DNA from: Lepidodermella squamata
Taxonomy: Eukaryota > Animalia > Gastrotricha
DNA length: 64,000 nucleotides
Direction of reading: 5' to 3'
Assembly: GCA_047495785.1 (NCBI GenBank)
Contig: JBLDXI010000024.1
Coordinates: forward strand, 3,162,001-3,226,000
Below are positions 1 to 64,000 of the stretch, in pieces; position 1 is the stretch's first letter, and each line of letters begins with the position of its first letter. A model generated the notes under the pieces. The model searched no databases and had not been told where the DNA came from. It worked only from the letters and a program-made list of their open reading frames with translations. The translations under genes and the position numbers were made by a program.

Positions 1-2
1 TC

Positions 3-1010
3 ATCTCATCTATCCTGGTTGTCTTCAAAGTAGTTGGTTCAGCAGTCAGTTGGTACCTCTATATCACATCGAGAAATTCAAATTTGATAAGCGGTACATA
101 CGAATTGATAATAATCAAGATTGTAGCGATGATTGGAACAATTTTCCTCGATATCTCAGCGGTTCTTTTTGCGATGGATATCGAAAGGAACTTTGGCTTG
201 AACTTCATCTGTTCTATACGGATTTTCCTTCTCGTATCCGGCCTGTCTTTAATCCACGCAACGATTGTGGCTAGGTCTTACGCAATGAGAATTTACATGT
301 ACAGATGCAGGCCTGACTTATTTGCCCCGTCACTAAGGGCTAGCACTGTTTCATTTCACAACAGAAGGACGACAAGGGTTGCACCGGGTTACAGAGTTAC
401 TTTGGAGAGGTTTACATGGTGGCGATTGTCGAAAGGCCCGACCACAGTGACCATAAGCTTGACAACAGACGAGCCGCTGCCAGTTTTCAACTACTACCGG
501 TCAATATTGAAGTTCATCGCTGGCTTCATAGTTGTGAACTTGATCTGCCTTTTTTTCATCTTCACGCCGCCTGTTGGACCTGGCTACCCCACCATTCAAT
601 TGAAAAAGGCATTCCCGGAACCGACATATGATCCTGACCTTGATGAATATATCGACCTGCACTACGTTTCTTGTACGACAAGCAGTGCAAGCAATGTTGA
701 TACCGGATACGGCGTGTTATTCGCCATTCACCTTCTCATGCTGTTCTACGCCTGCTTTCGCGCCTATGAAATGCGCAATGTTGATAGCAATGCGCATGAC
801 GCGGTGCTGAAGGACGTGCCCTTCTATCGGGTGGCTAGTTGGAACGCAGCAACTCTGCTCGCCGCCTACGTCTGCGTGCTTCTTGTCCTGGGTTCGCGGC
901 CCCCTTATTTCGAGAGCTTGTTCATCGTCGCTGCTTTACTTCTTGAATCAATAACTGCCTTCCTCACAACGATCGCTTTTCCTAACTTGGCACAACTGAA
1001 ACTAATTTGA
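3..1010 (+). CDS. Class C (GABA-B-like) GPCR paralogue 1, 7TM portion only; 5' end lies outside the window
   Basis: Frame is open from base 3 (ISSILVVFKVVGSAVSWYLYITSRNSNL...) to TGA 1008-1010. It is colinear and highly similar to the C-terminal halves of the 2522 and 6396 ORFs. Intronless. Confidence 0.85.
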   Translation: MSSILVVFKVVGSAVSWYLYITSRNSNLISGTYELIIIKIVAMIGTIFLDISAVLFAMDIERNFGLNFICSIRIFLLVSGLSLIHATIVARSYAMRIYMYRCRPDLFAPSLRASTVSFHNRRTTRVAPGYRVTLERFTWWRLSKGPTTVTISLTTDEPLPVFNYYRSILKFIAGFIVVNLICLFFIFTPPVGPGYPTIQLKKAFPEPTYDPDLDEYIDLHYVSCTTSSASNVDTGYGVLFAIHLLMLFYACFRAYEMRNVDSNAHDAVLKDVPFYRVASWNAATLLAAYVCVLLVLGSRPPYFESLFIVAALLLESITAFLTTIAFPNLAQLKLI

Positions 1011-2521
1011 CACTAAACAAATCAACTAATTCTCGGTTCAAAACTAAAATTGTTCACTGATCATTTTTGTTTTTAGGAAACCTTGCCCTGTTGTATCGCG
1101 TAATTATGATGTAGCCACGTATTACGAATATTAAAAATGTTGACATCCACCACAGATGACTCGCTAGCTCGAATCTGAACTATAACATGCTCATTGCTCA
1201 TATAAAATTTCTTTTTCGATGCTCAGGTAGGCACAATATGCACCACCAACACAATTAATAGAATCCTCGAACTGGAGTTTTCTGAATATTTCCCCTGGAT
1301 TTTTGAAATAACATAATTTTTTTAAATAATTTTGAATAATTTTTGAATAATAATCTGGATGGGTGACCCGGAAAGCGAAGACAACGAGAAAGCGTAAAGC
1401 AAGCCTTGCCATATGATATTTCGAAGCTATAAATGAATGGCGGTATCACAAATCGTTCACCATTAGGCATTAGGCATTTCCAACTTGTTATCTATATGTT
1501 ATCTGATTTTATCTTTCGATGAATTGAGGGTTGTGTAAGACATCCACCCAAGGACATGCATTCGACCCTAAAAATATCCGAGTACGTGATTCCAAATTGT
1601 GGTCTGGTGCTTCAAATACGTGCAATTGCTTTTTCATCAAATCACGATCTTCATGCTAATCAATTTCTGCCTACTCATCATCATCTTCAATAAAATGATG
1701 AACGTCTGATCTGAACCTTTCAAGAGAATGAAAAAACTCAGTCTCTAATTGAAAAGTCATTAAAACGGACTTAAATACTGATCCAGAGGTGATGTTATGT
1801 TGAAAGGAAGGTTTCTAGTTACACATACACGTTTGATGAAATACAACCTAAAATATAAAAGGTAGCGAGATGTAAATTCCTTGGCATTTCCGATGGTATC
1901 AGTCATCAATCGCATGATACAGCGAGTGGGAAAACAAAAGGGTGGTCGCGGTGATCGTTCCCTAGCCTGAAGGAGGATCTTCAGGGAGGCGAATCTTCGG
2001 GAAGCACATATGCTATTTTCGAAAAAGCTATTCTACTAAAATGTTACCGGTCAAGCTAGTAATCAAGCTGAACAGATCGGCACTCGTAACTCATAAGCCA
2101 TGAAGAAGTCCTAATGTCATCTATTTATGTTGCTGCCATTCCCAAATGCAAATAAATGTGGAGATCTTTTACTATTACTCTAGCTCTGTTTCTAGAAGCT
2201 GGGAAACTTAAAAATTTGGCTTACACAGATTCTGGTTTTGATGAAATTAAGCCCATTTTCAGTTTTGAAAAAGCTGATAGAAAAAAGGAATTCCAACTAC
2301 TGCGTAGCAACAAGGTCATTAAGATCGCATGTGCCCATCACATGATTACCATCCTTCAATTTAATTTCCAACTACGATTTGCGAATTTTAAATAGCATTT
2401 TCACTAGTTTTAGACCGAACCATACCGCACTCATTATAATTAGTTTTATCGAATGCCCACGCAAAAACGATTTCGCATTTTCACCCCTTACTTCCATCGA
2501 ATTTTCAAACACTGCTTTATA

Positions 2522-4984
2522 ATGAATACTTTGCAGCTAATTTATGCTATACTGCTGTGCCTTCCACTCTCCACGGCTAGAAAAAGGTACCAAATCTCCA
2601 TTCTATCTCTGATTGGTAAAACAGGAAGCGAGCCGAGAGACGGTCGAGTTTGTCAACTGGCTCAGCAGTTTGTCTTCGATCAAATCAACAACAGGAGCGA
2701 CATTTTACCCGACTATCATCTCGAGGCAGATTTCCAAGACGACGGCCCAGCTAGTTCTTTCGCCTTGAGAAATGCTGCGCCCTATTTCCGCAGATTCGAA
2801 AATCAATATGGCTCTATCATTCCGTCTCCAATCGTCATGGGTACGTCTTTCACCCCTGGTTGCAAAGCCCTTGGAACAACTATTCAATATTTCAATCGAG
2901 TTTTGATAACAACAACATGCATCGGGCCAATTTATACCGAAAACCGGCGTGTCTTTCCTAACCTCTATCGAACCCGTCAATCGGCCGAGATGAACACCTA
3001 TGCCCATTTGGGTTTCATCCGGCAAGTTGGAAATTGGTCGAAAATTGGTATCTATGCTAACTCCGCAAATTCTTACAACGTTGATATAGCTCTCCATATC
3101 TTTGCCGCAGCAAAAAAGTATAAAATCGCAGTTACATACTTCGACATCGCCACCGGTTACCCAGAATATGTTGCTGATGCTATGCTATCAAGCGGAACTA
3201 GGATTTTTGTGATTCAAACTGTAGAAACGCCGGTATACCTCAGCTTCCTATGTCTGACACTCGTGAAAGGCCTTACTGGGCCGAAATACATATTCACAAT
3301 ACCTTCGGGCTTGATTGTGGACCCGAAAACATTCCCTGCTAACGTCTCAATCGGGGACAATCGCTTTTGCACGAGATCACAGCTTTTGGAACAACTGACT
3401 TACTGCATTTACGCTGGAATCACCGGACCAGCTTTGGAAAATAATGGGAATGTAACCTTGCTCGGATATGATAAGCCCGAATTCGAAGCTAGATTTGTAT
3501 CTTATTCGAAAATTAGCAATGGTTTCGACTTTGAGGACCGGCATCAGTGTCACGACAGGGCTTTGCAAGCTGCCTTAATATTAGATAGGTCAGAACAGAT
3601 TTTGAAGAGCGATTTCAAGATGACGTTGAAGGACTATCCGAGGAACTCTTCGTTCGTTATGGATGTTGTAAATAGCACTGTCTCAAAGGTATCCTTCGTT
3701 GGGCTGAGAATTGGCCTGCAAAAGTACTCGAAACGGTTGGAAATCGATGAGGAGCCGATTTATTACCACTCATACCAAGAAGAGGATGGGTTAAAACTCC
3801 GCTACAGGGCTTTCAGGCCGTCAAATTCCAGTTTCGACAACCCTGACTCGTATTCTTATATTAAAGTTTCGGAAATCAAATGGAAGACCTGGGATAAGCA
3901 GCCCCCTCTTGATTCGGCCAAACATGGGCAAACTATTGAAGCCGCACCTGACGGAACAACTTTAACGGTCCTAATCATATCTTCAATTCTGACTGTCGTC
4001 AAAGTTGTTGGTTCTGCAATTTGTTGGTACTTCTATATCACATCAAGGAATTCAAATTTGATAACCGGTGATCCCGAATTAATTGTAATTAAGATTGTAG
4101 CGATGATAGGGACGATTTTGCTCGACATCTCAGCGGTTCTTTTTGCGATTGATATCGATAAGAATTTCGGTTTTAACTTCATTTGTTCAATCAGGATTTT
4201 CCTCCTAGTTTCCGGTCTATCTCTAATCCATGCAACGATTGTGGCTAGGTCTTACGTAATGAGAATTTACATGTACAGATACAGGCCTGACTTGTGTGGT
4301 CCTTCACTACGAGCAAAAAGTGTTTCATTCCACAACAGACGGACGGCAAAGGTCACCCCGGGCTATAGAATTACTTCTGAGAGATTTACATGGTGGCGAT
4401 TGTCAAACGGCCTGACCACAGTTACAACCAGTTTGACCACAGACGAACCATTGCCAGTGTTCAACTACTACCGGTCAATATTAAAATTCATCCTTGCTTT
4501 TTTGGCTGGCAACTTGATTTGCCTCATCCTTATCTTCACGCCGCCTATTGGACCTGGTTACCCGACTATTCAATTGAAAAAGGCATTCCCGGAACCGACA
4601 TATGATCCTAACCTTGATGAATATATCGACCTGCACTACGTTTCTTGTATGACGAATAGTACAAGTAACATTGATACCGGATACGGTGTGTTATTCGCCA
4701 TTCACCTCCTCATGCTGTTCTACGCCTGCTTTCGCGCCTATGAGATGCGGAATGTTGATAGCAATGCGCATGACGCGGTGCTGAAGGACGTGCCCTTCTA
4801 TCGGGTGGCTAGTTTGAACGCCGCAACACTGCTCGCCGCCTACATCTGCGTGCTCCTTATCCTAGGTTCGCGGCCCCCTTATTTCAAGAGCTTGTTCATC
4901 GTCGCTGCTTTGCTTCTAGAATCGATAACTGCATTCCTAACCACAGTCGCGTTACCTAACTTGGCACAACTAAAGCCAATTTGA
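2522..4984 (+). CDS. Class C (GABA-B-like) GPCR paralogue 2: signal peptide, Venus-flytrap domain, 7TM
   Basis: Intronless ORF. Start placed at ATG 2522 (MNTLQLIYAILLCLPLSTA, signal-like and aligned with the paralogue 3 start). INNRSDILPDYHL resembles the GABA-B VFT motif. Seven hydrophobic segments, Cys at the top of TM3 and in ECL2, no cysteine-rich domain, almost no C-tail. Confidence 0.85.
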   Translation: MNTLQLIYAILLCLPLSTARKRYQISILSLIGKTGSEPRDGRVCQLAQQFVFDQINNRSDILPDYHLEADFQDDGPASSFALRNAAPYFRRFENQYGSIIPSPIVMGTSFTPGCKALGTTIQYFNRVLITTTCIGPIYTENRRVFPNLYRTRQSAEMNTYAHLGFIRQVGNWSKIGIYANSANSYNVDIALHIFAAAKKYKIAVTYFDIATGYPEYVADAMLSSGTRIFVIQTVETPVYLSFLCLTLVKGLTGPKYIFTIPSGLIVDPKTFPANVSIGDNRFCTRSQLLEQLTYCIYAGITGPALENNGNVTLLGYDKPEFEARFVSYSKISNGFDFEDRHQCHDRALQAALILDRSEQILKSDFKMTLKDYPRNSSFVMDVVNSTVSKVSFVGLRIGLQKYSKRLEIDEEPIYYHSYQEEDGLKLRYRAFRPSNSSFDNPDSYSYIKVSEIKWKTWDKQPPLDSAKHGQTIEAAPDGTTLTVLIISSILTVVKVVGSAICWYFYITSRNSNLITGDPELIVIKIVAMIGTILLDISAVLFAIDIDKNFGFNFICSIRIFLLVSGLSLIHATIVARSYVMRIYMYRYRPDLCGPSLRAKSVSFHNRRTAKVTPGYRITSERFTWWRLSNGLTTVTTSLTTDEPLPVFNYYRSILKFILAFLAGNLICLILIFTPPIGPGYPTIQLKKAFPEPTYDPNLDEYIDLHYVSCMTNSTSNIDTGYGVLFAIHLLMLFYACFRAYEMRNVDSNAHDAVLKDVPFYRVASLNAATLLAAYICVLLILGSRPPYFKSLFIVAALLLESITAFLTTVALPNLAQLKPI

Positions 4985-6395
4985 TGCAGCGCAATGTTGA
5001 CCACCTGCCAGATATCTCTTAGAGGATCCATTTTTATGACTCGCAAACGCGAATACTTGTAGTCGTTTCGTTTTATATTTCTGGTGAAGTAATCATTCAG
5101 CCCTGTACTTATATTAATGATGTGGAAATAAACAGCGATTGCGGCATTAAGTAAAATAGATACATCCGTGCAAAACACGGACAGTTTCCGGCTCGCCGGT
5201 GTTTCCACCACGCGCGAACTCATTTTGGGTGTCGCGTTTCACGCCTAAATGCACCTCGTTCGATGACGTCTCGGCTGTTTCACGAACGAGTTGAACGAGG
5301 GCATAGATATACGGATATCGGCAAGCACTAGCAAAGCCATTTTGTTGCGCAGGAGGACATTGAAAAGAACGTAGAGCTTTTTTCGCGGTATTCGGCAACT
5401 AGATCAACCGTTTGAATGTTACCCCAGACGGCCTTAAGTTTGAATAGTGAAATCCGCATCTAAATTGCAACAATTAAAATTGAAATGATTCCAGAAAGCT
5501 GTAGCGTTGAATTTTGTAAGCATCTTACGGCTGTCAATGGTCAATGGCTTCCTGGAATCCTGAACGTCCAGTTTATCCAGGCAGTCCTGCATCTTTGACT
5601 CGAGATCGCGGCACAGTGGGCTCAGAGGTTCGTCGACAGAGCGATTTCATGCAGATATAGTAATGCTGAAGAAAAGCCTCCCAATCGGCTTCTACGAATC
5701 CGAGATCAAGCTTCCGTTTGCTTGCATAGAAGAATCCGTCTAGCGTTTCTGCTGGTATTTCCGCTATCGTCTCTATAACTAAACTCTATATCGACGCGAT
5801 GAAGGAAAGATGCTTTCGTATGGGAGCGTTTTGAAAGGATAAATGAGCTTAGGCCGTATGATAGTAAATAAATGATAGTAATAAGATGTTGTTGAAGTTG
5901 TGTTATCGAGATTACACCGACACGGCTGTTCGTTCTTTCTAACCCCGCATCTCTGGACCCAAATGCCACTGTAGAGCAAACAGGACCTGACACCATCGCC
6001 AGCCCACGGAGCAAACGAATCCGCCGACTCTACGCCATCACCCGTCCGACTCTTTCAGATTCAAAACCTTGTCTTATTACGCAATTTGTTTCTATTTCCG
6101 GTACCTATACTGTTATGTCGAGCAATTCGCGATAGAAGGCCAATGTCTCAGCTTTCAGCCGAATTACAAATGTCAATTTTCAATATTATAAGCTTTGCAT
6201 GACATTCTTTGATGACCTGGTGATGGCGTTGTTACTAGACAGCAACTTACTGAAATGCAATCCACCGTAAAGGTGCCAGAGCACGTGATTCTATACCGCA
6301 CTGCGGCACTCACAGTAATTAGCTCTTATCGAATGCCCTAGCTGCTTTAGCTGCCGACTCATTACTTTCAGCGACATTTCCAACATTTCTCAGTA

Positions 6396-8867
6396 ATGAT
6401 TACTCTGCAGCTGATTTCTTCTTTATTGCTATACCTTCCACTCTCTACGGCAAAGAAAAGATACCAAATCTCCATTCTATCGCTGATCGGCAAAACAGGG
6501 AATGAGCCGAGAGACGGCCGAGTTTGTCAGCTGGCTCAGCAGTTTGTCTTTGATCAAATCAACAACAGGAGCGACATTTTACCCGACTATCATCTCGAGG
6601 CAGATTTCCAAGACGAAGGTCCGACCAGTTCATTCGCCTTAAGAAATGCTGCGCCATATTTTCGCCGATTCGAAAACCAATCTGGCTCTATTTATCCGAC
6701 TCCAATCGTTTTAGGCACAACGTTCACTCCTGGTTGCAAAGCCCTCGGAACATCTATCCATTATTTCAATCGAGTTTTAATAGCCACAGCTTGCATCGGA
6801 CCAATTTATACTGAAAATCGGTGTGTTTTTCCTAACCTCTACCGAACCCGTCAGTCCGCCGAGATGGCCACATATGCCCATTTAGGTTTTCTGCGGAAAG
6901 TCGGAAATTGGTCGAAAATCGGGATCTATGCTAATTCTGGTAATTCTTTCAACGTTGATCTAGCTCTCCATCTTTTGAGCGCGGTGAAAAAGCAGGAAAT
7001 TACGGTGGCATACTTTGACATCGCCCCAGGTTACCCGGATTATGTTGCTGAAGCCATGTTGTCAAGTGATACCAGGATATTTTTTATTCAAATGGCGGAA
7101 ATGCCGGTGTATCTCAGCTTTCTTTGTATGACTTACGTGAAAGGCCTCACTGGGCCAAGATACGTCTTCTTCATACCTTTAGGCTTGCTCGTGGACCCGA
7201 AATCACTGCCAGCCATTGTATCAATCGGAGACAATCGCTTTTGTACGAGATCACAAATTTTAGAACAGCTCAAGCGCTGCTTTATCGCTGGAATCACCGG
7301 ATCAGCTTTGGAAAATAACGGGAAAGTAACGTTGCTTGGTTATGATAAACCAGAATTCGAGGAGAACTTTCTCATTTACTCGAAAATAAGCAGTGGTTTC
7401 GACTTTGAGGACCGACATAATTGCCACGACAGGGCTCTGCAGTCAGCTTTGATCCTAGACAGATCAGAACGGATTCTGAAGAGTGATTTCAACATGTCTT
7501 TGAGAGACTATGAGAAGGACCCTTCGTTCGTCTTTGATGTGGTCAATAGCACTGTTTCAAAGTTATCCTTTGTTGGATTAAGAGCTGGCATGCAAAAGTA
7601 CTCGAAACGGTTGGAAATCGATGATGAGCCGATTTTCTATCTGTCTTACCAAGAAGAGGATGGGCTAAAACTTCGCTACAAAGCTTTCAGGCCGGCAAAC
7701 TCAAGTTTCGACAACCCTGACTCGTATTCTTATATTAAAGTTTCGGATATGAAATGGAAGACTTGGGATAAGCTTCCACCTCTTGACTCGGCCCGATATA
7801 GGAATACCATTGAAAGCGCACCTGACGGAACGACTTCAACCGTCCTAATCCTGTCATCCATTCTGGCTGTCGTCAAAGTAGTTGGTTCTTCAGTCAGTTG
7901 GTACTTCTATATCACTTCAAGGAATTCGAATTTGACAGGCGGTAACTACGAATTGATTGCAATCAAGATTGTAGCGATGATAGGGACGATTCTTCTCGAC
8001 ATTTCAGCGGTTCTTTATGCGATGGATATTGAAAATAATCTCAGTTCGAACTTTATCTGCACAATTAGGATTTTCCTTCTCGTATCTGGTCTATCTGTAA
8101 TCCATGCAACGATTGTCGCTCGATCTTACACGATGCGAATTTACGTGTACAGATGCAGGCCGGACTTGTCTGCCGCTTCACTAGGGGCTAGCACAGTTTC
8201 ATTCCATAACATAAGGACGGCCAGGGTCGCCCCTGGTTACAGCAAAACTTTGGAGAGATTCACATGGTGGAGGTTGCGAAAAGGCCCGACGACAGTGATG
8301 ACAAGTTTGACAACAGATGAACCGCTGCCAGTGTCGCTGCCAGTGAAGAACTACTACCGGTCAATTTTGATGTTCATCCTTGGTTTTGTGATTGTTAACT
8401 TGATTTGCCTTTTAATCATCTTCACGCCTCCTGTTGGATCTGGTTACCCGACAATTCAATTGAAAAAGGCATTCCCGGAACCGACATATGATCCTGACAT
8501 TGATGAATATATCGACCTGCACTACGTTTCTTGCATGACAAGTAGTACAAGCAACATTGATACCGGATACGGCGTGTTATTCGCCATTCACCTCCTCATG
8601 CTGTTCTACGCCTGCTTTCGCGCCTATGAGATGCGGAATGTTGATAGCAATGCGCATGATGCTTTGAAGGACGTGCCCTTCTATCGGGTGGCTAGTTTGA
8701 ATGCCGCAACGTTGCTCGCCGCCTACGTCTGCGTGCTCCTTATCCTTGGTTCGCGGCCTCCTTATTACGAGAGTTTGTTCATCGTCGCTGCTTTGCTTCT
8801 TGAATCGATAACTGCGTTCTTGACAACGGTCGCTTTGCCCAACTTGGCACAACTGAAGCTTATTTGA
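6396..8867 (+). CDS. Class C (GABA-B-like) GPCR paralogue 3
   Basis: 823-aa intronless ORF, colinear with paralogue 2 over its full length. Confidence 0.85.
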   Translation: MITLQLISSLLLYLPLSTAKKRYQISILSLIGKTGNEPRDGRVCQLAQQFVFDQINNRSDILPDYHLEADFQDEGPTSSFALRNAAPYFRRFENQSGSIYPTPIVLGTTFTPGCKALGTSIHYFNRVLIATACIGPIYTENRCVFPNLYRTRQSAEMATYAHLGFLRKVGNWSKIGIYANSGNSFNVDLALHLLSAVKKQEITVAYFDIAPGYPDYVAEAMLSSDTRIFFIQMAEMPVYLSFLCMTYVKGLTGPRYVFFIPLGLLVDPKSLPAIVSIGDNRFCTRSQILEQLKRCFIAGITGSALENNGKVTLLGYDKPEFEENFLIYSKISSGFDFEDRHNCHDRALQSALILDRSERILKSDFNMSLRDYEKDPSFVFDVVNSTVSKLSFVGLRAGMQKYSKRLEIDDEPIFYLSYQEEDGLKLRYKAFRPANSSFDNPDSYSYIKVSDMKWKTWDKLPPLDSARYRNTIESAPDGTTSTVLILSSILAVVKVVGSSVSWYFYITSRNSNLTGGNYELIAIKIVAMIGTILLDISAVLYAMDIENNLSSNFICTIRIFLLVSGLSVIHATIVARSYTMRIYVYRCRPDLSAASLGASTVSFHNIRTARVAPGYSKTLERFTWWRLRKGPTTVMTSLTTDEPLPVSLPVKNYYRSILMFILGFVIVNLICLLIIFTPPVGSGYPTIQLKKAFPEPTYDPDIDEYIDLHYVSCMTSSTSNIDTGYGVLFAIHLLMLFYACFRAYEMRNVDSNAHDALKDVPFYRVASLNAATLLAAYVCVLLILGSRPPYYESLFIVAALLLESITAFLTTVALPNLAQLKLI

Positions 8868-10472
8868 TACAGCACCTGCAACCTGTTGATAATCCAAGCT
8901 TTATGACTTTTATGGTTCTAAACGCGTATTACTAGGCAAAGTATTTAATTTCTGCATCCGTGTAATCATTGATGAGGACATGAACAGAGGTTTCTCGTTA
9001 GTGATGTGAATTATTCGGCTCATTATTATTATTCGGTGACTCATCAACCAATTTATTTTTTCACCGAAAAAAATTGTAAAAAGGAGTTCACGAAAAGCAG
9101 AAAAATTGTGTGGTTTTGATGTCTTTTTCATGAAAGTGAAATAGGAGTCGAGCGTTATATGGAAATGGGGCTAATAACCATCAAGATTTCTGAGTAAATA
9201 AGATTTGAAGTTAACTGGCGAAGAACACCCAGATCTTGCCTGTAAAAACAGTGTGGACATCCGGAGCTTTGTCTATTCTTGTACGAGATTCAGATTAAAA
9301 TATTTCGGTTCTACTTTCGATTTGGATTTCCACTTTTTGCCTTCGGCCTGTGACACTTGCTTCTAGGCTTACGCGGCATTAATCGAAATATTCTAAACAA
9401 AATTCAAACGATTCAGAAATATGGCGTTTATAGTGTACAATTTGAAAATTTTAGCTACTAAAAGAGACAATAAATAATAAAAGAGCGCAAAAAATTATTT
9501 ATATATTTGTTATAGCTATCGGCTATCAAAATCCTCATATAATTGAGGGAAATGTAAAATTCAGTCATTTTGGAAAAAAAATGGGAATTGAGCCTTAAAT
9601 TTAGTGCTAACCCTTTAAAATTCAGGTGGGCAATCGACACGAATTTAAATTGTTTTAGATGTTGAATTCTTTCAGTAAATATTTTCAATTGTTTTTTTCG
9701 CAGGATTTTTTTCATTTGTTACAAATTTGCCTAGCGATTTATGTCTTGATCTCACAAGTACTGCAGTAGCGTGTCGTTTCTTCATTTTTCAGATTGTTCG
9801 CATTCAACCAATTCAACCAATAAAAGGTTAATTATTGTATCTGATAAGCAGTAAACAAGGAGCGCAGCTTGATTCGATTTCACATGGCGTCGAATTGCCT
9901 ATCATTGCCGACGCGCTCCTCCGCCAAGAAATCACAGGAAACAAGTGAAGAATAGCCGGGCAGCGTCGGCCGGAGACGGGCGCGCGCATACTATCGCTGC
10001 GATGCTATTGTCCGCGAAGATACATGATAATAATAAACATTGATTGACCAAGTACGCGTGCGCGCTTTTTATTGCTTCGTTAACTCGCGCGCAATTTAAT
10101 CATCGCGATCAATTCTTCACTTTTTTTCTGCCTCCATGAGACACTATAATATTTGAACCAACCAGCGTATTATAAGGAATTGCACGCCACTTCACATAAA
10201 TCGAGTGCTGCTTCTTTTTATACAACGCTTAACATTTGTAAATATATAATAGGAACGACGCAGTAAGAGTACGCGCGTTTCGAGAAATGAATTTACTACT
10301 ACTTGATGGCTGACAGCGCAGCGCGGCAAATTGACTATGAAACCGCGGGCAGTCAGTCGCCAATTTAGCCGCTCCGCCGCCAGGGCATCGCAGATACACA
10401 CGACGGCGCTTTACGCATCATTCGCGTGACCCTGATTCGCATGTTTTATTGACGTGCGCGTCGCTGCAAAAA

Positions 10473-17316
<6,844 letters not shown>

Positions 17317-17845
17317 AAGAGTCATACCAATGTTCTTTAGATTCGCGTTACAACATTGTTCAGTTTCGTATGATAGTCGAATAAAATATTGTTTCGAAAG
17401 AGGGTTGACCTGTTTTTGAGCTGCCTCGTTCCCATTTAGTGCAGCAAGCCTTATAAGTCGATCTAGCACTTTGCCGCCTCGGGCCGCAAGGTGTGACAAG
17501 TTGTAAGCGCGGCTCGGTACAAAGGGATCGATTATTTAAGCGCGCGCGCGGCATTCATCATTCATCTCCGGTCCGATTTTTTTCCTACAGCAAACACACT
17601 GCATATGCATACATGTAGTATGTATATGAATGCATGAATACACACAGGCAGTAGTAATAATCGTCTGAACTTTTTTGCCGGTCTCACCGTGTGCGACTCA
17701 TAGAGGTTCTATTCACTGCATCAAATCAATTTGGCGGCTATTCGCCTGAACATGATAGGCCCACGAATAAATTCGTAATAATGTAGCTTTTAGTTGTTCT
17801 ATTTCTCTTTGGGACTAGGTTTTTGAATGACCGAGATTTTCAACT

Positions 17846-20411
17846 ATGATCAACTGCATGCTAAGGCGCAAAATCGGCCAGCCCCTGTCCGAATTTATCA
17901 GCCCAGATGAGCGTGAGCTATACATTTCCCTTCACTACCAAAAAACTAGGTTTTTTCCCCTACAGTGAAAAAGGATGACGACATAGCCAACTTGGTGAAG
18001 CACGTAACGCAAGGCTGCAAGCTGACACTTGTCTCACCCAAGGGGAAACTCAAGGAGAGGATTGTTTTCGTAGATCAAGGGCAATGCATTCTGAGAAAGA
18101 ACTCCAGGGGCTTTCTACGAGATCGAGAGGGAACAAAAGTTCTTACAAGTAAGCTTATTCAAACTGCTGAATAACATCCAAATTTTCTCTCTATAGGTCT
18201 ACAAGATATTGAGCTGATATTTCCAGGTGGCGTAGCAGAGGGATTCAAACGAGCCGGCATCAAAGAGGTAAATTAATTTGAAAAAATGAGCTCAAAACAA
18301 ACTTGCTATGATTGAACAGGAGGATATCGATAAGTGTTTTTCGATTTCGGTTGCTAACTCTGATGAGACTTTCGACTTCATCTGCCCGGATGTTGCCACC
18401 CAAAAAATGTGGATCGATGGTCTCCAGATGATAATGACCAAGATGAAACCAGAGGTCATTCAAGCTGAGGAGTAATTTGCTTCAACGTTTCACATCGTGC
18501 CGCTAATTTTTGTACATTTCAGCCTAGCTCGTTGCTATTACCATATTGCTGACAAAAACAAGGATGGGAAGCTCTCATTGGATGAGGTAATTGGCCTGCT
18601 GAAGAAGCTGCATCTGGAAATCGACAAGCGATTTGTGAAAGACTTGATTAAGCGAATTGAAGCCGACGGAAATCCTGCAGATCGCGACAACCACCTTAAC
18701 CGTGATGAATTCATCTGCTTCATGAAAATCATCTACCACTGCCCAGAGATTGAAGAAATCTACCTTAAAGCGAAGGGTGACACTTCCTATTTGACAAAGA
18801 AGAACCTGATGGATTTCATTATGAACGGTCAGAAGCAGGACGATATTACTGAAGAATTTGTTGACGAGCTCATAAAGAATCACGAATTAGGCCAAACCCT
18901 GCGTTCGTCAGAAATGATGAGCTATGAAGGGTTCAGGGCTTACATGATGAGCGATGACAACTCTATTATAATCCCAGGATGCGAGACCAGTGTCTATCAA
19001 GACATGAGTAGGCCTCTATGCGACTACTGGATAGCTTCTTCTCATAATACCTACCTAACTGGGAACCAACTGACCGGGACCAGCAGCACTGATGGCTATA
19101 CCTACGCACTTCTAGCCGGTTACCGATGTGTCGAGATCGACGTTTGGGACGGCGATAATGGCGAGCCGATTGTTACGCATGGCCATACTCTGACGACGAA
19201 AATTCAGTTCAAAGATGTGATAAAAGCAATTCATATGCACGCATTCAACTCGACGCCTTTCCCTGTGATCCTGTCCATTGAAAACCACTGCTCTGTACCC
19301 CAGCAGCGGAGGATGGCTGAAATTATGAAGTCCTCCTTCGGTGAATCGTTATGTTCTTCGATCGAAGATCCGGATGATCCTTCAAAAATGATGTCCCCTC
19401 GCGATTTGGCTAACAAGATTTTGATCAAAGGCAAGCGGCTCAAGCCACACTCCGAGGCTAGTTCTGACGGAAGTGCCAAAGCTCCAAAGGTAGCTAAGGA
19501 ATTATCAGACATCACAGCTATCCCATCCGTACATTTGCCGGCTCTTGAAACAGGGAACCCGTACAAATCATGTGAGAATCTTTAAAACTAAGTTGTCTTT
19601 GTTACAATGTTTCTTTAAAGTACCAACTGGAGCTGTGGTTTCGGTCACAGAGGACAAAATTGTTTCTCTTCTTCATAAGGACCTTGAGGCTGTTAATGAC
19701 TTCACGAATAGATTTTTCATCCGAGTTTATCCAAGTGGGATTAGGACTCACTCCAGTAACTACAACCCTGCTCCAGGATTAGTGGCCGGTGCGCAACTGG
19801 GTAAGTTATGTTTACGATTCCAAATATGACTTGAGGTATTTTCTCTAACAGTCGCCATCAACATACAAAGCGATGACAAGCATTTCAACATCCTTAATGA
19901 CTTTTTCGCTGATAATTATCGATGCGGCTACGTGTTGAAAGAACTAGCCGAGCCGATATCACCGCCCATGACATTGACGGTACGGGTTGTCTCAGGCTAT
20001 CAACTCGGGAAGGCAGACACTTCTGGGGCAAAGCAAAAGGACATTCTGGACCCTTACGTTTTAGTTCGATTGTACGGCTACGAATCGGACCAGGCTAAAT
20101 TCACGACTAAAACAGTTATGAACAATGGCTTCAACCCTGTTTGGAATGAAACATTCATGTTCTCCATTCAACGGCCTGATGTCGCGCTTTTGAGATTCGT
20201 TGTGCTCGACAGTAATACCGGGAAAGATACATTCGTTGCTCAACGAAGCATGCGACTCTCAGTCGCTAGGCAAGGTGAGTCTCTCAGACCTATCTTTCCC
20301 GTTCTAAACTCCGATTTTTCAGGTTTTCGCTGTGTGAAGCTGTCCGGTGGCCTATCTGCATGCCCTACGCTGCTTGTCTACATATCTGTTGCGTTCAAGC
20401 CCCAGGAGTAA
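17846..20411 (+). CDS. Phosphoinositide-specific phospholipase C, delta-like (PH-EF-X-Y-C2), copy 1, 8 exons
   Basis: Exons 17846-17912, 17966-18148, 18197-18267, 18320-18471, 18523-19571, 19621-19800, 19852-20274, 20323-20411. Motifs: PH WIDGL, EF-hand DKNKDGKLSLDE, SSHNTY, EIDVWDG, HGHTL, SIENHC, RVYPSG..SSNYNP, C2 NNGFNPVWNE. Confidence 0.92.
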
Positions 20412-20782
20412 TGAACTCTGGCTTGAAAATGCGAATGAACACGTTGATTCTTCTAACAATCTCTGCTGTGATAACTAATTTAGTCTCATATTTCAGTGCC
20501 TGCCAAATATTTTCGAAATAAATCTTTTTCCTGAAGAATTGTTCAATGCACCGAAAATCGATTACCATTTTTTGATGAGCAAATTTATCAAGCCAAAGTG
20601 GCTTGTGCTCGATAGAGTGCACACAGCGTATGTCTTTGTGCCTTTTTTCATACATTATTTATCAAACTTTCCGCAGATTTTATCTTCGCTAAATCGATTG
20701 CTGGTGGTAGAATGAAATCAAGTTTAATGCTTTCATTTACATTCGCAAAAGCAATCGGATTTTTTATTTTCACCATTTCGTG

Positions 20783-23597
20783 ATGCTTTGCCTCGCAAAA
20801 AGGAGACCAAATAGACCACTGAAAGAATTTTTCACGGCGGAAGATGGTTATTTCCGGTTTTCTACAAAAGGAATCAGCTAAATGTTCCCATTTCCTAACA
20901 GATCAGGATCCTGAAATTTGGTTCCTGTTAAGATTTATGTCTCGAGGAAACAATCTGACGATTCTTTTCAAGAACGGTAAGCGGAAAGTTCGCCGGTTCT
21001 TCGTCGACCAAGAAAGCTCAACCTTGAAAAGGTCTTCTACCAGTTTCACTTCAGGGAAAGCAAAGACAAAGCGTGTATTTGGTTAGCCATTCCTTGTAAA
21101 ATATTTTGAACTTGCGTTATTCCTGAAATTTACAGATTTGCGCGACATTGCCCTCGTATTTGGAGGTGCCTATACTGAGTCTTTCCAGAAGCATGGCTTG
21201 ATAAAGGTAACTTGAAATCCTTAAATTCTACTCCTGGCATATCTGTTTTAAGGATGCGGATAAATGTTTTACAATCATCATTGGGGATTCCGAGAGAGCT
21301 TATGACTTCCTTTGCCCGGACGTCGCGAGCCGCCAGCATTGGGTTGATGGTCTTTCAATCATCACAGCCCGATTGAGGCCTGAAATTCGAAGAGCTGAAG
21401 AGTAAGTTGACCATTAAGTTAGGCTACAGCTTTCAAACGATTATTTTCTCAGTTTGGCCAAGTGCTACTTCCACCTTGCTGACGTAAACAATGATGGCTC
21501 ACTTTCAATTGATGAAATATGTCTGCTGATTCGCCGACTCCACCTCAACCTTGACCGGCGATACATCGACGAGATGATTCAACGCGTCGAAGCTGTAAGC
21601 ACGCCCATAAACCAGGACAGCCAACTCGATCGAGAAGAATTCCTCCGTTTTGTACAAATCTTATACCACTGCCCAGAAATCGAAAGGCTTTACAACATCA
21701 TCAAGGGAGAATCCGAGTACCTGTCCAAGAAGCGTTTCGTCCTATTTCTAGCCAACGTTCAAAAGGATGATATCGGCAACGAAAACGTGGAAGAAATCAT
21801 CAAAAATAACGAATTAGGCATTTCCCTTCGAGTCTCGAATATGCTGAGTTACGAAGGGTTCCGGTCTTACCTCACAAGTGATGTTAATGCCCTAATTCGA
21901 GCTGGTACTGATGTCGTATACCACGATATGACCAGGCCGTTAACAGAGTACTGGATTGCTTCGTCGCATAATACTTATTTGACCGGTAACCAGCTTACCA
22001 GTGATAGCAGTACCGATGGTTACACTAATGCTCTGCTCAATGGATTTCGCTGTGTTGAAAGTAAGCCTTCATTCTGTCTTGTTTGTAAAATTAACATTTT
22101 TTGTCCATTTTTCCTTCACCTTTTGAATGTCTGCTCTAACATGCAATCAACATCAATTTTTAATGTTTTTGTAATTTCCAGTCGATTGCTGGGATGGGGA
22201 TGACGGGGAGCCCATGGTGACTCACGGCCACACGCTCACGTCGAAAATTCTGTTTAAGGACGTGATTCAAGCTATTCACTGTGCAGCATTCGTATCTTCA
22301 CCCTACCCTGTGATACTATCCCTGGAAAATCACTGCTCAGCTGGTCAACAAAAGAGAATGGTCGAAATAATGACGTCTATTTTCGGCACTGACCTATGTG
22401 TATCTCTTATCGACCCTAAAAAACAGACCCAACTGCTTTCACCCGAGGCTTTGAAGCATAAATTCATTCTTAAAGGAAAAAAGTTGAGATTCAGTTCGTG
22501 GGAAAGTACAGCGGAATTGTTAGCAAAAACCGCTATCATAACTGCAAATGCACCAGCCAACGATCAGCCAATGGTGGCAATGCCAGCTGGAGAGAAAGTC
22601 GCAAAAGTCTGCAAGGAGCTGTCAGACATCACTGCTATGGGCTCTGAATGCATACCTCAAACTTTCGACAAAAAGCGTAAGTATCACTGGATGCCCCCTT
22701 AAATATTGTATCAATGTTTTGTCTCAGTGAAATATCCGTCGGGGAGTGTCGTTTCCGGAACGGAAGGAACAGTGTTGTCTCTAGTTCAGACTGATTTGGA
22801 TGGGGTCGAACACTTCACAAGAAAATATTTCTTCCGGGTCTATCCAAGCGGTTTAAGGACCCACTCGAGTAACTACAACCCTCTGCCCTCTCTTATCGGC
22901 GGTTGCCAGCTTGGTGAGATCAGATTTTTTCTGAGTAAACCTCAAAATGTCGCTAATTTTATTCGCAGTTGCATTGAACGTCCAGACAACCGATAAGCAT
23001 TACAATATGTACAATGGATTTTTTCGAGACAATGGAAGATGCGGGTATCTCCTCAAGTCTCTGCCTCCGCCTCTGAAGAATCCAATTGTGTTCACCCTGC
23101 GTATCATTGGAGGTTACCAGCTGGGTATAGTCGATACTACAAAGACTCAGCGCGATATTCTTGACCCGTCTGTGGTTGTTCGAATTCATGGATGCATTGA
23201 AGACAACGCGAGATTTCAAACAAAAGTCGTCAGCCATAATGGTGAGTCATCATTTCCCCTGAAGATTATCAACTATTTTGCCGAATAGTCCATAGAGAAT
23301 CGAGTCAAGGTAACTTTATTCTCTATGGGTTTATCAAATCAAATCAAATTACGAGCATCTAATGTTTTTAATATAGGATTCAACCCTGTGTGGAATGAAA
23401 CCTTTACTTTCACGATACGCCGGCCCGATGTAGCCCTCCTACGATTTATTGTACTCGACAGTGGAGCTGCCGGAGGAACTTGCGTAGCACAGCATACCAT
23501 ACGCTTCAATCTCATTCGGCAAGGCTTTCGTTGCATCCGCTTAGATAGCGAAACTTCAACGTGTGCCCTACTGCTCATAAACGCTGTTATTGCATAG
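20783..23597 (+). CDS. PLC delta-like, copy 2, 9 exons
   Basis: Starts MLCLAKRRP at 20783. Same domain order and catalytic motifs (SSHNTY, HGHTL, SLENHC, RVYPSG). 8 GT-AG introns; stop TAG ends at 23597. Confidence 0.9.
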
Positions 23598-24376
23598 AAT
23601 TTTGTGACTCAATCGATGGCAGCCGAAATTTAATCAGTGTTATGACGATATACATAGCTGTGATTTCATCAACGCCGTAGGATGGAACATGAATGTAGGA
23701 GTTAATAAAAAACAAAAGATCAAACAAAGGCCTCGAAATAAGCTGATCCAGTTACGTCAATTTCAAGGACGAAGATTTATACCATGAATTCAAGCTGCAA
23801 CTTTTTATCCACTTGTTTTTCGTTATTTCTCAATGGCGGATTCAATGGAGGCGTTCAACTTATTGAGGCAGATAGCAGGTAAGCCCCTATGAATTGAGTT
23901 GAGCCCTGTAGTATCAATAGCGAGAAGTTTCGGCCTCAATGATGCGCCTCACCCAGTTTGCGCGCGGGATTTACTTGCAATTTTGAGACGCGATCATAAA
24001 ATGATAGGCATACAGATAACAACAACTTACCACAGACTGTGTGTGGTAGTAGTAGTATACAACGCGCTTAAATTACGGCAGCCCATCATCGGCACGCAAC
24101 TTGCATATATTCCATGGATTATTTTTTAGCCATCATATTTTTATTTACTATAATACATATCAAAAACAGGAGCTATACTTTCATATAGACCAACTTTTGA
24201 TTATCGCTTTGTGTGTGCGTGCTGAGCGCCGGTATAGCTAGCTAGCCCCCTTGATCATAATCAGCCCAGTGCATAAAAGCAATTGATCGCTTTCACATAA
24301 TAAATTGTTTTTCCGTTGCATTTTTTCGATAATTTCTTTCAATAAAACAATATTATATGAAAGTCTTTACACTATC

Positions 24377-27013
24377 ATGTCTTGCGCGGGCAGAAATAAA
24401 GGAAAACCGCTCTTGGAACTATTCGCTGATAATGGTAAGTCGTTTATACTCAGAAATGCTAGTATGTCCCTAAAATTATTGCATAGGTACCACGGAGAGT
24501 GTGATAGAACAGCTCAAATTATTGATTCGTGGTCAAAAACTGACAATTGTCTCGAAAAATGGCAAGAGGAAGAATCGAGTGGTTTTCATCGACGATGCGA
24601 CTTCAATGCTGAGAAAGCACTCAACAGGTTTATTTGCTGACGATGCTGGGACGAAACGCTTAGCCGGTAAGACTCTTCATTCTCACCCTTCTTGCTTCTT
24701 CTTAACACTTTTCCATAGAATTGAGAAGAATTGCCTGTATATTACCCGGTGCATATACCGAGGCGTTTCATAAGCATGGCCTTATGAAAGATGCGGAGCG
24801 ATGCTTTTCAGTGGTTATGGATAACGATGAGACCATAGATTTCCTGTGCCCGAGTGCTGAGGTCGCCGATCAATGGGTCGATGGCCTTTCGGCTGTAGTC
24901 GGGCGCTTCAATCCTGACATCAGAACAGCAGACGAGTGAGTCTTTCAATCAGGCCTTTTACCTCCTTTTACCATTTTCCTATTAGCTTGGCGAGATGTTA
25001 TTTCCACCTGGCTGATATTAACAGCGACGGCCGTCTGTCCTACGATGAAGTCCAGCAACTCTTAACTCGCCTTCACATTAACTTAGATAAGCGGTTGATC
25101 AAAGACCTCGTGGCTAAAGTTGAGAAGAATAGCGCGACTCCTAAAAGGGACAACCATTTGGACCAAGAAGAGTTTCAGCGATTCGTCAAAATCCTTTACC
25201 ACTGCCCAGAGATCGAGGCGATTTACAAAACCGCGAAAGGACGGGCAGATTATTTGACCAAAGATAAATTCCTCGAATTCCTTAACAGCAGCAACTCCGA
25301 GAAAATTTTCGCAGCCCAAATTGAAGAGCTGGTGAAAAGTCACGAGTTGAGCCTTACGCTGCGTTGTTCTTATATGATGAGCTATGAAGGTTTTCGCGCC
25401 TTCTTAATGTCGGATGATAATTTGCTGATCATGCCAAGAGCGGCTCATGTCTACCAGGATATGAAGCGGCCGTTTACTGAATACTGGATTTGCTCCTCGC
25501 ATAATACCTACCTCACCGGGAATCAGCTGACCGGAGCGAGTAGTACAGATGGTTACACTGCAGCTCTTTTGGGAGGTTACCGATGCGTCGAGAGTAAGTC
25601 GGGAAAATACTCATAAATTTTCATAAATTTCCTATTCTCCTAGTTGATTGTTGGGATGGTGAGAATGGAGATCCGGTTGTAACACATGGCCACACTCTAA
25701 CAACGAAAATTGCATTCAAAGACGTGATTCAAGCCATCAAAACGTCGGCCTTTGTCACTTCGACGTTCCCTGTCATTCTATCCCTCGAAAATCACTGTTC
25801 CATTCCTCAACAGCGCAAGATGGCTGAGTACATGAAATCAACTTTCGGCTCTAATCTCTGCTCATCCCTAGCGGACCCAAATGATCCTGGAAAAATGCTT
25901 TCGCCCGAAGATTTACAGTTCAAATATTTGATTAAAGGCAAGAGGGTGAAAGGGATCAACTCTGACACGTCCTCTTACGCTCTAGCTGAGGCTGCCAAGA
26001 GCTCAGTTGTAAAGGTTACGGAGAATACGACTACGATCCTCACCGAAACTTTAACCAAAGTATCTGGCGATGGAAAAACTACAGTGGAAACTGTTCAGAA
26101 GATTCAGCAGACTCAGAATGAAAGCGTCCACCCAGGCAGTGAAAAAGTGAAAACGGCGAAAGAGCTCTCTGATATTACAGCAATTCCTTCGGTCAGTATG
26201 CCGCCACTTGTTGGGGGAAATCCAATAAAAACTCGTGAGTTGAATTTAATTTCTAATTATCTTACTGTTTTTTTGATTTTCCAGTTCCTCTTGGCGCTGT
26301 TGTCTCCTTAACAGAAAGTCAGATCGTGACTCATGTGGAAAAGGATATTGATTCAATCATCGAATTTACCAAGAAACACTTCATCAGAGTTTATCCAAGT
26401 GGCCTGAGGACTCAGTCTAGCAACTACAACCCCATGCCGGGGATCATCAGCGGGAGCCAACTCGTCGCCCTCAACATTCAAACTTCTGATAAACATTGCA
26501 ACTTGTATAACGGATTTTTCCTTGACAACGGAAATTGCGGCTACCTACTGAAGCAACTGCCGCCCCCTTACCATCCACCGATTACTCTAAATTTGAAAAT
26601 TATCAGCGGCTATCAACTAGGGAAGGTTGATACGTCGAAGAAGCAACGAGATATTTTGGATCCTTTCGTTATAGTAAGGATTTACGGAGTGCTGGATGAC
26701 TGCACTAGATCTGAGACTAAAGTTGTCGATAACAACGGATTCAATCCAGTTTGGAACGACTCTTTCACATTCCACATAAGACGGCCAGATGTCGCTATTC
26801 TTCGCTTTATCGTCATGGATGACAACGCGGGGAAGAACGAATTCATGGCGCAGTATTCTATTCGAGTTACTTTAATTAGGCCTGGTAAGGAAATTAGCTT
26901 CTACGACATTTTTTATGCTAAGGCAATTTACTTTTACAGGGTACAGGTGCGTGAAATTGGACAACGAGCATTCTTCATGTTCCTCTCTCTTAGTCCACGT
27001 ATCGATCGACTGA
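24377..27013 (+). CDS. PLC delta-like, copy 3, 7 exons
   Basis: Starts MSCAGRNKGK at 24377. Catalytic motifs intact. Last exon 26940-27013 (GYRCVKLD...VSID*). Confidence 0.9.
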
Positions 27014-27830
27014 GGATGTATTAGAATTATCTACGTCTGTGAAAACTGCCACTATCGTATTAGACTCATCCCTTTCGCACAATGTTGAAACAAAAAAGTC
27101 TTCTGCGCATTTGTTTGTTCGAAATAAAGTTTTTTTGGCATTATATAATACGCTGCTGCTACAAGAATGCGCACAGCAAATATAGCGGGCGTTGTTGTTC
27201 TTTTTACCGCGCTTTGCATTGATGACTTATTATGCAAATGCGCCGGAGTACATATATGAGTATAGTGAGTAGGTAAACAATGACCGAACATGGAGTAGTG
27301 CTACGCATGTGTTTCTATGCTAGATGCAGGTAAGCTTAAGATGTCGGAATGATACATCTCTTTTTTGCAAGATTTTTGTGATCCCCAGCGCGCATTTTTT
27401 CAAGCTAGTTATATAAGGAATGAGACTTGTCACCGCGGTTAACGGCATTAATTGATAGCAAGCGCGAGCATGCATTTAAAAATGTTAAAGATTTTTTTTT
27501 ACGTCGAGTGGCATTGTTTTCTCAAGCCAGCGGCGCCACAATAGCAAAAATAATCCCCGCTACACGCGAGACCGGTCGATGAGAGCCGGCGGAGTTTTTT
27601 ACACGTCCACATAGTAAAAAAACTTTATAGCCAGCGAATTTTAGCAGGTCGCATAACTTGAGCTAAATTATACTCTCTTGAAATATTTATCATTACTTTA
27701 ATTCCCGCGGATTGCGTGCCGACTCTGCGTACCAAAGTTCCGTCACCCAATTATCCTAATGTAAATTTCGAACTTGTTCAGACTCGATGCATTAAACTAT
27801 CATAAGCTTGTTTTTACTTTTACTTCTTCA

Positions 27831-30519
27831 ATGGCTTGTATGAGGCCGCGACAAGACAAGCCTTTATCCGAAATATTTCCACCAGAGTCAGGTAATAAAT
27901 TTTAATCCACCTTAATTATACCAAAATCACTCTTACTTTCAACACTAGACCCTCAATATGACAAAGATGTAGCTGAGATTATTAAGCAGCTAACTCAAGG
28001 GAAAGATGTTCATCTCGTCGAAAAATCTGGGCGGAAAAAGATCCGGAAAATTTATGTTGATGACAAAACTTCAGCGTTAAGAAAAACATCCAAAGGAATC
28101 TTCGCGGGTGGTTCGAAAGAGTTAGTCTGTAAGTTAATTTATTCTCCAAGCTTCTTAAGTTATACCTGTATTTACTACAGCTTTGAGAGAGATCGGGTCC
28201 GTTTTTGGAGGAGCCTACACCGAAGCTTTTGTCAAGTCTGGACTGACCAAAGTAAACCGATGATTAACCGTGAAACTTTGATACAATTTTTGTAATTTAG
28301 GAAGGGAATAAAGCCTTTACAGTTGTCTTTGGGGACTCCAACAACACAACAGTCGATGTCTACTGCGGCGATGAGGCTACAAGAGATGTGTGGCTCAATG
28401 GTCTCTCGATCATTTCATCCCGTTTCAAGCCAAAGATTCAGTCAGCTGATGAGTGAGTTCCGCTTTTGAATCCATTAGTTTACATCGATTTTTTGGCCTT
28501 CTTCCAGTATGGCTCGATGCTACTTTCAGCTCGCAGATGTTAACAACGATGGGCATTTAACAATTGACGAAGTCTGCGCGCTGCTAAAACGCCTCCATTT
28601 GTCCCTGGACAAGCGCTTTGTTAAAGACATGATGGCTAGGGCTGAACAGGGCAGCGATGCCTCAAAGCAGGACGGGAAACTTGACAAGGAGGAATTTCTT
28701 AAATTCGTCAACATCCTATTCCACTGCGAACAGATCGAAGCTTTCTACAACAAAGCTAGAGGAGAGGCGAAATACATGCCATTTGACAAATTCGCTGATT
28801 TTCTAAAAACTCAACAAAGAGAGAACTTTGACAAAGAAAGCGTCCGAGAACTCATTCGTAAGAACGAGCTTAACGTTTGGCTTCGAGGCAATGACATGAT
28901 AGGATACGTCGGCTTCCGGTCTTTTGTTATGTCCGAGGATAACCAAATCAAAGACCTCAAGGCAAATGAGGTTTATCAAGATATGTCCAAGCCGATTACC
29001 GAGTACTGGATTGCTTCTTCGCATAATACATACCTTGTCGGGAATCAACTGACTGGGGAGAGCAGCCTTAATGGTTACATCTCAGCTCTAACGGATGGTT
29101 TCCGATGTGTTGAAAGTAAGTCATTGATTTCGCTTAACAATCTCCGATGAGTCTCTCTTTTCTAGTTGACTGCTGGGATGGGGATAACGGCGAACCAATT
29201 GTTACTCACGGCCACACGTTAACTTCCAAACTCATCTTCAGTGACGTTATTGAGGCTATCAAAACGTCAGGATTTCTTGCCTCTTCCTATCCGGTTATTG
29301 TCTCGATCGAAAACCACTGTTCCGTTGCGCAGCAGAAGAAACTTGCCGAACATATGATTCGCATTTTCGGAAAAGACTTGGTCCCCTCACTTGCCGATCC
29401 AAGCGACCCAACGAAGATGATGTCGCCTGAGCAGCTGAAGAACAAGTACTTGGTTAAGGGAAAGCGGCTCAAGGGGGCTGATAAATTGGCGGGCATGGGG
29501 TCGAGTACGGAATCGACCGGGGATGGTGAAGACGCAGCTGAGAATTCTCAGCTCTCGCCTGAAGAGCGAGAGGCTGTAAAAGCTGCTGAGAAAGCTTCGA
29601 AAACCGCAAAGGAACTTTCAGATATCACTGCAATTCCTTCGACCCACATGCCAGAAATTAACGAAAACGGCGAGCCTCCAAAAGCTTGTAAGTTGGTTTT
29701 CTTTTCTCTCAAAAGTCCATAATTACGAACCTCTATTGTTGTAGTGCCCATGGGTGCTGTATCTTCCTTAACGGAGAACGCTATCCAGTCTTTAGTTGAA
29801 AAGAACCCCGGAGGTGTTGTTGGATATACGAAGAAACACTTCATCCGAACCTATCCGAAGGGTCTGAGGACAGATTCAAGCAACTACGACCCGATGCCTG
29901 GTCTTATTGGCGGTTGCCAGCTGGTTGCGCTCAATACGCAGACGTTTGACAAGCACCTTAATCTTTGCCGCGGATTTTTCGAGGATAACGGCGCCAGTGG
30001 TTATGTTCTAAAAGACTTGCAACTCGCCCCTCAACCACCAGTAACACTCCAAGTTAAAATCATCTCTGGGTATCAACTTGGCAAGGTTGACATTGGCGAG
30101 AATCCAAGAGACGTGTTGGATCCTTACGTGAAAGTGAGGATGTATGGTATTGCTGAAGATTGTGTAAAGTACTCGACGAAAACTATCAACAACAACGGTT
30201 AGAGTCGAATATCAACGTTTTCATTGTTCCATTTTCAATTTTGTAGGGTTTAATCCGGTCTGGAACGAAACATTCACATTCACAGTGAAACGGCCTGACA
30301 TTGCTGTGTTGAGATTCATTGTTATGGACGATGATGCTGGTAAAGATACGTTCATTGCCCAGTATTCTGTAAGATTCGGACTTATTCGACAAGGTATGCT
30401 AGCTACTTAAAAGTTTCTAAAAATGCCACAAAGTTAACCTTTCAGGATTACGGGTCGTCCATTTGGAGAGTGACTTCTCGGACTGCTCTTCGCTTTTGGT
30501 CGAAATAACGAAGAACTAA
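27831..30519 (+). CDS. PLC delta-like, copy 4, 9 exons
   Basis: Starts MACMRPRQDK at 27831. PH exons ~27950-28452 are too short for the ORF track. Catalytic motifs intact. Last exon 30446-30519. Confidence 0.9.
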
Positions 30520-31013
30520 TAACGAATTTGAACATTCCGCAAGTTTATCCTTGCAATTGCTACTCGCTTTTCGCTAACTCATCTTTTATTAAGAATTTAT
30601 TTTCAAAATTGTGACTGCCTCATGGCATTGCTGACTGGTTGTAATCTACTTGACCTTTAATACTGCAATAAAAGTGCTGCTTCTGATGAATCTCGCCACT
30701 TTACTGACTTAACCGATTGGTCTCAAGAAGTCTCTATTTCACTATTGAAATTTTTCCGGATCTCGGATGCTGTCGCGGTTTCAAAGAAAGATATTTTTGA
30801 ACTTTAATTTCTGTCTATCGAGCACTCAAACCTAATTGATTTCCGTGATGTCAGTTGGCGATGACACCTACTAGTCGCGAAGATAGATGCTGCAGCCAGA
30901 AACGCGTTCTCATCGGGCGTAGTTCGAAATCTGACACATTTTGGCAGCAGCTGCTCGGATAAAATAGCTAATTCCATCATTTCGCATTGTCTGAAATTTA
31001 ATTTGATAAGAAA

Positions 31014-33479
31014 ATGTTTTCATCGCGGCTTATTTTCATATTCTTAGCGATATCATCCATGAATCTTGGCTCATATGAAGCTAAGTTGAAAAAACCATAT
31101 AAATTGCGACAGTTGGCTCTATTGTTTCTGATTGGCATGGATCCAAAACTTGTGAAATCTGCCCTAACTGCTGCTTCATTTGTTCTCGATCAAGTCAACA
31201 ACCGAACTGATATTTTGCCTGATTACGAAGTAGAGCTAGACCTGAGGGATGAATATCTCAGCTTCAAATCAGCCCAGCGATTGTTTGAATTCCAACGTGA
31301 TCGAGATAGCTACGGACCAAACGACTATCAATCGCCTTACGTTATCGGGCCTAATCTTTCGACTGGATGCAAAACTCTGGCTCCTGTACTACCCTATGCC
31401 AACATGATAGCCCTTGGAACATACTGCAGCGCCCCATTCCTAGCAGATCACTACTTGCAACCTAACCTCTATCTATCAGTGACCACTGGGAGGACAACAG
31501 CTTTTGCGATGCTTCATTTCATGAGGGAAGTAGGTGGTTGGAATCAGTTCGCAATTTTCGCCCAGTCAACCAATTTTTATGACTACGCCATGGCTCTCTA
31601 TCTCAATGAAAAAGCTGTTCAAAACGGCTTCGAAATCCGTGCTTTCAACACCTTTGTCGATATTGATAGCCAATCGGTCGGCGAGCTCAAGGCCTCTGGG
31701 GCTAGGGTGATAGTTCTGACTTTGATTACCCCACAACTCGTTGCTAGTTTCCTATGCGAAGCCTTCAAATTAGGCATGTCAGGGCCTCGATATGCGTTTC
31801 TGATTTTGAATGCCCAATTTACCCTGACACCGACACCTGGGTCGAACTGCACGGTTCAGCATTTGGTGGCTCAATGGCGGCAGGGTTACCTGTTCGGAAC
31901 TGTTATGAAACCAGTCAATTACAGCGTGGCGACCAGCCTCGGCCCAACAGGTTTGGACTTTGAAAACGCGATGAAGCGCCAGTTGAATGTTACTAACACC
32001 GATGAGATCACAAATACCTACTTCTTCCAAGATTTGATGATGAGAATCGTGCTAGCCCTGAATGAGACAGATGCCAAGTTGAGAGAAAGCTACAACCAAT
32101 CACTACGAGACTATCATCGAAACCCGGAATTGGTCGCGAAAGTTGCAAATCAAACGTTACTCGGGCTCAAGCCGATTGGTGTAAGAATAGGGCGTATGTC
32201 CTATAGTAAGGACGGTAGGGTCGAGGGGGAGATTGAAGCTGTGACAACCTGGTCGCCATTCACCGGCCTCAGAGATGTGGCTTACATTCGGCTTAAGCGA
32301 AACAGCTCTTTGGACGAATTCGACTACAGCAGATATGACCTAGAGAAACAAGCTCCTGTAATATGGATCGCAGGGAAAAGGCCCCTGGATCGTCCAGCTA
32401 TAACCAGGAAGTCACTTGAGATTTCTACTACAGGCCAGGGCTTGACTTGGTTTATCGTCGCATGCACATCGATGTTTCAAGTCATTGGCGTATCTATGAT
32501 CATTTTACGGAAAATGACAGAATCGCCCTTCCGCTCATCTAAAATCCTGGGTTTGATAGGCTGTTTGATTATGAATTGTGCCTCAGCTGTATTCGCTCTT
32601 AATCGATTCCAAGGGGACGAATCGAAGTCTGTCATTTCAAACTTCCTCCTCTGCATCGGCAGTGCATCCGTGATAGGAAGTTTGTCCTTCAGGATTATTG
32701 CACTAAACTCTTACGTCGAAAAGGAAGTTACAGGTCGCAGAAGTTGGCTGCCGACAGTGAGGAGGCAATCAACTATCGCATCATCCCAAATGACAAATGG
32801 AACCCAAGCTTCAGTTAAGAGAGTGTCCAGCATCATCCTTACGCCGAAGAGGTCAAGCTTCGAACGGTCATCAATTAGTTTGGGTCCTTCGTCGACATTA
32901 CTAACCCAGCCTATATTCAACTATCGTCAGATTGATAGGATATCGTTGATTATGACCGGCTGTTTCTCGGTATTAATCGCAATAATTTCCGTTGCTTGGC
33001 TGATAATTCAAGACATGAAGTGTTCGACCGAACTGGTTTCTGAGCCAACGTATAGCGAAGTAACTGATACTTACGACCAAACTTGGTACGTCAAGTGCTC
33101 AGTTAGTGAGGTGAATTCAGCTATCAGCTCTCCATTGCTAGGCGCGATAGTCGGAATCGAAGTACTGGCTCTTTTCGTCGGTCTCCTCCAAGCTTTCAAG
33201 TTGAAACAGATAAAAGCTGTTTCAACGCACTGTCACGAGTTCATACCTACTTGTTTAGGAATTATTGCTGGGGGTACTCTAGTACCTGCGGCGATTTTAA
33301 TATTTCTTACAACCGCTAGTAATGCGCTGAATCAGCAGCTTGCAATTTCTTTGTCGATTGTTGTGATTTCAGCGACGGTATCTATATCGTGGATATATCC
33401 TTCCTTCTTGAAGCCCTTGCCTGATCCGGAAAATCAGGGCATGAGGCGTAGCAGTACTTTGTTGCTCGGTCCTCACTAG
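31014..33479 (+). CDS. Class C (GABA-B-like) GPCR, divergent fourth member
   Basis: 821-aa intronless ORF with signal peptide, VNNRTDILPDYEV, and VFT followed directly by 7TM. Ser/Thr-rich ICL2. ECL2 EPTY..C motif shared with paralogues 1-3. Confidence 0.82.
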   Translation: MFSSRLIFIFLAISSMNLGSYEAKLKKPYKLRQLALLFLIGMDPKLVKSALTAASFVLDQVNNRTDILPDYEVELDLRDEYLSFKSAQRLFEFQRDRDSYGPNDYQSPYVIGPNLSTGCKTLAPVLPYANMIALGTYCSAPFLADHYLQPNLYLSVTTGRTTAFAMLHFMREVGGWNQFAIFAQSTNFYDYAMALYLNEKAVQNGFEIRAFNTFVDIDSQSVGELKASGARVIVLTLITPQLVASFLCEAFKLGMSGPRYAFLILNAQFTLTPTPGSNCTVQHLVAQWRQGYLFGTVMKPVNYSVATSLGPTGLDFENAMKRQLNVTNTDEITNTYFFQDLMMRIVLALNETDAKLRESYNQSLRDYHRNPELVAKVANQTLLGLKPIGVRIGRMSYSKDGRVEGEIEAVTTWSPFTGLRDVAYIRLKRNSSLDEFDYSRYDLEKQAPVIWIAGKRPLDRPAITRKSLEISTTGQGLTWFIVACTSMFQVIGVSMIILRKMTESPFRSSKILGLIGCLIMNCASAVFALNRFQGDESKSVISNFLLCIGSASVIGSLSFRIIALNSYVEKEVTGRRSWLPTVRRQSTIASSQMTNGTQASVKRVSSIILTPKRSSFERSSISLGPSSTLLTQPIFNYRQIDRISLIMTGCFSVLIAIISVAWLIIQDMKCSTELVSEPTYSEVTDTYDQTWYVKCSVSEVNSAISSPLLGAIVGIEVLALFVGLLQAFKLKQIKAVSTHCHEFIPTCLGIIAGGTLVPAAILIFLTTASNALNQQLAISLSIVVISATVSISWIYPSFLKPLPDPENQGMRRSSTLLLGPH

Positions 33480-33551
33480 AATTACTTTTCGTTGTCGAAT
33501 CTGATTAATAACTGTGGATTAAAATGTCATGATAAAAACCGGTTTTATTTA

Positions 33552-34735
33552 TCAAAAGATAAATAAAATCTGAAGCCGGAGGTATTCCGTCAAACAACGA
33601 GGCAAATTCAAGCTGCTAATTGCCTGCTGTCGCTTTTTCAATCCCATCGGTAAATTGCCCAGAATTACAGAACGAGCTAAGGACTGAAGCTTGATGTTGC
33701 GGAACAAACCACGCTCGAGATAGTTCGAAACTGTCGTCTCGTTAGATCGGACGAAAGCTTCTATCAAAAAATCTATCAGATAATCACTATTTGTCATCGC
33801 TTTGTGCTGCTCGTAAAGAAAAAGCAATCCTCCGTAACTGCCAATATACATCCTAACGCCAGATTGTAGAAGTGGAACGATGAGATCGCGGAAAATTTTT
33901 CTCGCATTACTGTTATCACTCGAATTTCGCGATATCAAGCCCCCGAAGAAAAGGTAAAACAGCCGGTACAATGCCGATGAGCAATCAGTATTTCTACCAT
34001 CGATATCGTCAGTTATCGCTTCAATCAAAGAAATCATTGTTTCATGGCTACTTTTCAGAGCCACCGAAGTGAGAAAGTTGTAGCTGTGACTTGAAGAAAT
34101 TGGCTTGCCTTGCTTTTCTTCAGAATCGCGGGTTCAGCTTGACGTAGAATAATTCGCAGTATTACCTCACTGTCTTCGAGAATCTGAGGATCAGACAGCT
34201 CAAAGTTTTTTACAGCAAGAACTAAAGGGGCATTGTAAGCCATATCCGGCCAGAGTGAATATTCTGGCGATGATAAAAAGAGTTCAACGCCAGTTATGAA
34301 ATGATTCTCAATCGATCTAGCCAGAAAAGTCGCCAAGAGGCATTTCGGCATTGGCAGCTCCGAGAGTTCATCAAACATCTGTTTCAGGAAGGAATCATTC
34401 TTGAGTTCAACGCTTATGGCGAAAAGAGCTACAGCGGCGTATTTTGCGGTATTCGAGTTCAAGGCAGGTATCATTCTCTTGATAACATCGAAAGCTGTCA
34501 CCAAATCTTGCCGCTGAAAATACAGACCGCTAGGTGCTGCTGAGTGGAAAATCAGCGGAATGAGAAGAACGCGTCCCGAGTGGAGTGTTGGGTCAGTCAA
34601 GTTCATGCCACGTTCAGTAAGCTTGAGCCGAACCATTTGAACAAACTGCTGGGAAGAATCATACTCATCGGGTCTATGAAACGGGCATGGCGTTCCGTCA
34701 CAAATAAGGCCATTTAACCGCCATTTACTTTCCAT
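33552..34735 (-). pseudogene. Ankyrin-like/SOCS-box gene copy A, frameshifted
   Basis: ORFs 34055-34777 and 33552-34064 together align to the intact copy at 35596-36786. Near 34092 the intact cta agt reads ca agt, a 1-nt deletion that shifts the frame. Could also be an assembly error. Confidence 0.7.
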
Positions 34736-35247
34736 CTCCTTCGATACTTGAAAACAACTTGAAAAATAACTCTTCAAATAACTATAACAGCTAAGAGATA
34801 GAGGGTGAAATTACATGCGAATATATTATCGTTGCAACTAGTGAGTACAATGCGGAATAGAGATAAGCCCTGTATCGAACTACTCTAAACGCAAAATACA
34901 AGCCTAGGCGGCATCTTTCTGTCGGCACTTTGATGTTCTTTGTAGTGGCGCCTGGGCTTGTATTTCGGAAACTACGGTATAAGTTATAAGAAATGTAATA
35001 TCGCAATGATCAGCAGCAGTGTGCGAAGTTCAGGGGGACAGCTCCTATTACCTATTACATATCATCCTCCTCAGCTCGGCCAGCTATTTTTTCCTCGGGC
35101 AAGAAAATGAAAATTTAGCCAGCTGTTTCACCAAATTTTGAGAGGTTTTAGAGCGTCTTATAGGGGAAAATCTTAAAAATTTCCCTACTTCGCTCGTTTT
35201 TTAAGCCAAAATAACTAGTCATTTAGTCAAATGCAGAACGATTTTCT

Positions 35248-35460
35248 GCTGAATCAGCAACTTGCGATATCTCTGTCGATTGTAGTTATTTCAGCGACGG
35301 TATCCATTTCGTGGAATATCCTTCCTTGTTGAAGCCCTTAACTGATCAGGAAAATCAGGGTATGAGGGGTAGCAGTACGGTTTTGCTCCGTCCTCCCCAG
35401 AGTCATTTTTCGTTGTTAATGACCGGAATTAAAATATCTGGCTACAAACCGGTTTTATTT
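35248..35460 (+). pseudogene. Duplicated, decayed 3' end of the 31014-33479 GPCR gene
   Basis: Alignable with 33326-33550 (gctgaatcagca...gaaaatcaggg.atgagg.gtagcagtac...aaaccggttttattt). It has a 1-nt deletion and the stop TAG has become CAG. Confidence 0.85.
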
Positions 35461-35595
35461 TTCATAAGTTAGCAAAGACACTGAATTCCAGAATTGTACC
35501 TTTCGAAAAGTTTGAAAACGCTCAAACATATAGCCATGGGCACTTCTTTACTAAGAAAAATTAAGAAAATTCGAGCAAATAATTTCATGTAATTT

Positions 35596-36786
35596 CTACA
35601 CGACACTCGGAAGCCGAAGGTATTCCGTCAAACTAAGGGGCAAATTCAAGCTGCTAATTGCCTGCTGTCGCTTTTTCAATCCCATCGGTAAATTGCCCAG
35701 AATTACAGAACGAGCTAAGGACTGAAGCTTGATGTTGCGAAACAAACCGCGCTCCAGATAGTTCGAAGCTATCTTCCCTTTAAATCTGACGAAAGCCTCT
35801 ATCAAAAAATCTATCAGATAATCACTATTTGTCATCGCTTTGTGCTGCTCGTGAAGAAAAAGCAATCCTCCGTATTCGCCAGTTTTCATCCTAATGCCTG
35901 ATTGAAGAAGTGGAACGATAAGATCGCGGAAAATTTTTCTCGCACTTCTGTTATTAATTGATATTTGAGATATCAAGCCTCCGAAGAAAAGGTAAAACAT
36001 CCCGTTCAATGCTGATGAGCAATCGGTATCTCTATCATCGATATCGTCAGTTATCGCTTCAATCAAGTAAATCATTGTTTCATGGCTGCTTTTCAGAGCC
36101 ACTGAAGTGAGATGCATGCCGCGACTTAGAAGAAGTTGACTCGTCTTGCTTTTCTTCAGAATCTCTGGATCAGCTTGGCGTAGAATTATCCGCAGTATTT
36201 CCTCGCTGTATTCGAGAATCTGAGGATCGGAGAACTCAAAATTGTTCACGGCTAGAGCTAGAGGGGTCTTGGAAGCCACATGCGGCATTAAGGAATATTC
36301 TGGCGAAGCTCCGTTGGATAAAAGTAGTTCAACACCAGCTACGAAATGATTCTCGATCGATCTGGCCAGAAAATAGGCCAAGAGGCACTTCGGCATTGGC
36401 AGCTCGAAGAGTTCATCAAACGACTGTTTCAGGAATGTATCGTTCTTGAGTTCAACGCTGATAGTGAATAGCGCTAAAACGGCATATAATGCGGTGTTCG
36501 GGTTGAAGGCAGGTATCATTCGCTTGATAACATCGAAAGCTGGGGCCACATCTTTCCGCTGAAAATACAAACCACTAGGTGCTCCTGGGAAAAGATTCGT
36601 CGGAATAAGAAGGACGTGTCCCGCCTGAAGCGTTGGGTCAATTCTCTGCAGGCCTTGTTCAGCAAGCTTGAGCCTAACCAACGCAGCAAACTGCTGGAAT
36701 GAATCATACTCATCGGGTCTGTGGAGCGGGCAGGGCGTTCCGTCGCAAATAAGGTCGTGGAACAATTTGGTCGATTCACCAGCCAT
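35596..36786 (-). CDS. Ankyrin-like repeat and SOCS-box protein (ASB-like E3 adaptor), copy B
   Basis: C-terminal BC-box-like KLQSLAR and cullin-box-like LNLPLSLTEYL. Ankyrin-like VELLLSNGASP...KTPLALAV. Intronless. Confidence 0.75.
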   Translation of the reverse strand: MAGESTKLFHDLICDGTPCPLHRPDEYDSFQQFAALVRLKLAEQGLQRIDPTLQAGHVLLIPTNLFPGAPSGLYFQRKDVAPAFDVIKRMIPAFNPNTALYAVLALFTISVELKNDTFLKQSFDELFELPMPKCLLAYFLARSIENHFVAGVELLLSNGASPEYSLMPHVASKTPLALAVNNFEFSDPQILEYSEEILRIILRQADPEILKKSKTSQLLLSRGMHLTSVALKSSHETMIYLIEAITDDIDDRDTDCSSALNGMFYLFFGGLISQISINNRSARKIFRDLIVPLLQSGIRMKTGEYGGLLFLHEQHKAMTNSDYLIDFLIEAFVRFKGKIASNYLERGLFRNIKLQSLARSVILGNLPMGLKKRQQAISSLNLPLSLTEYLRLPSVV

Positions 36787-37158
36787 CTCTAGAACAATTA
36801 GAAAAATATCCCTTGCAGCTATAACTCAGCTTGAAGAGCGGGGGAAAAACAGGATAAAAAATTATCATTACAAATGTCGAGCTCATTGCGGAACGCAGAT
36901 AAGCTCTACATTTAAATTCCGCTCCTATATCAAGCGTGTAAATGTGTACCCATTGATGAAAAAGGTTATCAATGATGAGAACTGAATAACTGTCTAACTG
37001 ACTAACATAATCTAAAAAATCGGTTGAATAAATTGTGATCTCCATTGTTCAATCGACCAAAAATGCTCCAATTCCTATTTATTTTACATTAGTACTATCA
37101 GAGCAAGCTGAGGCAGTTTAACACTATACCTTGGAGTCGAATCCAAAATTTTATTAAA

Positions 37159-38436
37159 TCATTGAAAAGAGAGATAATTCGCAAGGCAATTAGGTAGTCG
37201 CAAGCTGGCTATTGCTGTCAGTCGTTGTTTCCGCCCCAGCGGTAATTTCCTTAAAATAGCGGATCTCGCAAGGCTTTGAAGTTTGATTCTACTGAACATA
37301 TCACATTTGAAAGCCCGGGCAGCATATGCATCAGCTTTGAAAATTGCTTCCAAGAGAATGCTACGCAATACTTCATCGTCAGCTAGCTTCTTCTTCTCGA
37401 ATAATTCGATTAACCCACTGAGATTTTGTATTCTAGTTAATCTCAAGCCAGACTGAAGAAGAGGAATAACAACTGTATGGAGCACTTTGCGGGCTTCGTT
37501 ACTTTCTCGGGAGATTGATGACTGCAAGCGGCCGAATGTGAATACGAGCGTGTCATGGAGGAACAAAGAGCCATTAATGTCTGTTTCTTCGATTTCGTAA
37601 GCAATTGCTTCAATTAGAGATACAGCCAAGTCATCGTTGCACTCGTTGATATAAGCGATAATGTCCCAGCCCCGACTTAGCAGGTACTCACTTGTTTTGC
37701 TGTCTTTAAGCTTCGCAGGGTCAGCGTTGTCAAGAATATTTTGTATAACCGCGTTATACTTTTTATGATCTTCAGCAGCTGGGAAAGGTGGGCCGAACTT
37801 CGTCATGGCATTGGCGAGGGGCGAAATATAGACCATATCTGACCACAGTGGGGACTCAACTGAGGCTCCAAAATCGATTAGCAACTGAACTCCGGATGTG
37901 AATCGCAACTCAATGGCCATTGTCAGTAGGTACGAGAGCAGGCAGCTTGGAACGGCTGAATGTTTCCGCAGAAGCTCTTTCAAATATAACTCATTGCGAA
38001 CTTGAACGCTTAGACTCATCAAAATCACCGGAGAGTAATCAACAACGCTCGAGACAGGGAGCATATCTTGAAGCAATGACAGTTGATTTGGTTTCCACTC
38101 TCCGTCGATCGGTTGCACATAAACATTTTTATGCCCTTTCGGATAAAAAAGCGGAGGGATCAGCAATTTGAATTGAAAATCTGCGAGAGCTTCCCTCGTT
38201 GAAACTTCAAGCATAGATAGGCCTAGTTCATTGCTCTTAGTTTGAAGTTGGCGCAAAGTCTCATTCAGACTATCGCGAAGAACACTTGAATTCTCCGGTT
38301 GGTGGAAAGGGCACCCAGATCCGTTGCAAATGAGGCCGATAGTGAAATCAAGTGATTTTTTGAAACACATAAGTTTCCACCTCTGCCTTTCAGAATGTCT
38401 GAACCTCTGAGTTCCACTGAAACGCTCTGCGGCCAT
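37159..38436 (-). CDS. Ankyrin-like repeat and SOCS-box protein, divergent copy C
   Basis: KLQSLARSAIL...LRLPNCLANYL and VQLLIDFGASV...SPLANAM; colinear with copy B. Confidence 0.75.
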   Translation of the reverse strand: MAAERFSGTQRFRHSERQRWKLMCFKKSLDFTIGLICNGSGCPFHQPENSSVLRDSLNETLRQLQTKSNELGLSMLEVSTREALADFQFKLLIPPLFYPKGHKNVYVQPIDGEWKPNQLSLLQDMLPVSSVVDYSPVILMSLSVQVRNELYLKELLRKHSAVPSCLLSYLLTMAIELRFTSGVQLLIDFGASVESPLWSDMVYISPLANAMTKFGPPFPAAEDHKKYNAVIQNILDNADPAKLKDSKTSEYLLSRGWDIIAYINECNDDLAVSLIEAIAYEIEETDINGSLFLHDTLVFTFGRLQSSISRESNEARKVLHTVVIPLLQSGLRLTRIQNLSGLIELFEKKKLADDEVLRSILLEAIFKADAYAARAFKCDMFSRIKLQSLARSAILRKLPLGRKQRLTAIASLRLPNCLANYLSFQ

Positions 38437-39461
38437 GCTCTGGCTGGGCTGAATTGCTAGCTATAGTCATAGCAGAATTCTCAGTGAAGTTAGGAATCAA
38501 GGCGAGCAGATAAACCTTATCTTGCCTTTCCTCTTATTATCTTGTTTCTTATCTGGTGAATATTGTTGTTACGTTCAGAACAAATTTGGGTGGTTTGAAA
38601 AATATTAGTATGCAGCAGTCATGTAGCTCTCAAGATCAACGAAGGAATATGGTGGGAGCGGGACAAACCATGATATAACCCGCATATTTCAAGCCTATCC
38701 AGTGATCCGACTAGGTCTAGCTCTGAGGGGGGTAAATCGAGAATTTCGAGCCCAAAATTTGCAAATCAACAGGGGGACCCTTGCAGAAATTTTCAGAAAT
38801 TTTCAGAAAACTGCACGGTTATTGTGGCCACAAAAATTCTCTGAAATTATTATGAAAATTCATGATTTAAAGGTCAACTCTCTTTTTACCATAATCAAAT
38901 GCAAAAAAATATAAACAATTCGACGGATGATATCGCTTCACGGTTTTAACAGCGACATTCCTGTTATTGAAACTTAACCTGAGATTTTCAGTTTCACGTA
39001 GGCTATGACTTGCTCTGTGTAGGACCGGACGCATCGTGTTTTGCTGCGTGCAATTATCGATTTTGCGCAGCAAATTATGTCTTTCCTGCCGTTGGCAGAG
39101 TCTCTATTTTTTAGCTCAATCATAACTCAGCCCCACACGTAGCTTGCACACGTGAGAATTTCGCCCTATACTTTCATGCGACAACTATTGACATGGGTAT
39201 ATTCCCCTGTGCTGAGGGGCCTTGACGCCACTATTGACACAGCAGCCGTGGTATAGTACTTCCATATATCACTTGTGAGCATACAAAGGCCTGCGTAGTT
39301 TTTTGCTCTAGCGTTAAATAAACATGAAAAGCTGGGTAGTAGTTGTAGTAATGATGATTCGACCAGCCCCATGGTTTTGAGCCTTTTTTCCAGTTCACTA
39401 ACGATGTCGCATTTCTGACCTCTTCTAATTTATTTAATTAGATTTAAGCGCTGCTGGTCAA

Positions 39462-41857
39462 ATGTTACAGGTTAAAGTTGAAGCTTCAACGGCTGAGTGC
39501 CGAGTCTGCAGCAAGGTCCTTGAAGTTACATCAGAACGGCAGCATGATCGCTGGAAGGACGTTTTATGCCCTGCATGCAGTGTGAGTTCTTTGCCCCCTT
39601 ATTATCAAAACAAATTAACATAGCTAATTATTTCTAGAAATTTTATTGGCGATACCATCAAAGTGGACTCTCTCAGACCGATCACTGTAAATGTGTGCCA
39701 GAACTTCCGCCCGACTACAGGGCTTGCAGGCCCTGCCGGCTTCAAAGGTGCAGGGATGTCATCGAAGAATTCTCAAAGGGTAAAATTACGAAATCAACCG
39801 GACGGCCGAGATTGAAGAAGGCAAGGAGGCCTGACAGTGTCCTCTCCCTTTTCGGTATCAACAAAGCTATGCCTCAAATCGCCTGCCGAGTTTGTGGATT
39901 AGCGCCAAGTAAGTGATGAAGATCAATCTTTTAATAAGGAAAGCTTAGGATTTGCGATAATCAAGGACCAAAATTGAAAAGTACGAAAGCTGAGGGATTT
40001 TTGAGAAGCTTCTATTTCATTTCGGGATAATATTTCTATAGCTGCAGTTTACGGGAAAATGGGGTCAAACTACAACATCGATATTCAGAATGAGCGATGA
40101 TGATTTTATGGTGGCCCCATGGATTTAGCGTCACCGATAAAATAATCGATACCGTGTTAGAGTGATTGAGATATATAGTGAATTCCAAAAAGTTGAGTTC
40201 GTGCATTTTGAAGCAGACATCAAAGACTGAATTCGGCTCAAACGCTCAAGTCCTGATTATGTTAGGATTCGACACTATTCCTATTTTCCATGTCTTTAAG
40301 ACGCCTGTTTTAAGAAGACCAAATCAGAAATCTAAGCTTGATGACTCATCAAACACCCTGACCTGAAAAAACACGCGCTTTACGGATAATTTTGGCATCA
40401 AATTACCGTCTTTTCATGCCTAGAGATAAATATGTTGGCAAAATAGCGGAGTTGCTACTGACCAAGTGGACGGGGCATCAAAGCTCGCCATTATTCATCC
40501 TCAATCTAACATATGTATTTAAATCAATTCGAGGAAAAATAGTTAGTCACCGGGTGATTTAGGCTACCTTTGCATATTCTGTAATCTTTCTGTTTTTCCT
40601 CTCAAAGGTACTGGAATTCATTTTGGAGTTGTTACCTGCGAAGGCTGTAAACTCTTCTTCGGCCGTGCAATCAAGAAAACTGGTGAAAAAAAGCTTGTCT
40701 GCAAGCAAGATCCTGCCGCAAACAACGGCGAACTCTGCCCGCCGAAGTCATTATGCCGATCCTGCCGCCTCCAGCGTTGCTACAATGCTGGAATGTCCCC
40801 CGAAAAGACAATCGTCGGCCGCTACAGCAAAGAGCGAGCCGCGCAAATTTTCTCAACGCTATCTGAGCTCAGCCACATGTCAGTGGATGGGCATGAAGCG
40901 AGCAATATGACAATCATTGAAGAAGCGTCAAACATGGCAATAGTTAGCTTCGAGCCTGAACTCATCGAACCCCCTGACGCTTCGGATTCCTTAACCTGGT
41001 CTATTGGTAGACCTCGCAGCGACTCACAATCCATACATTATCGTGATTTTACCGAAGATTACAGTGAAGAAACGAGTAAATGGCTTCTTGAACGAGCTAT
41101 GGCCGCAACAGCTTGTCTATACCCGATTTCTGAGATTAACATTCGAACGATCTATACCGATCCAGAACAGGCAATTCCTGACCTAATTCAATCTCACATG
41201 GAAGCATTTTCCAAATATTTAACGGTGACTAAGGACATGTTTTCTCAATTACCCGGTACAAGCAAGCTGCAAATCGATGACCGCATAAATCTATTCGTCT
41301 GCAGCTTTTTCCCTGTGCTATGGGCTCAGCTATCGCTAACCTTTGACCCTGTGAATCAGCATCCTAATCACATGTCGCTTGATAGAAATAATCATGCCTG
41401 GTTTATGCTGAAAAGTTTGGACCCTCATTTCGTCGATCTTGAAGAAAAACTACGGGACCTTGGCAATGTCTTCTTTGCATCATGCTTGAACATGGAGGAT
41501 TACGCCCTCCTATGTGGCATACTTTGCTTCTCCGCTGCTGAAGTGTACAACCCGCCCGGTCCTAATTGCCCAGCTAGCTTGGTGAAGAATCGCTACGAAC
41601 TCGCCGTGATTCACCATTTCAAAGGAGATGAAGCGAGGCTGGACAAATTCCAGCATCTCGTGGCTAGATTGAACAAGAGTGTCGTCGCTATTGCCGCTTC
41701 GTTTCAAAACAACGCGGGGCGATTTATCAATCTTAACTACTACGCGCTATTTGGGCAGTTTTACAGAGAAATTATGAAAATCATTACTAGGTTAGATTTA
41801 GTTGCGCCTGCTTCTCTTCTTACTGTTGATGCTTGTTTATACAATAAGACTGATTGA
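39462..41857 (+). CDS. Nuclear hormone receptor with two tandem C4 zinc-finger DBDs and an LBD (start uncertain)
   Basis: Exons 39462-39581, 39638-39908, 40608-41857. DBD2 is CRVC..GIHFGVVTCEGCKLFFGR..CRSCRLQRCYNAGM..GRYSK. LBD signatures FSQLPGTSKLQIDDRINLF and EDYALLCGILCFS. Upstream degenerate DBD1 is CRVC..CPACSKFYWR..CRPCRLQRC. Confidence 0.85.
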
Positions 41858-42552
41858 TTTTTTAATAGTTTAGAAGTAAACTTTTTTTTTAAATCTTTCT
41901 GACTTGTTCCCACGAAATGCGAAAAAAATCTGAGTTGACAGAAAATACAGCCATTCCAGCGACGTTACCTAACTAGCATTCAATTAAAAGTAATGCAAAA
42001 TAATGGGTTTCGCTGATCGCTGAGAAGATGCTGACGAAATTGAAGCCAATTACTTTAGTCACGAAGTGACGCTTCTCTGCAAAATATTTTGATTGCAGAT
42101 TGCAGGTAGAAGTAAGATGATACAGACTTCGTGCTACCACGTGGTCGTAAGTTGAAACGCAAATCGTGGGTTGCAGTTTACAGATTGATTGAGTACAGGT
42201 TTTTCATCGGGCTCTCGTTATCTAACTTTTTCTTTAGGACATCGATCGCGGTGGCATGGGGCAGACTTGATTGATTGCAGTCTCAAGCGGTGATAAGTTT
42301 GTATCCATCAAGCTTGCGTAAAGTACTTGTTTACGAATGATGTTCATAATGTCAATTACAGATTTTTCATTCGGTGTTATCGTGATTTCCGCAGAATCAG
42401 TCATTCGTACAACTCGCCTTCCTTTCGCAGCACTAGGTAAGAAAAGCCAATGAAACCACAGACGAGCCTTTTGGTCCGAACATTTCGGAGTATTAGCATG
42501 AGAGTTCAAACAAAATGAAGGTGACATTGCTAAAGCAACTTGAAAACTTGAT

Positions 42553-43887
42553 TCATTCAATCATTTTCAAACCGTAAGTTAGGAACACAATGAAGCCAAT
42601 TAAAAAAGAAATTATTCCAGTAATAAGATCAAACATTCTGATCATATTGATGCCGCTTTTCGAATCATGCGAGAAAACTCGTCTTTTTGCTATATCATAG
42701 TTAACTAGAAAACAAGCCGTAAGAGTGTAAATCGTCAAAATCACACAAATCACCATGAAAGCTACAACGATGTTGATCAGATAAACTTCTTGCGCAGTTC
42801 TAGGGATCAACGAGAAAATCATTGTCAAAACAACTGCCATGGATAGGTTAACAGTCACGCAAAATGTTGGTCTATCTGGGTGATGGGGGTCCATCAACAA
42901 CCCAACAATTTGTAGGAGAAACAGCGTTGTAGTCGGGACGAATACATTTCCAACATAATACTGGTATTTCCTTTTAAGAGTCAGATTCAAAGACACGTGA
43001 TGAAACCCGCCCGCGTCCCATGAAGATCCGTTGTAGCTGATAAATGTCCAGATATCATCATCTCGCAAGGGCACATACCCGTCTTGAATACCCACGGAAT
43101 CAATGTTGATGACGACTTCGTTCATCAGGTTTTCGTTCTCGATTTCGAACGTGCATGTGGCGTAGTCGAATGGGAACTTGGTGAAGCTGAATCCAAAGCA
43201 GACCGAAGTCATTGGTCGAACGCAATAGATGAGAAAACGAGGACCATCTCGCCGGAATGGCCGAACTTTTATCAGCTTTTCACTGAAAGGTTCAATCCTA
43301 ACTATAATCTTGATATATTAAAGATTCTAACTTACTCTCTTAAGGGTCGTGATTCTCCGATGGCGTTTACATGTTGCATATCTGGCCACCAGACCGAGTC
43401 GGCTGGAATTTCAAACTGAATGCGGTCCAGAATGCTTTGTGGCAAAGTTTCATAGCCAGGGAGCAGATCTGATCTGATATCTCTACCGCACGGCATGATC
43501 CAAAATGTTCGAAATATCATGGAAACGGTCATGCTTTGAAAAAAGATATAGCAAAGCACGAAAAATTGCTTAAAATACTCACCTCATCGCCAAATCATCA
43601 ATATCGTTAATGTAATTAAGAGCGGAGACTAGGTAACTTTTGATTGGGTCGCTGTAATTATTCGTCCTGAGATGCCACTCGGTTGGGAGATTGTTCGATT
43701 TCGCAATCGGGCATAGGTGGAAAAAGCGATCTCGTAAAATGTTGGCGTAGCTTTGATTGATGCTGAAATCTTCGTCGTCTTTGATAATGAACTGTGCAGA
43801 GACATTTCCGATTGTATCACCGAAAGTCATTGCAGGCATTCTCAAGAGCAAAATGAGGGCGAAGTTCAATATAATCATAATTTCCAT
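42553..43887 (-). CDS. Divergent Cys-loop pentameric ligand-gated ion channel subunit, 3 exons, about 410 aa
   Basis: Exons 43887-43583, 43533-43336, 43282-42553. Signal peptide, INDIDD, VWWPDM, Cys-loop CFGFSFTKFPFDYATC, LKRKYQYY pre-M1, four TM helices, short M3-M4 loop. Confidence 0.88.
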
Positions 43888-44087
43888 TGGAAAATATGTT
43901 ATTGAATAGTTTTTTAAATTGAGAGGAAATAACTGTCAGTTGTCAGTGATAATGTCTTCCGCGCCGCATTGGTTTGATTGCCGTGTTTGCAGAAGGAACA
44001 CAGGAATCGCAAATATCTGCACTGTTATTTGTATCCTTCAGCAATCAATACGAGACATCGATTGCTTCAGGGGACAATCGGAGTCGC

Positions 44088-44120
44088 TATACTCACTATA
44101 TACTCACTATATACTCACTA
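44088..44120. repeat. Short tandem repeat (TATACTCACTA)x3
   Basis: Three direct 11-bp copies about 200 nt upstream of the LGIC start. Confidence 0.8.
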
Positions 44121-44634
44121 TAACGGAAACTAACGTTTCCAGAAATACTTTGCACGAAAGCATGTTAAAATTCACCTCGGGACGTGTTTTTAACCTGATA
44201 TTGAATGATGCTAATGATTTTTCTATCTCGAGCGATGCGCGCATTCATCAACATTTAATCAATGAAAATTGAATATTCAAGTACTCCTTATTCTTTATCA
44301 AACCCAGCAAGGTTTTCTGATATCTAGATACAGGCAGAAGATGCTCGCGAATTCACATGCTTTTATCTCTTAAGAGGGCTTCATTGGCAAACAAAATGAA
44401 GTATGGCAGCGAATACGTGAAGACAGGCAATGAAAATACATATCTGCTTTTTACGAAAAACTTTTAGCAAGAATTTGAGTTTTCCAAAAAAATATTTCAT
44501 GATTATAGGGCTCTTTGCAGATTGCTTCCTTAAAATTGCAAAACAAAAATTATGGAATATTGATTTTACATTAACTTTATTTCAATCATCCCAGAATTCG
44601 AAAATTTATTTGTCACATTGTGTGTATAATCGAG

Positions 44635-45618
44635 TTAATGACTTCCAGCTTGAGCATGCGGATAGTCCGGATGCTCCTTGATACCAGGCAGGCTGACCCA
44701 ACTGAGACGAGTATCCAAGTCCAAAGCAGCAATCGTTTTCATTTCTTCGTCGCTAAGCTCGAAGTCAAACACATTAATGTTTTCAGCAATACGCGATGGC
44801 GTTACACTCTTGGGAATGACGTAGACGCCGCGTTGAATCTGCCAGCGCAGAATAACCTGAGCCGCGTTCTTGCTATGGTTCCGGGCAATCTCGTTAAGGG
44901 TACCATCTTCCAACCAATTTTTGCTACCCATAGACTGACCATTCGGCATCATTGGCGACCCAAATTGGCTGTAGGCAGTGATAGCAATACCCTGCTTCTG
45001 GCAATAATCGATCAGCTTCGTGTTCTGGAACCCTGGGTGCGACTCGATTTGGTTCATCGCTGGTTTGACCGTGGCGACCTTCAACACTCTAGCGACTTGG
45101 GCAATGTTCATATTGGATACTCCGATTGACTTAGCCAAGCCCAATTTAACGCATTGCTCCATCGCTCCCCAAGTATCTTCGATCTTCGTTTTCAAGTCCA
45201 GGGCGACCTTCCCTTCAGCTGTGAAAGCTACAGGTTGGCCGGGTGGAGGCGGCTGCATCGCAGCAGGGAAGTGCATCAAGTAAAGGTCAACGTAGTTAGT
45301 CTTCAGCCGCTTAAGCTGGCCCTTCAGGGTTTCGACAACCAAATCCGGTCTAGCTTGAGTTGGGAATAGCTTAGTCGTCAGGAAAATGTCGCTACGCTTC
45401 ACTTCCCCAGACCGGTAGAGTTCCTCAAGGGTTTCGCCGATGATATGCTCGTTCTCGTAGGCATAGGCAGTGTCGATGTGACGGTAGCCAGCAGCAATAG
45501 CGGCTTTGAGACCGTTTTTCAATTCATCGGCGTTTTTCGACAGGTAAGTGCCGTAGCCAACAAGCGGGCACTGTTGGCCAGACCAGGCGAGGAGCTTTCC
45601 GACTCGAACTGATGACAT
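44635..45618 (-). CDS. Aldo-keto reductase, intronless, paralogue of the nested AKR
   Basis: GYRHIDTAYAYENE, TTKL, LMHFP, IGVSN, IPKS. Shares the tail PG.KEHP.YPH..AGS with 14239-15204. Confidence 0.95.
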   Translation of the reverse strand: MSSVRVGKLLAWSGQQCPLVGYGTYLSKNADELKNGLKAAIAAGYRHIDTAYAYENEHIIGETLEELYRSGEVKRSDIFLTTKLFPTQARPDLVVETLKGQLKRLKTNYVDLYLMHFPAAMQPPPPGQPVAFTAEGKVALDLKTKIEDTWGAMEQCVKLGLAKSIGVSNMNIAQVARVLKVATVKPAMNQIESHPGFQNTKLIDYCQKQGIAITAYSQFGSPMMPNGQSMGSKNWLEDGTLNEIARNHSKNAAQVILRWQIQRGVYVIPKSVTPSRIAENINVFDFELSDEEMKTIAALDLDTRLSWVSLPGIKEHPDYPHAQAGSH

Positions 45619-46569
45619 CTTTAACTGCTAAAAAATGGCCTTCTTTTTGGAAATGTTGCAAGGTTTTTTCGGACTTGCGATAAAGAAAACGTGCTGCGTG
45701 GTAAGAGTCAGTAAAATGGGTGAAATCAGCATTGGTAGGTTCAATTCAAGATTAGAATACAGCGGCCGGTCTAACGTTTGCTTCTGATAACATTTCAACC
45801 ATTTGTTCCAGATAAATTTGTGCCGAAAATGAAAAAGGACGAAATTTAGGCTTCAGCAAAAAAATATTATGAGAGTCTAATCACATGAGAGTCTTGGATG
45901 GCAGTTAAACGCAGATTTGGAAGTGATCTCAATTTCAATTTCCATTTTTTGTTTTTTTCAACAAAATGTATCCTGTCATTGATTTTCAGTAATTTTCCAC
46001 ATTGGGACTTATCGAGGCACTCTTTCGGTAAGATCCGAGCCATTTATCGTTGGACTCTGTCTGCTCTATGTTCTAGTAGTCAATAATTGATGAAGACATC
46101 AACCATTCCAAATATTGATTGAAGGCGTATTTTCCGCCATAAAAATCGATGCACCGAGTAAGCCAGTCTATGCTCTGTTTCCAGTCAAATAAACTGTAAT
46201 ACGTGCAAAACTTACAGCAGTCTATCCAAAATGTTGTAAAAATTATCGGCAACGTTTGTTTGCTGCGTCACCCCGTCACTCTTTCCTACTTTTTGATTTT
46301 CCAATTATGGAATGTAGGCTTTCAATTAAAATTTTGATTGCTGAAAAATGCCACCTGGCGCAGGGGGCGAGAGCGTACCGGATTTGGAGGAGTGTGAAGC
46401 TGGGGGTACGCATGAAGAAACAACTGCTGAAGACGGCTCAACGGTATGCTCCAAGTGTGGCAAAACGATCCCAAAGTCGTGACCTCATTCTAATTATTTA
46501 GCAAAATTAAAAAAATAGCTATAGTTCACAATAAAGAGACTCTTTGTTTCATTTGTAAAAAGCGGCCTT

Positions 46570-49500
46570 TCAATGACGTGTCAAGTTTTCAGCAGTGGTA
46601 CCACTGCTGCTGTTATCGTTATTGAAGGAAACGATCGAAGTTTTGTTAGACCTGCTTTGCCACGAGTCGTTTGAAGCATCATTTCTAACAAGTTCCGATA
46701 GAAACTTCCTTTATACTTCAATTGGAAACAACTTACGATTGGCCCTCTAGAGCACCATACATTCCGAATGCAATCAAAGAGCTCAGCATTCCGAAAAGCA
46801 GGTAGATTCCAAGGAAGAACCAAAAAGCATTCTATTATTGAACCACCTTACAATTTATTCAAAAATGTGTTTGCGAAATCCTTACCATCGCCCCGACAAG
46901 TTCGCCACAGGCAAAGCCATCGGCAATCCCGTCGTACAAAGCATAAACCGGGTACAAATGACCAACATCTTTCGTCAGGCCATTGAACAAGTTGTCGATT
47001 ATCATCCTTAGCACATAGCTGATTTCATCTTTCAGCAAATTGATAAGCTGCTGGAAGTAAGCCTCGACCCCAGTGAAAATCGCAACTGTATCATCCCGCT
47101 TTTGCTGCAGCTCAGATAGGGCGTCGGTTAACCCTCCTAGCGAAGCCACAAAAATCGGTAGCTGAATTAGGAAATCACTAAGGGCGACTTTGTATTGCTG
47201 GGCGGACGCTAGATCGGGGGAACTAGCCATATTTCCGAAATTTGACGACATAGCCATGCTGTTGATCATGCAAGTTGTGCATGTTTTGAGGGTTTCATTC
47301 ATTCGAGAGGCTGCGTATAAATCGACTCCATTTATCACCGTTTGAAAATAGCCGTAACTAGATGAGACTTTTGTCATGTTAGCCATGTATTGCCGAAGCA
47401 CCGGGGTGTAAACATTGAGAGAAGCACTAAGTTTCAGGTATTTCAACTCCTTCAATTCCTTCACGAAAGTTGTGTTTTCCAATCGAAGGAATTCATTCAG
47501 CGTCATGTCATCAGCCGCTGCTCGGAAGACGTCGGCAATTTTGAAATTCAGCAGTTTTGGGTCGATAGAGTCAACCAGTTTCCCGATGCAATTCGGCAGC
47601 ACTTTCCTGACAAAGTCTTTACCGAGGATTTGGTCGAATTCGGCGTAATCGTCGTTGCGTATGGTCTTGCATAGAGCTTTATCGAGGAAACCGCCAGCAT
47701 AAAAATGGCCAATAGCCAACAAACAGAGAAGAGGGCCAGCAAAGGCAACGTAAATGCTTGCGCCACTACAAAAAATATGAAAAAAATTTAAAATTTTGAA
47801 TTCAAGTCGGAAAGTTTAGATGCAGGATTAAATTAGGATCAAAACTTTCATATAAAAGGTTCTACTTTCAGAAGAAACTTACGCTACTAAGAACCCACAT
47901 CCTGCTTTCCTCAGGCGAGACGGTGATCTAGTGCGGAGTCTTTGATCCAGCGAACTGGAAGATTTCATCCCAAGGTGAATCAAGAGGCAAATGCAGCCAA
48001 TAACCATTAGGGCTAAGCTCACCGCTGCCACTATAAGCAGGACAATAGTAACAATATGGCGGTAAAAGAAGGCCCACAGAATCTGGTAGATCACATCCCA
48101 AGACGGCGAAGCATTTTGCGGCTCTGGGGTTGTCGTCGGCTGAAAACCCGAGCCGTTCCCGATGGGCATAATTATGCCAGAGAAATTGAAAAACTCAACG
48201 CCGTTAACTATTATTGTCGTGGGAGGGGGTGGAATGTCCTCGCAAGATCCGCCATTGATCACCGGAGAGACTCTTTTTTCATACCAACCAGTGTAGTAGC
48301 TCACAACGCTATTAAAATCCGCCATGAGTGAATCTTTCAGCCCCGTAAGTTGAGCAGTTAACGCTCGCTGATCAACAGCTATTGAGCCGAATTTAACTGA
48401 AGCCAAGTCTTCATACATTTTGTTTAAGGTTGCGAATGTGTTATTGACTCGGTTGAAGTTGTAGAGCCGATAAATTGCGTCATTGCCGTAGTCATTCGTA
48501 AAAGCCCAGTTTGAAGGTGGATTAGGAAAAACGCAACTTTCGCAAGACGGGCTACTGGAGTTTCGGATACAGGCCAAACTATTTTGAGCGATATTGCGGC
48601 ACAAATTGCTTTGAATCGACCGTACCTGACCAGGGTTGTTCCTCCACTGAGAGATATTCGCGTCTAATTTCGCCATTTTCGCTATAATCGGGTCGATTTC
48701 GTTGAGTCGGTTCTCAATCGGTCGTAGCACCGCACTGTCCCAAGTGAAAGCTAGGAAAATTGCGCTCATAGCAGAGGATTTTTGCGCCAACTCTAGAACA
48801 GTGCCCATATCATTGAAAATCCCTCCAAGAGACTCTAAGGCTTTAAGGCCGAATTCCAGTTTCCCGCTCAGATCTTGCATGATGACACTACCGACGTTGC
48901 TAAAATCGCCGGTAAATCCGTTGATGATGATGTCAATGTCTGCGTAGGCGGAACTTATAACCGAGGAAGTTCGATTTAGGGAATAAGTGAAAGAATCATT
49001 GAAATAAAACGATCCTCCCAGGCCAAAACCGCCGAATAGGCAAAATACGATAATAATGACTGCCATAGCGATGTTGCAGTTTGTTGGCGTGTCAGAGACT
49101 TCAACAGGGGCCGAAGAAGTGAAACTCGGGAATTTATTGAAGTTTTTAGGCGAAAATTTGCTGTAGCCATTGCTTTGGCTCAGCTGAGCTTTTGTTAGCA
49201 AATCTGGGTTGTAGCCACCGCGAGTTCTCCTTGTTTGTTGGCACCGTTTTGCGCCGTAGTAGATGAGGCCGGCTGATAGGGGGATTACGATGATGATCAT
49301 GATTAGACTGAAAATTCCGATGGCGAGGAAGCCGCGGCAATTCAGGATTGCGTCGACTGTTGTTGGGGTGATTCTTGATAGATCGCCGGAATCAATGACA
49401 TCTTTGACGACTCTCCTCACGAAATCTATTAGGAAATGGAATGCAAAATAGAGTAAACTCAGGATAGACTGACTTCCTAAGACCCTAATCCCAGTTTCGG

Positions 49501-49875
49501 AATTTTTTGAATTCCCTAATTGGAGAACCTCCTAGCGTGATAAATGCTTTATTTCTCGCAGAACGGAAACGACTGAAAGTTGTTCGAAAAAGCACATGTT
49601 TTGGAATCCAATTCTGAAGTATTCAAAGCCAAACACTTACCTCTTGGCACAGTGCTTGGTTCAGCTGCTTCGATCACCGAGCTGACAAATCTGTATAGAT
49701 TTGGCCATGAAGCTATCGGACTGTAGCCCTCCAACTGAAGCGGCGGTCTTGCAGTTTTTTGCGCGAAGTTGTACGGCGGAATCGATATGGTCCAATCCGG
49801 GCTTAGCGTATTACCATTCATCGATACCGCCGGCGCTCTCAGCACATCCTTTAACGCGTTAGGAAGTGTTGCCAT
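46570..49875 (-). CDS. Prominin-like 5-TM glycoprotein, copy 1, 5 coding exons
   Basis: Exons 49875-49641, 49425-47883, 47765-46886, 46831-46737, 46684-46570. Five hydrophobic segments with two large helical, N-glycosylation-rich loops. GG..K..C after TM4; DVG...PV and C.ELVGAMNAFWFFLG before TM5, as in prominins. Confidence 0.72.
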
Positions 49876-50295
49876 AACTATTTTACGGCTTAGCAGTTGT
49901 TTTTTTCATTGATGCAACAGTAGTACTCCATTCATTGAAGCGGCGGAGGGGTGATAGAAAGTAATTAACGCCCATTGTGAGTAGGTGAGCTGCTGCCCTC
50001 AGCTGGTGTATTTCGCGTGGTTGTGGTTTAGCTCAGACAGGTCACCCCTTATGATACTCATAAACAATGCAAGCTGTCATCAAGAAAGATGCGTTGTTAT
50101 GCTAGCATCAAGTGCTTGATAAGCGACATTTTATGATGAGCAGAAGCGTTTTTTTGTTTAGTTTCTCTCCAGCGCATTGGGTTTTTTCTTCTTTTGATGC
50201 GAATGTAAAGCCGATTATATCTCAATGATACACTTTTTGAGTTGTTGTCGAGAAAAATACTTTTTTATTTCTATAAAATGAGCAGATGAAAGGAG

Positions 50296-53200
50296 CTAAA
50301 CAACGGTAGCTTTTTCGTAGCCATCTTCTTCTTCTTCTTCTTCTTTTTCGTCGCTTTTGATTGAGTATATACCAGAGTCGTCGTTCTTGCCAGCGCGGCT
50401 CAATCGCCACATTAACTTGGGCGGTTCATTTGAAGGAGCGTCATTTCTGTGAAAAAAGGAAACTTGAAATAAAACTATAGGAAGTAGAAGTAGTAAAGTA
50501 CCTATAGCTTTTTAGGGCTCCGTATGTTGCGAATAATAGCAATGAGGAAACAGTTGCAAAAAGCTCGAAGATTCCGGCGAAAAACCAGAACGCATTCTAT
50601 ACCGATCAAAAAAGAAACGTTGTAACAGAATCCTTTTGGATTTTTGGAGCTTCTCGGGTTGCAAATAAGAGATTCCTCTGAACCACTCCATTCTGACTGA
50701 AATTCTGTATGTACCCATTGCAGTGAGAATGAGGGGTATCGCACCCCCCATTTCGAGCGATCCCGGCAGAATAACCCAAAGAACAGGTGAGGATACCCTT
50801 TAGTCCAGAACAGACGCGAAGTACTAGGAACTAGGATCCACGAGCTATGGGGTATGTTCGGGCCCAAATTGTATGATCAAAGGGCCCGCGGTGTTTCTTT
50901 GGGGGGTTTCCACTTTGGCCTTCAGAACGGAGGGGTAAGATATCACCCATCGCCCCCGGTGCTTCGCGCTCTGGTCCAGAAATTTGTGTCGCATTGCCCT
51001 GTTCAAAGACTTCAGGGATTTTTAAGGATTCTACTTCGCACACTGGCCCTGAAAATGAATACTTTTGAACCTTGATAAATTGAGAGCCTAGTTATGTATC
51101 TGACAAGCTAAGCGACAACCATTTCCATGAACATACTTACCATGGAACCGATGAGTTCGATGCAAGCATAGTCTTTAGCTAGGCCATGGTAAAGCTTGTA
51201 AGCCGGTCCCATGTGCCCAATATCCTTCGAAATCCCGTTGAACAGCTCATCAAGCAGCAAATCAATGATGTAAACAATTTCCTGCCGAACAAGCTTGACA
51301 ACCGACACGAAATACTGCTCAACTTCCTGCATTACCACCAGTGTTTCGTCCTTTCTATCCATAGCGAAACCAAATCCAGCTATCAGCGAATCAACATTGG
51401 CGTAGAGAAGCGATATTTGCTTCAGGAATTCAGTCATTGTTAACCGGAAATTTTGAGCAAAAGCTAATTGTTGGCTAATCACTGGGTTATTCGCATTTCT
51501 CGACGTCGCGATGTTTGTTATCAAACAACTTGTGCAGGTTTTCAGGGTATTGTTGAGCGCCAGAGATTCGTCCAAGTCCACTCCGTTTAGGATACCCTGT
51601 AGATAGCCTTGTGATGCTGTTAGACGAGTTAAATTGCTCAAATAGGCAAGAGTTGCGTTGTTGACGATTTTCAGCTGAGTTTTAACGTCAAAATACTTCA
51701 AAGTTCGAACATCATCGACAAACGTTGTGTTCTCCAGCCGGAGAAATTGATTGATGGTCAAGTCTTCACGAGCAGCTTCGATCAGGGCTGGAATCGATAG
51801 TCGATCGAAGAAATCTGCATCGATTGATTTGATCAGTTTTCCTACGCAGTGCGGTACGACTCGTTCGACAAATCTGTCGCCGAGGATTCGGTCGAATTCG
51901 GCGTAGTTTTCAGTTCGAATCGTGTGGCAGACTGATTTTTCGACAAATCCACCGGCCAGGAAGTGGGCGATCATGATGAGGATGAGAAGAGGCCCGACAA
52001 ATGCAACATGAATCACTGCACCCCTGAATAATAATCATAGCGAAAAGTGGTTATAAAAATATTATTGCATTGCTAATGAGAGAATTCAGAGCTTGAAAAA
52101 TAATTAGCATGATTTTACGTGATAAACTAAGGAATTCGATTGGGGAGAAATTGGAAGATTTAACCAAATTTTCGAAATCTCGGTACTTCGCAGGGTCCTT
52201 TCTAAAATGTGATGGGCGTGCAAGGGATCACTGATAATTTAATTTTCCAGGCCTAAATGTCCCTTTTCGAGGTGAATGAAAACCGGAGAATGTGTCCCCA
52301 TTCGTTTAAATAATGCCGAAAATTACCGAAACAGTTACCGTCGGGTATTTCCGGGTTTTCTACAGTAGCTTTGGTATTTCTTCTGTGAACCCACAGAAAA
52401 AGGATCAGGTTTAATTCTGGAGCTCAAATTTTCGGAAAATAATATAATTAGAAATTATCATTAAATTTTCTAATTATTACATTTTTAGATTTTCAGAAAT
52501 ATTCAATGAATTACTAGCCAGAGAGTTTCACTCTATTTGAACCATTTCGGTTCTATGAATTCCCCAAATTTTTTAGTTGGCTATTTTGCACATTGTATAA
52601 TAGGGAAAGCTTTTGTCTTTAATTTGCTGCATATAAAACATCACACTTACGATATGACGAATTTTCTGCCGATTTTTCCCAATTTTTCATGATTATTCTC
52701 CTGGCCAAGCTCGTTCGAAAACTGGTAGAATATGATCAAACACGCCGCTCCAGCAACCATCAGCACCAAGCTAACAACACCGAGCGACATTAAAATAATC
52801 GCAATAACATGCCGAATCGTCGCTCCTTTGTCGATTTCATCGTAAATCGCCGAATTCTCCGACTTATTCACCGGCACTTCGACTGAGGACGAAGCTAAAG
52901 CAGGCAACATTTGAATCGGCGGAATTGCCGTAGTCGTAAAAGCTGGTTCAGCATCCAGCTTCTTCTCATCACTCGGACTCCCGAATAATGTGAAGTTAAT
53001 TTTCGTAAAATTCCCATCGCAATTCGTGCCTTTGATAACCGGCTCCAAATACTGCGCATACCAGGTCAAATAGTAATCAACCAAAGTTGAAACGTCCGCG
53101 CTCAAGGAATCCTGAAGGCCACCCAATTTCGCCAGCAAAATGTCCTGGCTAACACTGATATTGCTGAACTGAACCCTGTTAAACTCATCGAATTGCCTTT

Positions 53201-55547
53201 TCAACGTGAAAAATACATTTTTCATCCTATCGATGTTGAACTCTCGAGTTGCGAAAAATTTGACGTTGTTCGAATCCGGCGCGAAATCAGGGATAATACA
53301 TGACTGGCAATTCAGGGTCGAATTTCGTTGGCAGGTCCCAGAAAGGACGGTTGAGCATAGGCTACTCTTAGCGAACTGTAAATCGACTTCATTTTTTCGA
53401 AAATTCGTCAAATTCGAGTTTTGCCTCGATAATTCGCTCATAGCTCGCGTTGCAGCGTCGAGGGAACTCGCTATAGGTCGAATTACGTTGATACTCCAGC
53501 CGAAAGCGGCTTGAAACAACTGGATTGCTTTTGATTTGTCCGCTAAATCGATGACAGTGTCGAGATTTGTGACAGACCCGGTGAAGCCAGCTAGTACTTT
53601 CATTCCGAAATCTTTTTTCGCATTCATATCGGCTTGAAGGACGGAGACCATGACGTCGAAATCAGTCTTGAAGCCAGCAATGATTTGGGAAACGTCCGAA
53701 ATAGTATCATCGACGATGTATCTTGACCGTTTTAGCGAGTAAGTGAATGAATCATTGAAGTAGAACGACGCTCCGAGTCCGAAAAGAGCGAAAAAGCAGA
53801 AAATAATTGCTGAGATTGAAATAGCTGTCAGTGAGTTTGAGTATTTTTTCGATCGTTTAAATTGAGTGGTGTTGTTGTCTGAGGTCCAGACTGTGGCTAG
53901 GAATTCCGGGGTTTGTTGGTGGGAGGAAAGAGATTTTTTGTAGTATTTTTTGGTGAAAAAGTAGATCAATCCAGCGGCGAGAGGTACGATGATGAAACTT
54001 ATGATGAGGCTGGCTATCGTGATTCCCAACAAGGCGTCGCAGTCTAGTATTGCCTGAAGTTGAAGAGGACATGAATTAGAAAACGCGAACAAAACCTTAA
54101 CAAAACTGGGTCTCCTTTAATTAATTCGATGGATTTCTTAATTTCTGATTTTTTTAATTGCGATAAAATGTTTTTAACACCTTCGAAACGGTGTAGAAAT
54201 TTAAATTGAGATTTCCAATTTTTGTAACTTCAATTTTGAAATTTTAAAATTTGGTTTTAAATATTTTGAATTTTTGAAATTTTCAAGCTTACTTATTTTT
54301 CAACTTAAAGATTTTTTTAATCAGCGAGGAATAATCTTTACCAAGCTTTCAGAAAATAAAAAAATCAGCTTCACTCGTATGGTTGTACGACTTTTCAGCA
54401 GTGACATTTCAGTAAATGAGGGTCAAATCATCACTGACTTTTCATCAGTGACTAATGAGCAGTGACATTTGAGCTGCGACATTTGCGCAGTGACAAATAA
54501 TCAGTGACAAGTCAGAAGTGATTTTTTTAATTTATCCTATATTTTTTCAAATTTATTATTTATATCTCAGTGTCATTTGCGCAGTGACATTTCAGCGGAG
54601 ACATTTCATCAACAGAAATTCAGCAGGGGGGCCATGCGCTGCATTAAAGTTGAGCTAAAAAATTGCCCGATAAGTTCAATGCCCGAGAATAATAATTAAA
54701 AATTGATGAAGTGTCACTTGCTCATTTGTCACTGCTGATTAGACCCCCGTTTTCTGAAGTGTCACTGCTGAAAAGTCTGACCACGCTGCAAAATTTCCTA
54801 TTTTTGCCTGATTTTTGGCAATTTAAAATTTGCCTCGCCAGCATTAGACCGTTAGCGGTTAATTTTGGATGCTCCCGCATTAGCTTCAATATTCACGCTA
54901 AGGAAATATAGGTCAACGTCTGAATAAAAAGGAAGATCATCGGTCAAATTGCGAAAATGAGGCAAAAATAGACCAACAAAAATCGAGAATGAGGTCACCT
55001 AATTTTAGATTATTGAAAGAAGCTGTTTTTAACTTGCCAATAAAAATTTTGGCAATCGAAGGAGATCGAAAATAAAATGTGAAAAAATCAGGATAAATTC
55101 CAATTAAATATTGGAAATTTAAACAAATTTTGAGAACAGTTTTATTCTCTAAATTATTAGTACTTTTCGATAAAATTATCAGTATAGCCGAGGGAACGTA
55201 ATTCCGTTACAACTTGCCTCTTCAACATCCTCAGCTATCGCCGTAGTGTTTCCCGTATTAACAGCCTCGATCGCCACTTTTCCTATCATCCTAGCCGGTT
55301 CCTCGGATTTTTCGACCGTATCGATGATTCTCGCCAAAAATGTGTATAGCCTCGGCCAAGCAGCAGCCGGCTCGTAGCCCTCGAGTTTCAGCGTCTGAGC
55401 CTCGGCCAGTCGCGATTTAGCTACGCCAAAGTCATAAGGCGGCAGTTCTACCGTCCAGTCCGGGTACAGCCGGTTGCCCTTAACGTTGATGTAAGGCGCT
55501 GGTAGGACGTCTTCAAGGCTGCTCGGGAACGATTTCTCCGCCTCCAT
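50296..55547 (-). CDS. Prominin-like 5-TM glycoprotein, copy 2, 5 coding exons
   Basis: Exons 55547-55218, 54053-52651, 52023-51141, 50596-50502, 50446-50296. Colinear with copy 1 (SFYFNDSFTYSL, FLRLENTTFV, MNAFWFF). Intron 1 is GC-AG. Ends EEEEEDGYEKATVV. Confidence 0.72.
54381..54785. mobile_element. Foldback/MITE-like element in prominin-2 intron 1
   Basis: About 50-bp imperfect inverted repeats: left gacttttcagcagtgacatttcag from 54389; right ctgaagtgtcactgctgaaaagtc ending 54777. Built from ~14-bp units. No clear TSD, so ends are approximate. Confidence 0.65.
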
Positions 55548-56089
55548 AACTATGTTTTATCTCGTGAGATTATCGAGACGTGAAAGTCGACCTTACATTT
55601 AACCTGTTGGGCAATGCTACACACATATACACATGAACGCGTCATTTTTTTTCTCGTCATCATTCATAATATTATAAAGAACCTTGATGCTGCGTGTGCT
55701 GCTTCATGTCATTTTCTTGTTAAGCGAATTATTCACCGTGTGAACACATGCGGTTAACGAGTATATGAAAGCATTTGCGTACGTGTTTTTTCAACCAAGG
55801 TATCCAAGAATAGTGAAACAAAGGTGGATACTCGGGAAAAGAACCTCTTTGGGACTGGAAAAATGGCAAAATTTAACACCTGGAACACAGCCAAAATCGT
55901 CAATTGCTATTGAATCTCAGTTGAAAGTCGAGGCTGTTTGCACTGCATTTGAAGAGCTAAAAATGACATAAAGAAGAACCTTAGCCACTCCAGCTCGTTA
56001 GAACCTCCGCATGCCATGAATGCAAACAACTGATGATGAGAACTTGAAAATAACGAATCAGTATTGCACATTTTCTTCGAAGCTAATTT

Positions 56090-58560
56090 ATGGCTTCTTC
56101 AGCATATGCTGCTTTTTGGGCCTTGATCTTTGTGCTCGGGAATGTGAAAGGTAAGTGATACAGGATAAATAGCCAAAATTAAAGGTTCCGTTTCAGCTGA
56201 TCTGCAAATAATCGATAATGCCAACTGGCAGCCCATCCCTGAGCAGACATATCAGAACGGGAATAAAGGTTGTAACATTCATTTATATCAAATAAATGCT
56301 TGACTCCGGTCTCGTATTCTGGTGTATTTTCAAACAGCGAATTGGGAATTTGTGAGTAGTCCCTCGATTACCCAGCCAGCTGGTTCAACCGACGTCCGTC
56401 TGGTTGATAGGACAACCACGAAAGGCATTCAAGAGTCAGGATTTTGGAGTAAAACCGTGAGTTGAAGGTATTCAAATGATAAAATTGATATAATGATATG
56501 TTCTTATTTAAAATTTAGCCTCTAAATTCAATATCAAACATATATATTAGGATCGAGTTGGAATTCATACCTGGTACTGGTACTGGTACTGTGAGATCTC
56601 CTGGCGTCGCCATTTTTTTCGTTTCAAACAAGACGGTGGCGAGACCTCCAGGTCCAACCATTTCGAAATACGGTGTGCTTGAGAAAAAGGGACAGTTCGT
56701 CGGATTTGGGATTTTCATGAACCCGTATGCAACAAAAATTCACACTGTAGCAAGCAGAACAAAGGATACATCTGACAAAGTTGATGTTCTCAACGAAGGC
56801 GAGGGCTACGACTTTGCTCACGAATTCGATAATACGTGCACCAATAATTTTGACGCTGAATATTTGAAATCAAGATTAACTGTCGAGATCTACACGACTA
56901 ATAATGGTAATCAGCTATGGGTAAGTAATCCACAAAATTTGATCTAGCATATCTAATTTATATGATTAAGGCGAATTTCGCGAAGAACGGCGAGTCAGGT
57001 ATCAAACAATGCGATGTGAGGGATCGTAATATCAATGAATGGTTGATACCGAAAGAAGCGTGGCCGATCACTTTCGGGATTGGCGCTCGTAATTCGGGCG
57101 AAAAGGCGGATGAAATACGCCTGAAAAGCATCGTTTACTACTCAACAGTTCGCCTATCGACAGCGTCTACGTCAACCACAACAACATTCACTAGTACTAC
57201 AACAACAACTACTACTACCCCAGCATCCAGCACAACCATATCATCGCGACCATCAACAAGTATCTCCCCGTTTTCGACCTCGGCTGCAGGAAGTACAGCG
57301 CAGACGACGGCATCTAGCGTCACTAACTCAGAGGCTGCGAAAACAGTGACAGAATCAGTTGCCGCGCCAACAAGTACAACGCCTAAAACCATACCATCGC
57401 AGATTTTGGATCAAACTACGCCAATGGCTGCTCTAAACGCTTCATCCGGATTATCTTCACTGTACCCGAGTGATCTACCAGCGGAAACTCCCAAGCCGGT
57501 TATCACAGCGAAACAAGTCACTGAAGAATGCGACGACTTCGCGCCAGATCGAGCAGCGCCTCCGAACAACGGTAAACCCAACCCAATAACCATCGCATTC
57601 AGCGTCGAGCGAATCAACGATATCGACGACGTTGCGGAAACCTTTTCAGTTTACGGGGTCCTACTCTTGATGTGGAGTGTTACAACCTGCCCGAAGACAA
57701 GCACAGTCGCGAATCTTCGGCGAACCGAACGAATGTTCGTCGCTACGGCCGATCAAGTCTGGATTCCACCGCTGCAGTTCATAACCAGCGACACGAACGT
57801 ATTCATGAAGGGCGACGAATTTGGCGACGATCTTTTAGCGGTCCATACTCTACCAAACGGCCAACCAAACCGAACCTTGAGTTTCTTTTGGACTCGGAGT
57901 GGAATATTCCGGGTCGCCTGTAGCTTGAACCTTCGAAAGTTCCCGTTCGATAGCCAAACCTGTTACTTCACCTTCGCGCTTCAGCGATCACTTGATCTCG
58001 CATTTTTCAACGAACCTTACATGTTTCTGTCAAGTGAGGACGGTGACATTTGGAAGATCGATAGCTACAAAACAGACCAAGGCTTTACAATTCTTCACTC
58101 AAACGCGAATAACGCGACAACAGTGACGTTCAGCATAACGTTAACCCGCCTTTATGGGTATTATGTTGTCAATTCGATTCTACCATCCATCGCCCTGGCT
58201 TTGCTGAGTCTATTTTCATTTTTAATTTCGCCCGATACTGCGGAGAGGCCTACGTTCACCGTGACGATTCTTCTAGCACTCTGCGTGAGCCAAAGCGAGG
58301 CGAATAACAACATCCCTAGAACTTCGCAGGAGGTGCTACTGCCGCAGTACCTGCTTCTGTTGACTTTCTTCTCGGTGGTGTGTACTCTGTATCAACTGCT
58401 GACAGTTTGGTTGGTTTACATTCGCGAGGAGAAGTTTACTGAACAAGGGAGGTGTGGCAAGCTAACGCTGATTGGATTTATCGATCTGGTTGGGTTCGGT
58501 GTTTCTGTTGCTATTCTTCTAGCAATTCACGCCTATGCTTTCACCATCATCAAGCCTTGA
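56090..58560 (+). CDS. Cys-loop ligand-gated ion channel with N-terminal L-type-lectin-like domain and Ser/Thr-rich stalk, 5 exons, 747 aa
   Basis: Exons 56090-56150, 56197-56268, 56338-56456, 56519-56920, 56971-58560; all introns GT-AG and in frame. Signal peptide; pLGIC motifs INDIDD, VWIPPL, CSLNLRKFPFDSQTC, LTRLYGYY, AERPTFTVTILL, IPRTS. Confidence 0.88.
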
Positions 58561-58649
58561 ACATCAAAAAACTGAAAAATCAAAATCAGATTATAAACAA
58601 CTGAGTACATATCAATTGTTAGTTCAATTAGGTGGTAACCTTGACAAAC

Positions 58650-58906
58650 CGTCATAACAGCAAAAGCGACAAAACAGCAAATTGCGACATAACAGCCGAA
58701 ACACGATGAATATTTTACATAATACCTAAGCGTTTGCAGTTTTGTCGCATTCGCTGTTCTGCGCAGTTGCTGTTTTGTCGTCTTACATTAATCTTTGGTT
58801 ATTTTGGTTATTTTTCTCATGTCAATGTTGTTGCCCAATTCCTATTAGTATAAAGTTGAAACTATCGACCTGCGTAATTGCTAAAATGTCACTGCTGAAA
58901 TGTCGG
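58650..58906. repeat. Decayed inverted-repeat element fragments
   Basis: cgacaaaacagcaa (58667-58680) is inverted at 58767-58780. tgtcactgctgaaatgtc (~58887-58904) matches the arm of the 54.4-kb element. Confidence 0.45.
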
Positions 58907-58970
58907 AAGACGATTTTATTTCAACTGCGTGAAAAAAATGAAAAAAAAACTGTAAAAAATAACTACTCAT

Positions 58971-60008
58971 TCATTTCTTTTCACTTTTTCCTTTCGTTGT
59001 CTTGGTTTTATCGTTATTATTGCCAACAGTGGATTTCGCTTCTTTCTCACTGCTTTTGCCAGGCTTTTCAGCCTTATTACTTTCCACTGGAGCAGAATTG
59101 GTCGAACTAGATTGTGCCGCTGTTGCAGTGATCGGATTTTCTGCAGTTTCGGTTTTAGGGTGCTCAATGAAACCAGGGTACAGGCGATACACCCACCCAG
59201 GCGGAATTACAGCTTTCCTCCTAGGCTGGTAAATTCTCCCTGGCAATGCCTTCTTTTCAGCAACAGATAATCGCTTCTTTTGAATCGTCCCAGCTGCTGC
59301 AGTTGAGCTGGGTACTTGGGTTCCAGCGCTGGTACCAGGCTCCTGGCCTTCGTCCTCCTCGTAGTAATAGTCGTCATCATAGTCGTAACTTTCGCCCTCC
59401 TCTTCTTCGATGATCGAGATCCAATACGCTTGTTTTATCGCCATTAGGCCAGTAAGGATTCCGAAAACCCAGCCGATAAGGATAGGAGCCATTATCAGTT
59501 GAGCTAATCCGCACATTAAGCAGATTGTGAACACCTTACAGCGTAGGAACATTGGCACTTCGAAGGTATAGTCGGAGAAACCGAGCCATTTGAAGCTGAA
59601 TAAAATGGTTCCCAAACCAGGGACGAGTAGATTCATTATAAGAAGCGTCCAGGCAGAGATGAAATGCAGCCGAGGTAGCCATAAACTGGTCGAAAAAATC
59701 TCAATCAATGGATAATTTTTCACATTTTTCAAAATTTACTGGAAAAATTGGTAGCCCCATGGCATAGTTGGAGGCTCGTATCTTGGCTCTTCAGGCTGTT
59801 GGTTTTGGCTTGAAGCGTTGTGAGATTCACTTTCGACGTCAGTTATCACAACATCGTTAGATTTCTTCACTTCTTTCTGACCAGCTGCCGGCTTATCGTT
59901 CGCAGGTTTTTCTGGCTTCAGCTCATTTTCGTCTTTAGGTTGAGATTTCGTCTCGTTTTGAGCCTCAACATCGGACGATTTTTTGTGCGTGACTTGATTA
60001 TTGCCCAT
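58971..60008 (-). CDS. Stum/SPEC3-family membrane protein, copy 1, 2 exons
   Basis: Exons 60008-59740 and 59685-58971. WLPRLH..NLLVPGLGTILFS and GLAQLIMAPILIGWVFGILTG match the Stum/SPEC3 pattern N...PG.GT / G..QL..AP...GW.WS. Confidence 0.75.
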
Positions 60009-60139
60009 TTTTCATATAAAAATCTAAAATTTACAAAAATTATTCTAAAATTTATTTCATGAATTATAAAAAAATTCAGGAAGAAAAATGGGAAATGGCC
60101 AAGTTCAGATATATTTGAATTTTTTCAGGTTTTTCCCCC

Positions 60140-61441
60140 TCATTTTTTCGTTTTTTCAGCCTCGATTTTCTCGTTGTTCTTGTTATCCAATCTGGGCGTC
60201 GATCTTGCATCAACGGTTACGCTCGACGGCGAAACTGATCCATTGTTTCTAGGCGCCGGGCTGATCGAAGTATTGGATTTTCGTGAAGTTGAACTCGTTC
60301 TCGAGTGGGAAGTTTCCGGTGCGTTCAGGTGTTTCGGATCACGTGCTTTATTGCCCTGGCCTTGTTGTCGTGACCTGGTTCGTTTTCCAGCCGTTCCGTT
60401 GTTCTCAGCTCGCTGCTGTTCTTCGGGTGGCGGAAATGGATACAAACGATAAACCCAACCTGTTTTTTTTGAAAATTAAAAAAAATTAATTATATTTTGA
60501 AAATTAACTGAAAAAATTTGTATTTAATTTTTGAAAAATAATTTTTTAAAGTTTTAAATAAAAATAACTTAAAATGTTGTAGTCTTCAGAGAAATTTTAA
60601 ATTTCGATTTTGGATTTGTTGAAAGAGAGAAAAATGTCAACAAAAAATTGCCTGGTGGGGGAGATTCGGGTGGAGTTGGTGGACGCGTCGCGGGTTTCCA
60701 CACTTGCTTTGGCTTATCGCCATTTTTCTTCTGTCCTTTGCTCTCTTCCTCGCCATTTTCACCTCCATCGCCTTCCTCCTTAATCGGATTCATCCCAGCT
60801 CTCATTTTCGCCTCACGATTCTCCATTATTTGAATCCCTTGAAACATAATTTCAGAATCCTCATTTTATGGCTGAATGATGAATGATGAAGACTTACATC
60901 TGGCCTGCTTTATAGCGATATAGCCCGTGAGAATGGCCCAGACCCAGCCGAAAATGAACGGCGCTAAAATCAACTGGGCGATGCCGTACAGTACGCCAAT
61001 CGAAGCGACGGACCAGCGTTGTTTTTTCGTTGTTGGAACGGCAAAATCTTTGCCGTCGAGCCAAGACAGGCTGAAGAAAAGCGTCCCGAGACCGGGTAGG
61101 AAAATGTTAACCAATAGGAGCAGGACAGAGGAACCGTGATGCAGTCTAGGCAGCCAGTCTCTAAAATTAGAGAATAAAATTTTATTTAATTCAAAAGTAT
61201 TTCGGCATTTTAAAATTTGAAATTCGATAAATAGGACAAAAATTTACCCGTATCCGAAAAATTTGTATCCGAAAGGTAAACCAGCACCAGATTGGCTCGC
61301 CGTGCTGTTTCGTCGACTCGGCGGCTGGACTACAACATCAGGCGGGTTTTGCTTTTCTTCCGAGGGTTTCTCGCCAGCTTCGCCCCGTTCAGCCTCATCA
61401 CTCCCATCGTCCTTCTTCGGCAACGGGCTGGAAGACAGCAT
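60140..61441 (-). CDS. Stum/SPEC3-family membrane protein, copy 2, 4 exons
   Basis: Exons 61441-61248, 61160-60898, 60837-60652, 60459-60140. NIFLPGLGT and GIAQLILAPFIFGWVWA. Splicing of a GC-AG intron recreates PPGWVYRLYP, as in copy 1. Confidence 0.75.
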
Positions 61442-62560
61442 TGAAAAATTTACGTTAAAACTCTAATTTTTGGCCAAATAAATTAGGCTAAAAAACCTGA
61501 TGAATTGTTTAGATAGCAACTGCTCGCGGATTTGGGCTGTTGATGTCATTTTTTTCAGCAGTATTTTCCGCAGGAAAAATGTGAATCTACAAGATACTTT
61601 AGGATGAATAGCGCAGTTTTTTCGCGCTCATTCATTCGGCGATATGCGTAACGACTTTTTTATGAATAAAAACAGCCAACAGTTCGTTGCTCAAGGCCTT
61701 TGATGAAAGGATTCGCTTTCATAAAAGACAAAACCGAACTACGTAGGTGTTTACTTCAGGAATTAAAGATGCGTGGGTTGAGCTTTTGGGGTAAAAATAA
61801 ACACTAGCCAGAGAATCCCGAAAAAATGATCTGAATAATTATCCAAAAAAATTCGAAAATTAACTGAATTCTGAATTGCCGTGATGAGAGGTTACCAAGT
61901 CAGAAATAAAAAATAAAAAATGTCAAAAAGCGCGCGCATTTTCAACAAAATGTGACCGGAGAAAATTTTTTATTTTTCAATTTCCACGATTTTTTATTTG
62001 ATGCTGAATTTCACTCTCCGCCTAAAGCTCGTGTCGGTATTCTAGTTAAATCAGCTATTTTGCGCATAATTTTTCAAAATTCTGCAACTTTTCTTGTAAT
62101 TTCGGTTTCACGCGTTCCCGTTAGTTTATTTTGGGTGTTGGTTTGATCGTCATTTTAATGGTATTAAAATCATGACAAGCACGTGCTATAATGTTCTCCT
62201 ATTTTCTGTGACGTTTTAGCTTTTTTCGGTTCTTTTCGAGCTTTCAAAGGGCGGATAGGAGATGAAAGCGCCATGAAGCCGGTGCGGCTAGGCACGTGAA
62301 TATGATGCAGTTTTTTCTCCGTAGAACCTGAATATATGAAAAACTCACTCCCACTCCGCCTACACTTATACCGTTTCTTACTAAAGGCTGGGATTAACTA
62401 CCACGCCTGGTTATTTTTTCCTAGAAATTAATAGCGCGGGCGTAGCAGAAATTTAGAAAATTAGAACTTGCCGAATTCTCGCAAATTTTTCGAAATAAAG
62501 GAAAATCACTAAAATCGAAGAATGAGTACCTAATGCTATCACTAGCGGATATTTGCCAAT

Positions 62561-64000
62561 ATGGGATCGTCATCTTCCAAAGAAAGATGGTGAGTAGTTT
62601 GATTCGAATTTGATTATATTTAATTTGAATCTCTTATTTAGGGTTTTTCCGATAAAAGAAGCCGTGCGGCAAGTTGTTCCTCCCGAGGAATACGCCGATC
62701 AAGACGATTTACAGGACGTTCTCGATGATGAACTCGCAACGGTTCGAGCTATCGAATTCGCCGAGTCTAACAACGGCGAGAAACTGCCGCCTGGTGAAAA
62801 GCCGAAACAGCCCATAAAAACATCCAAAACAACACTCAAATTCTACAAGTTTTTCTCGTCAGTTTTCAGCTATCATCATGCAGCCAAAATTTTAACGAAA
62901 TTCTGGTTTATTTCAGAGACTGGCTGCCTCGATTAGCCTACGGACCGGCAGTTGCGTTGTTGATGATCAATACTTTCTTACCTGGAATAGGTAGGTTTTC
63001 ATCTCAAAAAAAAAGTTGATTTAAAATGTGGGAAATTCGGCTAACAATTAAAAAAATTTAATTGAAATCTTTGGAATTTGTTTATGATTTTTCGAAAAAT
63101 TAAATTTGTCTTCAATATTCATTCAAAATAATTTTCAATTTTTATTTAATTATTTTAATTATTAAGTTTTTTAATTTTAGGTACCATGCTATTTTCGTTC
63201 AAGTGGTTTTCGGCCGAGGATTTTATTATACCGACGACAAGGTCACAACGCAGCGCCATTGTGTTGACCTGCCTGCTTTATGGGGTCATGCAGCTGCTTT
63301 TGGCACCTTTCCTATTCGGTTGGGTATGGTCAATCGTCACCGGCATCCTCGCAATCCAACAAGCTAAATGTAAATTTGAACTTCGGAGAGTTTCGAAAAT
63401 TTCAAAATTTTTAAATTTATTTCCATCAATTTCTATGAATTTATACGAATTAAATTTTTGGTCGCTCAGCCTCCTAATTAAAATTCGTTGGAATTTTTTT
63501 AATTTCGTAAAATTCTCCAATTTTTGTAATTTTGAGGCTCTTGGTAAGTTTGAGAAGTTTCCTACTACAACGTTTTTTTCATGAATCACAGCGTGAGCTA
63601 CCTGCACTTTATTTCGGGCAAAAACTACTAAGCAACACAGACTTATGATTCATTATTTTTTATGGTTTTTTTATTTACTTTCAGGGGTCTCTCTCACCGA
63701 GTCCTATTCAAGCGTCATTGAACAGCGCATGAAAGAGATGATGAACGAGCGGACGCAGGCGGCGCGCGCTCAAGGCCGCCTCATTCACTCTGGCCCGCTG
63801 AGCGACATATCTAGACCATCGACATCAAATCAGCATTCAGCCACCATTCGACGCCCCGTAATTGAACAACCGCTGCCGAGTAACCAAGGACGCGCCAACC
63901 TGCCAGAACAAGTGCCCTATGCCGAGCCAGCATCGCCAACAAAGCCCACGCCGCCCCCTCGACCGAAACCGCCCAATGTCGAGATGACGAATAACTTTGT
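62561..64000 (+). CDS. Stum/SPEC3-family membrane protein, copy 3; 3' end runs out of the window
   Basis: Exons 62561-62589, 62642-62857, 62916-62990, 63181-63369, 63685->64000. MGSSSSK start, DWLPRL, NTFLPGIGT, GVMQLLLAPFLFGWVWS, Pro-rich tail. Confidence 0.75.

What the first reader, a model, noticed from the sequence alone, without database searches (positions are those of the whole stretch)
39498..40830. Nuclear receptor with two tandem DBDs, both with non-canonical zinc-finger spacing
Seen: DBD1 (39498-39751) is C-x2-C-x19-CPACSKFYWR...C-x1-C-x10-CRPCRLQRC, followed by TGRPRLKK (AT-hook/T-box-like). DBD2 is C-x2-C-x14-CEGCKLFFGR...C-x11-C-x5-CRSCRLQRC. Both begin CRVC and end CRLQRC, suggesting internal duplication. 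Known: canonical spacing is C-x2-C-x13-C-x2-C and C-x5-C-x9-C-x2-C; described 2DBD-NRs of flatworms and molluscs have a first P-box CEACKK. Here DBD1 has P-box CPACSK, lacking the base-reading Glu, yet keeps all eight Cys. Inference: an independent or highly derived 2DBD receptor in which DBD1 is a structural or protein-binding module or reads a new half-site.
Basis: partly seen in the sequence, partly recalled or inferred. Interest (0 to 1): 0.75.

Follow-up and report, generated by a model that had tools for sequence, protein, structure and literature searches.

The report
Two-DBD nuclear receptor, remodelled first DBD
This is an intact, probably expressed gene for a known but rare hormone-receptor-type gene switch with two DNA-binding modules; its first module is heavily rebuilt, as in a few unnamed relatives, so it is an undescribed variant, not a new kind.

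Summary
Three exons (39462-39581, 39638-39908, 40608-41857) encode an eight-cysteine module (C-x2-C-x19-CPACS|KFYWR...C-K-C-x10-CRPCRLQRC). A basic linker follows, then a true zf-C4 DBD (Pfam 2.3e-13) with odd spacing (x14; C-x11-C-x5-C), then a divergent NR1-like LBD.

DBD1 is not recognised by Pfam or by my own HMM when scanned exon by exon. Three results still tie it to the first DBD of 2DBD-NRs (NR7A):
- Two genes on metagenome contigs (40% identical receptor) have the same module. They share the long first loop, K-F-Y-x-R, C-x-C and CR.CR..RC, and their P-boxes are CEACKK and CEACRK.
- All three genes have a phase-0 intron at the same point, and the canonical Adineta vaga 2DBD-NR has it too (CEACK|KFF).
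- The nearest named relatives are rotifer and acanthocephalan 2DBD-NRs.

So the module is highly derived and probably not an independent duplication, although an AU test could not exclude that. A run that behaves like RNA covers part of exon 2 upstream of Met 39869, but no splice junction was seen. DNA binding by DBD1 is untested.

This scan already noted two-DBD receptors in the same genome on other DNA: a remodelled first DBD (s1-430038, s1-394149) and large arrays (s1-368300, s1-422653).

The joined-exon scan and fold were left out by rule.

The parts
39462..39581 (+). Exon 1: ATG, 12-residue N-terminus, zinc module I of DBD1 (CRVC-x19-CPAC-S; Cys codons from 39498)
   Evidence: Translation. 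An in-frame TAA lies at 39435-39437 upstream. The same layout (ATG, short N-terminus, C-x2-C-x15/19-CEAC-K/R, then GT) is found in L001 2512-2679 and L003 3849-3965. No read support for this exon.
39582..39637 (+). Intron 1, 56 nt, GTGAGT...TAG, phase 0, placed after P-box residue 5
   Evidence: Sequence. Same position and phase in L001 (259 nt), L003 (53 nt) and the canonical A. vaga 2DBD-NR gene L004 (TGCAAA|GTAAAA...TTAG|AAATTTTTC). The next exon starts AAATTTT in all four genes (AAATTTTAT in the window, L001 and L003). The junction was not seen in reads.
39638..39908 (+). Exon 2: recognition-helix remnant KFYWR, zinc module II of DBD1 (C-K-C-x10-CRPCRLQRC, 39686-39751), linker, and the first two Cys of DBD2 (CRVCGLAP, from 39884)
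   Evidence: Translation. The frame is open from the acceptor TAG. X1, which behaves like RNA, has depth in bins 39689-39815 and 39816-39942. Profile-profile match of the CR.CR..RC helix to canonical 2DBD-NRA first DBDs: 94%, P 1e-7.
39797..39832 (+). Basic stretch TGRPRLKKARRP in the inter-DBD linker (AT-hook/GRIP-box/NLS-like)
   Evidence: Translation. Only partly kept in L001 (KSAGSP) and absent in L003, so not a clade feature. Function inferred only.
39869..39871 (+). Internal Met (MPQIACRVC), the alternative start that would skip DBD1
   Evidence: Translation. 77 open codons lie upstream of it in frame, and there is X1 coverage upstream of it.
39909..40607 (+). Intron 2, 699 nt, GTAAGT...AAG, phase 1, inside zinc module I of DBD2
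   Evidence: Needed to join CRVCGLAP-S to TGIHFGVVTCEGC; reading straight on gives TGA. Not shared: DBD2 is uninterrupted in L001 and L003, and A. vaga has introns at other DBD2 positions. No repeat copies in the window. X1 depth is 0 to about 3 here, against about 100-250 on the exon 3 bins X1 covers.
40608..40795 (+). Rest of DBD2: P-box CEGCKL, FFGR, C-x11-C-x5-CRSCRLQRC, ..AGM
   Evidence: Pfam zf-C4 2.3e-13, profile positions 11-69 of 70. Custom HMM 8.6e-12. All five listed allelic differences in 40690-40834 are synonymous.
40811..40828 (+). C-terminal extension of DBD2 with GRIP-box-like IVGRYS
   Evidence: Aligns by eye with AIGRLN (P0001), SMGRLS (P0002), RTGRHS (P0005) and RIGRQS (rotifer 2DBD-NRs). 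Consensus RXGRZP as given in PMC10497141.
41090..41857 (+). Ligand-binding domain (divergent, NR1-like), possible AF-2-like FYREIM near the end, stop at 41855-41857
   Evidence: Pfam Hormone_recep only 0.18; own sequence against PDB gives nothing. A profile of this sequence plus its four nearest relatives hits LXR and Rev-erb LBDs at 5e-7. With eight sequences it reaches 2e-16. 40% identity to P0001 over the LBD. The AF2 model is all-helical but low confidence, pLDDT 47.

Best explanation
The locus is one intact three-exon gene for a divergent member of the two-DBD nuclear receptors (2DBD-NR/NR7, group A lineage of rotifer-like animals). Its product has a short N-terminus, then a remodelled first zinc module pair (DBD1). 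A 44-residue basic linker (last Cys of DBD1 to first Cys of DBD2) follows, then a recognisable but oddly spaced second DBD with a GRIP-box-like extension, a hinge, and a divergent NR1-like ligand-binding domain.

Shown:
- The gene structure is coherent.
- DBD2 is a zf-C4 domain.
- The DBD1 architecture and its intron are conserved in two related genes of another organism.
- The intron sits at the same P-box position as in a canonical rotifer 2DBD-NR.
- Exon 3, and part of exon 2 upstream of the internal Met, appear in an RNA-like run.

Inferred: DBD1 descends from the canonical CEACKK first DBD. Its first loop was lengthened from 13 to 15-19 residues, losing the G-x-H-x-G turn. Its D-box collapsed from five residues to one (C-x-C). 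In this gene only, the base-reading Glu and Lys were replaced (CEACKK to CPACSK).

Likely mechanism, also inferred:
- The protein is a transcription factor anchored on DNA mainly by DBD2, which keeps Glu, Lys and Arg of the recognition helix.
- DBD1 still folds around two zinc ions. All eight Cys, K-F-aromatic-x-R and the Arg residues after C7 and C8 are kept across the clade.
- DBD1 probably adds weaker or differently specified DNA contacts next to the DBD2 site.
- With a one-residue D-box it cannot use the usual D-box dimer interface.
For: - Translations and splice signals.
- Pfam zf-C4 2.3e-13 on exon 3.
- phmmer against 1.84e9 representatives: best hit P0001 at 9e-47 (40% identity), and 55 of the top 150 proteins carry two or more DBD-like matches.
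- The closest named ones identified are Syndermata 2DBD-NRs: A. vaga UJR16012, Didymodactylos, and two acanthocephalans from the window's own hit list. Bc2DBD-NRA1a (CAF0776353) is also in that list; Bc2DBD-NRA5 (CAF0986382) came from the P0001 search.
- L001 and L003 each have an upstream exon with C-x2-C-x19/x15-CEAC(R/K), then GT. A short intron follows, then AG|AAATTTTAT encoding KFYxR...C-x-C...CR.CR..RC, then the linker and DBD2.
- The A. vaga gene has the same phase-0 intron at CEACK|KFF.
- hhalign of remodelled against canonical DBD1 second fingers: 94%, P 1e-7.
- The only two PDB hits of the remodelled-finger profile at E<10 are NR DBDs (VDR 0.66, PPARgamma 2.1), aligned at the second-finger CxxC.
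- The LBD clade profile hits LXR/Rev-erb at 5e-7.
- X1 holds contigs with no differences on exon 3 but has zero depth on the flanks and nearly none on intron 2, which X2 covers at about 100x. X1 therefore behaves as RNA, and it covers bins 39689-39942.
- Of 33 listed differences between the two copies in exon 3, 19 are synonymous and 14 are not.
- The Cys patterns are unique among 1,529 ORF pieces of the window.
Against: - DBD1 is not recognised by Pfam zf-C4 in either exon product, nor in the relatives' pieces, nor in P0005, where the second half is continuous.
- A custom HMM of 41 canonical first DBDs scores the exon 1 and exon 2 ORFs at noise level, E 18 and 33.
- No read or contig crossing either splice junction was found, and X1 shows no depth on exon 1, on the first 50 nt of exon 2, or on 40608-40704.
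- That X1 is RNA is my inference, not on record.
- The tree of short DBD pieces has very long branches, and the AU test does not reject window DBD1 and DBD2 as sisters (p 0.54), nor the clade's DBD1s with their DBD2s (p 0.45).
- AF2 of the exon 2 product is poor: pLDDT 62, with only the CRPCRLQRC..EEF helix confident.
- Zinc and DNA binding are untested.
- C-x-C as a pair of ligands for one zinc in this fold is unproven.
Confidence: 0.72

Rival explanations
1. DBD1 is translated and folded but no longer reads DNA. It is a zinc-stabilised protein-interaction or regulatory module, and the basic GRP stretch acts as a nuclear localisation signal, so the receptor works as a one-DBD receptor with an N-terminal accessory domain.
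For: This gene's P-box has lost both base-contacting residues (Glu to Pro, Lys to Ser). The G-x-H-x-G turn of finger 1 is gone in all three remodelled genes. The D-box is one residue. HMMs of canonical DBDs do not see it.
Against: The relatives keep CEACKK and CEACRK. The whole clade keeps K-F-aromatic-x-R and the Arg residues after C7 and C8, which in solved receptor-DNA complexes lie on the DNA-facing side (from my own knowledge, not tested). The module has kept its place directly N-terminal of DBD2.
Confidence: 0.3
2. DBD1 arose by an independent, lineage-specific duplication of this clade's own DBD. It is not descended from the first DBD of classical 2DBD-NRs.
For: The AU tests do not reject window DBD1+DBD2 as sisters (p 0.54), or the three DBD1s with their DBD2s (p 0.45). 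A. vaga has the P-box intron in both of its DBDs, so the shared intron alone cannot tell the two origins apart. Single-DBD paralogues exist next to the two-DBD genes (L002; L003 1246-2605).
Against: L003 and L001 carry CEACK-KFY and CEACR-KFY. These match the diagnostic first-DBD motif CEACKKFF, not the second-DBD motif CEGCKGFFRR, at three positions. In the free tree the three remodelled DBD1 pieces fall on the DBD1 side (SH-aLRT 93 and 90). The nearest named relatives of DBD2 and the LBD are themselves 2DBD-NRs. The clade's DBD2s lack the P-box intron that a duplicate would have had to copy.
Confidence: 0.12
3. Exons 1 and 2 upstream of Met 39869 are a decaying relic or 5' UTR. The protein starts at MPQIACRVC and has one DBD.
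For: No junction reads were found. X1 shows no depth on exon 1. Codon-usage scores of exons 1 and 2 are only at about the 88th percentile of random window frames. Single-DBD paralogues starting just before DBD2 exist in the metagenome organism.
Against: - 77 open codons lie directly upstream of that Met, beginning exactly at a splice acceptor.
- All eight Cys, the start ATG and canonical GT-AG are intact.
- The same two-exon module is kept in two 40%-identical genes.
- X1 covers sequence in 39689-39815, upstream of the Met.
- X1 also lacks 40608-40704, which must be in the mRNA, so its gaps are not informative.
Confidence: 0.08

Closest known systems
Rotifer 2DBD-NRA (NR7A) receptors, e.g. Brachionus calyciflorus Bc2DBD-NRA5 (CAF0986382 = P0151) and the Adineta vaga 2DBD-NR UJR16012 (P0010); Wu and LoVerde 2023, PMC10497141
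   Same: Order DBD1 - linker - DBD2 - LBD. These are the nearest named relatives by sequence. There is a phase-0 intron after the fifth P-box residue of DBD1 (A. vaga). KF(F/Y)xR follows the P-box, and CR.Q(K/R)C ends both DBDs. A GRIP-box-like GR motif follows DBD2. The LBD is NR1-like. The DBD2 second finger of the P0001 group resembles NRA5 (YKCK..GNGN..C; grouped at SH-aLRT 94).
   Different: Canonical members have C-x2-C-x13-C-x2-C and C-x5-C-x9-C-x2-C in both DBDs, the P-P module CEACKK-CEGCKG (or CEACKG), and 27 residues from the last Cys of DBD1 to the first Cys of DBD2 in the A. vaga protein P0010. This gene has x19 and C-x1-C-x10 in DBD1, x14 and C-x11-C-x5 in DBD2, the P-P module CPACSK-CEGCKL, and a 44-residue inter-Cys linker. 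Pfam sees only one zf-C4 domain.
Unnamed metagenome receptors P0001 (L001) and P0034 (L003), ENA ERZ23486764
   Same: The same remodelled DBD1: a long first loop (x19, x15), the intron after the P-box, KFYxR, C-x-C in place of the D-box, and CR.CR..RC. DBD2 has C-x10-C-x5-C. The LBD is 40% identical.
   Different: They keep Glu and a basic residue in the first P-box (CEACRK, CEACKK). Their DBD2 has canonical x13 spacing, a CEGCKGFFRR helix and no intron. Linker lengths are about 58 and 27. They are not annotated as two-DBD receptors, because the gene caller started their ORFs after the intron.
2DBD-NRB of molluscs, annelids, brachiopods and phoronids (first P-box CLPCKS), and nematode 2DBD-NRC (variable P-boxes)
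   Same: They show that a first DBD without the P-box Glu exists in nature (PMC10497141).
   Different: They are reported with conserved zinc-finger spacing and a five-residue D-box. They have no specific similarity to this gene: the motifs CPACS, CEACRK, KFYWR and CEACKKFY are absent from that paper's five supplement files.
Other nuclear receptor families noted by this scan in the same genome (s1-430038, s1-394149, s1-431974, s1-391734)
   Same: By their summaries: two-DBD receptors with a remodelled first DBD, an extended second finger, and a C-x-H/C-x-C layout in finger 2.
   Different: Those are tandem arrays on other DNA. This gene is solitary in its 64-kb window. I could not compare sequences, and the by-sequence look-up was blank.

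Membership tests
Nuclear receptor superfamily | A zf-C4 DNA-binding domain (Pfam PF00105) above the gathering score | tested here: met
   Exon 3 product: 50.8 bits against a cut-off of 21.1, E 2.3e-13, profile positions 11-69. The missing first nine residues are on exon 2.
Nuclear receptor superfamily | A C-terminal ligand-binding domain of the NR fold (PF00104) | tested here: inconclusive
   Own sequence: 11.7 bits against a cut-off of 23.5, and no PDB hit. The AF2 model is all-helical but pLDDT is 47. A profile of this sequence plus four close relatives hits LXR/Rev-erb LBDs at 5e-7. Homology is therefore likely by transitivity.
2DBD-NR (NR7) | Two tandem NR-type DBDs N-terminal to one LBD | tested here: inconclusive
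   - The position and eight-Cys layout are present.
- The same module occurs in two relatives.
- hhalign to canonical first DBDs gives 94%, P 1e-7, over 20 columns.
- The same intron occurs in A. vaga DBD1.
- However, neither exon product reaches any zf-C4 score.
- The joined DBD1 could not be scanned.
2DBD-NR (NR7) | Nearest sequence relatives are 2DBD-NRs | tested here: met
   The top named hits are rotifer and acanthocephalan 2DBD-NRs, including two in the published nomenclature.
2DBD-NRA (NR7A) | P-P module CEACKK-CEGCKG (CEACKG in rotifer A3/A5) | tested here: not met
   This gene has CPACSK-CEGCKL. The relatives L003 and L001 have CEACKK and CEACRK with CEGCKG.
2DBD-NRA (NR7A) | Conserved zinc-finger modules C-x2-C-x13-C-x2-C and C-x5-C-x9-C-x2-C in both DBDs | tested here: not met
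   DBD1 is x19 and C-x1-C-x10-C-x2-C. DBD2 is x14 and C-x11-C-x5-C-x2-C. The rule is as stated in PMC10497141.
2DBD-NRA (NR7A) | Short conserved inter-DBD region (17-22 residues by the paper's DBD limits) | tested here: not met
   There are 44 residues from the last Cys of DBD1 to the first Cys of DBD2, against 27 in the A. vaga protein P0010 measured the same way.
2DBD-NRA (NR7A) | GRIP-box (RXGRZP-like) in the extension after DBD2 | tested here: inconclusive
   IVGRYS aligns by eye with xxGR(Q/H/L)(S/N/P) of relatives. Only the G-R core matches, and there is no statistical test.

The most novel reading that the evidence does not exclude
The remodelled DBD1 of this small clade (long first loop, C-x-C knuckle instead of a D-box, and in this gene a Pro/Ser P-box plus a GRP-rich basic tail) is a new kind of zinc module. 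It was derived from an NR DBD but has left classical half-site reading. Either it recognises DNA shape or the minor groove beside the DBD2 site, or it docks a partner protein. That would give nuclear receptors a bipartite recognition mode not described so far.
Probability: 0.25. Interest if true: 0.65.

Novelty: new variant of a known kind. Interest (0 to 1): 0.45.

Why it matters
Two-DBD nuclear receptors are a rare and barely studied class. The reference survey (PMC10497141) reports near-invariant zinc-finger spacing and a few fixed P-box pairs. How two DBDs on one chain read DNA has hardly been studied.

This gene and its two metagenome relatives give a graded natural series of first P-boxes, CEACKK to CEACRK to CPACSK, on a shared remodelled scaffold: a one-residue D-box and a 15-19-residue first loop. 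The series is a ready-made test of which parts of an NR DBD are needed for zinc binding, DNA binding and dimerisation.

The case also shows that ORF-based or HMM-based annotation misses this first DBD, so counts of 2DBD-NRs are probably too low.

It is not a new class of protein. The same genome was already flagged by this scan for related arrays, so the added value of this single locus is moderate.

Tried and rejected
- The word-index protein search with the exon 3 product was blank.
- Pfam on exons 1 and 2 and on the relatives' pieces gave no zf-C4 hit.
- phmmer of the exon 2 product against PDB gave only a chance hit.
- A custom HMM of 41 canonical first DBDs against all six-frame ORFs of the window found DBD2 only (the first two attempts failed on my own regex error).
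- Codon-usage scoring of exons 1 and 2 was weakly positive and not decisive.
- A tree and AU tests of the short DBD pieces had long branches and rejected neither origin.
- AF2 of the exon 2 product (pLDDT 62) and of the LBD (pLDDT 47) were too poor for a fold search, so none was run.
- The JGI metagenome scan with the LBD clade profile found no relative.
- A search for paralogues or repeat copies of intron 2 in the window found none.
- Microsynteny with A. vaga was checked, since a Cys-loop channel gene lies downstream of the receptor in both. There was no detectable similarity, so I treat it as coincidence.
- Organism identification with the aldo-keto reductase gave 57-58% identity to unnamed metagenome proteins at best, and no named species above 50%.
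- The bacterial promoter scan is irrelevant for an animal gene.
- The by-sequence look-up in earlier findings was blank.
Full report
**What is there.** The + strand between 39462 and 41857 reads as one three-exon gene.
- Exon 1 (39462-39581) starts at the first ATG after an in-frame TAA (39435-39437). It encodes 12 residues and then CRVC-x19-CPAC-S.
- A 56-nt intron follows (39582-39637, GTGAGT...TAG, phase 0).
- Exon 2 (39638-39908) opens exactly at the acceptor. It encodes KFYWR, 11 residues, C-K-C-x10-CRPCRLQRC and a 44-residue linker with TGRPRLKKARRP. An internal Met lies at 39869, followed by CRVCGLAP.
- A 699-nt intron (39909-40607, GTAAGT...AAG, phase 1) splits a Ser codon.
- Exon 3 (40608-41857) continues with TGIHFGVVT-CEGCKLFFGR...C-x11-C-x5-CRSCRLQRC. 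After that come a GRIP-box-like IVGRYS, a hinge and about 255 residues to the stop.

Among 1,529 six-frame ORF pieces of the window, the finger-1 pattern occurs only in the exon 1 and exon 3 ORFs. The finger-2 pattern occurs only in the exon 2 ORF. The arrangement is therefore not chance.

**What the tools recognise.**
- Pfam sees a zf-C4 domain on exon 3 (2.3e-13) and a sub-threshold Hormone_recep match (0.18). It sees nothing on exons 1 and 2.
- The LBD alone finds no solved structure.
- A profile of this LBD with its four nearest relatives hits LXR and Rev-erb LBDs at 5e-7. With eight sequences it reaches 2e-16.
- A custom HMM of 41 canonical first DBDs of two-DBD receptors finds only DBD2 in the window (8.6e-12). 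It scores the exon 1 and exon 2 ORFs at noise level.

**Relatives.** The word-index search was blank. The exhaustive phmmer search found 1,006 proteins at E<=0.001.
- The best are P0001 (621 aa, 9e-47, 40% identity, mostly over the LBD) and P0002 (2e-28).
- Of the top 150, 55 carry two or more DBD-like matches.
- The named ones are Adineta vaga UJR16012, Didymodactylos carnosus, Brachionus calyciflorus, and the acanthocephalans Pomphorhynchus and Neoechinorhynchus.
- P0151 is CAF0986382, which is Bc2DBD-NRA5. P0032 is CAF0776353, which is Bc2DBD-NRA1a. Both names follow the published nomenclature.
- The receptor therefore belongs to the 2DBD-NR lineage of rotifer-like animals (Syndermata).
- I could not name the organism. 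An aldo-keto reductase from the window is at best 57-58% identical to unnamed metagenome proteins. Earlier notes of this scan call the genome 'probably a rotifer'.

**The key comparative result.** P0001 and P0034 come from metagenome contigs whose genes were called as plain ORFs. Both ORFs begin inside a DBD1-like second finger..VQCKC-x12-CRFCRFQQC and ..EKCSC-x7-CRICRMNRC.

The DNA upstream explains why:
- In L001, an ORF from 2512 encodes M..CQVC-x19-CEAC-R, followed at 2680 by GTATGT. At 2939, after ..TTTAG, the reading frame of P0001 opens with AAATTTTATTGC (KFYC).
- In L003, an ORF from 3849 encodes M..CKGC-x15-CEAC-K, followed by GTAAGT. After a 53-nt intron the frame opens with AAATTTTATACT (KFYT).

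Three genes in at least two organisms thus share these features:
- a short N-terminus;
- a lengthened first loop that has lost the G-x-H-x-G turn;
- a phase-0 intron after the fifth P-box residue;
- K-F-Y-x-R;
- C-x-C where the five-residue D-box should be;
- CR.CR..RC.

The first P-boxes form a series: CEACKK (the canonical 2DBD-NRA box), CEACRK, and CPACSK in the window. The alignments are A1-A3. A fourth protein, P0005, has CEACKK, C-A-C and CRWCRFRRC.

**The intron.** In the canonical A. vaga gene (L004) the first DBD is split at TGCAAA|GTAAAA...TTAATTAG|AAATTTTTC. That is CEACK|KFF, the same position and phase.
- Intron 1 of the window is therefore an old nuclear-receptor intron. This supports both the splice model and the NR ancestry of DBD1.
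- A. vaga also has the equivalent intron in its DBD2 (CEGCK|GFF), so the intron alone does not say which DBD was the ancestor.
- The Brachionus NRA5 gene is intronless.
- Intron 2 of the window is not shared with anything I looked at, and it goes with one extra residue in finger 1 of DBD2 (x14).

**Statistical links of DBD1 to NR DBDs.**
- hhalign of the four remodelled second fingers against twelve canonical first-DBD second fingers gives 94% probability, P 1e-7. The match covers only the 20 columns around CR.CR.Q.C.
- The remodelled-finger profile finds just two PDB chains at E<10. Both are NR DBDs, aligned at the second-finger CxxC, but the E-values are not significant (0.66 and 2.1).
- In a quick tree the window's DBD1 piece groups with those of L001 and L003 (SH-aLRT 93), on the first-DBD side.
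- The window's DBD2 falls within the group of 2DBD-NR second DBDs, most of them syndermatan (SH-aLRT 90).
- Branches are very long. AU tests do not reject the window's DBD1 and DBD2 as sisters (p 0.54), nor the clade's DBD1s with their DBD2s (p 0.45).
- Descent from the canonical first DBD therefore rests on the P-box series, KF(Y/F)xR, position and relatives. It does not rest on the tree.

**Expression and constraint.** Only contig-level data were available.
- X2 covers the whole stretch at about 100x, as DNA does.
- X1 holds contigs identical to the window on exon 3 (records with zero differences). It has zero depth on both flanks, 0 to about 3 on intron 2, and zero on the 3' flank from 41848.
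- DNA of the same genotype could not give that pattern, so I read X1 as RNA. This is my inference; the record does not say so.
- X1 has depth in bins 39689-39815 and 39816-39942, upstream of Met 39869 and over part of DBD1's second finger.
- X1 has none on exon 1. It also has none on 40608-40704, which must be in any functional mRNA, so its gaps are uninformative.
- No junction-spanning contig was reported.
- Both runs hold a second, divergent copy. Of 33 listed differences in exon 3, 19 are synonymous and 14 are not, and all five in 40690-40834 (DBD2 and just after it) are synonymous.
- No differences were listed for exons 1-2 (90 rows were not shown).

**How it most likely works.**
- Shown: the domain order and the conserved residues.
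- Inferred: the protein is a ligand-domain-bearing transcription factor. Its DBD2 keeps Glu, Lys and the last Arg of the recognition helix (CEGCKLFFGR) and a GRIP-box-like tail, so it should provide the main sequence-specific anchor.
- DBD1 keeps all eight Cys, so two zinc sites are plausible. It also keeps the Lys, the aromatic pair and the Arg of the helix, and the Arg residues after C7 and C8.
- From my own knowledge of receptor-DNA complexes, these positions face DNA. DBD1 probably still lies on DNA beside DBD2.
- In this gene the two classical base-reading residues are Pro and Ser. DBD1's contribution is therefore either weak and non-specific or directed to a different sequence.
- The one-residue D-box excludes the usual D-box dimer contact.
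- TGRPRLKKARRP could be a minor-groove tail or a nuclear localisation signal. It is not conserved in the relatives.

**Comparison with the literature.** Wu and LoVerde 2023 (PMC10497141) list 2DBD-NRs in many phyla, including five rotifer subgroups.
- They report P-P modules CEACKK-CEGCKG/CEACKG (group A), CLPCKS-CEGCKK (group B) and variable ones in nematodes.
- They state that both DBDs keep the canonical spacing 'with very little exception', that most have a C-X5-C D-box, and that most group A and B members have 17-22 residues between the DBDs.
- The motifs CPACS, CEACRK, KFYWR and CEACKKFY do not occur in that paper's supplement files.
- Only that paper treats rotifer 2DBD-NRs in the searched library.

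The remodelled first DBD is therefore an undescribed variant of a known class.

This scan has already noted the same theme in this genome on other DNA: s1-430038, s1-394149, s1-368300, s1-422653, s1-431974 and s1-391734. I could not compare those sequences. In this window the gene is solitary.

**Left out by rule.** The exon 1+2(+3) product has no reference, so the joined zf-C4 scan and the fold of the whole DBD1 were not run.

**Verdict.** The gene is a highly derived member of the 2DBD-NR lineage. An independent invention is unlikely. I rate it a new variant of a known kind, of moderate interest.

Noticed in passing
L003 1246-2605 and L002 423-1898: In the metagenome organism, single-DBD paralogues of the same clade start just before DBD2 with the linker motif R(I/L)DFSK(L/I)PC. 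One of them (L003 1246-2605) lies in tandem directly upstream of the two-DBD gene P0034. L002 shows no DBD1-like ORF in its 422 nt of upstream sequence. This fits loss of DBD1 in some copies, the 'one-grip offshoot' of note s1-431974.
   Followed up: partly
window 39909-40607: Intron 2 (699 nt) sits at a DBD2 position not shared with L001, L003 (both uninterrupted there) or A. vaga (introns after GIHFG and after CEGCK), and it goes with one extra residue in finger 1. X1 has a few contigs of depth 1.6-3 with opposite-strand joints at 40223/40336 and 40304/40407. The repeat finder sees no long inverted repeat there. The origin is unexplained.
   Followed up: partly
window 40690-41835: Both public runs hold two versions of exon 3 at similar depth, differing by about 6-8% in places (for example 18 differences in 220-293 nt around 41543-41835). 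These are either divergent haplotypes or duplicated copies of the gene.
   Followed up: partly
window 42553-43212 (- strand) and L004 3381-4211 (- strand): A Cys-loop ligand-gated channel gene lies tail-to-tail just downstream of the receptor, both here and next to the A. vaga 2DBD-NR. tblastn found no similarity between the two channel pieces, so this is probably coincidence.
   Followed up: yes
window 33552-38436 (- strand): Several paralogous ORFs (33552-34064, 34055-34777, 35596-36786, 37159-38436) share an N-terminal ..(G)LICDG(T/S)(P/G)CPFH(R/Q)P(D/E).. motif and a C-terminal ..LQSLARS.IL..LP.G.K.R....SL.LP..L..YL.. end. From memory this end looks like a SOCS box. The family was not identified here.
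   Followed up: no
window 18497-30202 (+ strand): Four tandem copies of a phospholipase C-like gene (EF-hand-like start, X and Y box-like ORFs, C2-like end), each split by short introns. Class-C GPCR-like ORFs lie at 84-1010 (a piece running off the window start), 2453-4984, 6396-8867 and, more divergent, 31014-33479. Seen only in the ORF list.
   Followed up: no
L001, L003 (ENA ERZ23486764): Prokaryote-style gene calling on these eukaryotic metagenome contigs starts the receptor ORFs right after the DBD1 intron. The deposited proteins therefore hide the first zinc module, so two-DBD receptors of this type will be undercounted in protein databases.
   Followed up: yes
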